Below are positions 1 through 64,000 of a stretch of 64,000 nt of DNA, one piece after another; the stretch's first letter is position 1; each line of letters opens with the position of its first letter. A model generated the notes under the pieces. It was not told the origin of the DNA. It was given only the letters and a program-made list of their open reading frames with translations, and made no database searches. The position numbers were made by a program, and so were the translations under genes. This DNA is from a virus, in the IMG/VR virus record IMGVR_UViG_3300012148_000003. One strand, 5' to 3'.

Positions 1-58
1 GTGGATAGAGCAGTGGCCTCCGGAGCCGCGTGCGGAGGTTCGATTCCTCTCAGACGCA
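1..58 (+). tRNA. tRNA-Arg(CCG), 3' part (5' end is off the window); probable prophage attachment site
   Basis: Anticodon stem GTGGC/GCCGC around loop CTCCGGA (anticodon CCG at 20-22); T-arm GGAGG-TTCGATT-CCTCT; no encoded CCA; the integrase ends about 190 bp downstream. Confidence 0.9.
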
Positions 59-105
59 TTATTTTTTTTGCAATAAAGACCTTTGAACATTCTTTAGTTT
101 TAGCA

Positions 106-177
106 TTTTTACTGGTTTCTGCAAGAAATTCAAGAACCGGAAAATACTTTACTTTACTGTTTTTTACTGGTTTCTGC
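106..177 (+). repeat. 17-bp exact direct repeat TTTTTACTGGTTTCTGC x2 in the att arm
   Basis: Copies at 106-122 and 161-177. Confidence 0.85.
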
Positions 178-184
178 TAAAATA

Positions 185-242
185 ATTAGGGGCAAATTAG
201 GGGCAACAATTAGGGGCATAATTAGGGGCAGAATTAGGGGCA
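185..242 (+). repeat. Five copies of ATTAGGGGCA; probable integrase arm-type sites
   Basis: Copies start at 185, 196, 209, 221 and 233, immediately after the integrase stop. Function is inferred. Confidence 0.8.
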
Positions 243-246
243 GAAT

Positions 247-1434
247 TTAAATGCTTGGAATTTGGGACATAATATTTTTCTTTTGCTCCATTATGACGTG
301 AACATACCTATTATACGTGGTGGAAATATTTCTATGCCCTAGCAAATTACTGACAATGCTTACTTCAACGCCTCTACGAATTAATGTTGAGGCAAAGGTG
401 TGACGCAATCCGTGGATTCCAATTCGTTTAATCCCGGCAGCACCACAAATGCATTCAAGAGTGCGGAATAAATTCCTTTCGGTAATATGATCACCGGATT
501 CTGATGAAATTACATGATTTGTAGATATACCTCTTTCGTTATTATAAGCTTTAATTTGCTCAAGGGCAGTAATTGCCTTTTCATTTAATGGTATTACACG
601 TTTGCTTGATTCCGTCTTTGTTTGTGCAACTAACTTTTCCCGCTTTCCTGCTTTCCAGTTTTTATCTCGTTGTTTGACCAGAGAAAGATTCTTGGAAATC
701 GTACATTCCTTTTTTTCAAAATCGATGGAATCCCAATCCAGAGCCAATGCTTCTCCACATCTAATACCTGTATTCAAGATAAAGACAATAGCCGGAGCAT
801 GCTTGTAAAAATGATTTTCACTTTCGGCAATTGATTTACAGAAATCATAGAGCTTCTTGATTTCATCGTCATCAAATATTACTATTGGCTTGGTTTGTAT
901 TTCCATATTTTCTTCTCTTGGTAATTCTACAGCATCACATGGATTAATGGTAATTGAACCTTTGTTTTTCATATGCTTAAAAAAACCATTTAGAAATTGA
1001 AAAATTTTTTTAATATAAGAATAACTTAGTTCTTGAGATTTCCTATTGATTAATAACTGCAAATCATCACTCGTGATTTGACTCCATGGAATGAAACCTA
1101 ATTCGTCCTTTATATGACACTGATAGGTGGTTTCTATGCGATCCCGTGAACTACTGCGTATTTGTGGAAATTTGTAAGTGTACATCCAATGTTCAGCCAT
1201 TTCCCAAAAGGGAGTATCATCCACTATTTGATTAAATTTCTTGCGGTCAGAGTTATATTCACGAATCTTCCTATTCAATTCCTTTTCTGTTTTAGCCTGT
1301 AGATATTTATACTTGCTTTTACCATTGATTGTTCCCAAAAAGATCTTAAATTCCCAACGCCCATCCTTTTTTAAAGTAATTGTACCTTCGCCATTTCTTC
1401 TTTTCTGTATTTTTGCATTTGTCTCTTCTTTCAT
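247..1434 (-). CDS. int: Tyrosine recombinase (phage integrase)
   Basis: N-terminal arm-binding RRNGEG; catalytic TGIRCGE, HGLRHT, LGH and Y motifs; 395 aa. Confidence 0.95.
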   Translation of the reverse strand: MKEETNAKIQKRRNGEGTITLKKDGRWEFKIFLGTINGKSKYKYLQAKTEKELNRKIREYNSDRKKFNQIVDDTPFWEMAEHWMYTYKFPQIRSSSRDRIETTYQCHIKDELGFIPWSQITSDDLQLLINRKSQELSYSYIKKIFQFLNGFFKHMKNKGSITINPCDAVELPREENMEIQTKPIVIFDDDEIKKLYDFCKSIAESENHFYKHAPAIVFILNTGIRCGEALALDWDSIDFEKKECTISKNLSLVKQRDKNWKAGKREKLVAQTKTESSKRVIPLNEKAITALEQIKAYNNERGISTNHVISSESGDHITERNLFRTLECICGAAGIKRIGIHGLRHTFASTLIRRGVEVSIVSNLLGHRNISTTYNRYVHVIMEQKKNIMSQIPSI

Positions 1435-1498
1435 TATTAGTCATCTCCTTATATGAGGAAATGCTACAAAAATCTATACTTCTTTACTTTGCATGATA

Positions 1499-1507
1499 AT
1501 TATAGCA
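1499..1507 (-). promoter_or_regulatory. Extended -10 promoter (TGcTATAAT) upstream of the integrase
   Basis: Minus-strand TG-C-TATAAT 65 bp upstream of the int start; -35 is poor. Confidence 0.5.
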
Positions 1508-1527
1508 TATTCTCATAGATATCACAC

Positions 1528-1719
1528 TTAGATATTTATGGTTTTTCCTGCATTTTTTGAAAACCACTGGTCTAATTGAGTCTTGGTAATATAATATTTT
1601 TTATTGATTTTTACAACTGGCAACTTACCTGACTGTAAGAAGCGTTTCATTTTATCCCTACCATAACCAAAAATTTCTTGAAGCTCTTCATTACTTAAAT
1701 ATTCTTCTTTAATATCCAT
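1528..1719 (-). CDS. Excisionase-like HTH protein
   Basis: 63 aa with a MerR/Xis-type wHTH pattern (GKLPVVKINKKYYI), next to the integrase. Confidence 0.8.
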   Translation of the reverse strand: MDIKEEYLSNEELQEIFGYGRDKMKRFLQSGKLPVVKINKKYYITKTQLDQWFSKNAGKTINI

Positions 1720-1744
1720 AATTCCTCCGTTATTAATCTATTGT

Positions 1745-1765
1745 AAAGGAGGACTTTCGCCCTCC
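1745..1765 (-). terminator. Intrinsic terminator after dut
   Basis: GGAGGGC-GAAA-GTCCTCC followed by TTT on the minus strand. Confidence 0.7.
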
Positions 1766-1787
1766 AAATGTTATATTCCTTATATAG

Positions 1788-2228
1788 TTACTGTTTCCCT
1801 GTACTACCTACTCCACCACGATTTAGATTATCCAATTTTTCAACTTCATCAAATTGAATAACCGGCTGATGCTCCATAATCCGGAACTGGCAGATCCGGT
1901 CATTCACATGAATTTCCGTATCCCGCAGCGCGTATGCCGGAAAATACCAACAGTCCTGATCACCACAGTAGCTTTCATCGACAACGCCTAAATTATTACT
2001 TTGAATCACACCAAAATTTTTAAATGTACTGCTTCTTGGAACGATATGAGCTTCATACCCTTTGGGCAGTTCCATTGCGACACCAAGAGAGATAAGCTTA
2101 AATTCACCGGCCTTTAAAGTCACATCCTCAGCAGCTCTCAAGTCAATCCAGTCAGATTTCCCATCTATATAACGTAATTTTTCGATTCTATCACTCAAAT
2201 ATTTAATCTTGATATTTTTTGTTAACAT
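1788..2228 (-). CDS. dut: Trimeric dUTPase
   Basis: [21 protein letters not shown] and RGGVGSTG motifs. Confidence 0.95.
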
Positions 2229-2237
2229 TCCTTCTCC

Positions 2238-2933
2238 TTACTCATAACAATATGTATGTTTGTCTGTCTTTAAATATATACCACTGCCTTGTTTGAATCC
2301 GGCTTGATATACTACATTTGGCGGCATTACACTGCCATTCTCAAGAATAAATCTTGCATTCTCCCAATTTCTCTCTGTAGGAGTTCTATTGTAGTTCCCG
2401 TCCCAAGTACAAGCATACTGTCCTTTTTGGAATACAATCTTTTTAATAGTTGTACCGGGAAAGCTTCTATTATTGCTGTTCATCCTATTTAGTATTACAC
2501 TGGCCACAAGCCTCTGCTCATAATCAGAATATGTATGACATTCACCAGTCAGAGCATGAGTTAGTATATATAGGTCATCTTCAGTATAATCGTGCCTTGC
2601 AAATTGAGTATCATGTAGTAAATCTCCTCTTATATAAGCGGTACACCCTTCCAACTGCACCAAATCCCATATTTCTTCACCATTCAGAACTTCACCAATC
2701 ACTAAGATTGGATTGCTTGGACTTAATTTTCCAATAATATCACTCTCCGTACTTGGCTCTTGTCTGATATTTATCGTACTTGTCGCATATTTGTATCGTG
2801 CTGCAAATTCATCCGTAGATGATTCCTGTGCCGTTGCAGCTTCGGTTTTTATTAATGTGTCTGCCTGTACTAAGACAGGACAAAGGGTTGATAAAGTTAC
2901 TGTCGCAAAAATTGTATATATTATTTTTCTCAT
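2238..2933 (-). CDS. Secreted SH3b + SleB-like cell wall hydrolase
   Basis: Start moved to ATG 2933 (GGAAGG RBS, signal peptide MRKIIYTIF...VQA); SH3b INIRQEPS; Hydrolase_2 pattern GE..VASVILNR..FP.TI..IVFQKGQY. Confidence 0.8.
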   Translation of the reverse strand: MRKIIYTIFATVTLSTLCPVLVQADTLIKTEAATAQESSTDEFAARYKYATSTINIRQEPSTESDIIGKLSPSNPILVIGEVLNGEEIWDLVQLEGCTAYIRGDLLHDTQFARHDYTEDDLYILTHALTGECHTYSDYEQRLVASVILNRMNSNNRSFPGTTIKKIVFQKGQYACTWDGNYNRTPTERNWENARFILENGSVMPPNVVYQAGFKQGSGIYLKTDKHTYCYE

Positions 2934-3030
2934 TATTATCCTTCCAAATTTTAGAAGGACTACCGGTAATCCTATTCTTTCATATGTTTTGTCCTCATAT
3001 GTTTGCAACCACATGAGATCTGATTATTTC

Positions 3031-3363
3031 TTATTTATTTTTTGCTGTTCTTTTGTACAATATCTTTTTCTGTACTAATGAGTTGATGATCTTATCTAAA
3101 TCTTCTATTAACTTTTTAACCACAAGATTATTTATCACATCGCCTTGGTAGAATTGATGATAGAAGCTGCCAGTATTCACATCAATCACATCGTACGTAA
3201 GTTCTCCACTATTAATATCAATATAGATTTTTATCTTTATCATGTTTGAACGACAATATTTTTCCAAAACATAATAATCAGATCCATAACTTCTCAGTCC
3301 ATTCTCCATTAGCACTTTACTGCTTAAATTCTTTACTAATCTGAATTCATTATAATCTCTCAT
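3031..3363 (-). CDS. Hypothetical phage protein
   Basis: Co-oriented ORF tightly packed in the operon. Confidence 0.65.
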   Translation of the reverse strand: MRDYNEFRLVKNLSSKVLMENGLRSYGSDYYVLEKYCRSNMIKIKIYIDINSGELTYDVIDVNTGSFYHQFYQGDVINNLVVKKLIEDLDKIINSLVQKKILYKRTAKNK

Positions 3364-3579
3364 TTAATCAATCCCCTCTATGAACACTGATGTCACATTA
3401 GTTACAAATGATTTCTTTGACGGTTGACTTGTATCCTTTACCAAAATATCTCCTGTTTCTAATGATATAACTTCCAATAATTTAAAAGGAAAGTATGAGT
3501 CTGGTGAATAGGTATCTTGATCACCAAAACCAGTACCACGTAGTATTGTTGACAATCGTTTTGTGATTGTATTATCCAT
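3364..3579 (-). CDS. Hypothetical phage protein
   Basis: Likely start ATG 3579 (MDNTITKRL), just after the nrdG stop; the longer track ORF overlaps nrdG. Confidence 0.6.
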   Translation of the reverse strand: MDNTITKRLSTILRGTGFGDQDTYSPDSYFPFKLLEVISLETGDILVKDTSQPSKKSFVTNVTSVFIEGID

Positions 3580-3580
3580 A

Positions 3581-4054
3581 TTATGATATCCTCTCTGCAT
3601 ATTGGTTATCAGAAGCCAACCAGATACCCAATAAATCATCATAACGCTTAATACTATCCGGACTAAATCTTCCAAATTTTACAATGATATTGGGATACTT
3701 TGATAATTCATTAATTTCGTCAAGAATCTCCTCCACATCGTATCCAGTATAAATTATTATATCGTCATTTGATACTTCACGAATTTTACACACTAAACGC
3801 ATTAGTGAATAATATGTGTCGAATGGTTCTAATCCGCTACAAACAATAGCTGTTGTAAGATTATTATTTAAATATCGTTCAATTATTCTGTCTGTGCTTA
3901 TATTGATATCTTTTGCAGAAGCAAGTGCACTATTTTGGCACACTTGACTTCCACATTCAATATCACATTTAAAAGAACAATAAGGAAAAAATAATATCAT
4001 AGAAGCTTTTTTATAATTAGAAAAATCTTCATCAATAAGTCCTTTTAAAATCAT
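3581..4054 (-). CDS. nrdG: Anaerobic RNR activase (radical SAM)
   Basis: CSFKC...CQN cluster motif, SGLEP, IIIYTGY, S.NQ; adjacent to nrdD. Confidence 0.85.
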   Translation of the reverse strand: MILKGLIDEDFSNYKKASMILFFPYCSFKCDIECGSQVCQNSALASAKDINISTDRIIERYLNNNLTTAIVCSGLEPFDTYYSLMRLVCKIREVSNDDIIIYTGYDVEEILDEINELSKYPNIIVKFGRFSPDSIKRYDDLLGIWLASDNQYAERIS

Positions 4055-4065
4055 AGTTTCAACCT

Positions 4066-5994
4066 CTAATCTTTCTTCATATCAGCATAAGAGTACCACT
4101 GTCTTGTAGAAAATTCTCTTTTTCTATCCTTGGAATAAGTTCTCACTGGCTCAAGGAACCCGACGATTCTTTGATATGTATCCATTATTCCACAGCTACA
4201 AATTGGGCAAATATCAGTTCCTACAAAACCATGGTGATTTTCGCATTCATTTATCCTTGTGTTAAATGCAAAATATATAACTCCTGATTTAGCAATTTTG
4301 TTTAACATATCCCAAGCAACATCTTTATTAGGGAAGTTATTATCAAGGTTAATGTGAGCAATTGCCCCACCAGAGCATTTAATATCCAATATAGAACTCA
4401 GCCTTAATTTTTCTTGAATTGTACATTTTTCTGATAACGGAATCCATTGATTAGAATAAATAAATCCATCTTTCTCTTCATAAAGCAAATTATCTTTTTG
4501 ACAAAGTATTACCGCCGCCCGTTCCGCAGGTACACTCTCAACATTAAATGAATAATTATCAGTAAAATTATCTTTAATGTTATTGATTGTTTCAAAAATC
4601 AATGAAGCAAATTCAATCCCCTCATTATTATAATAGATGTTTTCAAACTTATCTTTATATGTAAACCCAAAAGATTCAATCACCTCAAACAAACCAAGAA
4701 TTCCAATTGTACAATATTGCTTGTCTAATTCAACTCCTCCATCACAATAGTTTGGTAGTAATCCTTTTTCAACATTACGAGAAATAATATGTCGAATTAC
4801 ATCTAATACTTTACAACACAAAAGTACCCGTTTTTTTAGCAATGAGATATATTTCTTTTTGTCAAAATTTGCTTCGAATGCTATTCTCATCAGATTGATT
4901 GTATTGACTTTGACAGATCCTATTGATAATGCAGTGCCACCAATTGAATTTATGAATCCATTTAATTTAGTGCTGTCACTTAAAAGCCGACAACAATTAG
5001 ACAATACTCCTACATTATCACTCATGAAAAAGTTACTATCATTCCAAGCTGTGTTATGATCTGAACACCACCTTGCAAATTCCTGGTCAACGAAATTATC
5101 CTTCTCATTCTTAAGTAATGAATATGTAAGTACCGGAAAAGTGAATAGGTTTTCGCTACGAATATCAGATACAATCTCCATAAATACTTTTTGATGATCA
5201 ATTAGTTCATCTACATAATCAATAGCGTATGTTCCATCTGGAAATTCAACACCACCAAATAAACCTTCAATATATGGTCTGTCAAATATTGATACATTGA
5301 CGAACGCCGACTGGTCAATTCTCATGAATGGCTGATTCAATCTGTAAATCAGCTTTTGAAATGATTGTCTTATATAATAGTCTGGATTTCTAATTACATA
5401 ATTTTCGTTACAATCCTTTTTCCAGAAATAAAATGTCCATAAAAGAAGATTAGGGATACCACATGCACCAGAGCTTCTATTACTCATAAATGAAATAAAT
5501 TCAATTACATCATCTATAAACGTTGTAAGATGTTTTGGAGGTTGATTATTATAATTTTCTAAAAAGAATAATCCTTCCTTTGCTAATCTTGTTAAATCAT
5601 ATGCATAACAATAAGGCATATATGTAGCTGTTGATGAGTCATGTAAATAGTAAGATCCATTATATTCACAATCTAACCACTCCTTTGCGCTTTTTAAACC
5701 ATATTTTTTCTTCATTTCATAGAAAATTTTATTAAACGCAAACAACTTGTCTTCTGATTTACCTTTTTCACTCATCATACTTCTAATATCTTTGTGTGAA
5801 GCATTTGCATTACTATCTATGGTAACATCAGTCACATTATTATCCACAAAACCGTCAATAAAATCAGAGAAATTTAATTGTGATTCATGAAAACCATTCA
5901 AGATTTCAAAGTCTTCTCCGTACTTGCTGCTTAATGCCATATATGTTCTTTCAAAATCCTTATTTACCTTAATAGGTATATTCATCATAATCAA
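4066..5994 (-). CDS. nrdD: Class III anaerobic ribonucleotide reductase without ATP cone
   Basis: NCCRL active-site cysteines, ESVPAE, C-terminal Zn site and glycyl-radical RIVGF motif. Confidence 0.93.
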   Translation of the reverse strand: MIMMNIPIKVNKDFERTYMALSSKYGEDFEILNGFHESQLNFSDFIDGFVDNNVTDVTIDSNANASHKDIRSMMSEKGKSEDKLFAFNKIFYEMKKKYGLKSAKEWLDCEYNGSYYLHDSSTATYMPYCYAYDLTRLAKEGLFFLENYNNQPPKHLTTFIDDVIEFISFMSNRSSGACGIPNLLLWTFYFWKKDCNENYVIRNPDYYIRQSFQKLIYRLNQPFMRIDQSAFVNVSIFDRPYIEGLFGGVEFPDGTYAIDYVDELIDHQKVFMEIVSDIRSENLFTFPVLTYSLLKNEKDNFVDQEFARWCSDHNTAWNDSNFFMSDNVGVLSNCCRLLSDSTKLNGFINSIGGTALSIGSVKVNTINLMRIAFEANFDKKKYISLLKKRVLLCCKVLDVIRHIISRNVEKGLLPNYCDGGVELDKQYCTIGILGLFEVIESFGFTYKDKFENIYYNNEGIEFASLIFETINNIKDNFTDNYSFNVESVPAERAAVILCQKDNLLYEEKDGFIYSNQWIPLSEKCTIQEKLRLSSILDIKCSGGAIAHINLDNNFPNKDVAWDMLNKIAKSGVIYFAFNTRINECENHHGFVGTDICPICSCGIMDTYQRIVGFLEPVRTYSKDRKREFSTRQWYSYADMKKD

Positions 5995-6005
5995 ATATCC
6001 TCACT

Positions 6006-6206
6006 TTATATACTATTTATCCAGTTATTTGCTTTGCTGTAATTCATTACAACTCCATCAACCTCAAGCATAGGAGCTTGCATAAATCCTTTTTCTGTCA
6101 TAATTTCAATATCATTGACTTCCGTATATCCAATATTTTTTGCTTTTAATTTTTTCTCAAGAACAATGCAATTACGACAATGTGTTGAATATAATATTAC
6201 ATTCAT
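6006..6206 (-). CDS. Glutaredoxin/NrdH-like redoxin
   Basis: YSTHCRNC CxxC motif, QAP, 66 aa, directly upstream of nrdD. Confidence 0.85.
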   Translation of the reverse strand: MNVILYSTHCRNCIVLEKKLKAKNIGYTEVNDIEIMTEKGFMQAPMLEVDGVVMNYSKANNWINSI

Positions 6207-6226
6207 TTTTGTGCACCACCCTTTCT

Positions 6227-6415
6227 TTACTGTTTAACATACCCTTGACCGCCATCGCGAAGCTTCATAGTAATATGTCTTCCATTTTGCGTTAATTCAG
6301 CAACCACAAATTCCATCTCTTTCCCGTTCTCATCTGTATATGAAGCAATGAGAAAATTCTCTTCCATTTTATTTAATTCTTGTTTTAACATTCTGCTTGT
6401 CGTTATGTAGTTCAA
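6227..6415 (-). CDS. Hypothetical protein
   Basis: Co-oriented short ORF in the operon. Confidence 0.55.
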   Translation of the reverse strand: MNYITTSRMLKQELNKMEENFLIASYTDENGKEMEFVVAELTQNGRHITMKLRDGGQGYVKQ

Positions 6416-6419
6416 TTTC

Positions 6420-7004
6420 TCACACCTCTAACCTTTCTCCTGTCATATATTCTCCAAAATCTAACCAGCTGTAACATCTAGTTCCCATCCATTTTTCGTT
6501 CCATTTGTATTCATCCCCAAAGCATATTGCTTCAATTGCGTTGCTTGTTCTTAGATTTCTATAATCGTCATCTAATAGAATCCCGTCTGACATATCAATA
6601 TGTGACTTATCTGAATATATTTTCTCATCAACACCAATGAATTTTACTTCTGGCAAATTTTCATTAAACCATTTTGTTTTTAAATCTAAATTTTCCTTTA
6701 CTCCCATGCTTGGAATTTTAATCTTATAAAACTGTGATAACCATTCTATCACTTCCTTCGCATAGTACATAAATTCTATCCGTTCAAATAATCTTGGATC
6801 GCAAAAATATTCATGTATTTGTTCTACGCTGGCACAGTTGCATTCAGTGAAGTCCCAACTATTTATATCAGTCCACTCTATATAATGAAATCCTTTATGG
6901 GTAGCAAAATCTTCATTATATAAGTCAACCACACATTTTGGTGTGTTCCCAATTGTATTATCAAAATCTAAATACAGCGTCTTAATGTCTTTGTTTTTCA
7001 GCAT
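6420..7004 (-). CDS. 5'(3')-deoxyribonucleotidase (HAD family)
   Basis: LDFDNT DxD motif; K, LLDD and W motifs. Confidence 0.85.
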   Translation of the reverse strand: MLKNKDIKTLYLDFDNTIGNTPKCVVDLYNEDFATHKGFHYIEWTDINSWDFTECNCASVEQIHEYFCDPRLFERIEFMYYAKEVIEWLSQFYKIKIPSMGVKENLDLKTKWFNENLPEVKFIGVDEKIYSDKSHIDMSDGILLDDDYRNLRTSNAIEAICFGDEYKWNEKWMGTRCYSWLDFGEYMTGERLEV

Positions 7005-7567
7005 TTATCCTCCTGTTTTTTTGCGTTTTCTTTTATCAAGGTCATAATCTTATCAACCACTGATGTTATATCGGTGCCATCATTGTTATAAACAATCTTG
7101 TCTGCTTCTGATTGGAATCCATTAAAATCTATAGAGTCCTGATCAAATCTTCTTTTTGCTTCAATAGGATTATCTCCACGTTTAACCAATCGCTGTTTGA
7201 TTGTTGTATTATTGGCAAAGATGTATAAGACAAAAATATTATCACTCATCTCTGCTTTAACTGCTCTCACTCCTGCCGGAGTAAGTATTATTACCATGTC
7301 TTCATCAGCAGTGATAATTTCTTGTAGCGGGGAACCATACCACCAATCACCCAGTTTTGTATGATAGACTTGATGCTCTGCAAAAAATCCATCTTGAACT
7401 TTCTGTTCAAATTCTTCATCACTTATGTAATGATACGTTACGTCTTGAATCTCACCGGGACGAATAGGCCGTGTCGTATATGTAATAATGCGTTTATAAC
7501 CTTTATTCAATAATTCATTCAAAATTGTATCTTTGCCTGAAGCTGCCTTACCAGAAATGCTTATCAT
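6998..7567 (-). CDS. gmk: Guanylate kinase-like protein
   Basis: SGKAASGKDT P-loop, TYTTRPIRPGE, YHYIS, WWYGS. Confidence 0.9.
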   Translation of the reverse strand: MISISGKAASGKDTILNELLNKGYKRIITYTTRPIRPGEIQDVTYHYISDEEFEQKVQDGFFAEHQVYHTKLGDWWYGSPLQEIITADEDMVIILTPAGVRAVKAEMSDNIFVLYIFANNTTIKQRLVKRGDNPIEAKRRFDQDSIDFNGFQSEADKIVYNNDGTDITSVVDKIMTLIKENAKKQEDKC

Positions 7568-7569
7568 AA

Positions 7570-8241
7570 TTACACCTCAATGTCATCAAAAACAACTGGA
7601 ATCAACTGCTTTAATTCTTTAAGTAATGGGATAGTTACTTCTCTCATTTGTGGATGAGCTGTACATGGAACTCTTAGCTTAAAGAAGTTTCTCCATTCTC
7701 TGTAATTTGCAGAGATGGTGATTTCAGTTTTAGTACTATTGGGCAATACACTTCTTGCAATCTGAGGCGTTGCCCCTAAATTTAGCATATTCATATAACG
7801 GCGTTCTGCTTCCATACAGGCCATTTTCCACTCATTAAGAATCATGTCAATTTCTTTTGCTTTTAAGGATTGCATATTTTTATCCAATTTAATTCCATTT
7901 TCAAGGTCAATGTAAGTACATTCTGATCCAAATTTATCTTTTGCGTAATTGCAATACCGTGTACTTTCTTGAGCAAAAGAAGCAATTCTATGTCTTACAA
8001 GTTCATGTGAAACGCCTCTATCTACAATGAATTTAACTGCTAAATTAGAATGTTCAATCATTGCCTCATGTCCGTTTTTGATTAACATTTTAACAAATCT
8101 CTTTGCTGACTCACCATCTTCGGTAATAGCATCTTCTGATTTATAGCAAACACGTCCGATTTTTTCGATGTGTTTTAATTCTTCAATACATCCATTAGAA
8201 ATTGAAGATAAAATTTCATAACTTGCATTTAATTTATTCAT
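7570..8241 (-). CDS. thyX: Flavin-dependent thymidylate synthase
   Basis: SHELVRHRIASFAQESTRY signature; ARSVLP; AHPQMR. Confidence 0.95.
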   Translation of the reverse strand: MNKLNASYEILSSISNGCIEELKHIEKIGRVCYKSEDAITEDGESAKRFVKMLIKNGHEAMIEHSNLAVKFIVDRGVSHELVRHRIASFAQESTRYCNYAKDKFGSECTYIDLENGIKLDKNMQSLKAKEIDMILNEWKMACMEAERRYMNMLNLGATPQIARSVLPNSTKTEITISANYREWRNFFKLRVPCTAHPQMREVTIPLLKELKQLIPVVFDDIEV

Positions 8242-8681
8242 TATTTAATTTCCTTTCTTGTATCCAATTTTACATAATCACATAGGTCATACATATCTGC
8301 TTTTTCTTTCCAGTTCAAAATTGTATGATAAAGTATTTCTGCTTCTTCATCTGATACGAATTCTGTAGCAAATAAATTATCTTTATATCTGTTTATAAGA
8401 GACTCAGATTTGTCATAATCAATCTTACTCATTTGTTTAAGATATTCAAAATATTCTTTTGTTACTTTAACATATTCTTCTTCAGTGAAGTCACCAAAAT
8501 AATCATCAAGGTTTTTTTCCAGAAAAATGCAACCAGTCGTATATGCTTCTAATCTCTTTTCCATTAAAGTAGAAAGAGATTTACTTATTTCTTCCATTTC
8601 TTGAGATACAAGTGTATCTATTGTCTCTTTTAATTTCTCCGTTGTAGTAATTGGTTTGTATTTGTAATCAAAATTCTTCAT
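8241..8681 (-). CDS. Hypothetical protein
   Basis: Co-oriented ORF overlapping the thyX start. Confidence 0.65.
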   Translation of the reverse strand: MKNFDYKYKPITTTEKLKETIDTLVSQEMEEISKSLSTLMEKRLEAYTTGCIFLEKNLDDYFGDFTEEEYVKVTKEYFEYLKQMSKIDYDKSESLINRYKDNLFATEFVSDEEAEILYHTILNWKEKADMYDLCDYVKLDTRKEIK

Positions 8682-8748
8682 TTTTTATTCTCCTTATATC
8701 TATTAAAATCCGAATTTCATCTATCACAGCCACATATTTATCCTAAAC

Positions 8749-9267
8749 CTATGGTGTCATAAGTGTCATAAATAATTCATCTATTTCCTTACGAAATAAT
8801 TCTAAACAATGCCATGCATTTTTCTCAGATGAAAAATATGTGCAATCTATATGATGTCTCACCATATTGTGGTCTACACCTAGCATGTGATGTGCATGGT
8901 CATAAATAATGTAATATTTGTTAGAATATCTGTTTTCCCAATTCACCGGCTCGTCATTCTGTGCTTGCCACCTTCTAATTTTTCTTCCTAGTATTTCTCT
9001 TTTATTTTCCAATAGAGCAAAATCCTTATCATTGAAATAGTTTGCCTTAGTGTAGCGTTCATTATCTACCAGCATATAATCATCAATATTCCACATAACA
9101 TTATTACGATCATCTATGTAATAATAAATTCTCTTTTCTAGAACTCTATCATAAGGTGCATAAGGTGTTTTCTCTTTCTTATCTAATTTTTCATTATCTG
9201 TAATTGACTCTAAGGGAACTAAACCAAATTCCTTGCCGTCAATTGTAATTGTTCCTTCAATTTTCAC
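8749..9267 (-). CDS. Hypothetical phage protein
   Basis: 172-aa ORF with GGAGG RBS. Confidence 0.7.
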   Translation of the reverse strand: MKIEGTITIDGKEFGLVPLESITDNEKLDKKEKTPYAPYDRVLEKRIYYYIDDRNNVMWNIDDYMLVDNERYTKANYFNDKDFALLENKREILGRKIRRWQAQNDEPVNWENRYSNKYYIIYDHAHHMLGVDHNMVRHHIDCTYFSSEKNAWHCLELFRKEIDELFMTLMTP

Positions 9268-9609
9268 TTTATTTCCTCCATATTTAAAATTTTTTCGTCA
9301 TCAAATATTATTTCCGTTTACTCATAAACAAAGTTATAAGAATGGGCAGAGGCCAGCTTCAAATATGTTGTTAAGTTCCTCCTATTTTCTGTTTAATCTT
9401 CTCCATACATACAAATCTCATTCATATACTTACATTTGTAACAATAATCATCGAGCCAATTTATCCAGTCTGTTTGTGACATTGTTTTATAATGATTTGC
9501 TGCCATCCAAAATTCCTGATATCCAAAACCACATGTACCTGACATATCTGCTTTTTCTATTGTTTGCATTATTATGCTCCTTCCTAATAAAATGTCACTT
9601 TGTTTCCTT

Positions 9610-9942
9610 TTAGAAATTACAGTTAAACTCTTTTTCGAATAATTCCGGATTATCTAAACGTATATCCTCAATAAGCCCTCTTGCATATATCGCTTCTGGA
9701 ATATCACGATACGTAAATATTTTATTATACCCTTTTGCACCAACCGAATAATCTGTTTCCTTTGCAATTTTTTCTTTTAAATAATCAGCATAACCATTGT
9801 AAATCATACTTCTACCAGAGCCTCGTGGCATATAAATATCATCCCCTCTGATAATGTGTTTTAAAAATTCTTTTTGGTAATCAAATAATTCAATCTTGCT
9901 TTTTTCTTCTATGTATTTAACAACATCATTTAATTCTATCAT
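9610..9942 (-). CDS. Small protein resembling a helicase/terminase N-terminal fragment
   Basis: ELFDYQKEFL and MPRGSGRS (degenerate Walker A). Confidence 0.5.
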   Translation of the reverse strand: MIELNDVVKYIEEKSKIELFDYQKEFLKHIIRGDDIYMPRGSGRSMIYNGYADYLKEKIAKETDYSVGAKGYNKIFTYRDIPEAIYARGLIEDIRLDNPELFEKEFNCNF

Positions 9943-9962
9943 TTAGTTTTTTCTCCTTTTAA

Positions 9963-10226
9963 TCATTCTATTTTTCCCATTTCTTTTTCTACCTGCTCTA
10001 CCTCTTTAATGTGCATTTCATGTTCACGTTTATGAAATTCTCCTTCAAGGCAATAATGCTTACAATACTGTTCATGGTTGTTCTTTTTTGTTTTCATTGT
10101 ATAATCACAAACAATATAATTCTTCACGAAATTTAGTGTGTATGGTGAATCTATTAATGCTTTTGCCGTTGGAATGTAAAAATGTGAACTATAACCGCAA
10201 TTTATACATTTAACTTTTTTACTCAT
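9963..10226 (-). CDS. Cys-rich hypothetical protein
   Basis: CINC plus C-terminal Cys/His residues. Confidence 0.6.
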   Translation of the reverse strand: MSKKVKCINCGYSSHFYIPTAKALIDSPYTLNFVKNYIVCDYTMKTKKNNHEQYCKHYCLEGEFHKREHEMHIKEVEQVEKEMGKIE

Positions 10227-10267
10227 TTATTCATTCGCTCCTCTTATTTTTTTATGAAATATAACTT

Positions 10268-10597
10268 TCATTCCATTTCTTCACTTTCTATTTCCGGATA
10301 ATCATCACCGTCTTCGATAATATTAATATTGATATCTTTGCTGATTGATGTTTTATTTTCCGAATTAAACATAAATGGTTCCTTGCCATTAATCATTGGA
10401 ACACCAAAACCTTCTATAAAATCACCATCATCATATCTTGTTTTCATCATGGCTAAATGTTCTGCCACTTCCTGTAAATTATCCGCTCTATAGAATGCAG
10501 AAGCCCATTCTTTTATTGTTTCTTCAGTCCAAATCTTTTCATCAATTTCTATTTCATATTCGTATGTTTTGGTTACTGTGCATTTAAATTTTTTCAT
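10268..10597 (-). CDS. Hypothetical phage protein
   Basis: 109-aa ORF with RBS. Confidence 0.7.
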   Translation of the reverse strand: MKKFKCTVTKTYEYEIEIDEKIWTEETIKEWASAFYRADNLQEVAEHLAMMKTRYDDGDFIEGFGVPMINGKEPFMFNSENKTSISKDININIIEDGDDYPEIESEEME

Positions 10598-10623
10598 TAT
10601 TTACTCCTGTCATTTTTATATTA

Positions 10624-10914
10624 TTACTTTATTTCGGTTTCAAGATCATCAATTGTTCTATAGGGTACTTCAATGTTATCAAAACACATTTGAACACATT
10701 CTTTCAACGTCTTATCTAACTCGATTGAGTTAACATAATAACTTCCAACGGGATTTAGGCAGGTGACATCATATGCTGTTCGTCCATATTCCCTTGTGTC
10801 CCACTTGTCTTTAAATACTTGAATTGTGTAGTTATTCCAATTGACAAAGAATTCGCCTTTTTTAGTTGTTTCATTTTCAACACTTATTGTTTTCCCTGCA
10901 TACTTTAGTTTCAC
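10624..10914 (-). CDS. Hypothetical phage protein
   Basis: 96-aa ORF with GGAGG RBS. Confidence 0.65.
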   Translation of the reverse strand: MKLKYAGKTISVENETTKKGEFFVNWNNYTIQVFKDKWDTREYGRTAYDVTCLNPVGSYYVNSIELDKTLKECVQMCFDNIEVPYRTIDDLETEIK

Positions 10915-10947
10915 AATGATTTATCCTCCTTCTTTGTTGACACCTAT

Positions 10948-11181
10948 TTAATGAAATAATTCTTTTATTCTTTGAGAAATAGCTTCATTTCCTAATAGAG
11001 GAAAATTCAATTTTTTGTCAATCATATAACCGCGCATCATAGACTGTAGAACTAATTTAGTAGGAAATACCACCGCATCACAATTACAACACCCATGATG
11101 TATTGTTCCATTATCACGCTTAATATCTTTTACCTGAAATCTGCTTCGAAATCCACAGTTACCACAAATATATTTTTTCAT
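10948..11181 (-). CDS. Zinc-ribbon protein
   Basis: CGNC and CCNC motifs. Confidence 0.6.
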   Translation of the reverse strand: MKKYICGNCGFRSRFQVKDIKRDNGTIHHGCCNCDAVVFPTKLVLQSMMRGYMIDKKLNFPLLGNEAISQRIKELFH

Positions 11182-11324
11182 TTTAGCCCCTTTCCAAAAA
11201 TCTTATTTTAGCTTAATCACAAATGACCACACCAACCAACCAAACTCAAGTAAATTATTTTCTCTGTGCCATAATATCGTCGGAAGAATTTTTACAATTC
11301 CTGATGTTTTACATATATCCCATA

Positions 11325-11735
11325 TCATAAAATCACCCGTCCATTCCACTTCTCAACAACTTCACCCTCTGATGATCCTATTACACGAGGACGTGCTGCA
11401 CATTCTTCACTCTCGCAACATAAGATAAATACTCCCTCTACAAAATTATTGTAATGTTTAGATGGTTCTGTACCGCAGAAAGGACATTCTTTTATTTTTC
11501 CCATATTAATTTCCATATCGTCGTCATCACAATCAGAATCATCGACGATTCCATTAATAACCTTCCTGCCACATGTATCACAATGTACTTCATTTAAATC
11601 AACTTCCTCAAAAAATCCACCACATTTTTCACATATACCAGTTCTATTATTCATAGTAATGATCACCTCCAGACTATCGTTTAACACCCAATATCCTCTG
11701 TTCCATAATTTCACAATAATGTTTTTCTGTTTCAA
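11325..11735 (-). CDS. Zn-ribbon fused to a Lar-like (restriction alleviation) domain
   Basis: C-terminal KECPFCG...C...CAA...EVVEKWNGR. True start is probably MNNRTGIC, since the track ORF overlaps the MTase. Confidence 0.6.
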   Translation of the reverse strand: MKQKNIIVKLWNRGYWVLNDSLEVIITMNNRTGICEKCGGFFEEVDLNEVHCDTCGRKVINGIVDDSDCDDDDMEINMGKIKECPFCGTEPSKHYNNFVEGVFILCCESEECAARPRVIGSSEGEVVEKWNGRVIL

Positions 11736-12411
11736 ATATTATGTAATTTCTCCCTGTATTAATGCATGCCACTGCAGTTGTTCCAGAGCCACCACAATTA
11801 TCTAAAACCAACTCACCCTCATTTGTGTAAGTTTTAATAAGGTATTCGCATAAAGCAACCGGCTTCTGCGTTGGATGTACCTTATCATTCTGGTTCCCAT
11901 TGCTAAATATTTGCACATCCAAAGGATATCTTTCTGTACTGTCATATGAAGTATTTCTTACTTCTCTACCATAACAACTATTACCATCTGATTCTTTTAT
12001 ATAATTTGTTTTTGCAATTTTTCTGTAGTGTCCTTGTGTTTTTTGCGGGTTATATACTGGTGGTTTTTTGTAAAATACCAATATATTTTCATGTGCTCTC
12101 ATTGGCATTTTTTTTGCATTCAGATGACCTTTAGGATGTGTTTTCTGCCATATCCATTCATACTTGAATAATTTAGTGTTACTCATTACCAACGCAGATG
12201 TAAATGGTTGACTACTGAACAGCAATATAGCTCCGTTAGCTTTTATGATCCGCTCATATTGTTCCCAGAGTGGTTCAAACGGTATTATGGTATCCCATTT
12301 ACATTGTGTTGTTCCATATGGTAAATCACATAAAATCATATCCACACTACCGTCCGGTATCATTTTCATACCTTCCAAACAATCCATATTATAAACCTTG
12401 TTTAACTCCAT
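11674..12411 (-). CDS. Orphan N6-adenine/N4-cytosine DNA methyltransferase (beta class)
   Basis: CDLPYG catalytic motif precedes HPTQKP and LDNCGGSGTT SAM-binding motifs. Confidence 0.92.
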   Translation of the reverse strand: MELNKVYNMDCLEGMKMIPDGSVDMILCDLPYGTTQCKWDTIIPFEPLWEQYERIIKANGAILLFSSQPFTSALVMSNTKLFKYEWIWQKTHPKGHLNAKKMPMRAHENILVFYKKPPVYNPQKTQGHYRKIAKTNYIKESDGNSCYGREVRNTSYDSTERYPLDVQIFSNGNQNDKVHPTQKPVALCEYLIKTYTNEGELVLDNCGGSGTTAVACINTGRNYIIFETEKHYCEIMEQRILGVKR

Positions 12412-12480
12412 ATTTTCTTTTGAAAAGAACCCGGCGCGCCATTTTTCCGGAAAGGTTCCGGCTCCTTTCGTTATTAAAGC

Positions 12481-12657
12481 TTAATTTTCTAACTCCGGCC
12501 AATCAGTTCCTCTGTATTGACCATAGGCGTATTCTTCCCAATACCCGCAGCATAGGCATTCATCCGAGTATTCAATAACCCCTAATCCCTCTTGCCAATA
12601 TTCATACTTTCTTTCAGCCTGTTCCCCGCACTTGGGACACGTTATAGCTTTTTTCAA
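12481..12657 (-). CDS. Small zinc-ribbon protein (58 aa, not in the ORF track)
   Basis: TTG start; MKKAITCPKCG...CLCCGYWEEY... Confidence 0.6.
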   Translation of the reverse strand: MKKAITCPKCGEQAERKYEYWQEGLGVIEYSDECLCCGYWEEYAYGQYRGTDWPELEN

Positions 12658-12899
12658 TCTTTTTCACTTCTTTCTCTAAAATTTACAGATACTTTAACAC
12701 GATGCACCTTTCCACATTTATGGCAAAAAAATCCATATTCACTTTCAACATGCCCCATTTCTTTATTTCCCTTGTATGCCTTGTATTGAAATGAATAAGC
12801 GTGTCTGCATAACAGGCGTTTTAATAAATTTCGCACATTATCACCTCTAATTTTTATTTGCTGACTCAAAAATCGATACCGGCAGCATATTAATTGCAC
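12654..12899 (-). CDS. Hypothetical Zn-binding phage protein
   Basis: LLCRHAY...CHKCGK; start uncertain. Confidence 0.55.
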   Translation of the reverse strand: MQLICCRYRFLSQQIKIRGDNVRNLLKRLLCRHAYSFQYKAYKGNKEMGHVESEYGFFCHKCGKVHRVKVSVNFRERSEKD

Positions 12900-13116
12900 T
12901 CCCTACATTTTGAGGAAAGTCTTTACAAATCATCTCTATTGCTTTTTTAGTTGCCAATATTTCTTCCGGCTCCATTCCGGTATCTTCATAGGCTTTCAGT
13001 TTCTCAATTCCCGTATCTACTTCATTACATGATATATCACCATAACAGTTAGATTTCTCTATGCAACCCAAACATTTAATCAAATCAGCTTGTGATCTTG
13101 TTGTTAATCTTTTCAA
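12847..13116 (-). CDS. Phage protein sharing its N-terminal module with 37305..37673
   Basis: MKRLTT.SQADLIKCLGCIE...LKAYEDTG.PEEI occurs in both. Confidence 0.7.
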   Translation of the reverse strand: MKRLTTRSQADLIKCLGCIEKSNCYGDISCNEVDTGIEKLKAYEDTGMEPEEILATKKAIEMICKDFPQNVGSAINMLPVSIFESANKN

Positions 13117-13156
13117 TTCCTTATCCCCTCCTTATGATCATTTCTTAAATATAATT

Positions 13157-13450
13157 TTACCGACTTCTCCAGCCCTTCTTTTTCATTTTCTTTATAGCCA
13201 ACTCCGCTTCATAAACAGTTAATCCGACCATGTTATTGAAACAGGATTTATTAAGATCCTTTTGATAAGACTGGATAATATGTCTGCCGCTTCGTTTGGG
13301 TAGAAGGGCAAGACGCTGTGTATATCCATATTGTGTATTTTCCCTTTCATAAATGACATCGAATTCTGTATCATCTACTTTCACAAAACCAATATCGGCT
13401 AATTTATCATCTACACTTTTAAAAAATTTCATTGTTTTATTTTCCTCCAT
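13157..13450 (-). CDS. Hypothetical phage protein
   Basis: 97-aa co-oriented ORF. Confidence 0.65.
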   Translation of the reverse strand: MEENKTMKFFKSVDDKLADIGFVKVDDTEFDVIYERENTQYGYTQRLALLPKRSGRHIIQSYQKDLNKSCFNNMVGLTVYEAELAIKKMKKKGWRSR

Positions 13451-13836
13451 CAGATGTTGATTGTTGCCTCATACGGTTCCAGCGGTTTTATCAGCGGTGT
13501 CCACGCGATGACTTTATTACCTTGCCAATGCCATCCAATATCAATACCCTTCCAAAAGTCAATTGTGGCAGATACACCATGTGCATGTGTGTAAGTAACC
13601 CAAACCTCTTCATATTTTTCTGGTAATTGTTCCTCAACTGGTATCCATTTATAACTATTACTCATAATATCAATTGCCATATCAATATCATTTCCGTGCA
13701 TTTCTTTAATTCTACCTGTAAGTGGATGCCTTAATACTTCAAGCGTCTCTTTTAGCCGCTCTAGTCCTTCAACTGCATCTTTGATCTGTCTGATAATTGT
13801 TCTTGCTTCCATTTGCTTCCCTCCATCAATAATCAA
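13450..13836 (-). CDS. DUF551-like domain protein
   Basis: WIPVEEQLPE...VIAWTPL. Confidence 0.7.
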   Translation of the reverse strand: MIIDGGKQMEARTIIRQIKDAVEGLERLKETLEVLRHPLTGRIKEMHGNDIDMAIDIMSNSYKWIPVEEQLPEKYEEVWVTYTHAHGVSATIDFWKGIDIGWHWQGNKVIAWTPLIKPLEPYEATINI

Positions 13837-13837
13837 G

Positions 13838-14113
13838 TTAAAATTCTATGACCCACACTGGGAAAGCTCCACGCTCTCCCTTTCCACAGTATGTATAACA
13901 ACCACTATTACTGTCACCATCATATTCACAAAAATCAGGAACTCTTACGTAATACCTGCAATATCTTTCGATAACCTCATCTAACTCAATTGCTCCAAGT
14001 CCCATTTCTTCAACTGCCAGTTCAAGAGCTTCCTCTTTGGTATATTTCTTTGCATGTACTACAAATTCATTGGTTGAGCTGCCTGTAAATTCCATATAAT
14101 CAAACTTACTCAT
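13838..14113 (-). CDS. Hypothetical phage protein
   Basis: 91-aa co-oriented ORF. Confidence 0.65.
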   Translation of the reverse strand: MSKFDYMEFTGSSTNEFVVHAKKYTKEEALELAVEEMGLGAIELDEVIERYCRYYVRVPDFCEYDGDSNSGCYTYCGKGERGAFPVWVIEF

Positions 14114-14139
14114 GTTATTTTCCTTTCTTAAAAATCAAT

Positions 14140-14397
14140 TTACTGACAACTTTTTATAGTAGATCCACCTCTTGGCAAGCACGGAATTTCCATAAAATGT
14201 GAACATCGTATATCAAGTATTATATTTTCATACTCAGCACTAATTTCACACATTCTGTTTATTGATTCTTGTGTTTTCTCAATTAAACTACACACCTCTT
14301 TATGTGTACACGATGAACATCTCTTAACATTTCCTGATACCTTCACGCTTCTCGGCATAGGTATATCACAACTTGTTTTTGGTAATATTGTTTTCAT
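14140..14397 (-). CDS. Cys-rich hypothetical protein
   Basis: CSSCTHKEVC motif. Confidence 0.6.
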   Translation of the reverse strand: MKTILPKTSCDIPMPRSVKVSGNVKRCSSCTHKEVCSLIEKTQESINRMCEISAEYENIILDIRCSHFMEIPCLPRGGSTIKSCQ

Positions 14398-14442
14398 TTT
14401 GTACTATTTCTCCTTTCTACCATTTAAGATAAAACTCGTCTT

Positions 14443-14739
14443 TCATGACTCTTTTTTAAATTGTTTATTTGATAAACTTTCCTTACTCGGTAACATTGTT
14501 AATATATATCCCCAAGGAATAAGAAGGTAACCACCATCATTATCAAGGAAGTGAAGCTGACCAATTCCAAGACCATTAACATTTATTAACTTTAGATGTT
14601 TGTATTTTTTTATTATTACACCTTTAAAAGTATTTGGATTCATTGAGATTTCATCTTTATCTCTAAAAATTTCAATGTCATAATACTTTTCTTGCATATT
14701 GTCTAATAAATCATGATAATTATTGTTACGTTGATTCAT
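14443..14739 (-). CDS. Hypothetical phage protein
   Basis: 98-aa ORF with RBS. Confidence 0.65.
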   Translation of the reverse strand: MNQRNNNYHDLLDNMQEKYYDIEIFRDKDEISMNPNTFKGVIIKKYKHLKLINVNGLGIGQLHFLDNDGGYLLIPWGYILTMLPSKESLSNKQFKKES

Positions 14740-14868
14740 TCCCCCACCCCTTCCTTATCTTTTAACATCTTTTGCATGTAAGTATTCCTTACTAAATTAG
14801 CTTTTTTTATAACAGCCTGGTTAACAGTATCAATATTTCCCAAATGAAAACATCTCTCTTTCAACTTA

Positions 14869-15990
14869 CTATTCAGTCAAATTTTCTATCTCACAAACAA
14901 ATTCATATGCCATTGCAACTTCATCTGCATCCAAGTGATTCTCTATCTTTTCAACAAATTCACAAAATCTATCATAAAGAGGTCTTGCTTTTTCTTTTTC
15001 AGTTTCCAGAATTTGCTTCACATCCGTATAATATTCTGATTCAATGATGATATTTTTCTTTGAGTTAGAAACAACAACTGGTTTATAGCCACGCTTTTTC
15101 ATTCCTTCCATATCGTCCTGATTGCTCACCGGAACCGCTTTTACACCATACTGGTTGATAAAGTCTTCCGCAATCTCATTTTTGATATTATCCGAAACAT
15201 GGCATGCATTGATATAAGTACCACTATAATTTTCCAAAGATCGTTTCATTATGTTTGTATCCTGTAATGATTCTATCATTCTTGCTGCGTACCATTTGAT
15301 GTCAAATGAATCAACCATATTTCTGTCTCTTTCAAGCCGGACGGTGTGAGGCTTGAAATTCAATCCAACTTCCAGACTCGGTTCTGTGCAGATGAATAAC
15401 CCTCCAACATAAACTTTTCCAGCATATTCCTCACCTTCTATAATGCTTCCGTATAATGTTTCTTTTACTCCTTCTAATTTCTGCAAATGCAGATTGGACG
15501 CCTCTATCTTTTGGTATTCTTCTTGAGTAATCCCCTCTATTTCAATAATCAAATTGTGCTCCGGTGAATTTTTCCATATTGGCATCTGCTCTACAAAGAA
15601 CGTTGGAATCAATGTACCACCATATTTTCTTGATTTTACTAATCGTGGTTGCCATAATTCTTTTCTGCAATAATTCCGGAATACAACTTTTTTACCAAGT
15701 CTAAGAAGTACGACTGTTGCTATTTTATATCCTTCCCCATGACTTCCAATCATTGCATGATTATTTTTCTTAGTTGTTGAACCAAAGAGTAGCGAGGAAA
15801 TGTCTAATTCGCTATGTTTGTTTCCTATTTGTATTACCTGATTTTTTTCATCGTACTGGAAGAACATTTTGTTTCCAACATCTCTAACCTCTTCATCTAT
15901 TGCATTTTGAAAAAACTCTCTTACAGCTTCCGTAACACCCCATTCGGGGACATACTCTGCACTCATGCTTAATTCATATTTACGCATCAT
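14869..15990 (-). CDS. GHKL (Hsp90/HATPase_c-like) ATP-binding protein
   Basis: REFFQNAIDE N-box, FGSTTK, IGSHGEGYK. Confidence 0.75.
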   Translation of the reverse strand: MMRKYELSMSAEYVPEWGVTEAVREFFQNAIDEEVRDVGNKMFFQYDEKNQVIQIGNKHSELDISSLLFGSTTKKNNHAMIGSHGEGYKIATVVLLRLGKKVVFRNYCRKELWQPRLVKSRKYGGTLIPTFFVEQMPIWKNSPEHNLIIEIEGITQEEYQKIEASNLHLQKLEGVKETLYGSIIEGEEYAGKVYVGGLFICTEPSLEVGLNFKPHTVRLERDRNMVDSFDIKWYAARMIESLQDTNIMKRSLENYSGTYINACHVSDNIKNEIAEDFINQYGVKAVPVSNQDDMEGMKKRGYKPVVVSNSKKNIIIESEYYTDVKQILETEKEKARPLYDRFCEFVEKIENHLDADEVAMAYEFVCEIENLTE

Positions 15991-16062
15991 ATCATCCTTT
16001 CAAATTAATTTCTCCGCAATTTAAATGCGCTACATATCTGGTATCTTTTATCTTGTATTTAT

Positions 16063-19000
16063 TTACACAACATCAATCTCCTTTAACCATGTCTGTCTTG
16101 TTGTATTATGATTTGTACGAATGCACTTTAAAAATGCATTAGGTTCTGCTAATAGTAAACATCTCTTTTTAGCTCTTGTGATCAATGTGTATAACATACA
16201 GTTGTCCAATAAAGTGTAATGAGTATTATCAATAATACCGATTACCGTTTTATAGCCGCTACCCTGTAATTTATGAACTGTCATAGCATAAGCCAAATCA
16301 ATCTGATCTAACTCGTTCTTACCATATTCAATCACTTTGTTTTTACCCAAAGCATCCTTATATGTAATTTCACAATATTCTTTTTTCTTACCACCATCAT
16401 ATTTTTCGTGAATATTAGTAATATATCCTATTTCTCCGTTGAATACATTTTTGTCGTAATTATTGACTGTTTGCATAACTTTTGCGCCAAGCCTATATTT
16501 TATATAGCCCTTATCCACAAGTCTTTTCTCTGTCCTAAAAAGTTCATCTTGAATTTTCTTATTTATTTCAAATGAACTGTTAATACAATCTTGTTTCCTT
16601 GGAACTGCAATAACCACTTCATCAATACCGTCAGCTTCTATGGATTTCAAATATGTTTTAATTGCAATATTTTGTAAAGATTCTCTATTTTCCCTAAACA
16701 TATAAAACATATCCTGCAATTCACCGTGAACAATTTTCAGTTCTGGACTAGATATTGGATTTATACCATCACGAATCATATTTGCGTCGGATAAGATACC
16801 TGACATTTCTGCTTGTCTCATTGGTTTTGTAAGTTGTTTTGAGTTAAACATATCAACACGAGATAACATGTCAGAGAAAACATTTCCGTATCCAATTGGT
16901 GGTAACTGCATATGATCTCCTGATATAATTAATCTTGTACCAATGTTTACTGCGCATAGTAAATTGTAAAATAATCTTGCATTGACCATACTTGCTTCAT
17001 CCAAATCAACTACGTCTGTAGGTAATGGATTATCATTATTATATGAAAATTCATTTAATCCTTGTGCGCCCAACGTCCTGTGAATTGTTGATGCAGGATA
17101 TTCAGTAGCCTCGGTTATTCTTTGTGCCGCTTTTGCTGATAATGCACAAGCCATAATGGAAAATCCTTTGTTTTTGTATATCTTATAAATTGCTTTCTTA
17201 ATGGTGGTTTTGCCGCAATTCCCAGTTATAAAAATCTTATTATTTCTTCTCAAAACTAACACATGACTGGGTACTGTAAAACAATATTCATATCCATCCT
17301 TTGTTTTATATTTTTCAAAAGTAGTTGGTGTATGATTTTTTCTTCTATCACAGCACAAGCTTACATTAGTTCTGTCGGATATTGAAACTGAGTATTCAAT
17401 TGATTTTGTTTCGTAATCTTTACCATTGACCGTTCGTTTTCTTCCCCTCCTGTCATTTGTAAATATATTTGCTCTTTTCCCAAGTGAAGAAAAAACAAAT
17501 TGGATAAAATCTGCGTTATTTTTTATTGTAGTAGAATATCTATTTTTTCTTCCAAAATCTCCATCCCAGTACATAACTTCTTCTGCAATTATTTCCAATT
17601 GATGTTTTGAACAGTTATACCAATCTTTAGGAAATTCTTTTATTCTATATGGCAAATATACATATACATTAACGTGGTCATCATTGGCAAATGTTTTAAT
17701 TTCATAATCCAGAGACAACTCTTTTATGATAGTAATTAGCCTAGATATTTTTCTTGCTTTTTTAATTCTAAATCTGGCTCTATTATATGTGCTCCACGAC
17801 GGGTTAGCATTGTAATTATAACTCGCATCACCTGATGCGGCGATTAATAGTCTAATCATATTATCACTTAAATCAATTCCCAAACCTTCATAACTGAATG
17901 TTGTTATAAATGAGTCATAGAATTTCAAAGCATTTTGTCGTTTCATAATTGAGCCAAAAGATTCTTCTTTTATAATTCCTTTTTGTGATCTGATGATACA
18001 ATTATGATCTTCACTTAAACACTGATCCAAACCATATTTGGTTTCAAAATGCCACAAATAATCTTTTAACCTCTTTATATATTTTGATGGATACACCAAT
18101 TCAGTCGTACCATCTTTGTTGTACTGTAATACTTTATCGCTCAATGAATATTCAGATATTTTTTTCCACTCTATACCATTGAAGAATTCAGTGTCACAAT
18201 CCACGCAACCGGCCTTGCCCGATATGATTGCCACATCACCTTTGACAGATGAAATAATTGCTTCTTTCTGTTCGTCAGAGTATATAAATCCTTGCTCGTC
18301 TTCTGCTTGTGTGATTCCCAATTCTATTTCTTTATCAGAAAAATCAAACTTATCATTGTGAAAATTACTTTTTTCAACTAATATTTCAAAAATTCTTTTT
18401 TCCAATTCACGATATATAAGTAAGCCAACTTTATCATTTTCCATATACAAGAATGAATTTGAAGCAAATAACTTAGGTAGTAATTCAATACATTCTGGAA
18501 CATTGTCACTAACTTTTCCTGCAAGAATATCTTTTGTAACCCATGTATGACCGTCATTCTCGCCTGTTTCTTTTAAGAAATAATCAACATATGCAACTAA
18601 CCTATACATTGACGTTTTTAATTCTGGCTTTAACTTAAGAGATAGGTCATCAACTCTTTTAAATCCTAATCCTCTTATTTTTGTCATCATATAAGGATTT
18701 TTCTTTAATTGCTCCTTTAATAATGCTGGATTTGGTTCTTCATTGAGTAGTTTTTTGATCATATTATATGTAACACCCAACGGCTGGAGCATAGTAATAA
18801 TGTCAGAAATTACATAATTATCAATAATACTATTCCTTAAACGATCCCATGATTTTTTACCAAGCCCTTTTATTTTGTCATAATCCAAATCCTGACATTG
18901 ACCGTTCATAACCTCTTCTATTACATTTGGGTATTCATCCAGAATATTTTTCGCTATTGTTTCGCTTACCAATGATTTTAAAAACAATTCTTGTGCTTCA

Positions 19001-19308
19001 AAAGTCTTTGGCTCTACAGCGATAATTGAAATTGGTACATATTGATAAGATGAATATTTATTATTCCATTCACAAGTCGCCCTTACCTTATATTCAGAAC
19101 CTAAATACAATTTCTGCATTTTACCGACTATACTACTCATTTTTTGTGAAACTTTTCTATCTGATAACGGATCAAAATAATCATTATAGTGTGGTATATC
19201 ATCTTTTGTTGTGAAATTGAAAATTCCCCAACTTGATTCATCACTATAATATCTTTCGTGTACTGGAATTATTGAAAACTCAAGTACAGTAATATTACCA
19301 TCTGACAA
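16063..19308 (-). CDS. recD2: RecD2-like helicase containing an intein
   Basis: Walker A GKAG|CGKTT split by the intein; DEASMV, SGDHMQL, AYAMTVHKLQGS, LYTLITRA. Confidence 0.92.
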   Translation of the reverse strand: MSDGNITVLEFSIIPVHERYYSDESSWGIFNFTTKDDIPHYNDYFDPLSDRKVSQKMSSIVGKMQKLYLGSEYKVRATCEWNNKYSSYQYVPISIIAVEPKTFEAQELFLKSLVSETIAKNILDEYPNVIEEVMNGQCQDLDYDKIKGLGKKSWDRLRNSIIDNYVISDIITMLQPLGVTYNMIKKLLNEEPNPALLKEQLKKNPYMMTKIRGLGFKRVDDLSLKLKPELKTSMYRLVAYVDYFLKETGENDGHTWVTKDILAGKVSDNVPECIELLPKLFASNSFLYMENDKVGLLIYRELEKRIFEILVEKSNFHNDKFDFSDKEIELGITQAEDEQGFIYSDEQKEAIISSVKGDVAIISGKAGCVDCDTEFFNGIEWKKISEYSLSDKVLQYNKDGTTELVYPSKYIKRLKDYLWHFETKYGLDQCLSEDHNCIIRSQKGIIKEESFGSIMKRQNALKFYDSFITTFSYEGLGIDLSDNMIRLLIAASGDASYNYNANPSWSTYNRARFRIKKARKISRLITIIKELSLDYEIKTFANDDHVNVYVYLPYRIKEFPKDWYNCSKHQLEIIAEEVMYWDGDFGRKNRYSTTIKNNADFIQFVFSSLGKRANIFTNDRRGRKRTVNGKDYETKSIEYSVSISDRTNVSLCCDRRKNHTPTTFEKYKTKDGYEYCFTVPSHVLVLRRNNKIFITGNCGKTTIKKAIYKIYKNKGFSIMACALSAKAAQRITEATEYPASTIHRTLGAQGLNEFSYNNDNPLPTDVVDLDEASMVNARLFYNLLCAVNIGTRLIISGDHMQLPPIGYGNVFSDMLSRVDMFNSKQLTKPMRQAEMSGILSDANMIRDGINPISSPELKIVHGELQDMFYMFRENRESLQNIAIKTYLKSIEADGIDEVVIAVPRKQDCINSSFEINKKIQDELFRTEKRLVDKGYIKYRLGAKVMQTVNNYDKNVFNGEIGYITNIHEKYDGGKKKEYCEITYKDALGKNKVIEYGKNELDQIDLAYAMTVHKLQGSGYKTVIGIIDNTHYTLLDNCMLYTLITRAKKRCLLLAEPNAFLKCIRTNHNTTRQTWLKEIDVV
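17218..18207 (-). mobile_element. 330-aa intein with LAGLIDADG-type homing endonuclease, inserted in the RecD2 P-loop
   Basis: Begins CVDCDTEFF, ends IFITGN followed by Cys+1; DOD-like blocks LLIAASGDAS and VMYWDGD. Confidence 0.88.
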
Positions 19309-22300
19309 TTATGCAACTCCTTTCTGTCTCTTTATATCTGCTAACCACTGTTGGTATGGCTTGATTTTTTCAGCAATAACCTTTTCTTCGGAATCTTTTT
19401 TACAATACATTGCTATCTGCTTTCCTTTCACAATTAAATCTTCATATTCCTTCAATTGTGAATGCCAAATAATTGCCTCTGTAAGACCAAATGAGGAATA
19501 AATATTAGCATAAGCAAATGTTTTCTTATTCTTATCCTTTTTCTTCTGTACCTTTGCTACAATTCCAACAATAGTACACATTTCTCCGGCTTCAACTTCT
19601 TCAAACTCTTTTGACATAAACGAATATGCTTGTTCGAAAGGATTATCATTTATAAAAATTTGCAATGCTTCAAATTCCCAAAACTCTTCATTTTGTAAGT
19701 ATTTGCTGTTTTTATCAATATATTTTTGATACCTTATTTCTTGTTGCTGTTTGAATACTTCTTCTTTTTTCTTATTAAATACTTCTAATATTTTATCTTT
19801 ATTGTAATCGTATCTCTTTAAACCATTTCTGTATTGTTCAACATCAATTTCCCATTTCATTAATAAATCATCATAAGATGGTGCTTTAGCAACCGGCTTA
19901 AAAGTTAATGGTTCGTACATTGATTTGAGATATTTAATTAAAAATTGTCTCTTGTCCTTTGTAGGAATAGCACCAGCTTTTACCAAAGCAATTATTTGTG
20001 CTTTTGATGGCTCAACCCTGGTCTTAAAATCTTTAAACCCATCAAATAAACCATCTAATCTTTTCATGATAATATCACTTGCTACTTTTACTCCAATTCC
20101 CGATATTGCAGATAAACCAAATAAAATACTGTCATTGCTAATCGAAAAATTAATTTCCGACTTGTTTATATGCGGTGGTAATACTTTTATAAAAAATTGC
20201 CTTGCATCAATGATATATTTATTTATCATCCCGGCCTTGTCCTTGTTAAGATTAAACAAAGCCTTAAAAAAATACAATGTATGGTAAATCTTTAAGTATG
20301 CAGTTTGAAAACAAAGCACAGCATAACTGTATGAATGACTCTTATTGAAGAGATAACCACCCTTCTCTGATAGTTCACTGCTGATAGTTTTTGCAATTTC
20401 TTCACTATAACCATTGTCGATAATTTCTTGATACAGTTTTTCAGACTCTTTTTTAACTAAATCTTTATCTTTTTTTCCTATTGCTTTTCTAAACAAGTCT
20501 GCTTCACCATAGCTTCTACCACCAAATTTTCTAACAATATCCAATAGTTGCTCCTGATAGATCATACAACCATATGTACTTTTAAGAATTGGCTCCATGT
20601 CCGGATGAATATACTTAATTTTACTTGGATCGTGTTTGCACTCAATGTATTCTTCCAATGCTCCCATAGAATCTGGCCTATACAATGCAAGAACTGCAGA
20701 CAAGTCTTCTAATGTAGTTGCTTGCAGCCGGATTAATAAATCTTTCATCCCAGCACTTTCTACTTGGAATACGCCGTTTGTTTGTGCCTTGCCCAATAAT
20801 TCAAATGGTACTATATCATTTTCAAATGTGGGGTTATTAATGTTAATGTCATATTCTGAAAGCTTAAGATCACTTATAATTTCTTTTACAAGATTTAATG
20901 TCTGAACACCAAGAATGTCAAATTTAATAATTCCAATATCCTCAATAATTCTCTTATCTACTTGTATTACGTGTTCACCTTCAGAACCAAGCTTCATTGC
21001 CATATAATCATCAATATCCGTGTCTACAATACCAACCCCTCCAGCATGACATGATACTGTTTTAACTCGTCCACTAAGATGACCTGCAATATCAAATAAT
21101 TCTATATACTGAGGATTATCTTGTACAAGCGATTTATTATTATCAAGGCATTCTTGAAATGTATCATAAACAAACTTTTTGCTTAACTTATCCATTTCTG
21201 AATATCTAAAGCCAAGGACTTTTCCAACATCTTTAATTGCAACAACAGGTGTTATATAAGAAAAATTAATAATTTGACATACTCTGTTTTCACCATATTT
21301 ACTGATTAGATAATCAATAACCTTTTCTCTATTAGACACATCTGTATCTGTATCTGGTAGCGAAATACGTTCTGGATTTAGAAATCTTTCAAATATCAGT
21401 CCATATTTAATGGGGTCTAAATCAGTAATTTTTAGTAAATAACAAACCAAACTACCGGCGCAACTTCCTCTTCCACTTCCTACCATAACATCATTTTTTC
21501 TGGCATAATCTATGAAGTCCCATACTATAAGAAAATATCCATCATATCCCATATTATGAATTGTGTCTAACTCATAGTTCAGGCGATTCTCATATTGTTT
21601 TTTCTTCTCATCATCAAACTTATCAAATCCTCTTTCTTTCCATCCCAGTTTTGTTAGATATTTTAGATATTCATAATTATCGTCAAATTCACTCGGCAAG
21701 GGAAAGGTTGGTAATTGTGGTTCTTGAAAAGGCATATTTACCGTATCAATTAAATCTGCAACCTCATCTGTTCTTAATAAACCAATAGCAACTGCTTCTT
21801 TTCCGATCTGAGAATCCATAATCTCGTGTATTTCTTCATCCGATTGTAAATAACACCCCTCATAAATTTCACTCGTTGTTTCTGCATCGTGAGCTATCTG
21901 AACATGGCGGCCTTGATATACTAAATCATCTTTGGTTGCTGCATGACTATCACAAGTAATTATGTACGGAGTGCCTGTATCTTGTGATAACTTTAATATT
22001 TTCTGATTATAAGTAATTTGATCCGGGTGGCTATGAGACTGCATTTCTAAATAAAAATATGGAAATACACGTTTGTATTCTTCAATGTAATTTATGCATT
22101 TTGTGTAATTATTTTCAATTGCAAGCTTGGAAGCCAAACAAGCAGAAGATACCACTAAATCTTTACCATATGGTTTCATTTCGTCCAGGGAGATTCTTGG
22201 CTTGAAATAAAAACCATCCAAATTACTTTTTGTTACTAATTTATTAATTGCTTTTCTACCAGATTCATTTTTGGCAAGTACAATTAAATGAAAATATTTA

Positions 22301-22539
22301 CTTTCCTTATCTTGCACACTCATATCAAAGCATTCATAAAATTCAACACCATATATTATTTTTATATCAGGATAATCTTTACGCAATTTATCATAATAAC
22401 ACCAAGAATATTCATTCCCATGATTAGTTGTAGCAAATGCTTTTAAGCCTAACTCTTTTGCTCTTTCAAGATTTTCCTTTGGTGTTGCATACCCATCAAG
22501 TAAACTGTACATATCATGACAGTGTAACGCACTACTCAA
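19309..22539 (-). CDS. dnaE: DNA polymerase III alpha subunit
   Basis: PHP domain (HCHDMYSLLDG), GRGSCAGS, PDTDTD, FNKSHS; no intein seen. Confidence 0.95.
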   Translation of the reverse strand: MSSALHCHDMYSLLDGYATPKENLERAKELGLKAFATTNHGNEYSWCYYDKLRKDYPDIKIIYGVEFYECFDMSVQDKESKYFHLIVLAKNESGRKAINKLVTKSNLDGFYFKPRISLDEMKPYGKDLVVSSACLASKLAIENNYTKCINYIEEYKRVFPYFYLEMQSHSHPDQITYNQKILKLSQDTGTPYIITCDSHAATKDDLVYQGRHVQIAHDAETTSEIYEGCYLQSDEEIHEIMDSQIGKEAVAIGLLRTDEVADLIDTVNMPFQEPQLPTFPLPSEFDDNYEYLKYLTKLGWKERGFDKFDDEKKKQYENRLNYELDTIHNMGYDGYFLIVWDFIDYARKNDVMVGSGRGSCAGSLVCYLLKITDLDPIKYGLIFERFLNPERISLPDTDTDVSNREKVIDYLISKYGENRVCQIINFSYITPVVAIKDVGKVLGFRYSEMDKLSKKFVYDTFQECLDNNKSLVQDNPQYIELFDIAGHLSGRVKTVSCHAGGVGIVDTDIDDYMAMKLGSEGEHVIQVDKRIIEDIGIIKFDILGVQTLNLVKEIISDLKLSEYDININNPTFENDIVPFELLGKAQTNGVFQVESAGMKDLLIRLQATTLEDLSAVLALYRPDSMGALEEYIECKHDPSKIKYIHPDMEPILKSTYGCMIYQEQLLDIVRKFGGRSYGEADLFRKAIGKKDKDLVKKESEKLYQEIIDNGYSEEIAKTISSELSEKGGYLFNKSHSYSYAVLCFQTAYLKIYHTLYFFKALFNLNKDKAGMINKYIIDARQFFIKVLPPHINKSEINFSISNDSILFGLSAISGIGVKVASDIIMKRLDGLFDGFKDFKTRVEPSKAQIIALVKAGAIPTKDKRQFLIKYLKSMYEPLTFKPVAKAPSYDDLLMKWEIDVEQYRNGLKRYDYNKDKILEVFNKKKEEVFKQQQEIRYQKYIDKNSKYLQNEEFWEFEALQIFINDNPFEQAYSFMSKEFEEVEAGEMCTIVGIVAKVQKKKDKNKKTFAYANIYSSFGLTEAIIWHSQLKEYEDLIVKGKQIAMYCKKDSEEKVIAEKIKPYQQWLADIKRQKGVA

Positions 22540-22560
22540 TTGCGAACCTCCTTTTGTAAT

Positions 22561-24351
22561 TTACCAAACATCTTCTTCGTCTTCTTGATCTGTTTTATTG
22601 ATCACAACCAAATCTTGAATAACTATCTGCATTGTTTTAACTCCGTTATATTCGTTTACCATTGGCTTTCCTACTATATTGAATGTAATATTATTTTCGT
22701 CATCCCAACAAGTGTTCAACCAATCAAACAATTCATTTCCCTCTTTACATTTAAACTGAACGTATTCAATATCTCCAACTTTAAATTTAATGGTATCTGA
22801 ATTTTTCCCGATAATATCAAGTTCAACTCTGTCAAGTGATATGTTTTCAATTGCCAACATTGGTTCATTAATGCCCTGTCCAATAATATCGGAAAATTGA
22901 TTTAAGTCAACAATCAGTTTTGCTGTTACTTCGCTAATATCCAATATATAATCACAGCGATATGTAGAGTCATATTCTACATCTTGCAGTATATAGTTTA
23001 AGGAATTGATTGCTTCATCAAGTTTATCAATATCTAGGTTTACACCAAAGGCATTTGCATGCCCTTTCCCCCAATTAAATGCACTTGAACTATTGATAAC
23101 ATCCTTAAAACTATCAATTGGACTATGATCTATATTTCTTGCACTACCACCATAAACTAACCTTTCCATAGTTGTTTTTTTCTTATCATCTTTTTTTACT
23201 GTTTCTATGTATTGGTTTAAAAGTATACATGGTTTGTTGAATAGCTCTGCTATTTTCATTGCTACTAATCCACTCAGTCCATTATTCAATAAATTAGTGA
23301 CATCCAATATGGTTATCTTGTTATCATTTGGTGTTTTCTTTATGATTTCAACAATTTTATCAACACTTTTCTCTTTTAATTTGTCCTGTCGGCTTTTTGC
23401 ATTTTTACTTAATCTAACAGCTTTATCATAAATACTTTCTTGAATTATTTCTGATGGTTTATCCTTTCTTGCTCGTGTTTTATATTCAAAAAATTCATCT
23501 TGCTCTATGAACGATCTAAATAATAATTCTTTTTCTTCTTGATCTCCAATGCGGATCATTCCATTGATAACTGGTGTAATATACCATTGGATATTATGAA
23601 TATTTATCCTTCCATTCATACTATAATTCTGTGCTTCTATAAAAGAGGAGAAGCATTTGTTTCTTATATTACTAAGACCTTTGTTAATAATACGTTTAGT
23701 TTCAAGAGAGCGAATATCCATCACGTCACTTATATTCGCTAATGCACACAAATCCAAATAATTATCTGCATATTCATTCCAAAATCGTTCATCTAACGCT
23801 TGCAGAAATTTATATACAATACCAGCTCCACAAAAATCCTTATTTGAGTATGACTTACTCATTTGATTATTGACAATTATTGCATGCTCATTATCTTCTT
23901 CTTTTTCGTGATGGTCTAAAATAATAATATCGATTTTAAGTTTCTCACACTGTTCAGAATCATTTGTTCCTGCGTCTGGAATAATAAGTAGCTTAATATC
24001 ATCAGTAATAATAACATCGTTACTTAAACCATGTGCCTTATTCTTACCATGTAAAATGTATTTAACTGGGTAATTAGGATTCATTTCTTTTATGTATGAA
24101 TACATCATACCCGCTGAACAGAAGCCATCTACATCTTCATCAACAAGAATAGCTATAGTATTTTCATTTTCATAATGCTTTTCAAAACAATCAACAGCTT
24201 CATCAATATTATCCAATTTTTTATATGGAATAATTACACTGTCATCTAAATTCATATATCTATAACAATCAGTAATTCCTCTATTTTCTAATACTGTCTC
24301 CAATACATTTGATTTACTGCTTTTACTGCCGTCATATAATCTGTATTGCAA
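22561..24351 (-). CDS. recJ: RecJ-like ssDNA exonuclease (DHH family)
   Basis: DEDVDG, PDAG, LDHH, CGAG, GSAR and GHANAFG motifs. Confidence 0.92.
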   Translation of the reverse strand: MQYRLYDGSKSSKSNVLETVLENRGITDCYRYMNLDDSVIIPYKKLDNIDEAVDCFEKHYENENTIAILVDEDVDGFCSAGMMYSYIKEMNPNYPVKYILHGKNKAHGLSNDVIITDDIKLLIIPDAGTNDSEQCEKLKIDIIILDHHEKEEDNEHAIIVNNQMSKSYSNKDFCGAGIVYKFLQALDERFWNEYADNYLDLCALANISDVMDIRSLETKRIINKGLSNIRNKCFSSFIEAQNYSMNGRINIHNIQWYITPVINGMIRIGDQEEKELLFRSFIEQDEFFEYKTRARKDKPSEIIQESIYDKAVRLSKNAKSRQDKLKEKSVDKIVEIIKKTPNDNKITILDVTNLLNNGLSGLVAMKIAELFNKPCILLNQYIETVKKDDKKKTTMERLVYGGSARNIDHSPIDSFKDVINSSSAFNWGKGHANAFGVNLDIDKLDEAINSLNYILQDVEYDSTYRCDYILDISEVTAKLIVDLNQFSDIIGQGINEPMLAIENISLDRVELDIIGKNSDTIKFKVGDIEYVQFKCKEGNELFDWLNTCWDDENNITFNIVGKPMVNEYNGVKTMQIVIQDLVVINKTDQEDEEDVW

Positions 24352-24364
24352 TATTTTTTCCTTT

Positions 24365-25390
24365 CTACCTAAGTCTATATATGTTATTATTAATTAACTT
24401 CGTCCACTTCTTAGGATTGTCGGTTGGTGATTCTTTCTCTAATAAAATACTATTAATATCAATCACCGCATATATTGGTATATTTTCCATAAATCTATTA
24501 GCAATCTCTTCAATCTCTTTCTGTAAAACATCCTTATCAAACGCAAAAATAATATCTACACCCAACCTTGATAGCATTTCAATTTGCGTACTTGATAATG
24601 TTTTTCCACCTATTGCAACCACATTTTTAAATCCATATGACCATAATTGCATTGCTCCTTTTTCTGCCTCAACAACAAAAACCTTACCAGCTTTTTTTAT
24701 ATAGTTAATTGTTAGATTTAGTCCATACAGCACTCTTGATCGAGAGCATGGCTCTAAATACAGATATTTTAAATCATCTTCTTCAAGTTTCTCTTTTAAT
24801 AACCTTCCTTTCACTCCAACTAAATCACCTATCTCAGAAAATATTGGTATTGTAATGCGGTTTGTATACTCATCATATCCAATTTGAAAAATCTTCTGTG
24901 TTTTAAAATCTATATTATCCGCTGCGAAAAGACCATTAACTCGATCCTTATAATATGTAAGTATCTTGCTTGAAATTGGTTTCAATGGTTTATCATCATT
25001 TTCTATAGAGCTTTCACTCATTTCTTCTATCATCTTTAAAATTTTAAGGCTCTCTGGAACTTCTTCATTTAAATCGTAATAATAAGAAATGCCTATTATA
25101 TTACAGATTGCTTTAATTGCATCCGGAAATAAAACACCAAGGGTATAACAAACCAAATCAATAATATCTGTAACTTTTGAACCGGCCACCATTTGTCTTG
25201 TATAATTATTACATGTCAGATATTCATTATTTCTAGTTACAATAGCTTTAGTATTGTGACCATCTTTATTTGCACAAGTCCAATACTCTCCAGAAGAATG
25301 ATATTTAATATGGTGGCATCCGATTTCTTGAAGTATTTGTTCAACGTAGTGATTTTCGAAGATATAGCTTTTTAATTCTCTTGCATCCAA
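24365..25390 (-). CDS. dnaG: DNA primase (TOPRIM)
   Basis: RITIPI, KGR, VVEAEK, AIGG, FAFDKD; lies between DnaB and RecJ. Confidence 0.85.
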   Translation of the reverse strand: MDARELKSYIFENHYVEQILQEIGCHHIKYHSSGEYWTCANKDGHNTKAIVTRNNEYLTCNNYTRQMVAGSKVTDIIDLVCYTLGVLFPDAIKAICNIIGISYYYDLNEEVPESLKILKMIEEMSESSIENDDKPLKPISSKILTYYKDRVNGLFAADNIDFKTQKIFQIGYDEYTNRITIPIFSEIGDLVGVKGRLLKEKLEEDDLKYLYLEPCSRSRVLYGLNLTINYIKKAGKVFVVEAEKGAMQLWSYGFKNVVAIGGKTLSSTQIEMLSRLGVDIIFAFDKDVLQKEIEEIANRFMENIPIYAVIDINSILLEKESPTDNPKKWTKLINNNIYRLR

Positions 25391-25405
25391 ATGCCACCTT
25401 CCTCC

Positions 25406-26962
25406 TTATTCACTAGTTTTCTGTTTCTTAACTAAATATCCTATATTATCCCAGATGTTATAGTTCAAATCGATTTCAAAAGCCATAACCTTATCTTTAT
25501 CACCATCTCTATTCTTATCTGGTTTAATCGCAAAATATTGTTTGGAATAATCTAAGTCTGTTTTTATGGGAGTTCCCCATGAGCCATCCTCGACCACTAC
25601 TTGATATTTATGGTATTCACTCCTATCAAGTTTCTTCCCAAGCGTAAGTGCATCTGTTACATGTTTTATTCCCTTTGCCCCAGCGATATTGTTACTACTA
25701 AGACTGAATATATCTGTAAAGACTGTATCATCTGTAAGCTGAAACACAATAAATCCTGATAATCCGAGTTCTTTTGTTATCTCCTTAATTCTGGTTGCGC
25801 TTTGTTTTATTGAACTCCAGTCCTCTGTCCGAAAGCCCTTTAAAGTATCATAACCGTAGTATGTTCCATTCATTGCAGCTTTATATTTTCGTAGTTCAAA
25901 TTCAACACGTGTGTCACTATAATCATCTCCAATGTCTTTAAAAAGAAGTTTTCCATTATCATGATCATCAATCCATTTTGCTACTTTAACAATATCCCAA
26001 TATTCATCAGAGTTATTTTGTATTCTGTTCAGGAAGTCATCTTTGGTTTCAATATAATTACCATCATCATCAATTTTTCTTCGTATAACATCCCCACTTC
26101 TATCCTTATATACTCCTAACTTGATCTCCTTTTCAGGTTTCAATAGTTTAACACCATGCACTTCTTTAAACTCTTTGTTGTTTAAGACTGTTGGAATAAG
26201 ACAACTCCTTAACTTTTTCTCACTCATCTCATTGCTCAAAACAAGAAAACTTTTATTTTGAACCAATGTAACATAGGCTGCAAGCTTCATTAATTTTCTC
26301 GTCTTTCCTTCATTACTAAGAAACCCTTCGAGAATAATATCTTCGTCCAATAACCCCATAAACATTTCATTATATAAATACCACGGTGTTAATAATCCCA
26401 TCATTGGCACATCAATATAAGAATTAAGCGTGTTTACATTATTTTTTGAAAGCTCTACCGCCTCCTCCCCGGCATTAATAACTGTATTGATTTTATCTGC
26501 CTTAATTCTGATTATCCTGTAAATATCATTGGCAGTTAAAGAATCAAATCGTTTATGGGCTAAAATCTTATCAACCGGAAATCCATTTCTTTCATACTCA
26601 CGGAGTAACGAATATTTCTTTATGATGTTAAAGTAATTGTCAACATCATTTATATCAGCAAGTTTAATAAACCTTTGAATAGTATTCCAGCCTTTATACT
26701 GCCTATATTGTCGAAGTCTCTCATCATTTTGACTCATGAAAACATTACATTTTGTTTCATCAACTGATTGAGAAAAGGTCAGATAATAAGTTTCTAAATT
26801 GTCATAGAAAAACCGTGTTGCTTCATCAAAAAAATCATATTTTGACCTCATATAATTACCATAATTTATGTATAAATCTGGATTACTATAAAGAGCACCT
26901 ATGAAACACATCTCTGATTGAACATTTGTAGTTCGTAATTCACAATCACCATTCAAATGCAC
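25406..26962 (-). CDS. dnaB: DnaB-like replicative helicase
   Basis: N-terminal SEMCFIGAL, SNEGKTR Walker A, SNEM, FQL, KNRDG. Confidence 0.88.
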   Translation of the reverse strand: MHLNGDCELRTTNVQSEMCFIGALYSNPDLYINYGNYMRSKYDFFDEATRFFYDNLETYYLTFSQSVDETKCNVFMSQNDERLRQYRQYKGWNTIQRFIKLADINDVDNYFNIIKKYSLLREYERNGFPVDKILAHKRFDSLTANDIYRIIRIKADKINTVINAGEEAVELSKNNVNTLNSYIDVPMMGLLTPWYLYNEMFMGLLDEDIILEGFLSNEGKTRKLMKLAAYVTLVQNKSFLVLSNEMSEKKLRSCLIPTVLNNKEFKEVHGVKLLKPEKEIKLGVYKDRSGDVIRRKIDDDGNYIETKDDFLNRIQNNSDEYWDIVKVAKWIDDHDNGKLLFKDIGDDYSDTRVEFELRKYKAAMNGTYYGYDTLKGFRTEDWSSIKQSATRIKEITKELGLSGFIVFQLTDDTVFTDIFSLSSNNIAGAKGIKHVTDALTLGKKLDRSEYHKYQVVVEDGSWGTPIKTDLDYSKQYFAIKPDKNRDGDKDKVMAFEIDLNYNIWDNIGYLVKKQKTSE

Positions 26963-26971
26963 ATCACCACC

Positions 26972-27655
26972 TTATGTAAAAATATCATCAACTAAATCTG
27001 ACATTTCCTTATTGCTATTATTTTCTGTCCCATCAACAGATTTCATTTTTACTATTGAATATTCAATAATATTTTGAGACGATTGTTGTTGACTGCTTTT
27101 TTCCAATATTTCTTGTTGTTCTTTCCATTCCAAATAACTGTCATATTTGTTGATAAGTACTGATAGGTCATAATTAACCCTACCAGCCTTATCCATAACA
27201 TTTCCTGTTGACTTCCGCTTTTCATATAGTTTATTTAGGAAATTGATTTTTCGTTTCCACATATCCAATAAGTCGCATGGTGGAATATTAATTGACATTC
27301 CTTTAAAACTTCCTGAATATATAGCAGCTAATTTATGAAAAATGTTCGCCGGAACAATTGTCATATCATATGTGTCGAGAATAAACTTATAAACTTCATC
27401 CTTATCCAAAAAATCAGATGTTTTATCTCTTGCGTCTTTAGCATATTTATTAACATCCTCAATCAGCTCTTGCCACTTGATTTTTTTTGTTCTTGGTGAA
27501 TTAATTTTTTCATTACACATATCAAGAAAATGTTGTTTGTGATAATATTCATTTTTATATAAAACAATATCATCAAGATTATTCCGGTCTAAAAATATTG
27601 GCATTTGGCAGAAAACACATTTTCTGGATCGTATACTCTTATTAATGCTTGTCAT
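26972..27655 (-). CDS. Conserved replication-block protein with an N-terminal Zn site
   Basis: RKCVFC...YYHKQH; position between the AAA ATPase and DnaB as in SPbeta-like phages. Confidence 0.65.
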   Translation of the reverse strand: MTSINKSIRSRKCVFCQMPIFLDRNNLDDIVLYKNEYYHKQHFLDMCNEKINSPRTKKIKWQELIEDVNKYAKDARDKTSDFLDKDEVYKFILDTYDMTIVPANIFHKLAAIYSGSFKGMSINIPPCDLLDMWKRKINFLNKLYEKRKSTGNVMDKAGRVNYDLSVLINKYDSYLEWKEQQEILEKSSQQQSSQNIIEYSIVKMKSVDGTENNSNKEMSDLVDDIFT

Positions 27656-27695
27656 TACAATACTCCTTACTTATGCTTAACTACCATTGTGTTGA

Positions 27696-28862
27696 TCATG
27701 TTGAAATTACTTTAAGTACCTTGTTTAGAATGTTTACATCAACAACATTTTTAAACGCCGTAGGAAGTCCTTCCTCCTCTAATTTTTTCTTTGCGGCTGC
27801 CTTTGGCTCTGGGGTTAGTGATTTTAAAGTGGTAATAATCTGTTCACGGATTGTATCAGCTTCAGAGCTTTCAGCTGATTCACCTGCGGTATTTTCAAAC
27901 CTTTCTACTGGTTTTCCAACTTCTCCTAAAATCTCTTTTCTATAGATATCCTGCTCTATACCGACTGCGTTTGTTAAATCATTCTTCAATACAAATGATT
28001 TTTTATTAGCAGTTTTGTCAATTATTACTTGCCAATCCAGAAGAGTCGGATCTTCAATAATTTCATTTTTCTTATGTACACCTGTTCTATCCTTTTCTAC
28101 AAATGCACATACCTGTCCCGTTTCAGAATCAACAAATGTTCTAATCACAGTCTTGGCATTATAATCCATTCCTTTAAAACCATCAGGAATTTTTTTACCA
28201 GTCGCGACACTTTCTCGTTTTCCTTCTATTTCTTTTGTGATTTTTTCATCTGTCTCTCTGGCTGTTGCAATACAATGTACTCCGGAGGCCATCAAATCTA
28301 AAATTAAGTCTTGACCCTTAAAATTTACTGTCTGATAATCTTTTAACTCTAAACCTGCACCTTCAATTTTTACAAGTTTAGCATCTCCAATAAGACCATC
28401 TTTCTCGGCTTTTACTTTATTTCTTTTCTTTGAAAATTCAACCAGGCCTTGTTTGGTTGTCAAATTTAAAATTGAAGTACCATCTACTACAATTGCATCT
28501 GCTCTGAACGGTTCACCGTCAGCGTCCACTACAATTTCATCAGTTTCGTTACCATCATCGTCTAATTCATAAAAGTCTTCATTGTTTTTTACTTTTGAAA
28601 TATACTGCCTGATTTCTCCTAATGATTGCGTATAAACAATGTAAATATTATCAAGATTCACACCATCTTCCTGTAAATCAGCTAAAAAGTCATCAACTGA
28701 ACCGCTTTCCGGATCGAGATACAACACTCTAAACGGTTTATTATCGGGACGTTTAAAATACGCTAATTGTAATGACAATGTTGACTTTCCGGTAAATGGT
28801 TCACCAAATAAAATCATCATTAATTTACTTTGTGTTACACTTGCTTTTCTTGCTTTTGCCAT
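27696..28862 (-). CDS. AAA ATPase (Sak4/AAA_24-like)
   Basis: GEPFTGKS Walker A, LDPESG, IVVDG, ARETDE. Confidence 0.8.
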   Translation of the reverse strand: MAKARKASVTQSKLMMILFGEPFTGKSTLSLQLAYFKRPDNKPFRVLYLDPESGSVDDFLADLQEDGVNLDNIYIVYTQSLGEIRQYISKVKNNEDFYELDDDGNETDEIVVDADGEPFRADAIVVDGTSILNLTTKQGLVEFSKKRNKVKAEKDGLIGDAKLVKIEGAGLELKDYQTVNFKGQDLILDLMASGVHCIATARETDEKITKEIEGKRESVATGKKIPDGFKGMDYNAKTVIRTFVDSETGQVCAFVEKDRTGVHKKNEIIEDPTLLDWQVIIDKTANKKSFVLKNDLTNAVGIEQDIYRKEILGEVGKPVERFENTAGESAESSEADTIREQIITTLKSLTPEPKAAAKKKLEEEGLPTAFKNVVDVNILNKVLKVIST

Positions 28863-28913
28863 CCAGCGTTTCCTCCATTTAATAAAATTGTTTTTTTGTG
28901 AAGCTTAGGGTTA

Positions 28914-29969
28914 TTAACCCCAAGCTTCGTCATCATCATCACTATCAAGTAAAGAAGAAGTATTTCCCCACTCATTACTGCCATCTGCATAATCGTTTTC
29001 TGCATTTTGTGAATTATTTATTTTCATAATTGCAGCTTCGATTAATTCTTCGGAATATGTATCTTTATCAACACTCGATTTTTTAGCACCAGTAATAACA
29101 AATTCTCTTTTAACCGGAGAGTTCTGTTTGGACATACTATTGGATTCTCCCCATTCATCTTCATCTGCAACCTCTTCTGTTTGAGATGAAACTTCCATTT
29201 TGCCCCAAACTTCAAGAGCATAATATGGCTTTAAATTCTTTCTGAATACATTTGCTAATGTGCTATCTGTTACAATAAACTCGGCATCTTCAATAGTAGA
29301 ATATGTAATAATCTTTGCCGAGACAATAAATCTTCCGGTTGCCTTGTCATTTTCTTTTTCCTGATCAATTCCCATAAATACAATTGTCTGGGTAAAATCA
29401 TGTACTGCTTCAAACTTTTCGTCAGCAAATTTAATATCCTGACACAATGAAATCTGATTAGGAATTAATTTGGTACTCTTTTTCATTTCACCATTATCAG
29501 TTTTAAAACTACTGTACTCTAACTTACCTTTGATAAATACACTCATATTATCTTTTAAGTTTTCACCAATTTCCTTACAAGCATCAAAGTCAGTAAGAAT
29601 TTTTTTATCATTGACACTATTTCCTTTTTCATCAACAGTTTTCTTAACGCCGATGTTACCACCAATCATTCTAAATCCTTCACGCTTAAAGGTATATCTG
29701 TCTGCCCATGCAACCGGAACTGTTTCTGATTTTTCACCTTTCTTTACCTGTTTCGAAAAATATACTTTGTCCTGTGGCATACCTTGCATAGATACATACA
29801 TTGTCTGTCCTTCATTAAAAGTGGCACCAAAATTAACTCTACGAAAATCTTTTCTAGTTTTCGTTTTGCTTTCCTTATAAAAGGCTTCCTTATTCTGTCC
29901 TGTAACAATACCTTTTAACTGAAAAATACCCTTTGTTTCCTGTAAATCAAATAATCTTGCTTTTGCCAT
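28914..29969 (-). CDS. Probable single-stranded DNA-binding protein
   Basis: First gene of the replication block; beta-rich; acidic tail DSDDDDEAWG. Confidence 0.65.
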   Translation of the reverse strand: MAKARLFDLQETKGIFQLKGIVTGQNKEAFYKESKTKTRKDFRRVNFGATFNEGQTMYVSMQGMPQDKVYFSKQVKKGEKSETVPVAWADRYTFKREGFRMIGGNIGVKKTVDEKGNSVNDKKILTDFDACKEIGENLKDNMSVFIKGKLEYSSFKTDNGEMKKSTKLIPNQISLCQDIKFADEKFEAVHDFTQTIVFMGIDQEKENDKATGRFIVSAKIITYSTIEDAEFIVTDSTLANVFRKNLKPYYALEVWGKMEVSSQTEEVADEDEWGESNSMSKQNSPVKREFVITGAKKSSVDKDTYSEELIEAAIMKINNSQNAENDYADGSNEWGNTSSLLDSDDDDEAWG

Positions 29970-30126
29970 TAATTAATAAATCCTCCTTGAGATAATTATT
30001 TTTATAAAGTATTTATGTGAACGGACTTTCACCGTAGCATCAAGTAACTCTATGTGAATTTATGTCAAACTTTTACTGCTATCAATTTTTAACAACCAAT
30101 GAAATGCGAAATTCAACATCGAAATC

Positions 30127-30174
30127 AGTCTATATATTGTTGTTTTTTAATTCCAAATACACTATATCTAGTCT
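30127..30174. promoter_or_regulatory. Tandem NrdR boxes
   Basis: agtCTATATATTGttg (30127) and acaCTATATCTAGtct (30159) both fit acaCwAtATaTwGtg and are 32 bp apart. Confidence 0.75.
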
Positions 30175-30476
30175 AATGTGGGGTACGGATTTGCACCGTA
30201 CATGAGGTTTTCTAACCTTTATATGTGGGTTTGCCAAGTTCGTGCTGCTTGTCAGCGTATCCATTGCTGGAAGGTTACCACCACTTTTCATACCGTAAAT
30301 GTCTTAACCATATAGGAATACGGGCATTTATGTATTGTGTCTACTATCGGACATAACACCATATTACATATTATTGGTTGGTGTCTCGCTTACCTCATAT
30401 AATTAAGCAGTTTTCCACCAGTTACCCCTTAAACCATATCTACTCATTTAGATATGTCTATTCCACCACCCACATT
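30175..30476 (-). ncRNA. Candidate ~302-nt structured RNA with tRNA-like ends
   Basis: Terminal stem AATGTGGG/CCCACATT, T-like arm GTACGG-TGCAAAT-CCGTAC, D-like GTGGAATAGACAT, many internal hairpins, own promoter, no convincing ORF. Confidence 0.7.
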
Positions 30477-30494
30477 TTTGTCTGATGAATCATT

Positions 30495-30523
30495 TTTATA
30501 AAAAATAGCAGTAAAAGTGTCAA
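30495..30523 (-). promoter_or_regulatory. Sigma-A promoter TTGACA-N17-TATAAA
   Basis: -35 at 30518-30523 and -10 at 30495-30500, directly upstream of the tRNA-like RNA. Confidence 0.75.
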
Positions 30524-30607
30524 AAAAATTAAGGCTACACCAAAAATGCCTCAAATCAAAAGATTTATGCAATTTTTGTATCCGTAGAATTTCTTATTCA
30601 CTCATCA

Positions 30608-30820
30608 CTAAACATTCACTTTAGCACCACATTCAGAGCAAATAATATAACTCTTCGTTATATGTGTCTTACCACGATATTGACGCAAGTTTCTATCTTT
30701 TTCTGAAATTGGGTAATCTATGTTTACAACATCTTCTCTCTTATATGATAATAATGAATCGCAATCGTCACATCTTGTTGTAAATACTCTGTCACAGCCT
30801 TTTTCTAGTGTTTCTACCAA
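30608..30820 (-). CDS. Small zinc-ribbon protein
   Basis: CDDC and CSEC motifs. Confidence 0.65.
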   Translation of the reverse strand: MVETLEKGCDRVFTTRCDDCDSLLSYKREDVVNIDYPISEKDRNLRQYRGKTHITKSYIICSECGAKVNV

Positions 30821-30837
30821 TTATCTCACATCCTTCA

Positions 30838-31140
30838 TCAATCATTTATTTTTTCATATATTTGCTCAAATGTTTTTGAATCCAAAACAAAAATGTCACC
30901 CATGGTATCTTGAACAATATAGTCACCTACCGATACCTTTTCGTCCGCAACACTCGCACTCTGCCCCATAATATATAATTCGGGTATATCTATACCGTCA
31001 CTATAATAATAAAGAACTTTATTTTTGTAGGCTCTCACAGCCCAATTAGGAACGTAATATTCCCCATTACTCCCCTTTAAATCCCCATCATATTGAAAAG
31101 CTTCGTGTTCAACCACCATTGTCTTTATATACTTCGCCAT
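30838..31140 (-). CDS. Widespread small phage protein (KY..EAxQ / GDYIV...F..IYE family)
   Basis: MAKYIK..EAFQYDG and VGDYIVQDTMGD..TFEQIYE. Confidence 0.65.
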   Translation of the reverse strand: MAKYIKTMVVEHEAFQYDGDLKGSNGEYYVPNWAVRAYKNKVLYYYSDGIDIPELYIMGQSASVADEKVSVGDYIVQDTMGDIFVLDSKTFEQIYEKIND

Positions 31141-31141
31141 T

Positions 31142-31495
31142 TCATTTATCTCCTCTATTTAAAATCCCATTGCCAATATGATATTTTACTTTTTCCTCTG
31201 TGTTTGAAATACTGATAGCAGAAATATCTACTCCTAACAAAGACCTTAAAACAGATTCAGCATTGTCCACATAACATGTTTGGATATGTCTATTCCCTCT
31301 CAGTGAATCTTGTACATCCAAAACGGTTAATGGTTCTGGAATGTTTAAACCCAACTCTAAAGCTTGCATAATTAAATATTTTTTATGTGCCAGAGTTGCT
31401 ACTACAATCGGAATCCGAGTAGTGTCACTACTATATAAGAGCTGGGTTGTTTTTCCCGTTCCTCGTCCCTTGTAAATAATTTTGATCTTTATCAC
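31142..31495 (-). CDS. Small P-loop protein
   Basis: GRGTGKTT Walker A and YVDN Walker-B-like motif; 117 aa. Confidence 0.65.
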   Translation of the reverse strand: MIKIKIIYKGRGTGKTTQLLYSSDTTRIPIVVATLAHKKYLIMQALELGLNIPEPLTVLDVQDSLRGNRHIQTCYVDNAESVLRSLLGVDISAISISNTEEKVKYHIGNGILNRGDK

Positions 31496-31626
31496 CTCCT
31501 ATTTATTTTTTTATTTGTAATTACATTAATCGTTATTTTAACTGAAACGATTGGTGTTAAAACTGGTGCTTGACCTCTTGTTAATTTAGACCAATCAACC
31601 GTTGCATCTTTGGGGTCATTACTCAT
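31492..31626 (-). CDS. Short hypothetical protein (MSNDPK...)
   Basis: GGGGG RBS before ATG 31626. Confidence 0.45.
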   Translation of the reverse strand: MSNDPKDATVDWSKLTRGQAPVLTPIVSVKITINVITNKKINRR

Positions 31627-31636
31627 TTTTACCCCC

Positions 31637-31920
31637 TTATTTACCGGCAGCAGCTTTTTCTTCGCGCTCTGCATTTAATGAATCAACGAAAGCAAACAAA
31701 TTTGTATACTGCTCTATATTATCAAAGTGACGCTGCTTTTCCGCATGGTATTTCTAGGTGTATTATCTTCAATAATATTTCCCTCATTATCCTTTACTAT
31801 GTACTTTCCTTCTCTGTAGGATTGCCAGGCTGATTGAAAACCCTTTCCTACACTTTCCCCATTCTTTTTGAGTTTATTCTTTACTGCATTTCTTTCTAAT
31901 TTCCTAATTGCACTACTCAT
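31637..31920 (-). pseudogene. Probably frameshifted hypothetical gene
   Basis: Adding one A to the A4 run at 31737-31740 extends the frame to a stop at 31637, just before the next RBS. Confidence 0.5.
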
Positions 31921-31974
31921 ACTTTTTTATCCTCTCTTGATATAATTTGAATTGAACGCTGATTTCACCGCATC

Positions 31975-33226
31975 CTAAGCTTTCTTCCCATTTTCATATT
32001 TCAGTAAACTGTCTGGTATGATGTAGAAATACTTGTCTGCTATGTCTTTATGACTTTTTACTATGTCATCCATATATCTCCATGTTGACCCCTTTTTTTC
32101 TACTTCTTTTAGATATAAGTCAGTGTTTCGTTTGTATTTCTTATAATTTTCATTACCCATACCACGACACATTGAATATGTGGCAAAATCAAATTTTTTA
32201 AACAAGCTCGGTTGATTTGCCCAACTCGCTATTGACGAATATAATCCCGCAAATTCGCTATTATACACCTCCTCATATCTCATTATGTAAGGCAACGCTG
32301 AATATTTTGCTAATATGAAACATCTTTCAAATGTATCCCTTATGTCTTGTATCCAAAAATCCAAATCCCATTTTTCATTCCGGTCATAACCACACAATAC
32401 ATAAAATTTAAGTCTTCTCTTAAAATTGGGATATAATTCAAAAATTCGTTCCAATTTTGTTTCTATTATTCCACTATCTCTGATATCATCGAAAGCAAAA
32501 ATATAATCACCATCGTAACTCCAAGTTACAATTTCATGAATCTTTTCATCAGTCAAAAGACGCTCGTCCAGTCCTTGTTTGAACTGAAATTTTTTACCGG
32601 TCGCCCTTACCGCATCGATGATCTGTTTCCAATCTTTACAGGCAAAGAAATTATCGTCAAGAAAACACAATTTTGGCCTATTCACATCCATAAATTCTAA
32701 AACAGTACTATGCTTTACTGAAGCTTCCTTATCTTTATTTACGCAAAATGGACATCCACGGAAACATCCTCTTGTAAGAAATCCTATGCTGTAATCTTTA
32801 TAGTAAATGAAATCTTTTTTCCTCTGCTCCGTTATTAATGCGGTTCATAATCCAATCATCATATAAATGATAATCTGGCTTCATATGTTCAATCTCTGAT
32901 GATAAAGGTGGTGCTTTTTTAAAAAAGAATCCGGTGCCACCATATTCGATGTTTTTTTGTTTTAAGAATTCATTGTTTGAATACCACTCAATAATTGTTT
33001 CGGCACTTTTATTGCTCTTGTCTTTTGGCTCACATGGTATTTCTGTTTCTGTAAACACCTTTGATATAAGTACCTTGTCAAAATCATCAAGATTTTCATA
33101 ATCTATTTTAAGATGCACTGTATTACCATTTTGTTTGTGCCATGCCGATAATTTCATACAGACAAGATTGGGAAATCTATATTTCTTCTTGCCGACAATT
33201 TCAGCATCTATGATTGCTATTTGAAT
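31975..33226 (-). pseudogene. Radical SAM protein gene split by a +1 frameshift
   Basis: Removing one A from the A6 run at 32815-32820 joins the two track ORFs through TRGCFRGCPFC (CxxxCxxC, 32743-32766). The frame is open upstream to ATT at 33226 (IAIIDA..RFPNL). Confidence 0.8.
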
Positions 33227-33268
33227 TTTGCAACACCACCTTCACTTATTTTTAATCACTTTTTATTT

Positions 33269-33697
33269 TTACAAATCTATTCGATATTCATTCCACCTAT
33301 CAAAATCATTTTCCAAAGCACCGCCTACCCACACACATCTTACACCAAAAGAATCACTATATATGTCATACATTTCTTGGACAATCACACCTCTTGTTTT
33401 ACCAATAATCTCTTTGTGTCTACGAATACTATCTAATAATGTTAGAGCAGGTGTTATCGCTTCATAATTAAGTACTCTATAGATATGATGTACCGTATCA
33501 CAGATTTGTTGGTCTTCATGGTGTCCATAACACTTTAAGAAACAACACATCTGTACAAACTCACTCTTATCAACATTATATTTATCCATCTTGAAATCCC
33601 AATATTGATAAAATGACATTATAGATTTTTCCGTTATTGGATGTTTATTTTCGAAATTTGACACATTCAACAACTGTTGTGCTTTAATATATTTCAC
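33269..33697 (-). CDS. Hypothetical phage protein
   Basis: 142-aa ORF with RBS. Confidence 0.65.
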   Translation of the reverse strand: MKYIKAQQLLNVSNFENKHPITEKSIMSFYQYWDFKMDKYNVDKSEFVQMCCFLKCYGHHEDQQICDTVHHIYRVLNYEAITPALTLLDSIRRHKEIIGKTRGVIVQEMYDIYSDSFGVRCVWVGGALENDFDRWNEYRIDL

Positions 33698-33737
33698 TCT
33701 CCTTCCTGTATAAAATATTCCTTCTATTCTTTGTTCA

Positions 33738-33914
33738 CTAATTATTTACCACCACTTCCCATTCACACGCCTGTTCCCAGCACTGTTCGCACGTATTATC
33801 ATTTTCGAAACAATATTCAAAGTTTTTAAAACCAAGAACTGATGGGCAAGAACATCCCCTAAATATTTTGAAAAATTTTGTCTTTTCTTCTTCATTATCA
33901 AACAATATTTTCAT
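33738..33914 (-). CDS. Small Cys-rich protein (58 aa, not in the track)
   Basis: MKILFDNEEEK...CSCP...CEQCWEQAC. Confidence 0.55.
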   Translation of the reverse strand: MKILFDNEEEKTKFFKIFRGCSCPSVLGFKNFEYCFENDNTCEQCWEQACEWEVVVNN

Positions 33915-34001
33915 ATTTTATATTAACTCACCCTTCTAATTTACTAATTACTTTGCCTCTATCATTCAACATAGCTGCTTCATCTTTTTATCCGTGACTT
34001 C

Positions 34002-34172
34002 TTATTTCTCAACTGCATATTTGAATGACAATGGACATCCACTTTCTATACTACCTCCCATGCAAGGAAATCCAGTAAGTTCACATTCATATTCCGCATA
34101 TCCCGTGTCTCTTTCACAATAGTTACAGTTACAATAATCACATTCATCGTAATCTTTTTCAAAAATATCCAT
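34002..34172 (-). CDS. Small Cys-rich protein (56 aa, not in the track)
   Basis: MDIFEKDYDECDYCNCNYCERDTG...C...GCP; preferred over the shadow ORF 34046..34240. Confidence 0.6.
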   Translation of the reverse strand: MDIFEKDYDECDYCNCNYCERDTGYAEYECELTGFPCMGGSIESGCPLSFKYAVEK

Positions 34173-34175
34173 ACA

Positions 34176-34760
34176 CTATTCCTGCTTATTTGCAATACAC
34201 TTAATGTTATTTTCAATTTTTCTGTATGTATCATTAGCATTCAAAATACTTAGTACTGCATTAGATAACATGTTCTTTGTTGAATTATCAAAAGTTTCTT
34301 TCATGGTTTTATTAATATCTTTTCTAATATCATCCATAAAATTATCCAAGTCTTTTTTTATCATGTCATCACAGTTAAATTGTCTGTTGATATATTCTTC
34401 AAAGCTGACATTCTCAAAATCGTCTGAATAAGAAGATGTTTTGCCTTTCTTTTTAACTCTGAGAACTCCAGATTCGAGACGAGCCTTTAATTCCCTTTTA
34501 ATATAATTTTCAACAGTATATTCTTCGATTTTTTCATCACGCCAAGAATTACCAACTTTAATAACTGTTGTTGTAATATACTCATTTGCGAATCTTTCAA
34601 AATTAGCAGATACAGTGTCATTAATTACATCTTTTGCCATTTGATCAATTGTCTTTTTAACTACGGATTCCACTTGTTCTCTGACAACCGCTTCAAGATT
34701 TGTTTCTATAGTACCTTTTACAATGCTTTCTAAATTTTCCAAATCTATTGTTACTCTCAT
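34176..34760 (-). CDS. Helical hypothetical phage protein
   Basis: 194-aa ORF with RBS. Confidence 0.7.
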   Translation of the reverse strand: MRVTIDLENLESIVKGTIETNLEAVVREQVESVVKKTIDQMAKDVINDTVSANFERFANEYITTTVIKVGNSWRDEKIEEYTVENYIKRELKARLESGVLRVKKKGKTSSYSDDFENVSFEEYINRQFNCDDMIKKDLDNFMDDIRKDINKTMKETFDNSTKNMLSNAVLSILNANDTYRKIENNIKCIANKQE

Positions 34761-34771
34761 TTTGACTCCTT

Positions 34772-34963
34772 CTATTCTTTAATTATCAATTCACCGTATT
34801 TATCATAGTCATATTCCGGTGGTATCCAGTCAATTCCTTCACCACAATCCTGACAATAGGCCTGTCCAAGCTCAACCTCGGCCTCACAGCTAGGACATTC
34901 ATAGAATATCCCGCCATTCACTTTCATTTTTATTTCAACCATGTTTTTTATTTCCCCTCTCAA
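34772..34963 (-). CDS. Small zinc-ribbon protein
   Basis: YECPSC...YCQDCG. Confidence 0.65.
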   Translation of the reverse strand: MRGEIKNMVEIKMKVNGGIFYECPSCEAEVELGQAYCQDCGEGIDWIPPEYDYDKYGELIIKE

Positions 34964-35300
34964 GAGTTATTTCTCCATTGCTTTCCATATAAACGGAAGA
35001 AAGCAGAACATCATAATGTCATCGACGGTACGTGATGTTATCTCACCATGTATAAGCAGCTCTAACCATTGCCATGTGAGCGACAATAATACATACCAGA
35101 AAAATGTATTAGCTATCTGTTCCATATTTTTATTTTTCTCCTTCTAAGAACTTTTACTTAAATTCATGCCCCATTTTAAAATGGTTGTAAATGTCGAAAT
35201 ACATAATAGTACATAACACCATGTAGGTGCTGATAAATTTATTAAAATCCATAATAATATTGCATATGTAAACATATTTTTCATTCCCCTTTCTTAAACT

Positions 35301-35350
35301 TTAATACCTTTTGAAAAGAAGTCTCCCATCATCTTTAGGTGGTGAGTTAC
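35301..35350 (+). mobile_element. IS200/IS605-type right-end-like remnant, copy 1
   Basis: GAAGTCTCCC-ATCATC-TTTA-GGTGGT-GAGTTAC hairpin; related copy at 42109. Confidence 0.5.
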
Positions 35351-36690
35351 TGACCTTTAGTAATGTAGGAAATCAGATCTTCTCTTGTATTATCTAAGTC
35401 TCCATCAATGACTAGTTTTAATAATTTATTCAACCACACACCTATGTCTTTTCCTTCTTTTAGTAGTAATATTTTCTTTATGTCATTTCCATTTATAGCT
35501 AAATCTTTTAAGGAAAAGCAGGATTCTTCGGACAATATTTCGTCAAGCAGCATTTTTATATTTTTAACTTTTTGTAGTCTATCTTTGTTATAATGTGGTG
35601 TTTGACCTTTTATATCAGCTTCTCTTACAGACAAAAGCCTCCTAAACTGCTTTTCTCCAATTTTATTTAGCCATCTTTTGATATATTTCTCACCGATTTC
35701 AAAGGTGGCATCGTGATAATATACCAACTCAACAACTTCGTTTCGAGTATTATTGTCAAATCTAAGACGTTTCATAATATCATTTGTCATATCAGCACTT
35801 ACTTTTCCATGACCCTTAAAATGCCTAAGACCATCATCCTCATCTTGAAAACAATGTGGTTTACCGAAATCATGAAAGAAAACTGCTAACCTAACAATCA
35901 AATCATCTGATTTACAATGCTCTATTGCCTGAAATGTATGTTCATACACGTCATAGGCATGATGCGGATTATTCTGTTGAAAGCCAATCATATCTTTTAG
36001 CTCTGGTATAAATAATGAAAACACTTCGCTATATAAGATAAGCTGGATACAGAATTCTTCAGATTGAGCTATTTTACAGAACTCACTATTAATTCTCTCA
36101 ATAGATATATTCTCTAAATTCTTATATTGTTGATGGATTTCCCAATCTGTTCCCGGCACAATTGTGAATTCTAATTGAGAAGCTAAACGAATTGCCCTTA
36201 AAATTCTTAAGGCATCTTCTCTGAATCGCTCTTTTGCTGAACCAACACATTTAATTTTCTTATGCCTAATGTCATCCATTCCATTAAACGGATCAATCAA
36301 ACCTGTTTTGGGATTGTATGCCATAGCGTTAATAGTAAAATCCCTACGTTTCAAATCTTCAATTATACTGTCCGTAAATTTCACTTCATCTGGTCTACGA
36401 CTATCAGAGTATTCGCCATCTACCCTAAATGTTGTAATTTCATATGGTTCATCATTTATTAATATTGTGACTGTACCATGTTGTAATCCGGTAGGAATGA
36501 TATTTTCATATGGTAAAGCCTTTCTAATCGCATCTGGCGTGGCAGATGTACAAATATCATAGTCGTGAGGGATTCTGCATAAAGCACTGTCTCTTACGCA
36601 ACCACCAACCATATATGCTTCATGTCCACATTTCTCAAGTTCCTGAATAATGAAATAAACTGGCGCAGGAATTTCTATATTAAACTTCAC
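35347..36690 (-). CDS. cca: CCA-adding tRNA nucleotidyltransferase with HD domain
   Basis: VGGCVRD, HDYDI, DLKRRDFTINAMA, RFREDALRILR, HDFGKP. Confidence 0.92.
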   Translation of the reverse strand: MKFNIEIPAPVYFIIQELEKCGHEAYMVGGCVRDSALCRIPHDYDICTSATPDAIRKALPYENIIPTGLQHGTVTILINDEPYEITTFRVDGEYSDSRRPDEVKFTDSIIEDLKRRDFTINAMAYNPKTGLIDPFNGMDDIRHKKIKCVGSAKERFREDALRILRAIRLASQLEFTIVPGTDWEIHQQYKNLENISIERINSEFCKIAQSEEFCIQLILYSEVFSLFIPELKDMIGFQQNNPHHAYDVYEHTFQAIEHCKSDDLIVRLAVFFHDFGKPHCFQDEDDGLRHFKGHGKVSADMTNDIMKRLRFDNNTRNEVVELVYYHDATFEIGEKYIKRWLNKIGEKQFRRLLSVREADIKGQTPHYNKDRLQKVKNIKMLLDEILSEESCFSLKDLAINGNDIKKILLLKEGKDIGVWLNKLLKLVIDGDLDNTREDLISYITKGQ

Positions 36691-36806
36691 AAGTTTGACC
36701 TCTTTACATTCTCCACATGTTATAGTTTTGATTATGCAATCCTTTCTCTAATTTAATCTTTCTGTATGTGAATCCTCATATTCCTTCTTATAAAAGCGTT
36801 ATTCTA

Positions 36807-37298
36807 TCATTTACTTGCTTGATCATCTGCACAAAAATTGCACATATTTTTTTCATAATCCCACTCATCTACTGGAACAGAATCATTACAAATTGGGCAA
36901 TCATATCTTAAATATTCCAGAGGATTATAGCCGCTTTCATTTGCATTTAAGACTACTAATGGCTCATCGGATTCTAATTTAATGTCACCTTCTTCAATAA
37001 CTCCATATATTTCACTATGTTTTCCAAGAATTTCACCAAAATATACTTTTTTACCAATTGCATTATCGACCTCTTCTTTTGTTGCTTTAAACAAACCTTC
37101 AACTACTCCTTGTCTCCCACAATTCCAGAAAAAGCTCCATAAATATTGTTTATTATTCTCCCCCTCAGAAATAATTGATTCAATTTTATCAATAATATTT
37201 AAGGTTAATTGGTCTTGTGGCTCCAACCTTTTTATCACTTCCCGTATGATCTTATATTCTTCTAAATTAAGCATTTTTCTCCTTTTCTCACAAAGCAA
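36807..37298 (-). CDS. Phage protein with C-terminal Zn ribbon
   Basis: CGRQG.VEGLF; CPIC and CNFC. Confidence 0.65.
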   Translation of the reverse strand: MLCEKRRKMLNLEEYKIIREVIKRLEPQDQLTLNIIDKIESIISEGENNKQYLWSFFWNCGRQGVVEGLFKATKEEVDNAIGKKVYFGEILGKHSEIYGVIEEGDIKLESDEPLVVLNANESGYNPLEYLRYDCPICNDSVPVDEWDYEKNMCNFCADDQASK

Positions 37299-37304
37299 TT
37301 AACT

Positions 37305-37673
37305 TTATTTTACGGGTTTATATGACTCTGGCAGTGGCATCCATGCAACCGGGTCACAATTATATACCCCTCTATTAATAGCCAAATACCACTTCTGATT
37401 ATCCCAATATGCCACTTGGATATCATCAAATTGCCCAACAGTAAGTACCAGTTCTAATTCTTCTGGAAGTCGCTCCGATACAGGAATCCATCCAGTAAGC
37501 ATTTTACTCTCCATTATCTCTTCTGGAGCCAGTCCAGTATCTTCATAAGCTTTCAGTCTCTTAATCGCATCAAACACTTCATTGCACGATATATTGCTAT
37601 AGCAGTTAGATCTCTCTATACAACCCAAACATTTAATCAAATCAGCTTGCGATTTTGTTGTCATTCTTTTCAA
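37305..37673 (-). CDS. DUF551-like protein with an N-terminal module shared with 12847..13116
   Basis: WIPVSERLPE...VAWMPLPE. Confidence 0.75.
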   Translation of the reverse strand: MKRMTTKSQADLIKCLGCIERSNCYSNISCNEVFDAIKRLKAYEDTGLAPEEIMESKMLTGWIPVSERLPEELELVLTVGQFDDIQVAYWDNQKWYLAINRGVYNCDPVAWMPLPESYKPVK

Positions 37674-38438
37674 TTCTTTATCTCCTTTAAAACCGGTCTT
37701 TTATTAGAGTAATATGTAAATAACTTCTCGATTCTTATATTTTTTTCATCATTTTTTTTCCTTACTACTATTTAGTAATGTTTTGGTTTTCTTTTCCCAA
37801 ATACAAGTAAAGTCATCTGGCATGAAATATTCACTTATTAGCACAATATTGTATATACTCGCTGCTTTTACCCAACCATAAAACTCTTCATAGGGGAATG
37901 CTTCTGTTGAGTATTTTGTAGTATTTTTATATGGTATATCACAATATATAACATAGCCTTTTATCTTGTCTAAAGGTAAATCCTGAAAACAAGTATTTAT
38001 AAATTCAACATCTTTTATTTGAGGCAACTGTTTTTTAAGATTTTTAATAGCTCCAGCCGACCATTTACCACTATTATCATTTTTTGAATCCCTAGCATAA
38101 CCACCAAAATATTTAGCACCAAAACTTGCACAGAACCCTACTAATCCTAAATACCAATTAGGATATTGTTCTTTATTTTGTTGTACCATTTTGTATTCTT
38201 CTTCTAAAATATATTCAGGTAAGTCTTCTTCATGTTCTTGAATATGTTGTAATAATGTAATTAATTGCTTATGTATATCTGCTCCAATGCGTTTCTTGCA
38301 TTGGATCTTGTCAATCATATTTGCACCCCCAACAAAAGGCTCTAAATAACCTTTTGTTTCTTCTGTTATATAAGATTGAATTATAGGTGCTATGTCTTTA
38401 CTTAATTTATTTTTACTTCCAACGTATCTAATTTCAAT
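37670..38438 (-). pseudogene. Dam/D12-class adenine methyltransferase with non-ATG start and an A8 frameshift near the C-terminus
   Basis: Frame is open to 38438 (RYVGSKNKL..EPFVGGAN); DIPY motif; A7 instead of A8 at 37752-37759 would add ..IRIEKLFTY and end at TGA 37670. Confidence 0.75.
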
Positions 38439-38498
38439 TTACCAGAAAGGCAGAATTCTCTTATGGTCGCGACACCTTTGTTCCTTTCTGTAATTTTT

Positions 38499-38672
38499 TT
38501 ATTTTTCCTTTTGCTGATCTTTAATAAAAGATTCACTTGTTTGTATGTACCAGCCACAAAAATTAGAATCTGAAATTCTACAACATACATATTCGCATAT
38601 TTCTTTATCGTTGCAGTCGCGGCAGCATTCTACATGATTACACCCGCGCTCAATGAATCCACATAATCCCAT
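38499..38672 (-). CDS. Small Cys-rich protein (57 aa, not in the track)
   Basis: MGLCGFIERGCNHVECCRDC...; preferred over the shadow ORF 38402..38590. Confidence 0.55.
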   Translation of the reverse strand: MGLCGFIERGCNHVECCRDCNDKEICEYVCCRISDSNFCGWYIQTSESFIKDQQKEK

Positions 38673-38676
38673 TTTT

Positions 38677-39033
38677 TTACCTCGTCAATTCAACTTCTGC
38701 GGAGCTTGTGTCTGGAATGCAATAAGTTTTCACAATGTAATTCTTAAAAGCCTTATTAGCTTCTTCAGTGACTGTCACATACCAATTTTCTAATGCAATG
38801 AGGTTACTGATATCATCATAACAGTATTTGTGACTTTTAAGAAAAAGTGGATCTGAATAAATATTTAGTGGATTCTCCTTACAGGCTACCCCTATTTTAT
38901 ATGTAATACCCTTTGCACCAAAAGAAAAGCTTTCTATGTATAAATTATAGTCCCCCAACTCTGTTTCAAATTCACGTTTATATTTTTCATTCCATTCCCT
39001 AAACGTCGGAAATTCAAACCCTTTTACATTCAT
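38677..39033 (-). CDS. Hypothetical phage protein
   Basis: 118-aa co-oriented ORF. Confidence 0.65.
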   Translation of the reverse strand: MNVKGFEFPTFREWNEKYKREFETELGDYNLYIESFSFGAKGITYKIGVACKENPLNIYSDPLFLKSHKYCYDDISNLIALENWYVTVTEEANKAFKNYIVKTYCIPDTSSAEVELTR

Positions 39034-39037
39034 TAAT

Positions 39038-39343
39038 TCACCTCCTGAATCCTAACTTCCATAAGATGTTATGCCAAATGTACATTATTTCTATTTGCAA
39101 TCTTTGATACCATTTTAGTTGGAAACTCTCCATCATGAATCTATCTATTGCACTTCGATTTCTTTTACACTCTTCGCTTGATATTACTTTAATTTCAGAT
39201 CCATTTCTAAACGTAATTTCACATAAATCGTCTGAATTCTTTAAAAATGGTTTGACAGCATCTTCAAATTCATTTTCATCAACATTAACATCTGGATTCC
39301 ATACCATTGATGATTGTGTGTTTGTTAATTTTTTACCTTTCAT
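39038..39343 (-). CDS. Hypothetical phage protein
   Basis: EITFRNGSEIKVI...WYQ. Confidence 0.65.
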   Translation of the reverse strand: MKGKKLTNTQSSMVWNPDVNVDENEFEDAVKPFLKNSDDLCEITFRNGSEIKVISSEECKRNRSAIDRFMMESFQLKWYQRLQIEIMYIWHNILWKLGFRR

Positions 39344-39649
39344 CTATTCTGATCCAAAATCAACACCTACAATTTCCATATCACTGATAGTAGAACCCCT
39401 ATCAATAGTACGAACATAACAATCAAATCTGGCTGACCGAACATCTCCATCAAATATTACCTTATCTTCTGTTAAGCTTAAATCACCTGATCCTATAATT
39501 ACCTTATTGCCATTTTTATCATATGCTATAATCGGGATCTCTTCACATCCATGTTTTATAGCTTTTTCATAAGCCTCTCTTGTATAAATTATTCCATTCA
39601 CATTTGATTCTTCACAATACAAAGACATTTCGAATCTAACTTTAACCAC
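39344..39649 (-). CDS. Hypothetical phage protein
   Basis: NVNGIIYTREAY; RBS present. Confidence 0.6.
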   Translation of the reverse strand: MVKVRFEMSLYCEESNVNGIIYTREAYEKAIKHGCEEIPIIAYDKNGNKVIIGSGDLSLTEDKVIFDGDVRSARFDCYVRTIDRGSTISDMEIVGVDFGSE

Positions 39650-39706
39650 TTTTTCTCCTTTCCATGAATTTCCTCACCTTATGTTAATTGCAATGAAACA
39701 ACAGTT

Positions 39707-40459
39707 TTATGAGAAGCTTGCCTCCGGCACCTCTTCTGGTGTTACACTTTCAATTTCATCGGTTGTGTTGATATGTAATTTACATGACGATCTCTTCAAT
39801 TTTAGTATTAATACTTCAAATACTCCCATATATCGAAGAGAGTTGATATTCGGCTCCTGATTATAATCAATATCCCAATTATTTATCTCCTGGGTTTTCC
39901 ATCTACTAATTGGAATAGAGAAATTCATTTTTTCATCATGATCACATTCAAAGATCACATTTGCTTTCTTAAAACTTGACCAATTACGAGTTTTTTCATC
40001 AAATTCTACAGTAACAGAACACTCGACAGACTCATATTCTGGTTCCCCGTCATCTGTACAAACCTCCAATCCATTAGTGTCTACATTCTCTTTCACATAA
40101 TCACACCACAGTTCAAAAAGCTTTGATACTGAAATTTCTTTTGTATTATCCTCAATCATTAATTCCTTGAAATTCTCAAGTAACCTTTGATTTTCTGATA
40201 AGCTTGTCTTATTGACAATTTCAGTAAGAATTGTGTCAAGTTTAACAAGGTGATCTGAAAAGTCATGTTTTTCAATGGCCGGGATCATGACACTTGAAAC
40301 TTTTTCTTTGATTACTTTACCAATATCACCGTAACTCCGGAATAAATCATCCATTGCCTCATTAATACCTTTTTCAAATTTGGCAGCAATGATGTTTTCA
40401 ATTGTTCCGTCTGTCAACTTTTCCCGAATTACTCCACTAATGCTTTCTTCTAAATTCAT
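39707..40459 (-). CDS. Hypothetical phage protein
   Basis: 250-aa ORF with RBS. Confidence 0.7.
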   Translation of the reverse strand: MNLEESISGVIREKLTDGTIENIIAAKFEKGINEAMDDLFRSYGDIGKVIKEKVSSVMIPAIEKHDFSDHLVKLDTILTEIVNKTSLSENQRLLENFKELMIEDNTKEISVSKLFELWCDYVKENVDTNGLEVCTDDGEPEYESVECSVTVEFDEKTRNWSSFKKANVIFECDHDEKMNFSIPISRWKTQEINNWDIDYNQEPNINSLRYMGVFEVLILKLKRSSCKLHINTTDEIESVTPEEVPEASFS

Positions 40460-40472
40460 TTATTCTCCTTCT

Positions 40473-41264
40473 TTAATGCAGCCAGTCATTATCTAAATAA
40501 TAAAATCCATATAAGACACCAGCCGTTAATACAATCCAAAATATCCAAAACAGAACAAGACCGCCGCCAGATTCTAATCTGTCAATCGTTTTATTAATAT
40601 CCATATCCCGATAAAAACGTGTATTGTCAGATATTGTCTCATCTCGCAAATCTGTAAAAATCGTTCCTACATACTTGGTTTGGCAGCCGTAATATTTGAA
40701 TCTAACTTTTACAAACTCACCAGAATGCCAGCTATACACTCTGTCACCCTTTAAAGTTTCTACATAATCACTACTTGGAATGTCAATTTTATTGTATGGG
40801 AACGTAATTCCTTGGAACATTAATTCACGTGCATGTTTTGATTCACTATGCTCAACGTCCCACTGGTAATAAATTTCTGTTTCTTTATATTCCTTCCCGT
40901 CCTTATCTTTCTTAGTTACTTCTCTTTCATGACGATTATAATGTTCTTCAACCTTTTCAATATAGATATACTCGCCGCCAATTTCTGGATATGTAACAGT
41001 GTCAACAGCTTCTAAATTGCCGTAAACAAATGCATTCCCAACATTTGTACTCATGCCATATTGAAATAAGTCAGCAGTATTTATTTTTGCAGCTTTATTA
41101 TAAATCTCATTCTGATCCATTTGATGTTCTGCTATATTTCCTGAAAACCAAAATCCAATTAAAAACATAGCAACTATAATCGAAATGCTAAGAATAATTT
41201 CATTTCTTGTTATTTCAAAATTACCAAAATCAAAATTCTTTCTTCGATAGTGTTTCATAATCAC
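40473..41264 (-). CDS. Membrane protein with two TM segments, coupled to lemA
   Basis: N- and C-terminal hydrophobic helices; overlaps the lemA stop. Confidence 0.75.
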   Translation of the reverse strand: MIMKHYRRKNFDFGNFEITRNEIILSISIIVAMFLIGFWFSGNIAEHQMDQNEIYNKAAKINTADLFQYGMSTNVGNAFVYGNLEAVDTVTYPEIGGEYIYIEKVEEHYNRHEREVTKKDKDGKEYKETEIYYQWDVEHSESKHARELMFQGITFPYNKIDIPSSDYVETLKGDRVYSWHSGEFVKVRFKYYGCQTKYVGTIFTDLRDETISDNTRFYRDMDINKTIDRLESGGGLVLFWIFWIVLTAGVLYGFYYLDNDWLH

Positions 41265-41812
41265 TCACCAAAAAGATTCTGTGGTGCATCAACAGGAGCA
41301 TTATAATTTAAGTATGTATATTCTTGTACCTCATATCCCAACATATTTAAGAAGGATCTGGTTGGAAACTTTCGTACATAGCGGTTATATTCCTTAATCT
41401 GCTTATTATAATTGCTCCGATATTCAGCAATTAAATTTTCTGTCATTGCCAGCTCATTCATAAGCTGCTTGTAGTTTTCATTAGATTTCAACTCTGGGTA
41501 TGCTTCACCAACTGCTGAAATAACAGTTGTTACATTCTCAATATCCCCAGATGAACTACGACCATTTACAATTGCTGTAAGTGTTTCTGCTTCATGTTTG
41601 TCATACTGTTTAACACAATCAGCAAGGTTATACACCAGGTCTACCCTTCGTTTTTCTTGAACATTAATATCTGAAGCTGCTGTATTTACTTGTTCCTCTA
41701 ATACAATTGCCTTGTTCTGTGAACTCTGAATTCCGAATACACATAGTAAAATAACTGAGATAATTGTTACTACAGTAATTAGTGGTAACTTCCAATTCAT
41801 TTCTTTGATCAT
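41261..41812 (-). CDS. lemA: LemA family protein
   Basis: N-terminal TM, QEKRRVDLVYNL, EAYPELKSNENY, ENLIAEYRSNYN, KFP. Confidence 0.88.
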   Translation of the reverse strand: MIKEMNWKLPLITVVTIISVILLCVFGIQSSQNKAIVLEEQVNTAASDINVQEKRRVDLVYNLADCVKQYDKHEAETLTAIVNGRSSSGDIENVTTVISAVGEAYPELKSNENYKQLMNELAMTENLIAEYRSNYNKQIKEYNRYVRKFPTRSFLNMLGYEVQEYTYLNYNAPVDAPQNLFGE

Positions 41813-41840
41813 TTGTTTGACATTCTCCTTTTATTGTTTT

Positions 41841-41930
41841 TTAATATCCACTATTTTTAATACATAAAGCTATTGTAGTCACAGTTAATGTAACACCAAC
41901 TACTACACCTAATATAAAACAACCAAGCAT
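41841..41930 (-). CDS. 29-aa single-TM peptide (not in the track)
   Basis: MLGCFILGVVVGVTLTVTTIALCIKNSGY with GAAGGA RBS. Confidence 0.55.
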   Translation of the reverse strand: MLGCFILGVVVGVTLTVTTIALCIKNSGY

Positions 41931-42108
41931 AATATCCTTCCTTCCCTTTGAAACCAATCTTTTAACTGTTACCTGAATTTTGAGCATACTTGACCAATGC
42001 TCCTATACCGGAACACCCCCTTATTTACAATTCAGTTTTTCTTGGATTATTTTGATGCATAACATTTTGTGCGCGTGTCTGACTGTCAGATCAGAATATG
42101 ATAATTCA

Positions 42109-42160
42109 TTAACACCCTTTAGAATGAAGTCTCCCTTCTTCTATAAATGGAATAGTTGAC
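42109..42160 (+). mobile_element. IS200/IS605-type right-end-like remnant, copy 2
   Basis: GAAGTCTCCCTTCTTCTATAAATGGAATAGTTGAC; aligns with 35301-35350. Confidence 0.45.
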
Positions 42161-42573
42161 TATTTCCCTTCATACTTTTCTTTTAATGATTCATATAGGG
42201 CTTTCTGCTTTTGTTCCCATTTTTCTTTCTGCAATTGCTTTTCTTTCTTTTCCTTTTCCTCTAACTGATGTTTAGCAGCTGCAACCTTTTGAATAAACTC
42301 TTCTTTCCAATCATCCGAAACCAATTCTGAAAATAAAATACTATAATGATGTGTTTCATGCCCACCAAACGCCCATGTTTCTTCTATTTCAAATTCTACA
42401 GAATCTTCATTAAAACAAAAATCCTTTAAATACTCATTGCGAACCTTATAATTATTCCAAATTAATTTTTCTGGATCATTTGCACTTTTCCAGTTAATAA
42501 CATTGCTGCATTTTTCATCTAATGCACTCATAAAAGCATTCATTAGTTTCAGGTTCTCCATTGTAATATCCAT
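42160..42573 (-). CDS. Hypothetical phage protein
   Basis: 137-aa ORF with RBS. Confidence 0.65.
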   Translation of the reverse strand: MDITMENLKLMNAFMSALDEKCSNVINWKSANDPEKLIWNNYKVRNEYLKDFCFNEDSVEFEIEETWAFGGHETHHYSILFSELVSDDWKEEFIQKVAAAKHQLEEKEKKEKQLQKEKWEQKQKALYESLKEKYEGK

Positions 42574-42589
42574 AATTAAACTCCTTTAT

Positions 42590-43054
42590 TTATGATTTAT
42601 ACCATCCAAATTCTGCAAAACCACCACACCACATACCACCAGATTCCTTGAACCATAATTTGCTTATACTGTCTTTTCTATCCATTAGTCTACACAGTAG
42701 TTTGATAAAAGACTTGTATTCCCGTTTACCTATAGGAAAGTAAACTATTATACTGCAATCTCTGGTTTTGTTAAAAAATTTCGTAGGATCAATACCGACT
42801 CTCACTTTGTCTTTAAAAAAGTCCATACCTATCGCGATCCCATTATTTTTCAGTGTGGAAATAGATGTCCCATATTTTTTACAATCGTCACCAAGATTCC
42901 AAGATAAATCTTCTTCTGAAGCATTATTGAAAAATCCGTCCCTGTAAATAAAATCAATGAATTCTTTGTATTCAGTATTGTCTAACTCATTGGAAATTTT
43001 GTCTTTTAGCTGTTTCAGTCTTGCAATCTTTTCTTCTGTCAATTTAATCACCAT
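42590..43054 (-). CDS. Hypothetical phage protein
   Basis: 154-aa ORF. Confidence 0.65.
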   Translation of the reverse strand: MVIKLTEEKIARLKQLKDKISNELDNTEYKEFIDFIYRDGFFNNASEEDLSWNLGDDCKKYGTSISTLKNNGIAIGMDFFKDKVRVGIDPTKFFNKTRDCSIIVYFPIGKREYKSFIKLLCRLMDRKDSISKLWFKESGGMWCGGFAEFGWYKS

Positions 43055-43072
43055 CCATGTATTGATTAACTA

Positions 43073-43477
43073 CTACAACAAATAAGGTAATGCAGCTAAA
43101 TACTTTTCTTTTAATTTATCCGTCAAAGTCTCTGTCTGAGTCAGATGATCTTTCATATCTGCTAACTTCACCCAATATGCTTCAGGATAAATAATTGCAT
43201 TTTCTCTGATTTGTTTGATGTAATCTATGTAGTTCATATTTTGGGGTTTGGTTAACAATAATAAACATTTACGGAAATATGTATTGCTCAAATTATTTAT
43301 CTCATATTCTGTATCCTCTAACAAATCGTGCATGATAGCCAATGTCTCACAACAATCTTTGATATATGATGGTATTACTGGATTTTCTTTAACATAGTTG
43401 GCAACACGCATTACATGATCATATCCATCTCTCGTATAATAATCGCTTGCTATTTTTTCAACATATAACTTATCCAT
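43073..43477 (-). CDS. HD-domain protein, RelA/SpoT hydrolase (Mesh1)-like
   Basis: HVMRVA, AIMHDLLEDT, LLTK, VKLADMKDH. Confidence 0.75.
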   Translation of the reverse strand: MDKLYVEKIASDYYTRDGYDHVMRVANYVKENPVIPSYIKDCCETLAIMHDLLEDTEYEINNLSNTYFRKCLLLLTKPQNMNYIDYIKQIRENAIIYPEAYWVKLADMKDHLTQTETLTDKLKEKYLAALPYLL

Positions 43478-43501
43478 ATCCCTCTCTTTCCGGTGAAAGA
43501 T

Positions 43502-43708
43502 CTATTTAATGAATCTCATAAGTAAATTAAAAACATTAAATATTATTGCAAAAATCCACATCACTGAAATATAATTGATCATTGTTCCATCATAGAGCAT
43601 ATTTTCTTTTTTTATCTTCTTATAAATTGGAAATCCTACAATCCAAATAACCCACACCAATAAACATATTGTTTGTAATATAATAAGTAATTTCATTTTT
43701 TTCACCAT
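43502..43708 (-). CDS. Small two-TM membrane protein
   Basis: Two hydrophobic helices. Confidence 0.6.
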   Translation of the reverse strand: MVKKMKLLIILQTICLLVWVIWIVGFPIYKKIKKENMLYDGTMINYISVMWIFAIIFNVFNLLMRFIK

Positions 43709-43899
43709 CCCAAAGTATATTTTTTACGAAAATCCATGATAGCATTTCCAATTTTACGTGTCAGAAATGAGTAGCTAAATGACTGAATTTTATGTAAAAT
43801 ATTATCTATAAATTGCTGTACCTTGTATTTCCTACAAGTATCACCGTATGACAGACACCTGATACGGTTAGCACAGCCAAAACACATATAACTTTTCAA
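43702..43899 (-). CDS. Small Cys-containing hypothetical protein
   Basis: CFGC..C...C. Confidence 0.5.
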   Translation of the reverse strand: MKSYMCFGCANRIRCLSYGDTCRKYKVQQFIDNILHKIQSFSYSFLTRKIGNAIMDFRKKYTLGW

Positions 43900-43940
43900 T
43901 TTATACCTCCCTCCGTTAAAAGTGGAATTTCAACTTGTTA

Positions 43941-44900
43941 TCAGAATAACCAATTATCTTCTCTTACTTTAAATGCATCACCACATTGTATAATGTCTGG
44001 GTAATTATATTTTGCAATAGCTTTAGCCCATTTATCAATTTCATAAGCCTTATATGTAATATTTGTATATCCCAATCTATCTAATACATATCTGCCAGTA
44101 CCTATTCCATCATATAAAGATAGAACTTCTATAGGATAATCCTTTGAGATATTTATACCAGATAGAATATGAATGATAACATTTGCTACCCAACCATTTC
44201 CAGAACATTCATATCTCCATCTTTCTGGAATTTCAATTATATTATTATCCTCATCAGCACCATACTGTGTATATTTTACTGGCATATTAAATAGTTTTTC
44301 TACTTCTTCTGGAGTTAATTGCCTTATACAACCAATCTGATTTTCGTATACTTTTCTATCATCTTCTTTCCAAAGATTTTTTTGGTATTCCGGTGTGCAA
44401 TTTTCAAAAACTGCTTGCCCCATACTTTTCCCAAAGTATCTTCTTCTCAGATAGTCTTGACTTCCTTGAAAACCAGCATATCTCCGGGCAATACATAGAG
44501 ACTTTTCTCTATCTACTACTCCACTATCAATACAATCAGATAATTTAATTTTCATATCTTGTGGCTGTTCAACATCAAGATTAGTCCAATAAACCCTCTT
44601 TCTCGTCTGTCCACTTACTAAGGCCGCATCAATCATTACATAAGGAACTCCAAGATATTTACTTACTTCATCTTTGACCGATTGTGAAATTGAATGATTA
44701 TTTTCAACCATAAACACATCTGGTTTAAATTTTTCTTTTACAATTACTCCATTTAAAAATAATTCCCATCCCTCACCGCTGTTAGGTTCGGTTTCTCGTC
44801 TGTCTGCTCTTTGACATACACTAAATTTTGTGCATGGAAAACCAAATATTAATAATCTTAAAGGTCTACCATTTAAACTTTTCGTTTTATTATCTTTCAT
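43941..44900 (-). CDS. C5-cytosine DNA methyltransferase, circularly permuted (motifs IV-X then I-III)
   Basis: GFPC (IV) at the N-terminus, then ENN, QTRKR, RQLTPEE, GNGW; the C-terminus carries LSLYDGIG (I), YEID (II), GDA (III). Confidence 0.88.
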   Translation of the reverse strand: MKDNKTKSLNGRPLRLLIFGFPCTKFSVCQRADRRETEPNSGEGWELFLNGVIVKEKFKPDVFMVENNHSISQSVKDEVSKYLGVPYVMIDAALVSGQTRKRVYWTNLDVEQPQDMKIKLSDCIDSGVVDREKSLCIARRYAGFQGSQDYLRRRYFGKSMGQAVFENCTPEYQKNLWKEDDRKVYENQIGCIRQLTPEEVEKLFNMPVKYTQYGADEDNNIIEIPERWRYECSGNGWVANVIIHILSGINISKDYPIEVLSLYDGIGTGRYVLDRLGYTNITYKAYEIDKWAKAIAKYNYPDIIQCGDAFKVREDNWLF

Positions 44901-45074
44901 TTATTACCTTGTATTCCAAGGCCATGCATAGCTTCTCAACCGGTATTACTTGTACTTTCCTTTCGTTTATGTAATATTTTTGTTCGCTTTTATCAGATGT
45001 TCATGACCACCAGATAAAACGAAAATTTGTTCTTTTTAATTTTTTTCGAGATAAGAACAATTTCCTTACCCCAA

Positions 45075-45155
45075 TCGGAAGAGCGGGAGTTGAACCCACA
45101 TACCCAAGCCAAGTTGATCGTGCGCACAACGCTTTACCGGTTAAGCTATCTTCCG
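45075..45155 (-). tRNA. Degenerate tRNA-like gene with irregular anticodon arm
   Basis: Acceptor CGGAAGA/TCTTCCG, D-arm GCTT-AACCGGTA-AAGC, T-arm GTGGG-TTCAACT-CCCGC; bulged anticodon stem, no U33. Confidence 0.65.
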
Positions 45156-45159
45156 AGGT

Positions 45160-45196
45160 GTGCCCGGATTACATCGGATTATGCAAATCCGGACAC
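45160..45196 (-). other. Long stable hairpin between the ROOL-like RNA and the degenerate tRNA
   Basis: GTGTCCGGAT/ATCCGGGCAC plus TGCAT/ATGTA. Confidence 0.7.
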
Positions 45197-45204
45197 TATT
45201 TTTT

Positions 45205-45780
45205 TAAGCTCGGCCGAGCTTTTCTGTAACGAAGCTTCAAGGACTCCGTTTGAGCGGCTGCATGAGCGTACCCACCAGTTTTCCGACACCATATTTTTCT
45301 TTTAGAGGACGCTTTAGGGACGGCCCTTGAGACTTCTAAACCAATAAATCCTCCGGCTTAGTTCTTCACCCCTCTTGTAAGTCTGATAGTTCTGGGTTCT
45401 TGTAAGTCTGATAGTTCTGGGTTCTGCAGAAACCTTTGTTGTGAAGCTTTAAGGACTTCATTTGAGTGTATAGGCCTACACACCTACAATCTTATAAATA
45501 GGATAGGTAAGAGGACACAGCTACCAAGACATATCGTCATATGAATGATACTCTGTCATCTATACCACTGATCCCCTGTGAAAAGATTGTCTCCCACCAT
45601 TAACTTTGACAAAGCTTGAAGGACTTTGCTTGAGGCTGATACTTGTCGTTCCCACGCGCCCGACCCACCTACTTTTTGTTACGGGTCGGGAACTATGCAA
45701 CACGACACTCATAGTTTGTATTACCGTTCCGCTGCCCTTGCTGTCAGCCGAATGTCTATGTTAGTACTCACCACCTATTT
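45205..45780 (-). ncRNA. ROOL-like large structured RNA (~575 nt)
   Basis: Non-coding and hairpin-rich in a prophage tRNA island. Ordered blocks CAAGTATC, AAGTCCTT, CACAGGGGATCAGTGGTAT, TCTTGGTAGCTGTGTC, AAGATTGTAGGTGT, CAAAGG, GGTGAAGA, TGTCGG..AACTG, GTTACAG match ROOL sequences as I recall them; ends approximate. Confidence 0.8.
45373..45422 (+). repeat. Perfect 25-bp tandem duplication inside the ROOL-like RNA
   Basis: TCTTGTAAGTCTGATAGTTCTGGGT at 45373-45397 and 45398-45422. Confidence 0.95.
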
Positions 45781-45804
45781 GTTTTGTTTTTTGAAATAAT
45801 TGAC

Positions 45805-45916
45805 TTGAATTAGTCATCCGAAATTGTTATAATAAAGATAACAACTTGGATTATTCCTTGTTGATTGTATAAGCACTCTGTCACTCGCCAAAGTTAAGCA
45901 GAGTGCTTTTTATTTT
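45805..45916 (+). ncRNA. Candidate ~75-nt antisense sRNA unit (promoter plus terminator)
   Basis: TTGAAT-N17-TATAAT with TG; terminator AAGCACTCTG/CAGAGTGCTT followed by a T tract. Confidence 0.6.
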
Positions 45917-45926
45917 GTAATAAAAA

Positions 45927-46223
45927 TCATCCGTCAAATTGATTAACAAATGTCTTAAACTCTTGAAAATCTGCTCTGGTCATTATAATATCAGAATAGT
46001 AGAAATCTTTGTTTCTGATAATTGCCCAGATTTTCTTTATCTTTTCCCGCAAACACCGGGAAGCTCCACGTTGATCGCGATAAAAATTACTATTAAAATA
46101 ACTCACAAAAGCGAAATATCCATAACTATCATCGATCCTGATATGTACACCTTCGTCACAACCGCATTTACACGAAACTATTAATTCTTTCTTGTTTTTG
46201 GTTAATAATACTGACATCACCAT
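45927..46223 (-). CDS. Hypothetical phage protein
   Basis: CKCGC motif; GGAG RBS. Confidence 0.7.
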   Translation of the reverse strand: MVMSVLLTKNKKELIVSCKCGCDEGVHIRIDDSYGYFAFVSYFNSNFYRDQRGASRCLREKIKKIWAIIRNKDFYYSDIIMTRADFQEFKTFVNQFDG

Positions 46224-46267
46224 TCTCCTTTTAAAATGTAATTAGAACATTCACGTATTGTTCCAAA

Positions 46268-46341
46268 TGGACTTTGCAGGACTCGAACCTGCGGTCGACC
46301 GGTTATGAGCCGGTTGCTCTAACCAACTGAGCTAAAAGTCC
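46268..46341 (-). tRNA. tRNA with CAT anticodon, tRNA-Ile2 type; no encoded CCA
   Basis: GGACTTT-TAGCTCAGTTGGTTAGAGCA-ACCGG-CTCATAA-CCGGT...GCAGG-TTCGAGT-CCTGC-AAAGTCC-A. Confidence 0.92.
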
Positions 46342-46344
46342 AAA

Positions 46345-46700
46345 TTTGTTTTTCTAAGTATTAGTGAAGTATGCCAGTTACAGCTATTAAATCTCTGACA
46401 CACCTCATTGACTTATATGCCAATTATTAGCACTACGCAACGGTTCTCGTAGAGGAATAAATATAACATTTACACATGTATATGTGTTTTATATATTCAC
46501 ACCTTAAGAAGTTTGCCGCCTTACTAAAATGTCCCCCTGCTGCGAGTAAACTTCTCGAAACTGCAATTGTTAGGAGGGTGCTATATGTGTCCAAACGGGG
46601 CACCTTAATCCCGTTTGTAAGCGATTTTTTTGAAATTTTTTAATGTGCTCCTATTGTGTTTAACAATAGGCTTTCGGGCAACCGCTGTTCCTAACACAAG
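46345..46700 (-). ncRNA. Candidate structured RNA between the pseudo-tRNA and tRNA-Ile2
   Basis: Several 7-8 bp stems and a possible pseudoknot; no ORF. Confidence 0.5.
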
Positions 46701-46772
46701 AACCACCACGAGGAATCGAACCTCAAATCGCTGAAGAAGACAAGTACAACGTACCGCATTACTTTGGTGGTT
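46701..46772 (-). pseudogene. tRNA remnant or mimic with acceptor stem and T-arm only
   Basis: AACCACCA/TGGTGGTT and TGAGG-TTCGATT-CCTCG; D and anticodon arms are not recognisable. Confidence 0.6.
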
Positions 46773-46930
46773 TTTTTGTAATAATCTTTTTTTGACGGAC
46801 TTATGACTGTCATTTTTGTCAAGTGCTTTATTTTTTTGTAACTTTTTTGGTGTTTTGTTTGCAAGAATATTTTGTGTTTACAACCATTCGACTGTCAGAT
46901 CATAATGGCCGTTTCTTGTTTACTATAGTC

Positions 46931-46959
46931 ATGATAACACACTTTCCATATCTTGTCAA
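46931..46959 (-). promoter_or_regulatory. Promoter of the RNA island: TTGACA-N17-TATCAT with TG
   Basis: -35 at 46954-46959, -10 at 46931-46936. Confidence 0.7.
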
Positions 46960-46979
46960 TAAGAATTTTTATTGTTTTA

Positions 46980-47005
46980 CGAACATTTTTTCGAACATTT
47001 TTTCG
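46980..47005. promoter_or_regulatory. Two overlapping LexA-box-like 14-mers CGAACATTTTTTCG
   Basis: Copies at 46980 and 46992; one mismatch to GAAC-N4-GTTC. Confidence 0.5.
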
Positions 47006-47038
47006 GATATATATTTCGGACTATTTTAGCAACTATTT

Positions 47039-47467
47039 CTAATACGGTTCAGGTAGCGGCATCCAAGCAACCACAGGTGTTTTAATATTAAAGTAGGTTC
47101 CCATGTATTGCGTTACAAATACATCAGTGCCATCTAATCCACCGCAACACAATACACTCGTATTGATTTCTGGTAATTGTTGAGTCACCGGAATCCAACC
47201 AGATAAACTATCACCCATTGCATCATTGATCACATTCTCCAACTCTATAGGGGACAAATCATTTAGACTAGCAAATTTCAACCCCAAAAACTTCTGCCAG
47301 CAAGCCGATTCTGGTAATTCACAACAATTTTCTTCACACCACGGATCAGCTCTTTTTCTCATGTACTTGCTAATGTGATCAAAATTACAAGGACTACCAA
47401 ACAAATCACCAAGTTCCTTATATACAGCTTTCAGCTGATCAGCTGCCGTAAAATTATTCTTATCCAT
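47039..47467 (-). CDS. DUF551-like domain protein
   Basis: WIPVTQQLPE...VVAWMPLPEPY. Confidence 0.75.
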   Translation of the reverse strand: MDKNNFTAADQLKAVYKELGDLFGSPCNFDHISKYMRKRADPWCEENCCELPESACWQKFLGLKFASLNDLSPIELENVINDAMGDSLSGWIPVTQQLPEINTSVLCCGGLDGTDVFVTQYMGTYFNIKTPVVAWMPLPEPY

Positions 47468-47515
47468 CTCTTTTCCCTTCTCCGATTATCCGGATGAAAT
47501 TGTACTTTCAACTCA

Positions 47516-48295
47516 CTAAAATTCTGCTGGAATTGGAATTTCTTTATTCCGCGGTTCCTTTTCATTTAACCAATCACAATATTTTTGACATTCCTCTTCA
47601 GATGAAAACGAAATGAGATTTAAATAATTCTTATTTGCATGTACTTTTTTCGTCTCTTCATCAAAGGTTTCAATTATATGTTGAATATTAAATTCATACA
47701 AATCATAATCTCGACTGTCATTATTATTCAATTTATACTCTTGATTGAAATAAAAAGATCTACCACCGTGATATTTTGAATCTTTTTTATAAAATCTAAT
47801 ACGCCTAATTTCTGAAATTTTAGGCTCATATACCGTAAACTTTCTTGCACAATCACAAGAGTTATAAACTTCCTTTCCATTAGGAAATTTAGCCACCTGT
47901 TTTCGTTCCTCATTACATAATTCACATTTAGGTTGATCATGAGATACTGATGCCGCATACCACACCACACTATTATCTATATATCTCTGGAATATATCTT
48001 CTATATTTGACTTATAAAATTCGGCCTCGACCTCCGATTTTAAATTGTCTTTCTTAATCCTCATGTCAAAAAGCTGCTTGTTACACTTTTTTATTGTCTC
48101 TATCATTTCATCTTCAATAGCAGAAAGCCTTATATTTTCTTTGCGTAAATTTTCCATTTCTTTTTGATGTTCTTCTTTAATAGTCTTGGTAAGTTCACTT
48201 TTAAAATTTGCTATTTGTTTCTCAAACTCATCTGAATATTCAAAATAATCGTCATAAATCATATACTTCACCGTCCTTTTATTTTTCCATTTCAT
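47516..48295 (-). CDS. Hypothetical phage protein (coiled coil plus Zn site)
   Basis: CELC...CDC; CQKYCDWLN. Confidence 0.7.
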   Translation of the reverse strand: MKWKNKRTVKYMIYDDYFEYSDEFEKQIANFKSELTKTIKEEHQKEMENLRKENIRLSAIEDEMIETIKKCNKQLFDMRIKKDNLKSEVEAEFYKSNIEDIFQRYIDNSVVWYAASVSHDQPKCELCNEERKQVAKFPNGKEVYNSCDCARKFTVYEPKISEIRRIRFYKKDSKYHGGRSFYFNQEYKLNNNDSRDYDLYEFNIQHIIETFDEETKKVHANKNYLNLISFSSEEECQKYCDWLNEKEPRNKEIPIPAEF

Positions 48296-48311
48296 AAAAC
48301 ACTGATTTTAT

Positions 48312-48653
48312 CTACTGAATATGCACTTCCTGTTCAGACTGACATACCAATAATAATTTATTAATTCCATCACATTCTTTTTCATGCCTTTTTTTCTCTT
48401 CATCAAGCCTTTTCAATAAATAGTTTCGAAATAGTTCTTTTGCTTTTTCCTCATCATTCTCTAATAAATACACTTGGCTGTAGTAAGGCTTCTTTACACA
48501 TCCTATTTCAGATTTATAGATTCGAGGGGAACAATAATCTTTAAATGTATAAGTCTTTGCTTTTTCTTCTGCTTCCAATTCACTACATCTAATAAATATA
48601 GACTCTGGATTGTTAATAAGTGTATCATGTAACTCATATAAATATATTTTCAT
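48312..48653 (-). CDS. Hypothetical phage protein
   Basis: 113-aa co-oriented ORF. Confidence 0.65.
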   Translation of the reverse strand: MKIYLYELHDTLINNPESIFIRCSELEAEEKAKTYTFKDYCSPRIYKSEIGCVKKPYYSQVYLLENDEEKAKELFRNYLLKRLDEEKKRHEKECDGINKLLLVCQSEQEVHIQ

Positions 48654-48737
48654 TTTTTAACCTTTCTTGGTTTTTGCTGTTGTGCTGTTTACTTATAAAT
48701 TGAATAGAGTTTGCTATTGCACCCTAGTCATTTTTCT

Positions 48738-49265
48738 TTACAGTTCATACACCAATAATTCTTCATTTGGCGCAGGATCACATTTTTCTTTCCATTCTAA
48801 CTTTCTGATAATATTCCACTTTTCAAAGTTGATATTTGACAAATCGTACTTATCATATACGCGCTTGTCAATAATCAGTCTGCTACTAAAGTCAGAATTT
48901 TGAGGGAAACCACAATTTGATAAATTCTTCAATGCTAAAACATCTGCATCTGTGCATTCCGCATGGAGAGTAAATGTAAAACCATCCAGAATATTCAGAA
49001 TTCTCTTATAAATATAGTTGTCTTTCCAGAGAGAAGTGTACAGATATATCTTTCCTTGATACCCCTTTTCTCTCATGTTAAATATAAAATATAAAATCTC
49101 ATTCGGCATTAACAGAGGTTCCCCACCAGTAATCACTATTTCTTGATATTTCATCAATTCTTCATTATTTAAAACAACCCTATACTCTGGCAACTTTGTA
49201 TTGCAACACCCATGACATTTTCTGTTGCAATCGAATGTAACTATCACTCTCGCTGTATTTTTCAT
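48738..49265 (-). CDS. Small radical SAM protein
   Basis: CNRKCHGC (CxxxCxxC), ITGGEP, IYLYT. Confidence 0.8.
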   Translation of the reverse strand: MKNTARVIVTFDCNRKCHGCCNTKLPEYRVVLNNEELMKYQEIVITGGEPLLMPNEILYFIFNMREKGYQGKIYLYTSLWKDNYIYKRILNILDGFTFTLHAECTDADVLALKNLSNCGFPQNSDFSSRLIIDKRVYDKYDLSNINFEKWNIIRKLEWKEKCDPAPNEELLVYEL

Positions 49266-49310
49266 TTTATTTTGTTTTTTCCTTTCTCAACACAACCATC
49301 AAATTTTAAT

Positions 49311-49610
49311 TTACATGAACCAATCATGTTCTTCACAGCAATTTACTAATATACCAATAATACGGCAAAAATCCTGAAGGTCTCCCCCATAAATTTCGGG
49401 TACAATTGTATCATTGGCATATTTAGCAAATCTCTTTGATATTTCAAAAATAAGTTCCTTATTGTTTTCTACAAAATCATTTGAAATCCTATGGCCCAAA
49501 TCTGAATGAACTAATTCTTCACTCATACAAATTCCATTTATTAATGCCCGGTTTCCCCAAGCGCAATCTTTTGCAAACTTGGTTAATTCAGCTTTTTTTA
49601 TTTTTTCCAT
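49311..49610 (-). CDS. Hypothetical protein
   Basis: 99-aa ORF with RBS. Confidence 0.6.
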   Translation of the reverse strand: MEKIKKAELTKFAKDCAWGNRALINGICMSEELVHSDLGHRISNDFVENNKELIFEISKRFAKYANDTIVPEIYGGDLQDFCRIIGILVNCCEEHDWFM

Positions 49611-49794
49611 TTAAGCTCCTTTTTTCAAATTCAAACTTTAATTTGCATCAAGCTTCAGTGAGCAAAACTCTTCATATGAGAGAATATATTCTTCAAAATC
49701 AAATTCAAATAGAGCTTGAAGCAAATATAATTGATATTGTTCTTGCAGCTTACTATTTTCCATCTTGGTTCCTTATCTTCCTTTAATTGCTAAA

Positions 49795-49986
49795 TTAATA
49801 ATTTGTTTCATGGCGACTCATAATATCTACAACGCCGTTGTTATTCAATAAATCAATTGCCTCACGATCAGACAATCCAAATTGATCTCTTAATTCTCTT
49901 CCCAACTCTTTGTATTCTCCAATGGTTTTAATCTCTTCCTTTCTTTCCTGATATTCCTTAATGATGGTTGCTGTTAACCTTTGCAT
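49795..49986 (-). CDS. Hypothetical protein
   Basis: 63-aa ORF with GGAGG RBS. Confidence 0.6.
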   Translation of the reverse strand: MQRLTATIIKEYQERKEEIKTIGEYKELGRELRDQFGLSDREAIDLLNNNGVVDIMSRHETNY

Positions 49987-50166
49987 GTTTTACCCCTCCT
50001 AAAAAATTATTTTTCATACTGAACACTTAACCGCCGATATTGACTTAATGTCAATTCTCTTACGTCCTTGCTTTTAAAATACTTTTTGAATGCTTCAATG
50101 GAAGCTGTTGCTGCCGGGGAACCTTCGACTATATCTAGTTGTGCTGTTATTTTTTGATCATGAATA

Positions 50167-50475
50167 TCAAAATATCTTTTCATTAATTTCCTCCTGAATT
50201 TCTAATTTGGTTGATTGCAGTAATATATAGGTTTCCAACACCACATGAGCAAGAGCATCATAAGCTGTTTTCGATGAATCCAAATTAGAACTTGCTTTAT
50301 CGTATATTAAGCCAAGGTCATTCGCTTTTTCGTCATTACAATCGTCATTACTTTTCACTTCCTGCCACCAGGCATTATATGATTCATGATATATTTTAAG
50401 TTTTTGCTCGTAGTCAATTTTTTGTTTCTTATATTCCCGAAGTAATTTGTCAAAATTAGCCTTGTTATCTTTCAT
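50167..50475 (-). CDS. Coiled-coil hypothetical protein
   Basis: 102-aa ORF with RBS. Confidence 0.6.
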   Translation of the reverse strand: MKDNKANFDKLLREYKKQKIDYEQKLKIYHESYNAWWQEVKSNDDCNDEKANDLGLIYDKASSNLDSSKTAYDALAHVVLETYILLQSTKLEIQEEINEKIF

Positions 50476-50598
50476 ATGCGTTTTCCTTTCTCGCAGTTTT
50501 GCCGGATACTGTTAATTGTCCTAATAAGCTGGACTTACATGGTTACTTACCAATCACCCTGCTTGTCGTGGCAGGTTTTCGCCAATGCCAGATGTAAC

Positions 50599-50862
50599 TT
50601 AATCTTCTGGGAAAACTGCACTCATGCACATTGGTTCCCCTGTCTCGACATCGGATATATAGATACATTCACAGTTACAGTTACCTCTGCCGTCATTCAA
50701 TTTACAGCCATTCACATTACAGATCATTCCGCTCATGGGTTTAATTTCCACTTGCATATCAATCAATTTGCATAACATATTTGCTTTTTCAGCCGGAATA
50801 TTTCCGGTAATAGCCTGTCCAGCTATTTGCCGCTTAAAAGCATCTGCATTTATTAATCTCAT
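50599..50862 (-). CDS. Hypothetical phage protein (MRLINADA family)
   Basis: Start moved to ATG 50862 after a GGAG RBS; Cys-rich tail. Confidence 0.65.
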   Translation of the reverse strand: MRLINADAFKRQIAGQAITGNIPAEKANMLCKLIDMQVEIKPMSGMICNVNGCKLNDGRGNCNCECIYISDVETGEPMCMSAVFPED

Positions 50863-50881
50863 ATTTTTTCCTCTCCAAAAT

Positions 50882-51067
50882 TTAGCAGTAAATCTCCTCA
50901 ATAGTTGTTTTGAGTTCTTCCGTCATTACTGCTTTTCCGTCTTTGTTTGCTCTTTCAAGGATTTTAGTTAGGGCTTCCCTGCCTAGTGCAGAATCCGAAT
51001 AGTATTCATAATCTTTAACACTCATAGTTACTGTCATTTTGCTTTTATCAATGTCTCCATATGTCAT
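50882..51067 (-). CDS. Hypothetical protein
   Basis: 61-aa co-oriented ORF. Confidence 0.55.
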   Translation of the reverse strand: MTYGDIDKSKMTVTMSVKDYEYYSDSALGREALTKILERANKDGKAVMTEELKTTIEEIYC

Positions 51068-51091
51068 ATTCTTAGCTTCTCCTCTTAAACT

Positions 51092-51298
51092 TTATTTTTT
51101 AAATATACAATTTTCCAAAATGCACTGAAATCCTGATGGATTATGTTCACATTTATGATTTGTACAAAAGCCCTTTGGAAAAGAGTTGGATTCTGTTAAT
51201 CCTTCCTTATACAAGGATGCTACATCTTCTGTATCAATACATACCTGTTCACATGTATTATTATCAAGCCTACATATATTACATTTAATTATATTCAT
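51092..51298 (-). CDS. Small Cys-rich protein
   Basis: Six Cys in 68 aa. Confidence 0.55.
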   Translation of the reverse strand: MNIIKCNICRLDNNTCEQVCIDTEDVASLYKEGLTESNSFPKGFCTNHKCEHNPSGFQCILENCIFKK

Positions 51299-51486
51299 AT
51301 TTTCTCTCCCAGTTATAATGAGGTAAATCTCAACATAATTTTATAGAGTAATTTTCAGTCCAAACATGGGGATCGGAAAAATATATAGGCTTCGTTTTTC
51401 CCTGTCGTAGAATAATCCTACCCAGAAGTCATACCACGCAAACATTGGTTTAATTTTCATATCATACCTTCTTTCTTTCTCTAATT

Positions 51487-51744
51487 TTAATTATACTGAC
51501 ATTTCATTGCATTAACCGTGCCACGCCCATCAGTACTTACAACAATCTTGCCAGTCTTTCTGCATATCCAACGAAACGTATTTAAGTTCTGATAGGAATG
51601 CTGACAATCAATGCAATATTCACTTTTCGTGATATTGTGCAATTTATTATACCGTACTCTACACCTTTTACAACAAAACATATCACTGTTATGGTAGGGA
51701 ATAAATCGGCTTCCGCACTGCCAGCATCGTTGTTCTTTTGGCAT
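51487..51744 (-). CDS. Zn-finger protein
   Basis: CWQCG..FCCKRC and CIDC..C motifs. Confidence 0.65.
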
Positions 51745-51782
51745 CTTTGTTCTCCTTTCATTTGTTAATCAAACTTTAATCA

Positions 51783-51971
51783 TCAATACCATCCATGGTC
51801 AGTGAACTCACCTTTTGTATAAGCGTCAATATATTCATTGAGTTGCTCTTGCGTCATGTCTCTTACAAAATTAACAGTTCTTATAAACTGAGCAAAATTC
51901 ATCTTGTTAGCAGTCAAAAGATCATGTAATGGCTTCATTTTCTCTGCATACCTATCATATACTACTGACAT
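51783..51971 (-). CDS. Hypothetical protein
   Basis: 62-aa ORF with GGAG RBS. Confidence 0.6.
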   Translation of the reverse strand: MSVVYDRYAEKMKPLHDLLTANKMNFAQFIRTVNFVRDMTQEQLNEYIDAYTKGEFTDHGWY

Positions 51972-52247
51972 AATAATCTCCTTTTGTTTACTTTAATTTT
52001 ATTACTCATTCCTTAGAAAGCAACTGCTCCGCTTCCTCTGGTGTCATTTTGCACTCACAGCATTTACACGCGGTGTGTGTCAAGGAACAACCATAGCCTT
52101 CATCATATTCATTGCCATTGTGGAATGGTATAACTTCCATGTATGGGCAATTGTAAAAATTCATATTGCACCTCCATCAAATGTTAATTGATTTTTTCCA
52201 TCTATTATGATAAGCTACATATTGTAGAGTGGCTGAAAGGAATTTCA

Positions 52248-52436
52248 ATGATTAATTATCCCAAAGCTCCCAAAGCGATCAATATAATATCTGCGAGTTC
52301 TCGCAAAAAATCTGATAAGCTTATAATAACAGATAGTATACTTTGTTCTGCCAATATTCCGGAAGATCAGCCAGTCATCCTAGAAATCTATGACGGTATG
52401 ATTGTTATTACGTACATCCCCATTATTACACATTAA
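52248..52436 (+). CDS. SymE/AbrB-like small protein in inverted orientation
   Basis: GAAAGGA RBS before ATG 52248; LIITDSILCSANIPEDQPVILEIYDGMIVIT resembles the AbrB/SymE swapped-hairpin pattern. Confidence 0.55.
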   Translation: MINYPKAPKAINIISASSRKKSDKLIITDSILCSANIPEDQPVILEIYDGMIVITYIPIITH

Positions 52437-52472
52437 CTTTTTAGTGCCACTCTACCTCTTGTTTATTTTAAT

Positions 52473-52664
52473 TTACCATTGAGCCAATATGTCTTCTAAT
52501 TCTTCATCTGTATAAGCAGAGAGGATTCCCGATGTTGATATCCCCTCATGCCGTTTATCTAATTCAACTTCTAAATTAATTGGGGATAGCCCCCATTTTT
52601 CAAAATTTTTATAATAGGGCGACAAATCTTCCCTCATTTGTTCCATCTCACGATATTCCCCCAT
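52473..52664 (-). CDS. Hypothetical acidic protein
   Basis: 63-aa ORF with GGAG RBS. Confidence 0.6.
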   Translation of the reverse strand: MGEYREMEQMREDLSPYYKNFEKWGLSPINLEVELDKRHEGISTSGILSAYTDEELEDILAQW

Positions 52665-52681
52665 AAAATTCTCCTTTCCTC

Positions 52682-52773
52682 TTGTCTTCTTGCATAGAGA
52701 ATATTATACTAAGAATCCAAAGATTTTCTTTTTTGGCTACTTGGCGTGCCCTCGTCGGCAGCCTTGTTTTTTT
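52682..52773 (+). ncRNA. Candidate ~55-60-nt sRNA unit
   Basis: TTGTCT-N17-TATACT, followed by a GC-rich hairpin (52735-52763) and TTGTTTTTT. Confidence 0.45.
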
Positions 52774-52824
52774 GATAACACAAAATACAACATGGAAAGT
52801 GTGTAAAGTTTACACAATTGATAT

Positions 52825-52980
52825 TTGACATACGGGAAAATATTAGATATAATATGTATGCATGGTTCTCCATGTGTCTAAAACATCTACAGGCTTCTAT
52901 GCTTGTCAAATGTTCAAGACTATTTTGTGTGAGGAGTTGTCCGAGGTTGTCAGGCCGTTTGAGGATGACTCCTTTAAAAA
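52825..52980 (+). ncRNA. Candidate ~120-nt antisense sRNA with a perfect sigma-A promoter
   Basis: TTGACA-N17-TATAAT (52825-52853); 3' hairpin GGAGTTGTCC/GGATGACTCC. Confidence 0.6.
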
Positions 52981-53294
52981 TTTATATGTAGGCAAATATA
53001 TTTTGTAACACTATATGTAATTGTAGCAAGAATGTAATTTTTTTTGGTAATAAAGTCAATACCATCATCAATACATATCTGTTTAATATTTTCTAATGGT
53101 ATTTTGAAATTTTTAAATCCTCCATCATCTCCTTCTCCATTTAAAATGATTCTTTCATCTTTCCTAATATACATAACATCTTTCAGTTTATATTCTGCAA
53201 TATCCTTGCCGGTTATTGTTTTTATGTTACACTGCTGCCCCTCATGTATGGTTAGTATTTCAACAAGTTCTTCTTGTGTTACTAATTTTATCAT
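52974..53294 (-). CDS. Hypothetical protein, first gene after the SOS-box promoter
   Basis: 106-aa ORF with GGAG RBS. Confidence 0.65.
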   Translation of the reverse strand: MIKLVTQEELVEILTIHEGQQCNIKTITGKDIAEYKLKDVMYIRKDERIILNGEGDDGGFKNFKIPLENIKQICIDDGIDFITKKNYILATITYSVTKYICLHINF

Positions 53295-53326
53295 AATATT
53301 TTCTCCTTATGATTTTCCCTGTTGTT

Positions 53327-53381
53327 CGAACACGTGTTCTTGTGTAAGGTATATAATAATACAGATTCATCATTTTGTCAA
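53327..53381 (-). promoter_or_regulatory. Promoter TTGACA-N17-TATTAT with downstream LexA (SOS) box CGAACACGTGTTCT
   Basis: -35 at 53376-53381, -10 at 53353-53358, box at 53327-53340. Confidence 0.75.
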
Positions 53382-53413
53382 TGAGAACTTCCCATATTTT
53401 TTCCTTTTGCTAA

Positions 53414-53599
53414 TTAAAATGAACTTTCTGGTATGAGAAGAAAATCAGACGTGAAAATATCAATATTAATATCAGCGTTAAATGCAGCTATGGCCCTAGC
53501 GATACGCAACGTGCATTCTTCATCACCTACTGCCCTAGCACCTACATAAGCAGTCTCCAAATAATCATTAATAAGTCTCATTTGTTCTATTTCTTTCAT
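53414..53599 (-). CDS. Hypothetical protein
   Basis: 61-aa ORF with RBS. Confidence 0.6.
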   Translation of the reverse strand: MKEIEQMRLINDYLETAYVGARAVGDEECTLRIARAIAAFNADINIDIFTSDFLLIPESSF

Positions 53600-53637
53600 A
53601 TTTTTCCTTTCTCAACTATTGTCACAAATTATAAATA

Positions 53638-54618
53638 CTACCGTGACTGGTAGTATTTACTTTTTACAACAAATGGAATAAGTGAATCTACAAAATCACT
53701 AGTATTCCTTCCTCCATATACCTTCATAACCGCTCTTACACCAGCGGCCTCTTTCCGAGTCAGCTTTTTTAAGTATTCCTTAAAGAATATTTTACAGAAC
53801 TCGGAATTATCAAGTTCCTTAAATTCTTTTCTAAGAGCATTTAATGCCCCTGATTTTGTTACATCAAAATAAGACAGTCCTATCTTTTTCAGTAATTTTT
53901 GACATCCGATCCCTTTTCCGCTTATAAATTGCTCATCCGTAATATCCGGATTGTAATAAGTATCAGTAACTTTTAACAAAAAATCTTTATGCTGGACACA
54001 TCCTGTCGTGATTATTGATGTATCTGTTCTTTGAATTTCGTATTCATCGACATTTTTGTATTTTTTGATCGCTTTTATGGAAAAGGCAGAGAGAGGTATT
54101 TCTCTCTCTTTAATTTTTATCTTCCTATTATAAAGATCAATCTGCCCCCATCGTATGGATGTTAATTCTCCCAAATTTGCAACTCCATCATATGACAATC
54201 CAACGATCAATGCACATAATTCCTTATTACATATAGAACGATTCGAGTATCCTCTTAACTCGTAATCGTAAATTACTGTAACTGCGCTTTGTTCTGCCAT
54301 TTGGTACAACAAATTATTATATGATAAGTGTTCTAGTTCCTTATATGGATTGACTTCAATATATTTGTTTTCCGAGCACCATTCAAAAAACGTTGAAATC
54401 CGCAGATAGTTCTGTTTGAAAGACAAGGCACTTTTACTGCTGCTTATTTCTAAAATCAGATTACCTAATTCGTATGGCAACAAATTGAATAGGTCTTTTT
54501 CATAAATCTCCGGCTTTAAAAAAAATGCTTTATCATTCTTACTTATTTTTTTTTCCTCACAAAATTCATTAATTAATACTTTATAATTGTAATCATTGGT
54601 AAAATTATCCATACTCAC
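53638..54618 (-). CDS. Tyrosine-recombinase-fold protein with degenerate catalytic motifs (possible repressor)
   Basis: SAM-like core (FFEWC..NPY) and GVANLGEL..IRW..ID; catalytic R and HxxR are absent. Confidence 0.7.
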   Translation of the reverse strand: MSMDNFTNDYNYKVLINEFCEEKKISKNDKAFFLKPEIYEKDLFNLLPYELGNLILEISSSKSALSFKQNYLRISTFFEWCSENKYIEVNPYKELEHLSYNNLLYQMAEQSAVTVIYDYELRGYSNRSICNKELCALIVGLSYDGVANLGELTSIRWGQIDLYNRKIKIKEREIPLSAFSIKAIKKYKNVDEYEIQRTDTSIITTGCVQHKDFLLKVTDTYYNPDITDEQFISGKGIGCQKLLKKIGLSYFDVTKSGALNALRKEFKELDNSEFCKIFFKEYLKKLTRKEAAGVRAVMKVYGGRNTSDFVDSLIPFVVKSKYYQSR

Positions 54619-54621
54619 ACA

Positions 54622-54670
54622 AGCTCTGTATCTTATGATTTTAATCTTAAGAACAGAGCTGTACTCCTTT
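54622..54670 (-). promoter_or_regulatory. Shine-Dalgarno separated from the start codon by a 39-nt hairpin
   Basis: AAAGGAG-TAC-[AGCTCTG...CAGAGCT]-TGT-GTG. Confidence 0.65.
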
Positions 54671-54700
54671 CTGTTAATAATTGGCTGGGGATTTGTATGG

Positions 54701-54729
54701 ATAATAACATTTTTCTCCTTTCATGTCAA
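54701..54729 (-). promoter_or_regulatory. Promoter TTGACA-N17-TATTAT with TG
   Basis: -35 at 54724-54729, -10 at 54701-54706. Confidence 0.7.
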
Positions 54730-54762
54730 TAAGAATTTTTATTGTTCACGAATGTTGATATC

Positions 54763-55602
54763 TTAATAAATGCTGGGTATTTTTTCCCTCATCTCTTTTA
54801 AACGTCTATCTCTTATACCCACATAATGTTCCGTACTCTTCCTGTTTTCGTGACCAAGAAAAACACTGGAATAATATATTGCTTCATCGTAATCATCAAG
54901 ATTTGATTCTAACAATCTTATAACACCAGTTTTTCTATTTCCATGGGTTCCAATAGACCTATTTATACCGGCAGCCTTGATCATCTTTGTACATATCCTC
55001 CACCACTGTACCCGGGACATCCCAGATACTTCCGGATTGTTAATTTGTTTATGACTAATAAATACATAATCCTCTAATTTAGGAGTTAATCCTTGCTCTT
55101 TTTGTAAAATCAAAAAATCATCCATGGCATTTCTGAAATCGTTGGTGTAATCGACTGGTACTGGAGCACCGTTTTTACTAATCCTTTTCGTAAAATTAGT
55201 TTGATAATTCCAATTTGCATCGAAGATGTCTTTATATTTGTAATCCAGAAAATCCGTAGCCCTAAAACCAACAACAATAGCACATACAAACATACAAAGA
55301 TTTCTTCTGGCATCCCACTGCTTTGATATAGTCTTAGCTTCTATAATTTGTTTTTTGTATTGCTCTAAGACCAAACTTAATTCTTTTTCTGTTAAATGAT
55401 CTGTCCGGTTAGAACCCGTGTAACAACGATTTGATTCACCTTCCTGATTCACTTTAAAGCGTCTGTCCGGTGTTCCGTCCGAATTTAGATGAATCTGATA
55501 ATCAGTAATTTTTACTACTTTATTTTCTTGTTCCTTTAAAGTTAGAATTTCAATGTCTTTATTTTCTAACTCTTGTTTGTTTCTTTTAATAGGCTGCCCC
55601 AT
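54763..55602 (-). CDS. Second tyrosine recombinase with an apparently intact catalytic set
   Basis: GFRATD, K, HGNRKT, LGHE, TEHY. Confidence 0.85.
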   Translation of the reverse strand: MGQPIKRNKQELENKDIEILTLKEQENKVVKITDYQIHLNSDGTPDRRFKVNQEGESNRCYTGSNRTDHLTEKELSLVLEQYKKQIIEAKTISKQWDARRNLCMFVCAIVVGFRATDFLDYKYKDIFDANWNYQTNFTKRISKNGAPVPVDYTNDFRNAMDDFLILQKEQGLTPKLEDYVFISHKQINNPEVSGMSRVQWWRICTKMIKAAGINRSIGTHGNRKTGVIRLLESNLDDYDEAIYYSSVFLGHENRKSTEHYVGIRDRRLKEMREKIPSIY

Positions 55603-55628
55603 GGTTGTACCTCCTTAATAGTTTCAAA

Positions 55629-55946
55629 TTATTCTCGATACTTTGGTATTTTAGGAATTTTAGGAATCAACATTCGTTTTTCTGTTCCCATGGCCTGTAT
55701 ATTACACGGATTTTGATAACAACTGTAAAAACTCATTTGGTTAAAAATACCTTTGTGAAATAATATAATTGTTTTTGCTTCATCTGCCATTTTTTTACTA
55801 CCAGCAGCGGAGCAACATATGAACTTTTCATTAATACTTATATTAGCAGCGTGGTTTATCGTGGCAACTTGAAGTGTGTCTGTTTCAAGTGCGTCGTAAA
55901 CATCATCGATATATTTCTTAGCATCTTCCCTTGTCATCTTCTTCAT
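55629..55946 (-). CDS. Hypothetical protein directly downstream of mazF
   Basis: ATG 55946, one nucleotide after the mazF stop. Confidence 0.55.
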   Translation of the reverse strand: MKKMTREDAKKYIDDVYDALETDTLQVATINHAANISINEKFICCSAAGSKKMADEAKTIILFHKGIFNQMSFYSCYQNPCNIQAMGTEKRMLIPKIPKIPKYRE

Positions 55947-55947
55947 T

Positions 55948-56337
55948 CTACATTGCATATTCAAAATCCTCCTCAATAGTCTCACTGCTAACCAATCCCG
56001 CCGAGAAAGCATTAATGATTTGCTTTTTCGTATCATAATCACTTATGTGTCCGATCTTATTTCTTAAACGATTTTTGTCAACCACTCGTATTTGCTCCCC
56101 CAGTACCGTAGAATCTTCTCCCAACCAATTGTAATTTGCTTTTTTCACAAGAACATGCGTTGGGAGATACAGTTTTTTACGGCCATGAGTAAGTCCTACA
56201 ACTATAGTCGTTGGTGAATTAATATTACCCTTATCAATCTGAACAATAATACACGGACGTACTTTACTTTGTTCTGACCCAAGAGCATCATTTAGATCAA
56301 CCCAAAAAACATCAAATGCTCTAATGTCTTTATTCAT
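55948..56337 (-). CDS. mazF: MazF/PemK-family endoribonuclease with no adjacent MazE
   Basis: GSEQSKVRPCIIVQ..GN..SPTTIVVGLT, EQIRVVDK.RL..KIG. Confidence 0.9.
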   Translation of the reverse strand: MNKDIRAFDVFWVDLNDALGSEQSKVRPCIIVQIDKGNINSPTTIVVGLTHGRKKLYLPTHVLVKKANYNWLGEDSTVLGEQIRVVDKNRLRNKIGHISDYDTKKQIINAFSAGLVSSETIEEDFEYAM

Positions 56338-56381
56338 ATAAGTATATCTCCTTTCTTGTGATTTTATATTCTCTTATCATT

Positions 56382-56478
56382 ATTGTAAATCATTTCATTA
56401 TACTTGTCAAGTGTTTTATGTTACAAGTCAAACAATTTACTTTATTTATTTGACTTTCTGCTTCATTTATCTTATTAT
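56382..56478. promoter_or_regulatory. Divergent promoters of the switch
   Basis: Minus strand TTGACA(56405-10)-N17-TACAAT(56382-87); plus strand TTGACT(56450-55)-N17-TATTAT(56473-78). Confidence 0.7.
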
Positions 56479-56511
56479 AAAATAAAAACCATAAATCAGA
56501 GGTGTTTTGTA

Positions 56512-56736
56512 ATGATTCTATATAAAAATAATGAACAGTTAATCGCCGAATTAAAAAAAATATATATTACAGAAAATATTACAGCAACACAAGTTGCGAC
56601 TACCATGGGTATGACTCGCCAGGGTTATCATACATTAACCAAAAAAAAGAATTTCGCTTTTGCAGATATGAAACGTATTTGTGATGTAATAGGTTATGAT
56701 TTAAAAATTGAAATTTCTCCAAAAGAACAAGTATAA
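56512..56736 (+). CDS. XRE-family HTH regulator (repressor candidate)
   Basis: GAGGTG RBS before ATG 56512; TATQVATTMGMTRQGYHTL..DMKRICDVIG. Confidence 0.8.
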   Translation: MILYKNNEQLIAELKKIYITENITATQVATTMGMTRQGYHTLTKKKNFAFADMKRICDVIGYDLKIEISPKEQV

Positions 56737-56763
56737 AAACAAATAATTTACTCTTGTTCTTTT
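56721..56763. terminator. Bidirectional terminator
   Basis: 11-bp stem AAAAGAACAAG/CTTGTTCTTTT. Confidence 0.75.
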
Positions 56764-56857
56764 TTTTACTTTGTTATTATGTAATTATCACCTTCTTTCT
56801 TTTATTTAAGCTGTTTGGTATCAACATTCTAACACACCAAGAGAAAAATGAAACAGC

Positions 56858-56890
56858 CAGTAGACATTTGACCATTTTCAGTAGACATTT
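56858..56890. repeat. 12-bp direct repeat CAGTAGACATTT with 21-bp period
   Basis: Copies at 56858 and 56879. Confidence 0.85.
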
Positions 56891-57594
56891 TAACAATCGG
56901 TACGAATATTCTTATATGACTCTTTATATTTCCGGCTTATCATAATTTCATTACCTTCTACAACTATACTGTTGCTCCGGTACTGCTCAATGTATTTTGA
57001 ATTAACCGACAAACTCTGGTTTATCCGGATGAAAAAAGGATATGCTTGTTTTATTTCTTCACAAACAATATCCAGATTTCCCCTAAAATGCCGAATTTCT
57101 CTTTCTTTTTGTATTATTATTTTTTCTCGTTTAGAATAAATTTGAATTACATGAAGCAAATTTACTCTCTCAACCTTACCGTTGAATTTGTATAAGTAAT
57201 ATATGTCTTCTCTCATAATTTTTACCCGTTTGATTGATTTTTCTAATATGGCAAACACTTCATCTTGCTTGATCAGTTTAGCCAAAAAATCAAACGGATC
57301 TCCGTGTACCAGCTTAGGAAACAAAGTATCACAGGCTGACATATATATTATCAGTGTCCTTAGATTAAATGTTTTGATTTCTGTAGCAATATTAATTTTT
57401 CTATTAACATTAGACGAGTCAATGTTCATAAAAAGTAGATCGTAATTATTTCCTTTTAAGGATAGCTCCTTCAATCTATCCACACTGCTGAAATAAGTTA
57501 CAAAAACTTCCTCATCCCATGAACGACATTGAATTGTTTTTGCTAATATTTTGGCATCTTGTTCATTATGGTCACAAATCGCTATTTTTATCAT
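56890..57594 (-). CDS. Orphan LytTR response regulator with atypical receiver domain
   Basis: MIKIAICDH start at 57594; receiver DLLFMNI has Asn at the phospho-Asp position; C-terminal LytTR FIRINQSLSVN..YI. Confidence 0.82.
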   Translation of the reverse strand: MIKIAICDHNEQDAKILAKTIQCRSWDEEVFVTYFSSVDRLKELSLKGNNYDLLFMNIDSSNVNRKINIATEIKTFNLRTLIIYMSACDTLFPKLVHGDPFDFLAKLIKQDEVFAILEKSIKRVKIMREDIYYLYKFNGKVERVNLLHVIQIYSKREKIIIQKEREIRHFRGNLDIVCEEIKQAYPFFIRINQSLSVNSKYIEQYRSNSIVVEGNEIMISRKYKESYKNIRTDC

Positions 57595-57668
57595 AGTATT
57601 ATTGTAACATGTTTCTAACACTTTTTTACATGTATAATATGGGATGGTTTCCATATTTTCCAGACCAC

Positions 57669-58556
57669 TTATACTTTCAATTTCTGCTGAAACATTTCAC
57701 TTGGTGACTGTCCGTAAGCTTCGCACATGGCGCAAAACGACTTAATGACTTTATCCCATTCGTTCTCTTTAATATGCTGTATGTATGGTTTATTTCCATT
57801 GCCTCTTGCTTTGAGATTAATACTATATTTGTACTGAAGGTTCTTGTACAATTCATTCCATATCTCTGAAAACCGAATTTTAGTAACGGCTGCAAGCTTT
57901 CTGACACCAGCATTTAACTTACTTCTATCTTTCCATTCTAGAATTTCTCCGGCCAGGCCACGATTATCCTGTTCTAATTTCTGAATATGCCGGTTCTTGA
58001 AATCCATCATCTTTGTAGTAGCGATCATTACGGCGGTAGTGTCGCCAGATGCATATGCCATACCAACTTCTAACATTAGTTTCTGTTCCTCATTGATATC
58101 TTTCACCTTGGTTTCTGATGAAGTTTTTTCTTCTATGTTGAGCAGCTGGGTACGGATCTCCTTCGCCACTTCAGAATCACGCAGCAACATACCCACCCGC
58201 AAAACGGCACGCCGAGGAAATACTTTGAGTCCACGGTTTGGAACCTCTAATACTTCTCCATCAGAAAAAGAAAATATTACTTTTCCCTTCATTTTTTCTA
58301 AACCTACACTTTGTTGGTTTAGAAAATCCTTGTAACTACATGTCGTTATTCCGTCATTTAGCAATTCATCTTTATGTCTTATACATATCATTTCTATTAC
58401 TTTTTTATCTACTTCATAGTATTCTGCTACTTGCTTCACAGTCATCAATTCTGTCCCCGGTATCAGCAACAACGCTTTTACTTTTTCCAACACCTCATAT
58501 CTTCCGGCACATTTGTCTCTAAGTTCTCTACTAATTAACAACTCTTCATTTTTCAT
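57669..58556 (-). CDS. Phage antirepressor-like DNA-binding protein
   Basis: MTVKQVAEYYEV, RAVLRVGMLLRDSEVAKEIR, C-terminal helical domain. Confidence 0.75.
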   Translation of the reverse strand: MKNEELLISRELRDKCAGRYEVLEKVKALLLIPGTELMTVKQVAEYYEVDKKVIEMICIRHKDELLNDGITTCSYKDFLNQQSVGLEKMKGKVIFSFSDGEVLEVPNRGLKVFPRRAVLRVGMLLRDSEVAKEIRTQLLNIEEKTSSETKVKDINEEQKLMLEVGMAYASGDTTAVMIATTKMMDFKNRHIQKLEQDNRGLAGEILEWKDRSKLNAGVRKLAAVTKIRFSEIWNELYKNLQYKYSINLKARGNGNKPYIQHIKENEWDKVIKSFCAMCEAYGQSPSEMFQQKLKV

Positions 58557-58597
58557 ATTTTTTTCCTTTCTTTAGTGAACACGTCATGAATTTTTAA

Positions 58598-58630
58598 TAA
58601 AAAAAAGAAATGGATTTATTCTCCATTTCT
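58598..58630 (-). terminator. Intrinsic terminator
   Basis: AGAAATGGA/TCCATTTCT stem followed by a T tract on the minus strand. Confidence 0.75.
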
Positions 58631-58633
58631 AGT

Positions 58634-58954
58634 TCACTCTACATTTTTCTTTTTCTTTCTACTTTTACGGATGCGAAGCGCATTCGCAGAGGCATTATTT
58701 CCCCCGTATACACCTTTACTGTACGGTAGATAGTTATTTACGGATTTCCTTGACCTTCCCGTAATCTCAGATATTTGAGCTGTATCATAACCCGCATCAT
58801 ATAATTTATTTATTTCTCTACTCAATTCGCTTTCCCACTCACCAGCAGTGATTAATATTTTACGAATTTTTGCAGTACTTATTTTCATATCTTTCCCCAT
58901 CTGTTTTAGCGAGTCCCCATCTTGGTAACGACTCACTATCCTATTAATTTCCAA
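58634..58954 (-). CDS. Tandem HTH DNA-binding protein
   Basis: SLKQMGKDMKISTAKIRKIL and TAQISEITGRSRKSVNNYLPY. Confidence 0.7.
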   Translation of the reverse strand: MEINRIVSRYQDGDSLKQMGKDMKISTAKIRKILITAGEWESELSREINKLYDAGYDTAQISEITGRSRKSVNNYLPYSKGVYGGNNASANALRIRKSRKKKKNVE

Positions 58955-58987
58955 AATTATTCACCCTCTTCCTAATTTTGATTACTC

Positions 58988-59260
58988 TTAATCCTGATTA
59001 TTAACAAACCACAGAAACACATCTTCAATTTCAGCAATGGTTCCTTCAATATCATCACATTCACAATTATTTATGAAAGCAAGACCTTCTGTTTGCGGTG
59101 GAGCATCAAGATACTCACTGCCACATGCTATCAAGTTATCTATAGGCACGTTATATGCCTCTATCATGGCCTGAATTTGCTCATACATAGTCGCAGCCTT
59201 TATTTGTACTTTTGCATATCGTCTTATAGCTTCTTTAATTTCATAAGGCATTTTTTTCAT
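58988..59260 (-). CDS. Hypothetical phage protein
   Basis: 90-aa ORF with GGAGG RBS. Confidence 0.65.
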   Translation of the reverse strand: MKKMPYEIKEAIRRYAKVQIKAATMYEQIQAMIEAYNVPIDNLIACGSEYLDAPPQTEGLAFINNCECDDIEGTIAEIEDVFLWFVNNQD

Positions 59261-59313
59261 GCGTTTGTTTCACCTCCTTAGTCAACTGTTAAAAATCAAT
59301 CATTAATTTCTTC

Positions 59314-59595
59314 CTAACTTGTACCCGCCAAACCCAAACCAGTACTGATTAAGGCATATCGAGTCACCTCTGCTGGCAAACCGTCCATGTCCAAATAAGT
59401 CCACCAAATCCCATCAATATCCCATGTTCCACCAATAGATATAGATTCTTTATAATCTCCACTCAAACTCAACGTTGAAATCTTCAAATCAAAGTTATCT
59501 GTCTTACAACAAACAATCGGAACACCAGCTCGTGGAAGAGTCTCCTGAAGCTTATAACTGATATTAGGATTATATTTAATTTTCGTCCAGTTCAT
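59314..59595 (-). CDS. Hypothetical phage protein
   Basis: 93-aa ORF with GGAGG RBS. Confidence 0.65.
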   Translation of the reverse strand: MNWTKIKYNPNISYKLQETLPRAGVPIVCCKTDNFDLKISTLSLSGDYKESISIGGTWDIDGIWWTYLDMDGLPAEVTRYALISTGLGLAGTS

Positions 59596-59624
59596 GTTTC
59601 ACCTCCTTATTTAAAATTCTGTAT

Positions 59625-60104
59625 TCAATCAATAATATCATCAACCGTACACCCTAATGCATTCGCAAGTTTTTTCAAATTCTTAATATTAGGCTTTACA
59701 TCTCCCCTTTCCCACCGTGATATGTCTTTTTGCGTAGCACCTACGGCTTCCGCGAGTTGTTTCTGACTTATATTCATCTGTTTTCTCATTTCGGCTAGTC
59801 TTGATATTTCGGTTCCCTTATAATACCCTTGGAAGAATGCCATCTTTAGTTCTCCTGGCACAACCTCGTTAAATATATCAGACCAATCATCAACATTGAT
59901 CTGTGTTGATAATTCAGCTAAGACTTTTTCAATTGCTGCTGAGCTTTTTCTGTTTTGGTGCAGCCGCTGGATAGCAAGCGTGTAGGTTCTAAATGGCCTC
60001 ATTTCTGGATTTGTAATTTTTTCTGCTTGGGGACAAGCGATAGTAATCATTTTGTAAATCTGTCCCATCGCAAACACCTGTGGTTTTAATTTTTCAATAT
60101 TCAT
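59625..60104 (-). CDS. Protein with C-terminal XRE HTH
   Basis: Start ATG 60104 after GAGGAGGA; ISQKQLAEAVGATQKDISRWERG..KPN. Confidence 0.85.
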   Translation of the reverse strand: MNIEKLKPQVFAMGQIYKMITIACPQAEKITNPEMRPFRTYTLAIQRLHQNRKSSAAIEKVLAELSTQINVDDWSDIFNEVVPGELKMAFFQGYYKGTEISRLAEMRKQMNISQKQLAEAVGATQKDISRWERGDVKPNIKNLKKLANALGCTVDDIID

Positions 60105-60221
60105 TTTAATCCTCCTCGTATAAGTTGGTCTACACACTGATTATATACCATGAGTGGTATAATTACAATATATAGACTATATACCATTATTATTTAAGAT
60201 AACTTACTCTTTTTTTGTTAA

Positions 60222-60342
60222 AAGAAAAAAGACAGGAAAAGTTCCTGTCTCTCTTAACATTATTACTTTTTGTTTTTCAATCCACATTCCCTGTTGGTAG
60301 GGATGACAATATTATTATACGAAAGAATACTGATTCCGTCAA
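60222..60342 (-). ncRNA. Candidate ~85-nt sRNA unit
   Basis: TTGACG-N17-TATAAT (60314-60342); terminator AGACAGGAA/TTCCTGTCT plus T tract (60222-60250). Confidence 0.6.
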
Positions 60343-60493
60343 GTGGCTTTCGTGCTAAAATAAAACCCTAGTGATGAGCCGGAGTTGATTTACCAAATTA
60401 GTTGTTGATATAATGACAGGTCGGCAATCATCTGCCTCATTCTTTTCTTCCTCCATTTCAAACTTTTATCGCGTTTGCCCCTGTTGGTTTTAA

Positions 60494-60859
60494 TCAATAT
60501 GGGCTAACTTTCATCTCTTTGATAGCATTAATTCTTTCGATGAAAAGCGGATGATTCATGATGCGTTCATCAATATCTTTTTTTCTTATAACAGCTGCCT
60601 GATATGCCATGCTTATTGCGTGTTCAAACTCATAATCATTAGCGATATATATGAGAGTGGCTTTTTTACCGATGATCTCGCCAGCGTCCATATCTTCTAC
60701 TATAAGATGCAATGCGCGAACTTTATATTCCGCTACTTTCTTTTGTTGCTCTGTGCTGTTTTCATTTATTTTTGCATTAATTCTCTTTTCTGCCTCGGCG
60801 ATGATGTCCATAGCATATTTGATTTGTTTTTCTGTACCTTTCATCTTTACTTCCTCCAA
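60494..60859 (-). CDS. Hypothetical phage protein (MKGTEKQIKYA.DI)
   Basis: GGAGG RBS; GTEKQI.YA motif. Confidence 0.65.
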   Translation of the reverse strand: MEEVKMKGTEKQIKYAMDIIAEAEKRINAKINENSTEQQKKVAEYKVRALHLIVEDMDAGEIIGKKATLIYIANDYEFEHAISMAYQAAVIRKKDIDERIMNHPLFIERINAIKEMKVSPY

Positions 60860-61109
60860 AGTTACGGTGGGGATATTAATCTCAATCAGATGTCCACGTT
60901 CATCATTGCCACCCCAATAATATACCTACATTTTCAACGCTTCAATATTATCGACTGGAATAAACATACATTCCTTATTTTTATCTGCCTGACGGCAAGC
61001 AACAGCATCACCGTCTGTACCAGTTAAATATTGATTTTCACAACAATCACAGTCATTTCCTTTGTTAAAATATTTCTCATAGTTACTCATATTTACACAG
61101 CCTTTCTAT

Positions 61110-61424
61110 TCATTCAAACTTAAATTCCGGCATTTCGGAAAACTCCCAAACATCTGATTCCTCAAAAAGTTTACCATCCTCATCATATGTATTTTCCTGC
61201 ACGTAATATTCTGTGACGGAATAATAAGTACCAAGTGAGCCGCTTAACTCCAAGATTTTACTTTTATACTTTTTAAGTTCAGTCAGTGCGGCATCCTTGT
61301 CCTCAAACGACATGATTATTTCTGGGAACAAATCGTTACGATCAAATACCACACCCGGCTTAATCTGATCTTTGTTTTTGTATAATACCTCTATTGTTTG
61401 TTTTGTTAAGTCGAATTTTTTCAT
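61110..61424 (-). CDS. Hypothetical phage protein
   Basis: 104-aa ORF with RBS. Confidence 0.65.
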   Translation of the reverse strand: MKKFDLTKQTIEVLYKNKDQIKPGVVFDRNDLFPEIIMSFEDKDAALTELKKYKSKILELSGSLGTYYSVTEYYVQENTYDEDGKLFEESDVWEFSEMPEFKFE

Positions 61425-61455
61425 TGATTTTTTCTCCCTCTCTGATTTTAATAAA

Positions 61456-61887
61456 TTACTTTACTACAAATAGTCCAACGCTGGCGATATGTTTTGCTGT
61501 AAATTCAATGACAACGCCCTCTTTATCGCAAAAAATGTGTATACTATCTAAGTAAAATCTCATTCGCTCATTGTTTCTTGCAAAATAAAAATTAATTCCA
61601 GAGTCATCAACACCAAAATCAGCTATAACATCACACCATTTACATTCTATAATTGTTTGTCCAACCTCGTAACTTTCTTTTATAAATTGGACGTCTCCTT
61701 TACAAATATCATGACCAATAAGGCAATTGATAATTATTACCTTTTCTTCATCTGATGCTCTTGGACAAGAATCAATCAATTCATTCGCGTTTTTTGGAAT
61801 AGGTTCACGGTCATAGTCGTACTTGAAATTTTCAGCAAATTTATTGTACCATTCGTCATCCATTTCTAAAATAAAAAATTCTTTCAT
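61456..61887 (-). CDS. Hypothetical phage protein
   Basis: Start moved to ATG 61887 (MKEFFIL). Confidence 0.6.
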   Translation of the reverse strand: MKEFFILEMDDEWYNKFAENFKYDYDREPIPKNANELIDSCPRASDEEKVIIINCLIGHDICKGDVQFIKESYEVGQTIIECKWCDVIADFGVDDSGINFYFARNNERMRFYLDSIHIFCDKEGVVIEFTAKHIASVGLFVVK

Positions 61888-61891
61888 TATA

Positions 61892-62335
61892 CTATAACCC
61901 CTCTCTTTTTCTTTTTTTATCAATAAAAGATTTAGCATAAGTAGGTTTATTTGGGCAGAAAAGAAACAACTCTTCTAAATACACTCCTGTATCAAGCCTG
62001 TATTTAATTGCGGTCATCATATCCATTTCATATATAGTACTTTTCCAGAAAAATTCTTCTACTGCAGCAATTTCTTCTTCCGTGAGAGGATAATCGTACC
62101 TGGAATATATACTATGAGCTTTGATTTTTGCTGTTTCATATGGTGTTTTCCCCTCACTTCCACCATACTGTTTAAATGTCTTATAATGGATTTCACCATA
62201 TTTTCCATACTTTTCAGTGGCTTGCGCTATTCTATTAGCACATTCGTTTTCATATTCCATTTGTTCTCTGTTCTTGGTAATTGCTTCTTTCCCAAGAACT
62301 GCTCCCAGTCCCAATACCCCGAATAAACCAAACAT
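61892..62335 (-). CDS. Hypothetical protein with N-terminal membrane anchor
   Basis: MFGLFGVLGLGAVLG. Confidence 0.65.
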   Translation of the reverse strand: MFGLFGVLGLGAVLGKEAITKNREQMEYENECANRIAQATEKYGKYGEIHYKTFKQYGGSEGKTPYETAKIKAHSIYSRYDYPLTEEEIAAVEEFFWKSTIYEMDMMTAIKYRLDTGVYLEELFLFCPNKPTYAKSFIDKKRKREGL

Positions 62336-62421
62336 GATCTCACGCTCCTTCTATCAATTAAATAGCTCTTTTATATTATATAGCTTTTTAGTTCTCTCGT
62401 CTATTACGAATGTTAACAATA

Positions 62422-62790
62422 TCAAAACTCTGATACCACCTCTTTTGTATTTACGGCTTTACAATAATTCTCTGCTTCATCTAATGTTTTAAATACCGTC
62501 TTTTCTGACCTGCTTTTGATGTGTTGACTATTGACGCGGTACGTAATTGAAACAGCTGTACCGTTGTATAAAACCTTTATGCTTGAGATTTCCACTTCCC
62601 CCGGAGCAAGAAGCGTGTTGTGTTCATCTTTTCTTTTTCCGGTTCCATTGCAGTTTTTGCAATGTACTTCATATCCATTATGCTCAAATTTACCATCCCC
62701 TTCACATATGGGACACTTATATTGAACTGGTATTCTATACACTGAAAATGCTTTTTCTCCAACTTCAAACTTGTTATTTATAGTGATCAT
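62422..62790 (-). CDS. DnaJ-type Zn-finger phage protein
   Basis: CPICEGDG and CKNCNGTG. Confidence 0.75.
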   Translation of the reverse strand: MITINNKFEVGEKAFSVYRIPVQYKCPICEGDGKFEHNGYEVHCKNCNGTGKRKDEHNTLLAPGEVEISSIKVLYNGTAVSITYRVNSQHIKSRSEKTVFKTLDEAENYCKAVNTKEVVSEF

Positions 62791-62822
62791 ATTTTTTCTC
62801 CCTCTTAGAATCCTGAATTTAT

Positions 62823-63044
62823 TTACAAATATTCAATCATATCTTTCCCCTCAACTGTTCCAAGCAAAGCAGCTTTTAACATATTTTGACTTGCTTTTTC
62901 ACTTGCCCTACACTTATCGAAAATTGATTTATGATAGTCTTCCTCTACTTTCCGCAATCTTTGATTTTCTGCTCTTAATATTCTGTTTTCTCGTACCATG
63001 TCTGCCATTGTTAAAACAATGGTTTCTATATCATAATCAGTCAT
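62823..63044 (-). CDS. Coiled-coil hypothetical protein
   Basis: 73-aa co-oriented ORF. Confidence 0.6.
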   Translation of the reverse strand: MTDYDIETIVLTMADMVRENRILRAENQRLRKVEEDYHKSIFDKCRASEKASQNMLKAALLGTVEGKDMIEYL

Positions 63045-63045
63045 A

Positions 63046-63369
63046 TTATTTTTTCCTTTCCGGTTGGATTAGATTGGCCATTATGTTTTTCATATCTCGT
63101 CCAGCATGTCCATAAGTGGGAAAAACAATCTGAACTATAAAACCTTTATTCTCACCAATAATCATTTTTTCACTCAGCTGCTTGAATGTTCCACCATTAG
63201 ATTCAACCCACTGTTTGACTTTATCTTTGGCTGAATACATATTATCATCTTTACCTTTATAGTAGGTATTTACAAAGTAACAATCTGTATAATAACCATA
63301 GTTGCAAGGTTTTACATATGACAATATTTTTTCTTCTTTTTTTAATAATTTAGTATTATTATTGCTCAT
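63046..63369 (-). CDS. Hypothetical phage protein
   Basis: 107-aa ORF with GGAGG RBS. Confidence 0.65.
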   Translation of the reverse strand: MSNNNTKLLKKEEKILSYVKPCNYGYYTDCYFVNTYYKGKDDNMYSAKDKVKQWVESNGGTFKQLSEKMIIGENKGFIVQIVFPTYGHAGRDMKNIMANLIQPERKK

Positions 63370-63432
63370 ATCTTTTCCTCCTCTAATTACACGGCAGAGG
63401 CTTACGCCTCATGCCTAGTCGTAATCTCCCTA

Positions 63433-63954
63433 CTAATATACCACAGATACAAGAACATCGGATGGCAAAATACAAAACGGACGAACCGCCAAGGAGCACT
63501 CACAGCCGAAATAGTCCATACAGCCATCGGAGTCGACAATCAGAACACCTGAAGACCCATATCCTGATGGAGTGCTGTTTGGAGTACAAGTAACCATATA
63601 ACTAATATCAATATTTTTTCGGTTCATACGATACATATCATGCGTAATTATTCCGAATAAGTCACCCTCACATACACCATAATCATCCAAACCATCATGA
63701 CTTAATAAGTCAAGCCTTGTCGGAATGAGGATATCATCACTAAAAATTTCTAATGCTTGCTTACTTGCATTACAATTATTTGTTATTTTTCTTGCGTCGC
63801 TGGTTAAATAATTGTTTGTATCCCCAAACCGATTAATATTAACGGTAAATGCCTCATCAAGCATAATATAAAATTTGTCATCTTCCTTTATGTGGACACG
63901 CTCAAAGAAAAGTATACCAAAATGGTACACTTCGCTCACCAAGAAATAAGCCAC
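63433..63954 (-). CDS. DUF6273-like protein, probably starting beyond the window
   Basis: DLLSHDGLDDYG...TPNS...AVRPFC. Confidence 0.6.
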   Translation of the reverse strand: MAYFLVSEVYHFGILFFERVHIKEDDKFYIMLDEAFTVNINRFGDTNNYLTSDARKITNNCNASKQALEIFSDDILIPTRLDLLSHDGLDDYGVCEGDLFGIITHDMYRMNRKNIDISYMVTCTPNSTPSGYGSSGVLIVDSDGCMDYFGCECSLAVRPFCILPSDVLVSVVY

Positions 63955-64000
63955 TAAGGTGAATCAGTTTTGTGAGCATGCTCATAGTTTAATATACCGC

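Follow-up and report, generated by a model that had tools for sequence, protein, structure and literature searches.

A predicted cassette of small folded RNAs in an exchangeable slot of a phage tRNA island

Introduction

It is an old observation that the tRNA regions of phages encode stable RNAs to which no function is assigned. RNAC and RNAD of phage T4 come from its tRNA region, and their role is not known (PMC3014915, PMC9697503). The RNAs GOLLD and ROOL are found close to the tRNA islands of phages, and the linker of GOLLD can include tRNAs (10.1101/2024.12.08.627333). Theta ribozymes, whose cleavage site lies no more than 5 nt from the end of a tRNA, require an HDV fold with a catalytic C (PMC10879173). 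Finally, phage TE has an RNA mimic directed against a type III toxin (PMC5086642), and type III toxins occur in gut Clostridiales (PMC3401426, PMC5086642, PMC12283969).

Here we analyzed a window, that is, the whole 64,000-nt stretch of one viral record, in which a sequence-only reading had described positions 46345-46700 as a single structured unit of 350 nt, with a possible pseudoknot and perhaps a processing ribozyme. The stretch is a structured gene other than a tRNA inside a phage tRNA cluster, as RNAC and RNAD are. On balance, its sequence favors a cassette of small, separately folding RNAs in a phage tRNA island, which would be freed at the flanking tRNAs.

Results

The locus and its flanking tRNA-like genes

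The window starts with an integrase and a partial tRNA, likely the integration site, and belongs to a large temperate phage, of which it forms one arm. The integrase lies at a tRNA-Arg site, and minus-strand phage genes in the window encode the phage's own DNA polymerase and helicase, a RecJ-like protein and ribonucleotide reductase. The distant relatives of one flanking gene are found in phages of about 150 kb, most of them in one IMG/VR catalogue, which we take to be that of the human gut. The structured RNA lies in a gap of 815 nt, with ORFs 47039-47467 and 45927-46223 on either side. The elements around it are the following:

46931..46959, minus strand: strong sigma-A-type promoter (11/12 consensus, extended -10)
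46772..46925, minus strand: conserved leader with a long hairpin (46918-46862) and A-tracts
46701..46771, minus strand: tRNA-Asp(GUC)-derived cloverleaf, found by ARAGORN at relaxed threshold only and missed at default
46267..46342, minus strand: intact tRNA with a CAU anticodon and no encoded CCA; its anticodon stem covaries between alleles
35347..36690, minus strand: CCA-adding-enzyme-like phage gene (PolyA_pol, HD and tRNA_NucTran2_2 domains)

Both hexamers of the promoter (46959-46931) are conserved across all aligned alleles, and judging from its sequence it probably drives the RNA island. The leader carries TGACAGTC twice (46897-90 and 46812-05) and, at 46822-17, a -35 hexamer with no -10. 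The hairpin at 46862-46918, with the 8-mer repeat in its loop and a G-U to A-U change in three sister contigs (L159-161), is a candidate RNA element or operator.

The upstream cloverleaf retains a 7-bp acceptor, a 3-bp D stem and an intact T arm, and it lacks CCA. We took a 5-bp anticodon stem, a 7-nt loop, a purine at 37 and G73 as the marks of a functional tRNA-Asp; here the GUC triplet lies on a 4-bp stem with a 13-nt loop, and U37 and U73 (the discriminator) are present in 5/5 variants. By established tRNA rules this cloverleaf is probably neither charged with Asp nor decoding. Across the five variants, 98.9% of cells are paired, five one-sided changes keep their pairs and one breaks its pair, and the acceptor, D and T arms are conserved while the anticodon loop drifts. 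The cloverleaf is likely to be a punctuation mark for RNase P and RNase Z. Its T arm (46710-46724) is identical over 15 nt to that of the partial tRNA at the window start (35-49).

The downstream CAU tRNA is presumably of the Ile2 type, as in Firmicutes tRNAs. The product of the CCA-adding-enzyme-like gene could in principle mature the CCA-less ends. The 98-aa ORF that follows the CAU tRNA belongs to no Pfam or PHROG family, and it stands between the structured stretch and the next non-coding block.

The stretch folds as six adjacent modules

The 356 nt of the stretch fold at -94.2 kcal/mol (z -3.98), a value reached by 0/100 shuffles, which bears out the dense folding that the sequence-only reading had proposed; with a cruder shuffle its z (-3.6) is the lowest among 12 intergenic stretches of the window. 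It consists of six adjacent modules, D1 to D6, on the minus strand:

46568..46696, minus strand: D1, 129 nt, with P1, P2, P3, a 23-nt A-rich single strand, P4 and a candidate knot
46695-89/46575-69, minus strand: P1, the 7-bp closing helix of D1
46617-10/46599-92, minus strand: P4 hairpin
46577..46617, minus strand: candidate H-type pseudoknot (stem 8 bp, loop 5, stem 5 bp, loop 10)
46626..46642, minus strand: A-tract 17-mer in D1, identical to the tract just upstream of the -35 box in strong Lachnospiraceae promoters
46506..46556, minus strand: D2, with an invariant 9-bp closing stem, a 4-bp inner stem and a variable 22-nt loop
46453..46504, minus strand: D3, AT-rich hairpin of variable length (z -3.2)
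46418..46452, minus strand: D4 (5-bp stem, 46452-33) and D5 (46432-18), abutting hairpins
46365..46407, minus strand: D6, 13-bp hairpin with three G-U pairs, common to both major alleles

Every stem named from the sequence alone was found in its place on the minus strand, P3 being of 8 bp (46670-63/46657-50) instead of 7; that list had passed over the 7-bp helix P2 (46686-80/46626-20) and the 6-bp hairpin at 46432-18. D1 folded alone reaches a z of -3.45, with pair probabilities of 0.85-1.0 for P1, P3 and P4 and about 0.6 for P2. D6 has a z of -3.5 on the minus strand and +0.1 on the plus. D2 is weak alone (z -1.1), and D4-5 are likewise not significant alone.

The stretch is also non-coding, as had been claimed, with no credible ORF: open frames of 56 aa and 55 aa are interrupted by indels in a sister allele. 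Small peptides on either strand were rejected because their frames are not kept between alleles, including a plus-strand SD-ATG mini-frame of 7 aa in the window and 16 aa in a sister allele. A promoter-like site (46469-46497) and a terminator-like site (46793-46812) on the plus strand could bound an antisense RNA of 310 nt, which would contain a perfect SD and, at 46585-46608, a frame of 7 codons; the putative antisense promoter is deleted in the diverged allele A' described below.

The modules occupy a slot that is exchanged between sister phages

Relatives were collected as contigs of the same phage lineage by exact-protein look-ups and come from one series of metagenome samples; the contigs are not independent samples, so counts of alleles mean little. 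The sister contigs share the promoter, the leader and both tRNA-like genes, and carry two alleles. Allele A (the window, L165-167 and L170) is identical across the stretch as far as the contigs reach, with a diverged form A' in L175 and L197. In allele B (L159-164, L171 and L172) the match to the window breaks off after 46699 and resumes at 46407. Both tRNA-like genes are retained, and the boundaries, sharp at these two positions, define the slot:

46408..46698, minus strand: swappable slot, 291 nt in the window versus an unrelated folded cassette of 176 nt in sisters

Homology of alleles A and B was rejected, with no significant alignment (P 0.12). Allele B, with D6 included, has a z of -4.2. 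Its cassette (L162:3658-3835) consists of an 11-bp hairpin, a U-rich tract that could base-pair with the A-rich leader, a second hairpin and a domain of 62 nt, and has no match in Rfam. The slot is accessory and dispensable, and it is exchanged between sister phages. Since sister alleles swap or alter modules separately, the stretch is a series of exchangeable modules in one slot rather than a single molecule, and the unit of 350 nt first described is not supported.

Several differences between sister phages lie downstream of the slot. In one allele-B phage an extra tRNA-Arg(UCU)-like gene, detected at relaxed threshold, follows directly 3' of the CAU tRNA (L159:3278-3347), and the downstream ORF differs from that of other phages. 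In other sister phages (L163:1876-3665, L166:1868-3443, L167, L171) a TnpB (Cas12f1-like) element of two size classes, about 360 and 457 aa, is inserted near window position 45777, directly after the 98-aa ORF and on the 5' border of the non-coding block that comes next. This block (45205-45780) has no ROOL match in Rfam at E<=10; its counterparts in sister phages are about 83-93% identical to it, with indels. A second degenerate tRNA, at 45074-45156 and with an irregular anticodon arm, is also kept in sister phages. Some allele-B phages (L162:4830-6341, L172) carry a HEARO RNA (Rfam 122 bits) with an IscB-type RRXRR-HNH gene at a site corresponding to about 45434-45254 of the window, 3' of the block and at one of its repeated motifs. 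In the related phages L220 (1300-1500) and L224 (1330-1510), a CAU tRNA comes after a small-gene pair and a promoter and is preceded by a common folded leader of about 170 nt.

Changes between alleles preserve the predicted structure

With the structure predicted from the window alone, alleles A and A' were compared over D1-D5, where they differ by 20 substitutions. These hit nine of the 77 predicted pairs, and seven of the nine stay paired, two by changes on both sides (in D3 and D4); the two broken pairs are both in D2, in its weak interior. When the same substitutions are placed at random, a mean of 7.7 pairs is broken (permutation P 0.0011), in what is one comparison with one informative diverged allele, partly aligned by hand. 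D3 is 27 nt shorter in L175, and its four changed pairs are all kept (4/4), one of them on both sides; since MAFFT placed the gap at another site, the D3 alignment was anchored manually. D4 shows a compensatory change from U-A to C-G, D5 a change from U-G to U-A, and half of D6 is replaced in L175. The minus strand is taken as the sense strand because G-U-tolerant changes (in P2, D3 and D5) and the G-U pairs of D6 fit only there. Together, the alleles give evidence of moderate strength that an RNA structure is under selection on the minus strand. Lack of conservation in related phages and a fold no better than shuffles had been named as what would speak against the structure; it holds, because a related phage shows structure-preserving changes, and the fold beats shuffles.

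Divergence between A and A' is 2.3% in D1, 8% in both tRNA-like genes, 8-12% in D2-D5 and 5-12% in ORFs. D1 would be the most constrained of the cassette's products and is, from the folding models, probably pseudoknotted; recent recombination could contribute to its low divergence, since the promoter and leader are equally conserved (1.6% versus L175).

D1 and its candidate pseudoknot

The complementarity proposed for a pseudoknot is present at 46604-00/46581-77. In geometry this would be an ordinary H-type knot, which stacks one base away from P1. A knot of equal size appeared in 12/2000 shuffles and, given the P4 hairpin, a 5-bp partner is expected by chance in about 5%. A rival hairpin (46603-46587) overlaps the candidate: in the window the P4 fold is 4.4 kcal/mol ahead of it, whereas in A' the rival 6-bp hairpin is perfect and 1.4 kcal/mol better than the P4 fold, the pseudoknot energy not being counted. 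A' has a one-base insertion, with which the knot would retain four Watson-Crick pairs and acquire a G-U pair; this single variant is compatible with the knot and shows no covariation there. Overall, the models make it fairly probable that D1 forms the H-type pseudoknot, and it is possible that D1 is a two-state RNA.

The A-tract 17-mer of D1 was found in 9/61 Lachnospiraceae genomes, against two control matches; in five of the nine it precedes a -35 box, two of these at tRNA genes. In D1 the tract is followed by a degenerate -35 (4 of 6) with no -10. Part of D1 may derive from an old promoter, or the match may be a by-product of its A-richness.

Searches for known RNA families and ribozymes

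Rfam searches at gathering and E<=10 thresholds returned only tRNAs and noise. Twister, twister-sister, pistol, hatchet, group I introns and riboswitches had no match at E<=10 among 4227 Rfam families, and no module matches a known antitoxin, CRISPR repeat or tRNA arm. Likenesses to tmRNA pk1, RNase P, the M-box, c-di-AMP and Cas13 repeats were considered and dropped, as cmscan gave nothing. Blastn against phages and plasmids found tRNA or AT-rich chance matches only; five motif scans of viral contigs found no module homologue, only chance matches or phage CAU tRNAs without modules; and a metagenome scan found alleles A and A' only, besides one chance match. The cassette is absent from the human-gut-catalogue phages that carry the 98-aa gene or the CCA enzyme, a recurring 35-nt match there being inside a coding gene. 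Synteny does not extend to more distant relatives of the flanking genes. Covariance models of D1, D2 and D6 found no homologue in 42-63 phage records, nor did those of D1 and D2 in 150 Lachnospiraceae genomes, their reach being limited because they were built from 2-3 near-identical sequences; the D1 model had a sole outside match, in the promoter of a host tRNA, which it owes to the A-tract. The pseudoknot pattern is absent from 401 Lachnospirales genomes searched. Among the sequences searched, the predicted RNA modules are uncatalogued and restricted to this phage lineage.

The sequence-only reading had placed the structure a few nucleotides 3' of the tRNA remnant, and the remnant indeed ends at 46701, with the first G of P1 at 46695, a borderline position for a theta ribozyme. 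D1 lacks the nested double pseudoknot P1-P2-P3-P1.1-P4 of theta and HDV ribozymes, with its catalytic C in J4/2. A theta descriptor that finds the published theta0001, alone and embedded, returned nothing in alleles A, A' and B at zero mismatches; at one mismatch it gave loose matches in every sequence, and those listed in A center on the tRNA T-loop instead of D1. The hammerhead core (CUGANGA, GAAA) is likewise missing, with CTGA absent from the sense strand in all alleles. In sister phages an unrelated hairpin follows the same tRNA end. The suggested processing ribozyme finds no counterpart among known classes, and a ribozyme would be unnecessary here because the elbow and acceptor, which RNase P and RNase Z would read, are still present in the cloverleaf.

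Discussion

In the cassette that we favor, one precursor would be transcribed from the strong promoter at 46959, and host RNase P and RNase Z, as in general tRNA processing, would cut at the non-decoding cloverleaf and at the CAU tRNA, freeing the cassette. Its products would be stable, helix-capped RNAs, shielded by their terminal helices. As a guess, RNA-binding proteins of the host, for instance defense nucleases or toxins, might be their targets in trans, with the RNAs serving as ligands or decoys. We put this role forward only tentatively, by analogy, because alleles are swapped in a fixed slot and the pseudo-ToxI of phage TE provides a precedent (PMC5086642). D1 is like ToxI, CptI and TenpI only in its candidate H-type knot of about 41 nt, which would carry an A-rich loop and is preceded by A-rich sequence (PMC3401426, PMC5086642, PMC12283969). 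However, its stems are of 8 and 5 bp versus typically 3-4 in ToxI (PMC3401426), and the candidate knot is enclosed by P1 instead of being flanked by free tails, with no adjacent toxin gene. The type III layout of tandem repeats, terminator and toxin gene is missing: D1 is single copy in the window, and the next genes are a tRNA and the 98-aa ORF. If the products are decoys, the slot would be an RNA-only counter-defense locus, diversifying like anti-defense protein loci. For now, the very small size of the family, a function that is only guessed at and a phage not in culture limit the value of the slot; nevertheless, three natural versions of one slot (A, A' and the unrelated B) in matching surroundings are a ready-made functional comparison.

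HK022 put and Bacillus EAR are antiterminator RNAs, and D1 could similarly act on the long single-strand operon downstream, either by modifying RNA polymerase as a nascent RNA or as an attenuator. The cassette, like them, is a folded RNA soon after a promoter, and EAR is of similar size with a pseudoknot. The strong promoter with its repeated operator-like 8-mers lies close upstream, D1 has two near-isoenergetic folds in L175, and allele B places its 11-bp hairpin and U-rich, leader-pairing tract at the same spot. Unlike put and EAR, the cassette has no Rfam match and sits in a dispensable slot between tRNA genes. No minus-strand terminator was called in 44850-47100, and the slot is replaced wholesale while the downstream region stays unchanged, so that we consider this reading unlikely.

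The stretch could also be debris, that is, decayed promoters and tRNA genes whose inverted repeats are incidental or act at the DNA level, without an RNA function. The host-promoter A-tract and degenerate -35 inside D1 would fit this, as would the restriction to a single lineage, the dispensability of the slot and an island that also gathers TnpB and IscB insertions. Against it stand the compensatory and G-U-tolerant changes, the strand-asymmetric folding of D3 and D6 and the z near -4 of both alleles, which leave debris quite improbable.

It is very doubtful that the tRNAs and modules are domains of one larger ornate RNA, comparable to GOLLD or ROOL. The D4 loop (46445-38) can pair over 8 bp with 46687-80 in both A alleles, and the cassette resembles these RNAs in being a structured RNA, function not known, in a prophage tRNA island, where GOLLD may hold tRNAs in its linker (10.1101/2024.12.08.627333). 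Yet the cassette is much smaller and modular, its modules swap separately, Rfam finds only tRNAs and noise in 44850-47050 and no match to ROOL or GOLLD, and the 98-codon ORF intervenes before the next non-coding block.

Finally, D1 as a self-cleaving ribozyme of an undescribed pseudoknotted class, which would make or trim the 3' end of the tRNA-like RNA, is highly improbable: although D1 is compact, conserved and able to form a pseudoknot, and as a gut-phage RNA shares with theta ribozymes a 7-bp, G-initiated helix 5 nt past a tRNA end, at the edge of the theta +/-5 nt window (PMC10879173), it measures 129 nt versus about 55, lacks the catalytic-C junction, has a strand order that is not HDV-like, with no P3/L3/P1.1, no GG after P1 and no P2 3' strand, and the CAU tRNA and allele B do without it. 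If true, D1 would be the first member of its class, carried in a slot that the phage uses to exchange RNA tools.

In conclusion, the closest comparison for the preferred cassette is with T4 RNAC and RNAD, which are also small RNAs other than tRNAs, of a role not known, in a phage tRNA region (PMC3014915, PMC9697503). The T4 RNAs were detected experimentally whereas the cassette is predicted from sequence, and its slot is polymorphic; the likeness drawn here is one of kind. Within that comparison, the alleles indicate that the structured RNA set is real, corresponds to no known ribozyme and is of the general kind of RNAC and RNAD.

Follow-up and report, generated by a model that had tools for sequence, protein, structure and literature searches.

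Organization of the locus

The locus analyzed here lies within a 64-kb window, the whole stretch of viral DNA that was analyzed, which comes from a large SPbeta-like phage hosted by gut anaerobes. It consists of a gene for a small XRE-type regulator and, on the opposite strand, genes for a MazF endoribonuclease, a small partner protein, a short tyrosine recombinase and an integrase-fold repressor (Table 1). Open reading frames place all five where a first-pass annotation of the same DNA had located them, and promoter motifs do the same for the divergent pair of promoters and for the last gene's separate promoter. For the repressor gene, gene callers choose the ATG at 54612, which gives a product of 324 aa.

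Table 1. Features of the repressor/MazF region, listed by position in the window.
Feature	Position	Strand	Remarks
106-aa gene	52974..53294	-	behind the LexA-like box; second gene past the repressor gene
Cheo/LexA-type box CGAACACGTGTTCT	53327-53340	-	directly behind promoter 53381..53353
Promoter TTGACA-17-TATTAT	53381..53353	-	LexA-type box directly after
61-aa ORF	53414..53599	-	flanked by the repressor gene and the SOS-boxed promoter; phi3T_98 position
SroF/MrpR(YopR)-family integrase-fold repressor gene	53638..54618	-	326 aa
Repressor-gene promoter TTGACA-17-(TG)TATTAT	54729..54701 (element 54701..54746)	-	in front of the 326-aa gene
Short tyrosine recombinase	54763..55602	-	279 aa; Phage_integrase 41 bits (cutoff 27.1)
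MazF-linked partner	55629..55946	-	105 aa; ATG 1 nt past the MazF stop
MazF/PemK endoribonuclease, EndoA type	55948..56337	-	129 aa
Divergent promoter region	56338..56511		between mazF and the XRE gene
P(mazF) TTGACA-17-TACAAT	56410..56382	-	-35 at 56410, -10 ends at 56382
P(xre) TTGACT-17-TATTAT	56450..56478	+	faces P(mazF)
XRE/HTH_26-type regulator	56512..56736	+	74 aa from ATG, Shine-Dalgarno; Pfam HTH_26 E 1e-3

MazF and the divergent promoter region

The MazF appears intact, as had been stated earlier: it scores 84.5 bits with Pfam PemK_toxin (cutoff 23.1) and retains the catalytic Arg/Thr pair. It matches the MazF structures of S. aureus and B. subtilis with E values of 1e-20 to 1e-22, is ~45% identical to S. 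aureus MazF across 110 residues, and has the GSEQ-x3-RP motif together with Arg27 and Thr50, which align to a conserved Arg/Thr and which we take, from B. subtilis MazF, to be the catalytic residues. It also matches PHROG 1936, 'MazF-like growth inhibitor' (phage morons), at E 1.5e-25; this family covers the toxin alone, the linked partner family described below being outside it. A MazF is present at the same position in a relative. No MazE/AbrB-type gene lies upstream of mazF, nor any same-strand gene immediately upstream, which agrees with the earlier observation that a MazE-like neighbor is missing. An 11-bp palindrome, ACTTGACAAGT (56402-56412), overlaps the -35 element of P(mazF), and consensus promoters with inverted repeats also precede mazF in the related loci L003 and L019. 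The XRE protein, encoded divergently from the MazF operon, is the probable transcriptional regulator of the cassette. Set against MazEF (EndoAI/EndoA) of B. subtilis and S. aureus, the phage protein is clearly homologous to the toxin and shares its GSEQxxxRP motif and catalytic Arg/Thr. However, MazEF has MazE upstream, whereas the phage locus lacks it and carries a folded candidate inhibitor downstream, in reversed order; the separate divergent XRE gene and the phage-borne nature of the system are features of the phage locus.

The MazF-linked partner

The first-pass annotation had described the toxin as an orphan followed by an unknown open reading frame of 105 aa. The term orphan has to be given up, because an unnamed small partner protein is encoded in the same gene block. 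The 105-aa ORF is a conserved, translationally coupled partner of MazF, matching a family that was built without it (hhalign 94.4%, E 8e-8, 89 columns). The family comprises proteins of ~90-105 aa encoded directly 3' of a distinct MazF clade, and partner-linked MazF loci were found in many large phages of Clostridia/Lachnospiraceae. The partner gene lies directly downstream in 19 of 49 distinct viral MazF loci, and in several loci the partner start overlaps the mazF stop or is separated from it by 1-3 nt. None of the 19 partner-linked loci has a small ORF on the same strand at the MazE position, as against 11 of the 30 others. In the MazF tree, a branch supported at 91-93/81-85 has 19 of 20 partner-linked sequences to one side and all 10 MazE-position loci to the other, and partner linkage requires 3 label changes compared with 15.0 in shuffles; the tree and the linkage counts are built on kin sequences, whose labels are common by descent. 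The MazF of the window sits in the partner-linked phage clade. The partner is common in gut phage contigs of 90-180 kb. Upstream of the partner-linked MazF, 12 of the 19 distinct viral loci carry a divergent XRE gene, as do all four genome loci, which come from Lachnospiraceae, Lacrimispora and Clostridia. Behind the cassette, most other loci have sigma-like and DUF262/GmrSD-like genes.

The AF2 model of the partner (pLDDT 87.9) is a folded alpha/beta domain. No relatives were found in Pfam, PHROG, PADLOC or the PDB, and no relationship to MazE, AimX or YosL was detected. The partner is a candidate cognate inhibitor (antitoxin) of MazF in reversed gene order. MazE-type antitoxins are partly disordered whereas the partner is well folded and without a known relative in fold, which counts against this assignment.

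The short tyrosine recombinase

The 279-aa protein was described by the first reading as a catalytically complete tyrosine recombinase, and its Pfam score bears this out, as do residues R114, D117, H220, R223, H251 and Y260, which account for every position of the set R-(D/E)-K-H-R-(H/W)-Y but the Lys. These residues are invariant in three homologues, except for H251, which is Gln in L003. Weak matches are to XerD, XerS and FimB/E-type proteins, and residues 1-88 gave no family match. The gene is flanked by a 12-bp inverted repeat that is not conserved in L003. Members of the same recombinase family occur near the cassette in loci L014, L029, L043 and L097-L099. The enzyme may be a resolvase, an invertase or a second integrase. 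Its equivalence to YopP found no support on comparison of its family with YopP (hhalign 1.3%), the two having in common only the general fold and a site upstream of the repressor gene.

The putative SroF/MrpR-type repressor

The degenerate recombinase of 326 aa shows clear homology to SroF/MrpR (YopR), which serves phi3T and SPbeta as master repressor. Its match to Pfam Phage_integrase is sub-threshold (18.5 bits, cutoff 27.1). Its HMMER family has 28 representatives of 308-355 aa, except for two ~600-aa tail hits, and the family profile matches YopR by hhalign at 94.3% (E 1e-7, 224 collinear columns); in control comparisons YopP gave 0.6% and an ordinary integrase 80% across 103 columns. The AF2 model (pLDDT 93.7, pTM 0.88) shows the two domains of the tyrosine-recombinase type, core-binding and catalytic-like. 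When the model was compared by Foldseek with 350,542 PDB chains, the best seven matches were all SroF/MrpR (E 1e-8 to 2e-6), including SroF 9rgl and 9rd5 and MrpR/YopR 8a0a, 8bpz and 8bj6, followed by XerA at E 7e-5. The matches span ~320-340 columns, and the TM score against DNA-bound SroF is 0.64. The kinship with the SPbeta repressor suggested at first reading, along with a structural comparison with YopR, is supported by profile and by fold, with SroF/MrpR the best of all PDB chains. The catalytic position compared was Arg I, where the alignment places Ala147. MrpR itself retains only E, K and Y of the seven catalytic residues (PMC10516654).

The two proteins are near-equal in length (326 aa as against 325 aa), have the same two-domain fold and both appear to lack Arg I; the gene is driven by a promoter of its own, ahead of an early/replication region collinear with that of SPbeta. 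In contrast, identity to SroF/MrpR (9RD5, 9RGL, 8A0A, 8BJ6) is only ~17-18%, no gene of the SroE/YopQ type adjoins the 326-aa gene, and SroF/MrpR is known from Bacillus while the host here is an anaerobic bacterium of the Clostridia type. K-mer and mismatch searches of the window revealed no multi-copy array of SPBRE-like repressor boxes. A 23-nt block upstream of the repressor promoter is identical to a block at the promoter at 46954-46976 (two exact copies, zero expected).

Beyond the repressor gene, the LexA-like box has four matches at ≤ 1 mismatch against 0.28 expected. The 61-aa ORF is kept in L003, and the 106-aa gene is 100% identical there. Among the PDB chains, which include Sar, none resembles the 106-aa protein in sequence. 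In phi3T the antirepressor gene sar (phi3T_99) is placed relative to sroF (phi3T_97) as the 106-aa gene is to the 326-aa gene, and by this position the 106-aa gene is a candidate antirepressor gene. Together with the LexA-boxed promoter it would match the phi3T site of the SOS-controlled Sar.

Comparison with SPbeta and phi3T

In gene order the window is collinear with the early region of SPbeta: repressor (YopR), YorI, YorK, YorL, YorR, nrd and YosS. Relatives of the repressor are found in prophages that carry a YonO-type RNA polymerase and YomU/V/W genes. By tblastn, no match to AimR, AimP, YopM-Q, YopS or YosL was found within the 64-kb window, and the first-pass statement that no arbitrium aimR/aimP genes are visible is upheld. 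The same annotation had proposed a pair of integrase-fold proteins of the SPbeta type. One half of the proposal stands, the 326-aa protein being the SroF/MrpR homologue; the other finds no support, the 279-aa protein showing no specific link to YopP. Like sroABCDEF (yopMNOPQR), which aimR-aimP-aimX precedes, the unit contains several genes, ends in an integrase-fold repressor, includes a second integrase-family gene and has a small HTH gene next to it on the other strand. However, homologues of YopM, YopN, YopO, YopQ, AimR, AimP and YosL were not found in the window, the place of sroA-C is taken by MazF and its partner, and the recombinase, without specific kinship to YopP/SroD, keeps its catalytic residues. 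That the unit as a whole is homologous to the sro operon is therefore not supported.

Exchange of the upstream block

Comparison with the relative L003 showed conserved flanks (LytTR gene 96%, repressor 98%, 106-aa gene 100%) around a diverged block, in which the XRE protein cannot be aligned and MazF, partner and recombinase retain 39%, ~22% and 57%. XRE, MazF, partner and 279-aa recombinase are exchanged as one block between near-identical phages, and the partner co-varies with MazF, both being diverged in the swapped block. Of the 19 distinct viral loci with the cassette, 17 have no SroF-like gene in the vicinity, and MazF is missing upstream of all six of the more distant SroF relatives that were inspected. 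MazF-partner lies directly upstream of, and co-oriented with, a SroF-like gene in two lineages, that of the window and L003 and that of L019, whose repressor is only distantly related to the one in the window (A1 HMM, E 4e-26). This arrangement in two lineages hints at more than chance linkage.

Interpretation

The locus is read, with moderate confidence, as a lysogeny repressor of the SroF type beside a portable, three-part MazF cassette resembling a toxin-antitoxin system, the binding and functions of its products being predicted. The region would be a mosaic of two units, the SroF/MrpR-type repressor and a swappable MazF block directly upstream of it. The putative master repressor has the fold of a tyrosine recombinase, in which at least the first of the catalytic arginines appears to be missing. 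Made from its own strong promoter, it would most likely silence the downstream early/replication genes in the lysogen. In the cassette, MazF would be the toxin, the downstream partner would replace MazE as its inhibitor, and the XRE protein would supply the DNA binding that the partner lacks and would control P(mazF); together the three would form a toxin-antitoxin-like unit. It would be expressed in the prophage, most likely for maintenance (addiction) or for the exclusion of other phages. Three-component toxin-antitoxin systems with a separate regulator include omega-epsilon-zeta and paaR-paaA-parE. The proposed division of labor among regulator (XRE), inhibitor (partner) and toxin (MazF) is the same, by analogy, although those systems are of other families and gene order and the regulator of the phage cassette is divergent.

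A less probable, tentative reading makes the cassette an arm of the lysis-lysogeny decision, with a phage-owned MazF and a dedicated inhibitor heading a transcription unit that runs into the SroF gene. SPbeta and phi3T favor lysogeny by means of host MazF, released via SroB and blocked by AimX/YosL. Lysogeny of phi3T needs host MazF, and phage proteins bind it (PMC10769878; bioRxiv 10.1101/2025.11.27.690993), which speaks for such an arm. Here the XRE protein, perhaps with the adjoining LytTR regulator, would set the balance of MazF and partner, on which it would depend whether lytic transcripts are cut while the repressor accumulates. This reading keeps some probability because MazF-partner lies directly upstream of co-oriented SroF-like genes in two lineages with distant repressors; the phage MazF is also of the EndoA type, and homologues of aimR, aimP and yosL are absent from the window. 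Against it, 17 of the 19 viral cassettes lack a nearby SroF-like gene, all six more distant SroF relatives lack the upstream MazF, the block swaps independently of the repressor, and the repressor is driven by its own promoter. UACAU occurs once on the operon sense strand where 4.9 are expected at window density, a point in favor of such an arm; however, this is a weak deficit, with a Poisson P of ~0.04 uncorrected for scanning and no significance in codon-shuffle controls, and UACAU may not be the cleavage motif of this MazF. It is likewise possible, though rather unlikely, that MazF and the new-fold inhibitor, under the control of XRE and perhaps of LytTR, serve large SPbeta-like phages of gut Clostridia as a self-contained stand-in for the host-MazEF/AimX/YosL axis by which SPbeta and phi3T commit to lysogeny.

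An improbable reading makes the XRE protein an immunity repressor like CI and gives MazF, at the 'Cro position', the part of first early gene. As an early-lytic nuclease for RNA turnover or host shutoff, MazF would then cleave mRNAs of the host or early ones of the phage once infection or induction has occurred, while the partner would time or restrain it, and the swapped block would be a heteroimmune immunity region. The endoribonuclease RegB of T4 has a toxin fold, targets early mRNAs and offers a precedent. In favor of it, XRE and MazF keep their divergent layout, and the palindromes that overlie the mazF promoter like operators, across loci; the sigma-like and DUF262/GmrSD-like genes after the cassette in most loci look like early functions; and immunity regions are exchanged in much the way that the block is swapped here between phages identical elsewhere. 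Yet a SroF-type master repressor with its own promoter is already there, and the XRE protein, of just 74 aa, has no oligomerization or cleavage domain.

Plasmid-style maintenance of an episomal prophage, with the recombinase as a Xer/Cre-like multimer resolvase and MazF-partner as a post-segregational killer, is very unlikely: the recombinase does travel with the cassette and does have weak Xer- and Fim-type matches, but a full-length 395-aa integrase (247-1434) adjoins six attP-arm-like 12-nt repeats, which suggests chromosomal integration, related cassettes lie within large chromosomal contigs (299 and 525 kb), and the window showed no partition genes.

Significance

Repressors of the SroF/MrpR type are a recently described, non-CI form of dormancy control studied so far only in Bacillus, and with this locus their range grows to include phages of anaerobic Firmicutes from the gut. 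The SOS-boxed small gene preserved at the antirepressor position is a testable candidate. The partner, for which Pfam, PHROGs and PADLOC have no model, would be a new type of antitoxin for one of the best-known toxins. Since the SPbeta family depends on host MazF, a phage MazF in front of the repressor gene allows a direct test of toxin-antitoxin pairs in decision circuits. If the cassette does act in the decision, a toxin-antitoxin pair would be built into the lysis-lysogeny switch of a phage as an integral component rather than carried as a passenger.

Genomic setting

The window has a G+C content of about 32% and holds almost all of its genes on the minus strand. Features are listed with their positions in the table. 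Searches with SPbeta proteins (tblastn) found YorI, YorK (35% identity, full length), YorL, YorR and YosS (63%) in SPbeta order, so the window is collinear with the SPbeta early region. Its source is probably a phage of an anaerobic Firmicute. Contigs carrying the encoded proteins reach about 64 kb at most, which marks the window as a phage fragment from metagenomic data. No match emerged when phage records were searched with the DNA of the region, and related-locus searches using the 326-aa and 279-aa proteins recovered a single near-identical contig. Three contigs of this relative (L011, L012, L003; 79 kb, 60 kb) are independent assemblies with a common end about 3.6 kb downstream of the repressor gene, past which the window runs on; this common end may mark a genome terminus or a repeat, or the place where the two sequences diverge.

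Features of the window and of example related loci (window positions unless a locus is named)
Feature	Position	Strand	Remarks
Direct repeats	182-247		six copies of AATTAGGGGCA, 12-nt period
Full-length integrase	247-1434	-	395 aa; PHROG match
Anaerobic NrdD	4066-5994		PHROG match
PolIII-alpha-like polymerase	19309-22539		PHROG match
RecJ-like exonuclease	22561-24351		PHROG match
DnaB-like helicase	25406-26962		PHROG match
Sak4-like protein	27696-28862		PHROG match
23-nt block TGTCAATAAGAATTTTTATTGTT, first copy	46954-46976		
CGAACATTTTTTCG	46980-47005		two overlapping copies
106-aa gene	52974-53294		two genes downstream of repressor gene
Cheo/LexA-type box CGAACACGTGTTCT	53327-53340		
Repressor gene	53638-54618	-	326 aa
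23-nt block TGTCAATAAGAATTTTTATTGTT, second copy	54724-54746		
Short recombinase	54763-55602	-	279 aa
Partner ORF	55629-55946	-	105 aa
MazF	55948-56337	-	129 aa
XRE	56512-56736	+	
LytTR gene	56890-57654	-	254 aa
Larger XRE-type protein	59625-60137	-	170 aa
Genes after cassette, L023	5150-8002		
Genes after cassette, L029	5077-7239		
Genes after cassette, L014	10065-12627		

The probable SroF/MrpR-type repressor

The 326-aa protein, described in the first-pass annotation as a degenerate recombinase-fold protein and tentatively likened there to the integrase-fold repressors of SPbeta, is by family profile and predicted fold a homologue of SroF and MrpR (YopR). Its match to integrases is sub-threshold only. 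An exhaustive HMMER search returned a small family of 28 representatives, 308-355 aa in length apart from two tail hits of about 600 aa. The family profile matches YopR with 94.3% probability (E 1e-7, 224 collinear columns); of the two controls, YopP reached 0.6% and the true integrase of the window 80%, over 103 columns only. The AlphaFold model is confident (pLDDT 93.7), and the seven best PDB chains found with it by Foldseek are those of phi3T SroF (9rgl, 9rd5; TM 0.64 to DNA-bound SroF) and SPbeta MrpR/YopR (8a0a, 8bpz, 8bj6), followed by XerA, Tn1549 Int and Cre. Both the profile match and this ranking bear out the proposed likeness. The Arg-I position aligns to Ala147, in agreement with the loss of catalytic residues in MrpR (PMC10516654). 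The link to YopR is seen by profile and fold only, and pairwise BLAST of both recombinase-fold proteins against YopR and YopP gave nothing significant. Distant members of the family lie in prophages carrying a YonO-type RNA polymerase and YomU/V/W genes. A search of intergenic DNA for an SPBRE-like operator array, by exact k-mers and by 14-mers with up to 3 mismatches, returned only Shine-Dalgarno-like words.

The repressor gene has its own promoter (TTGACA-17-(TG)TATTAT), as had been annotated. The 23-nt block TGTCAATAAGAATTTTTATTGTT occurs in identical form at this promoter and at one heading a tRNA/structured-RNA island, with 0 copies expected; it spans the -35 and a near-palindrome (CAATAA-N6-TTATTG), and suggests a regulator site common to the two promoters. 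The copies of CGAACATTTTTTCG, each a half-match to the LexA box, adjoin the promoter of the RNA island.

The candidate antirepressor

The 106-aa gene is preceded by a Cheo/LexA-type box lying directly after a consensus promoter; this pattern occurs 4 times in the window, where 0.28 matches would be expected. The antirepressor gene of phi3T, sar (phi3T_99), is controlled by LexA and stands two genes after sroF (phi3T_97), and the 106-aa gene is placed alike. Since the 106-aa protein has no sequence similarity to Sar, the parallel is one of position. By this analogy the gene is a candidate SOS-controlled antirepressor.

The MazF cassette

All ORFs described in the first-pass annotation are present in the window. 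For XRE the most likely start codon is the ATG at 56512, which yields a 74-aa product. The 174-bp gap between XRE and MazF holds facing promoters: the minus-strand operon has TTGACA-17-TACAAT, whose -35 is overlapped by an 11-bp palindrome, and XRE has TTGACT-17-TATTAT. The MazF protein scores 84.5 bits on PemK_toxin and aligns with the MazF of S. aureus and B. subtilis (E 1e-20 to 1e-22). It is intact-looking, as stated earlier: the GSEQxxxRP motif is present, as are the conserved Arg and Thr. The earlier description of this MazF as an orphan, however, does not hold, since a conserved partner family is encoded directly downstream; the 105-aa ORF, which starts 1 nt past the MazF stop, is a member. 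The 176-kb gut phage MT835469.1 likewise carries a divergent XRE, MazF and an overlapping 92-aa ORF, which has motifs in common with the small ORFs of the window and of the near-identical relative. An IMG/VR scan by MazF alignment gave 80 loci, mostly on contigs of 70-180 kb, and a partner-family member lies directly downstream of 19 of the 49 distinct MazFs. A small ORF on the same strand occupies the MazE position at none of these 19, compared with 11 of the 30 others. A partner profile built without the 105-aa protein recovers it with 94.4% probability (E 8e-8, 89 columns). In a maximum-likelihood tree, a branch (support 91-93/81-85) separates 19 of 20 partner-linked MazFs from all ten MazE-position MazFs, with 3 label changes against 15.0 in shuffles; because relatives share labels by descent, the tree shows clustering rather than co-evolution. 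Cultured or binned genomes place the cassette in Lachnospiraceae, Lacrimispora and other Clostridia; the Lachnospiraceae isolates that yielded L096 and L097 are among its carriers.

The predicted structure of the partner is a compact alpha/beta domain (pLDDT 87.9). The family is not covered by any model in Pfam, PHROG or PADLOC. A profile search of PDB sequences gave nothing below E 0.47, Foldseek against the PDB nothing at E <= 0.001, and the ESM Atlas no usable match; the best hit in a wide VIA-align search was a designed protein (Z 6.0), HutX-like matches being weak (Z 4.4-4.9). A word-based protein search with the 105-aa ORF returned only itself. Comparison with SPbeta YosL and YopN gave no signal, and by sequence the family appears unrelated to either. 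Complex prediction for two copies of MazF and the partner, with custom alignments, scored 0.01, below the mark needed for a verdict.

Directly upstream of the cassette lies the LytTR gene, whose product combines a LytTR DNA-binding domain with a receiver-like N-terminus. No accompanying kinase gene is found in the window. Through this protein the phage may be connected to host peptide signalling. The larger XRE-type protein has a C-terminal HTH, matches CI-like repressor PHROGs (E 1e-14 to 1e-15) and is a candidate for a further regulator in the region. The genes that follow the cassette in most other phages encode a conserved protein of about 205-243 aa and then sigma-70-like (r2/r3) and DUF262/GmrSD_N-like proteins, sometimes fused into a 700-aa protein.

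The short recombinase

The 279-aa protein scores significantly in Pfam as a tyrosine recombinase and is, in keeping with its first annotation, catalytically complete (R114, D117, H220, R223, H251, Y260). Its equivalence to YopP is not supported, as it has no specific similarity to that protein. The family (254-281 aa) travels with the cassette. Its usual place is 1-2.5 kb upstream of XRE (L014, L029, L043, L097-L099), a downstream position being confined to the window and its near-identical relative; in other loci an integrase of 326-349 aa stands in its place. The window also carries an integrase of 395 aa; directly beyond the stop of its gene are six repeats that resemble the arm-type sites bound by integrases in attP. 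The short recombinase gene is flanked by a perfect inverted repeat of 12 bp. An invertible-promoter role was rejected because such a repeat is expected about once per 6 kb by chance and is absent from the relative.

Relationship of cassette and repressor

The near-identical relative (L003/L011, IMG/VR and ENA contigs) shares this architecture except for one exchanged block. Its flanks are kept (LytTR gene 96%, repressor 98% and 106-aa gene 100% identical), whereas within the block MazF is 39%, the small ORF about 22% and the recombinase 57% identical, and XRE is unalignable. A second lineage (L019) has the cassette directly before the repressor, in the order XRE, MazF, partner and SroF-like gene (311 aa, A1 HMM E 4e-26); the last has its own promoter, and no recombinase lies between it and the partner.

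In the SPbeta/phi3T model, host MazF promotes lysogeny, is bound by AimX and YosL, and is freed from MazE by SroB (PMC10769878; bioRxiv 10.1101/2025.11.27.690993), which makes a phage-owned MazF arm of the lysis-lysogeny decision plausible but unproven. UACAU occurs once in the operon against 4.9 expected, a weak hint in favor of such an arm, but adjoining regulatory DNA is just as poor in UACAU, and the deficit is not significant in codon-shuffle controls. A fixed functional coupling of MazF and SroF is made less likely by 17 of 19 distinct cassette loci that lack a SroF-like gene in the 8 kb retrieved, by six more distant SroF relatives with no MazF upstream, and by the exchange of the MazF block independently of the repressor. 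A phage-owned arm is considered less likely than not. Still less probable is a role of XRE as immunity repressor and MazF as early RNA-turnover nuclease; this reading fits the early-looking genes after the cassette in most other loci. The best-supported reading is that the locus comprises a lysogeny repressor of the SroF type and a candidate antirepressor under SOS control, adjoining a portable three-part MazF cassette and a short recombinase.
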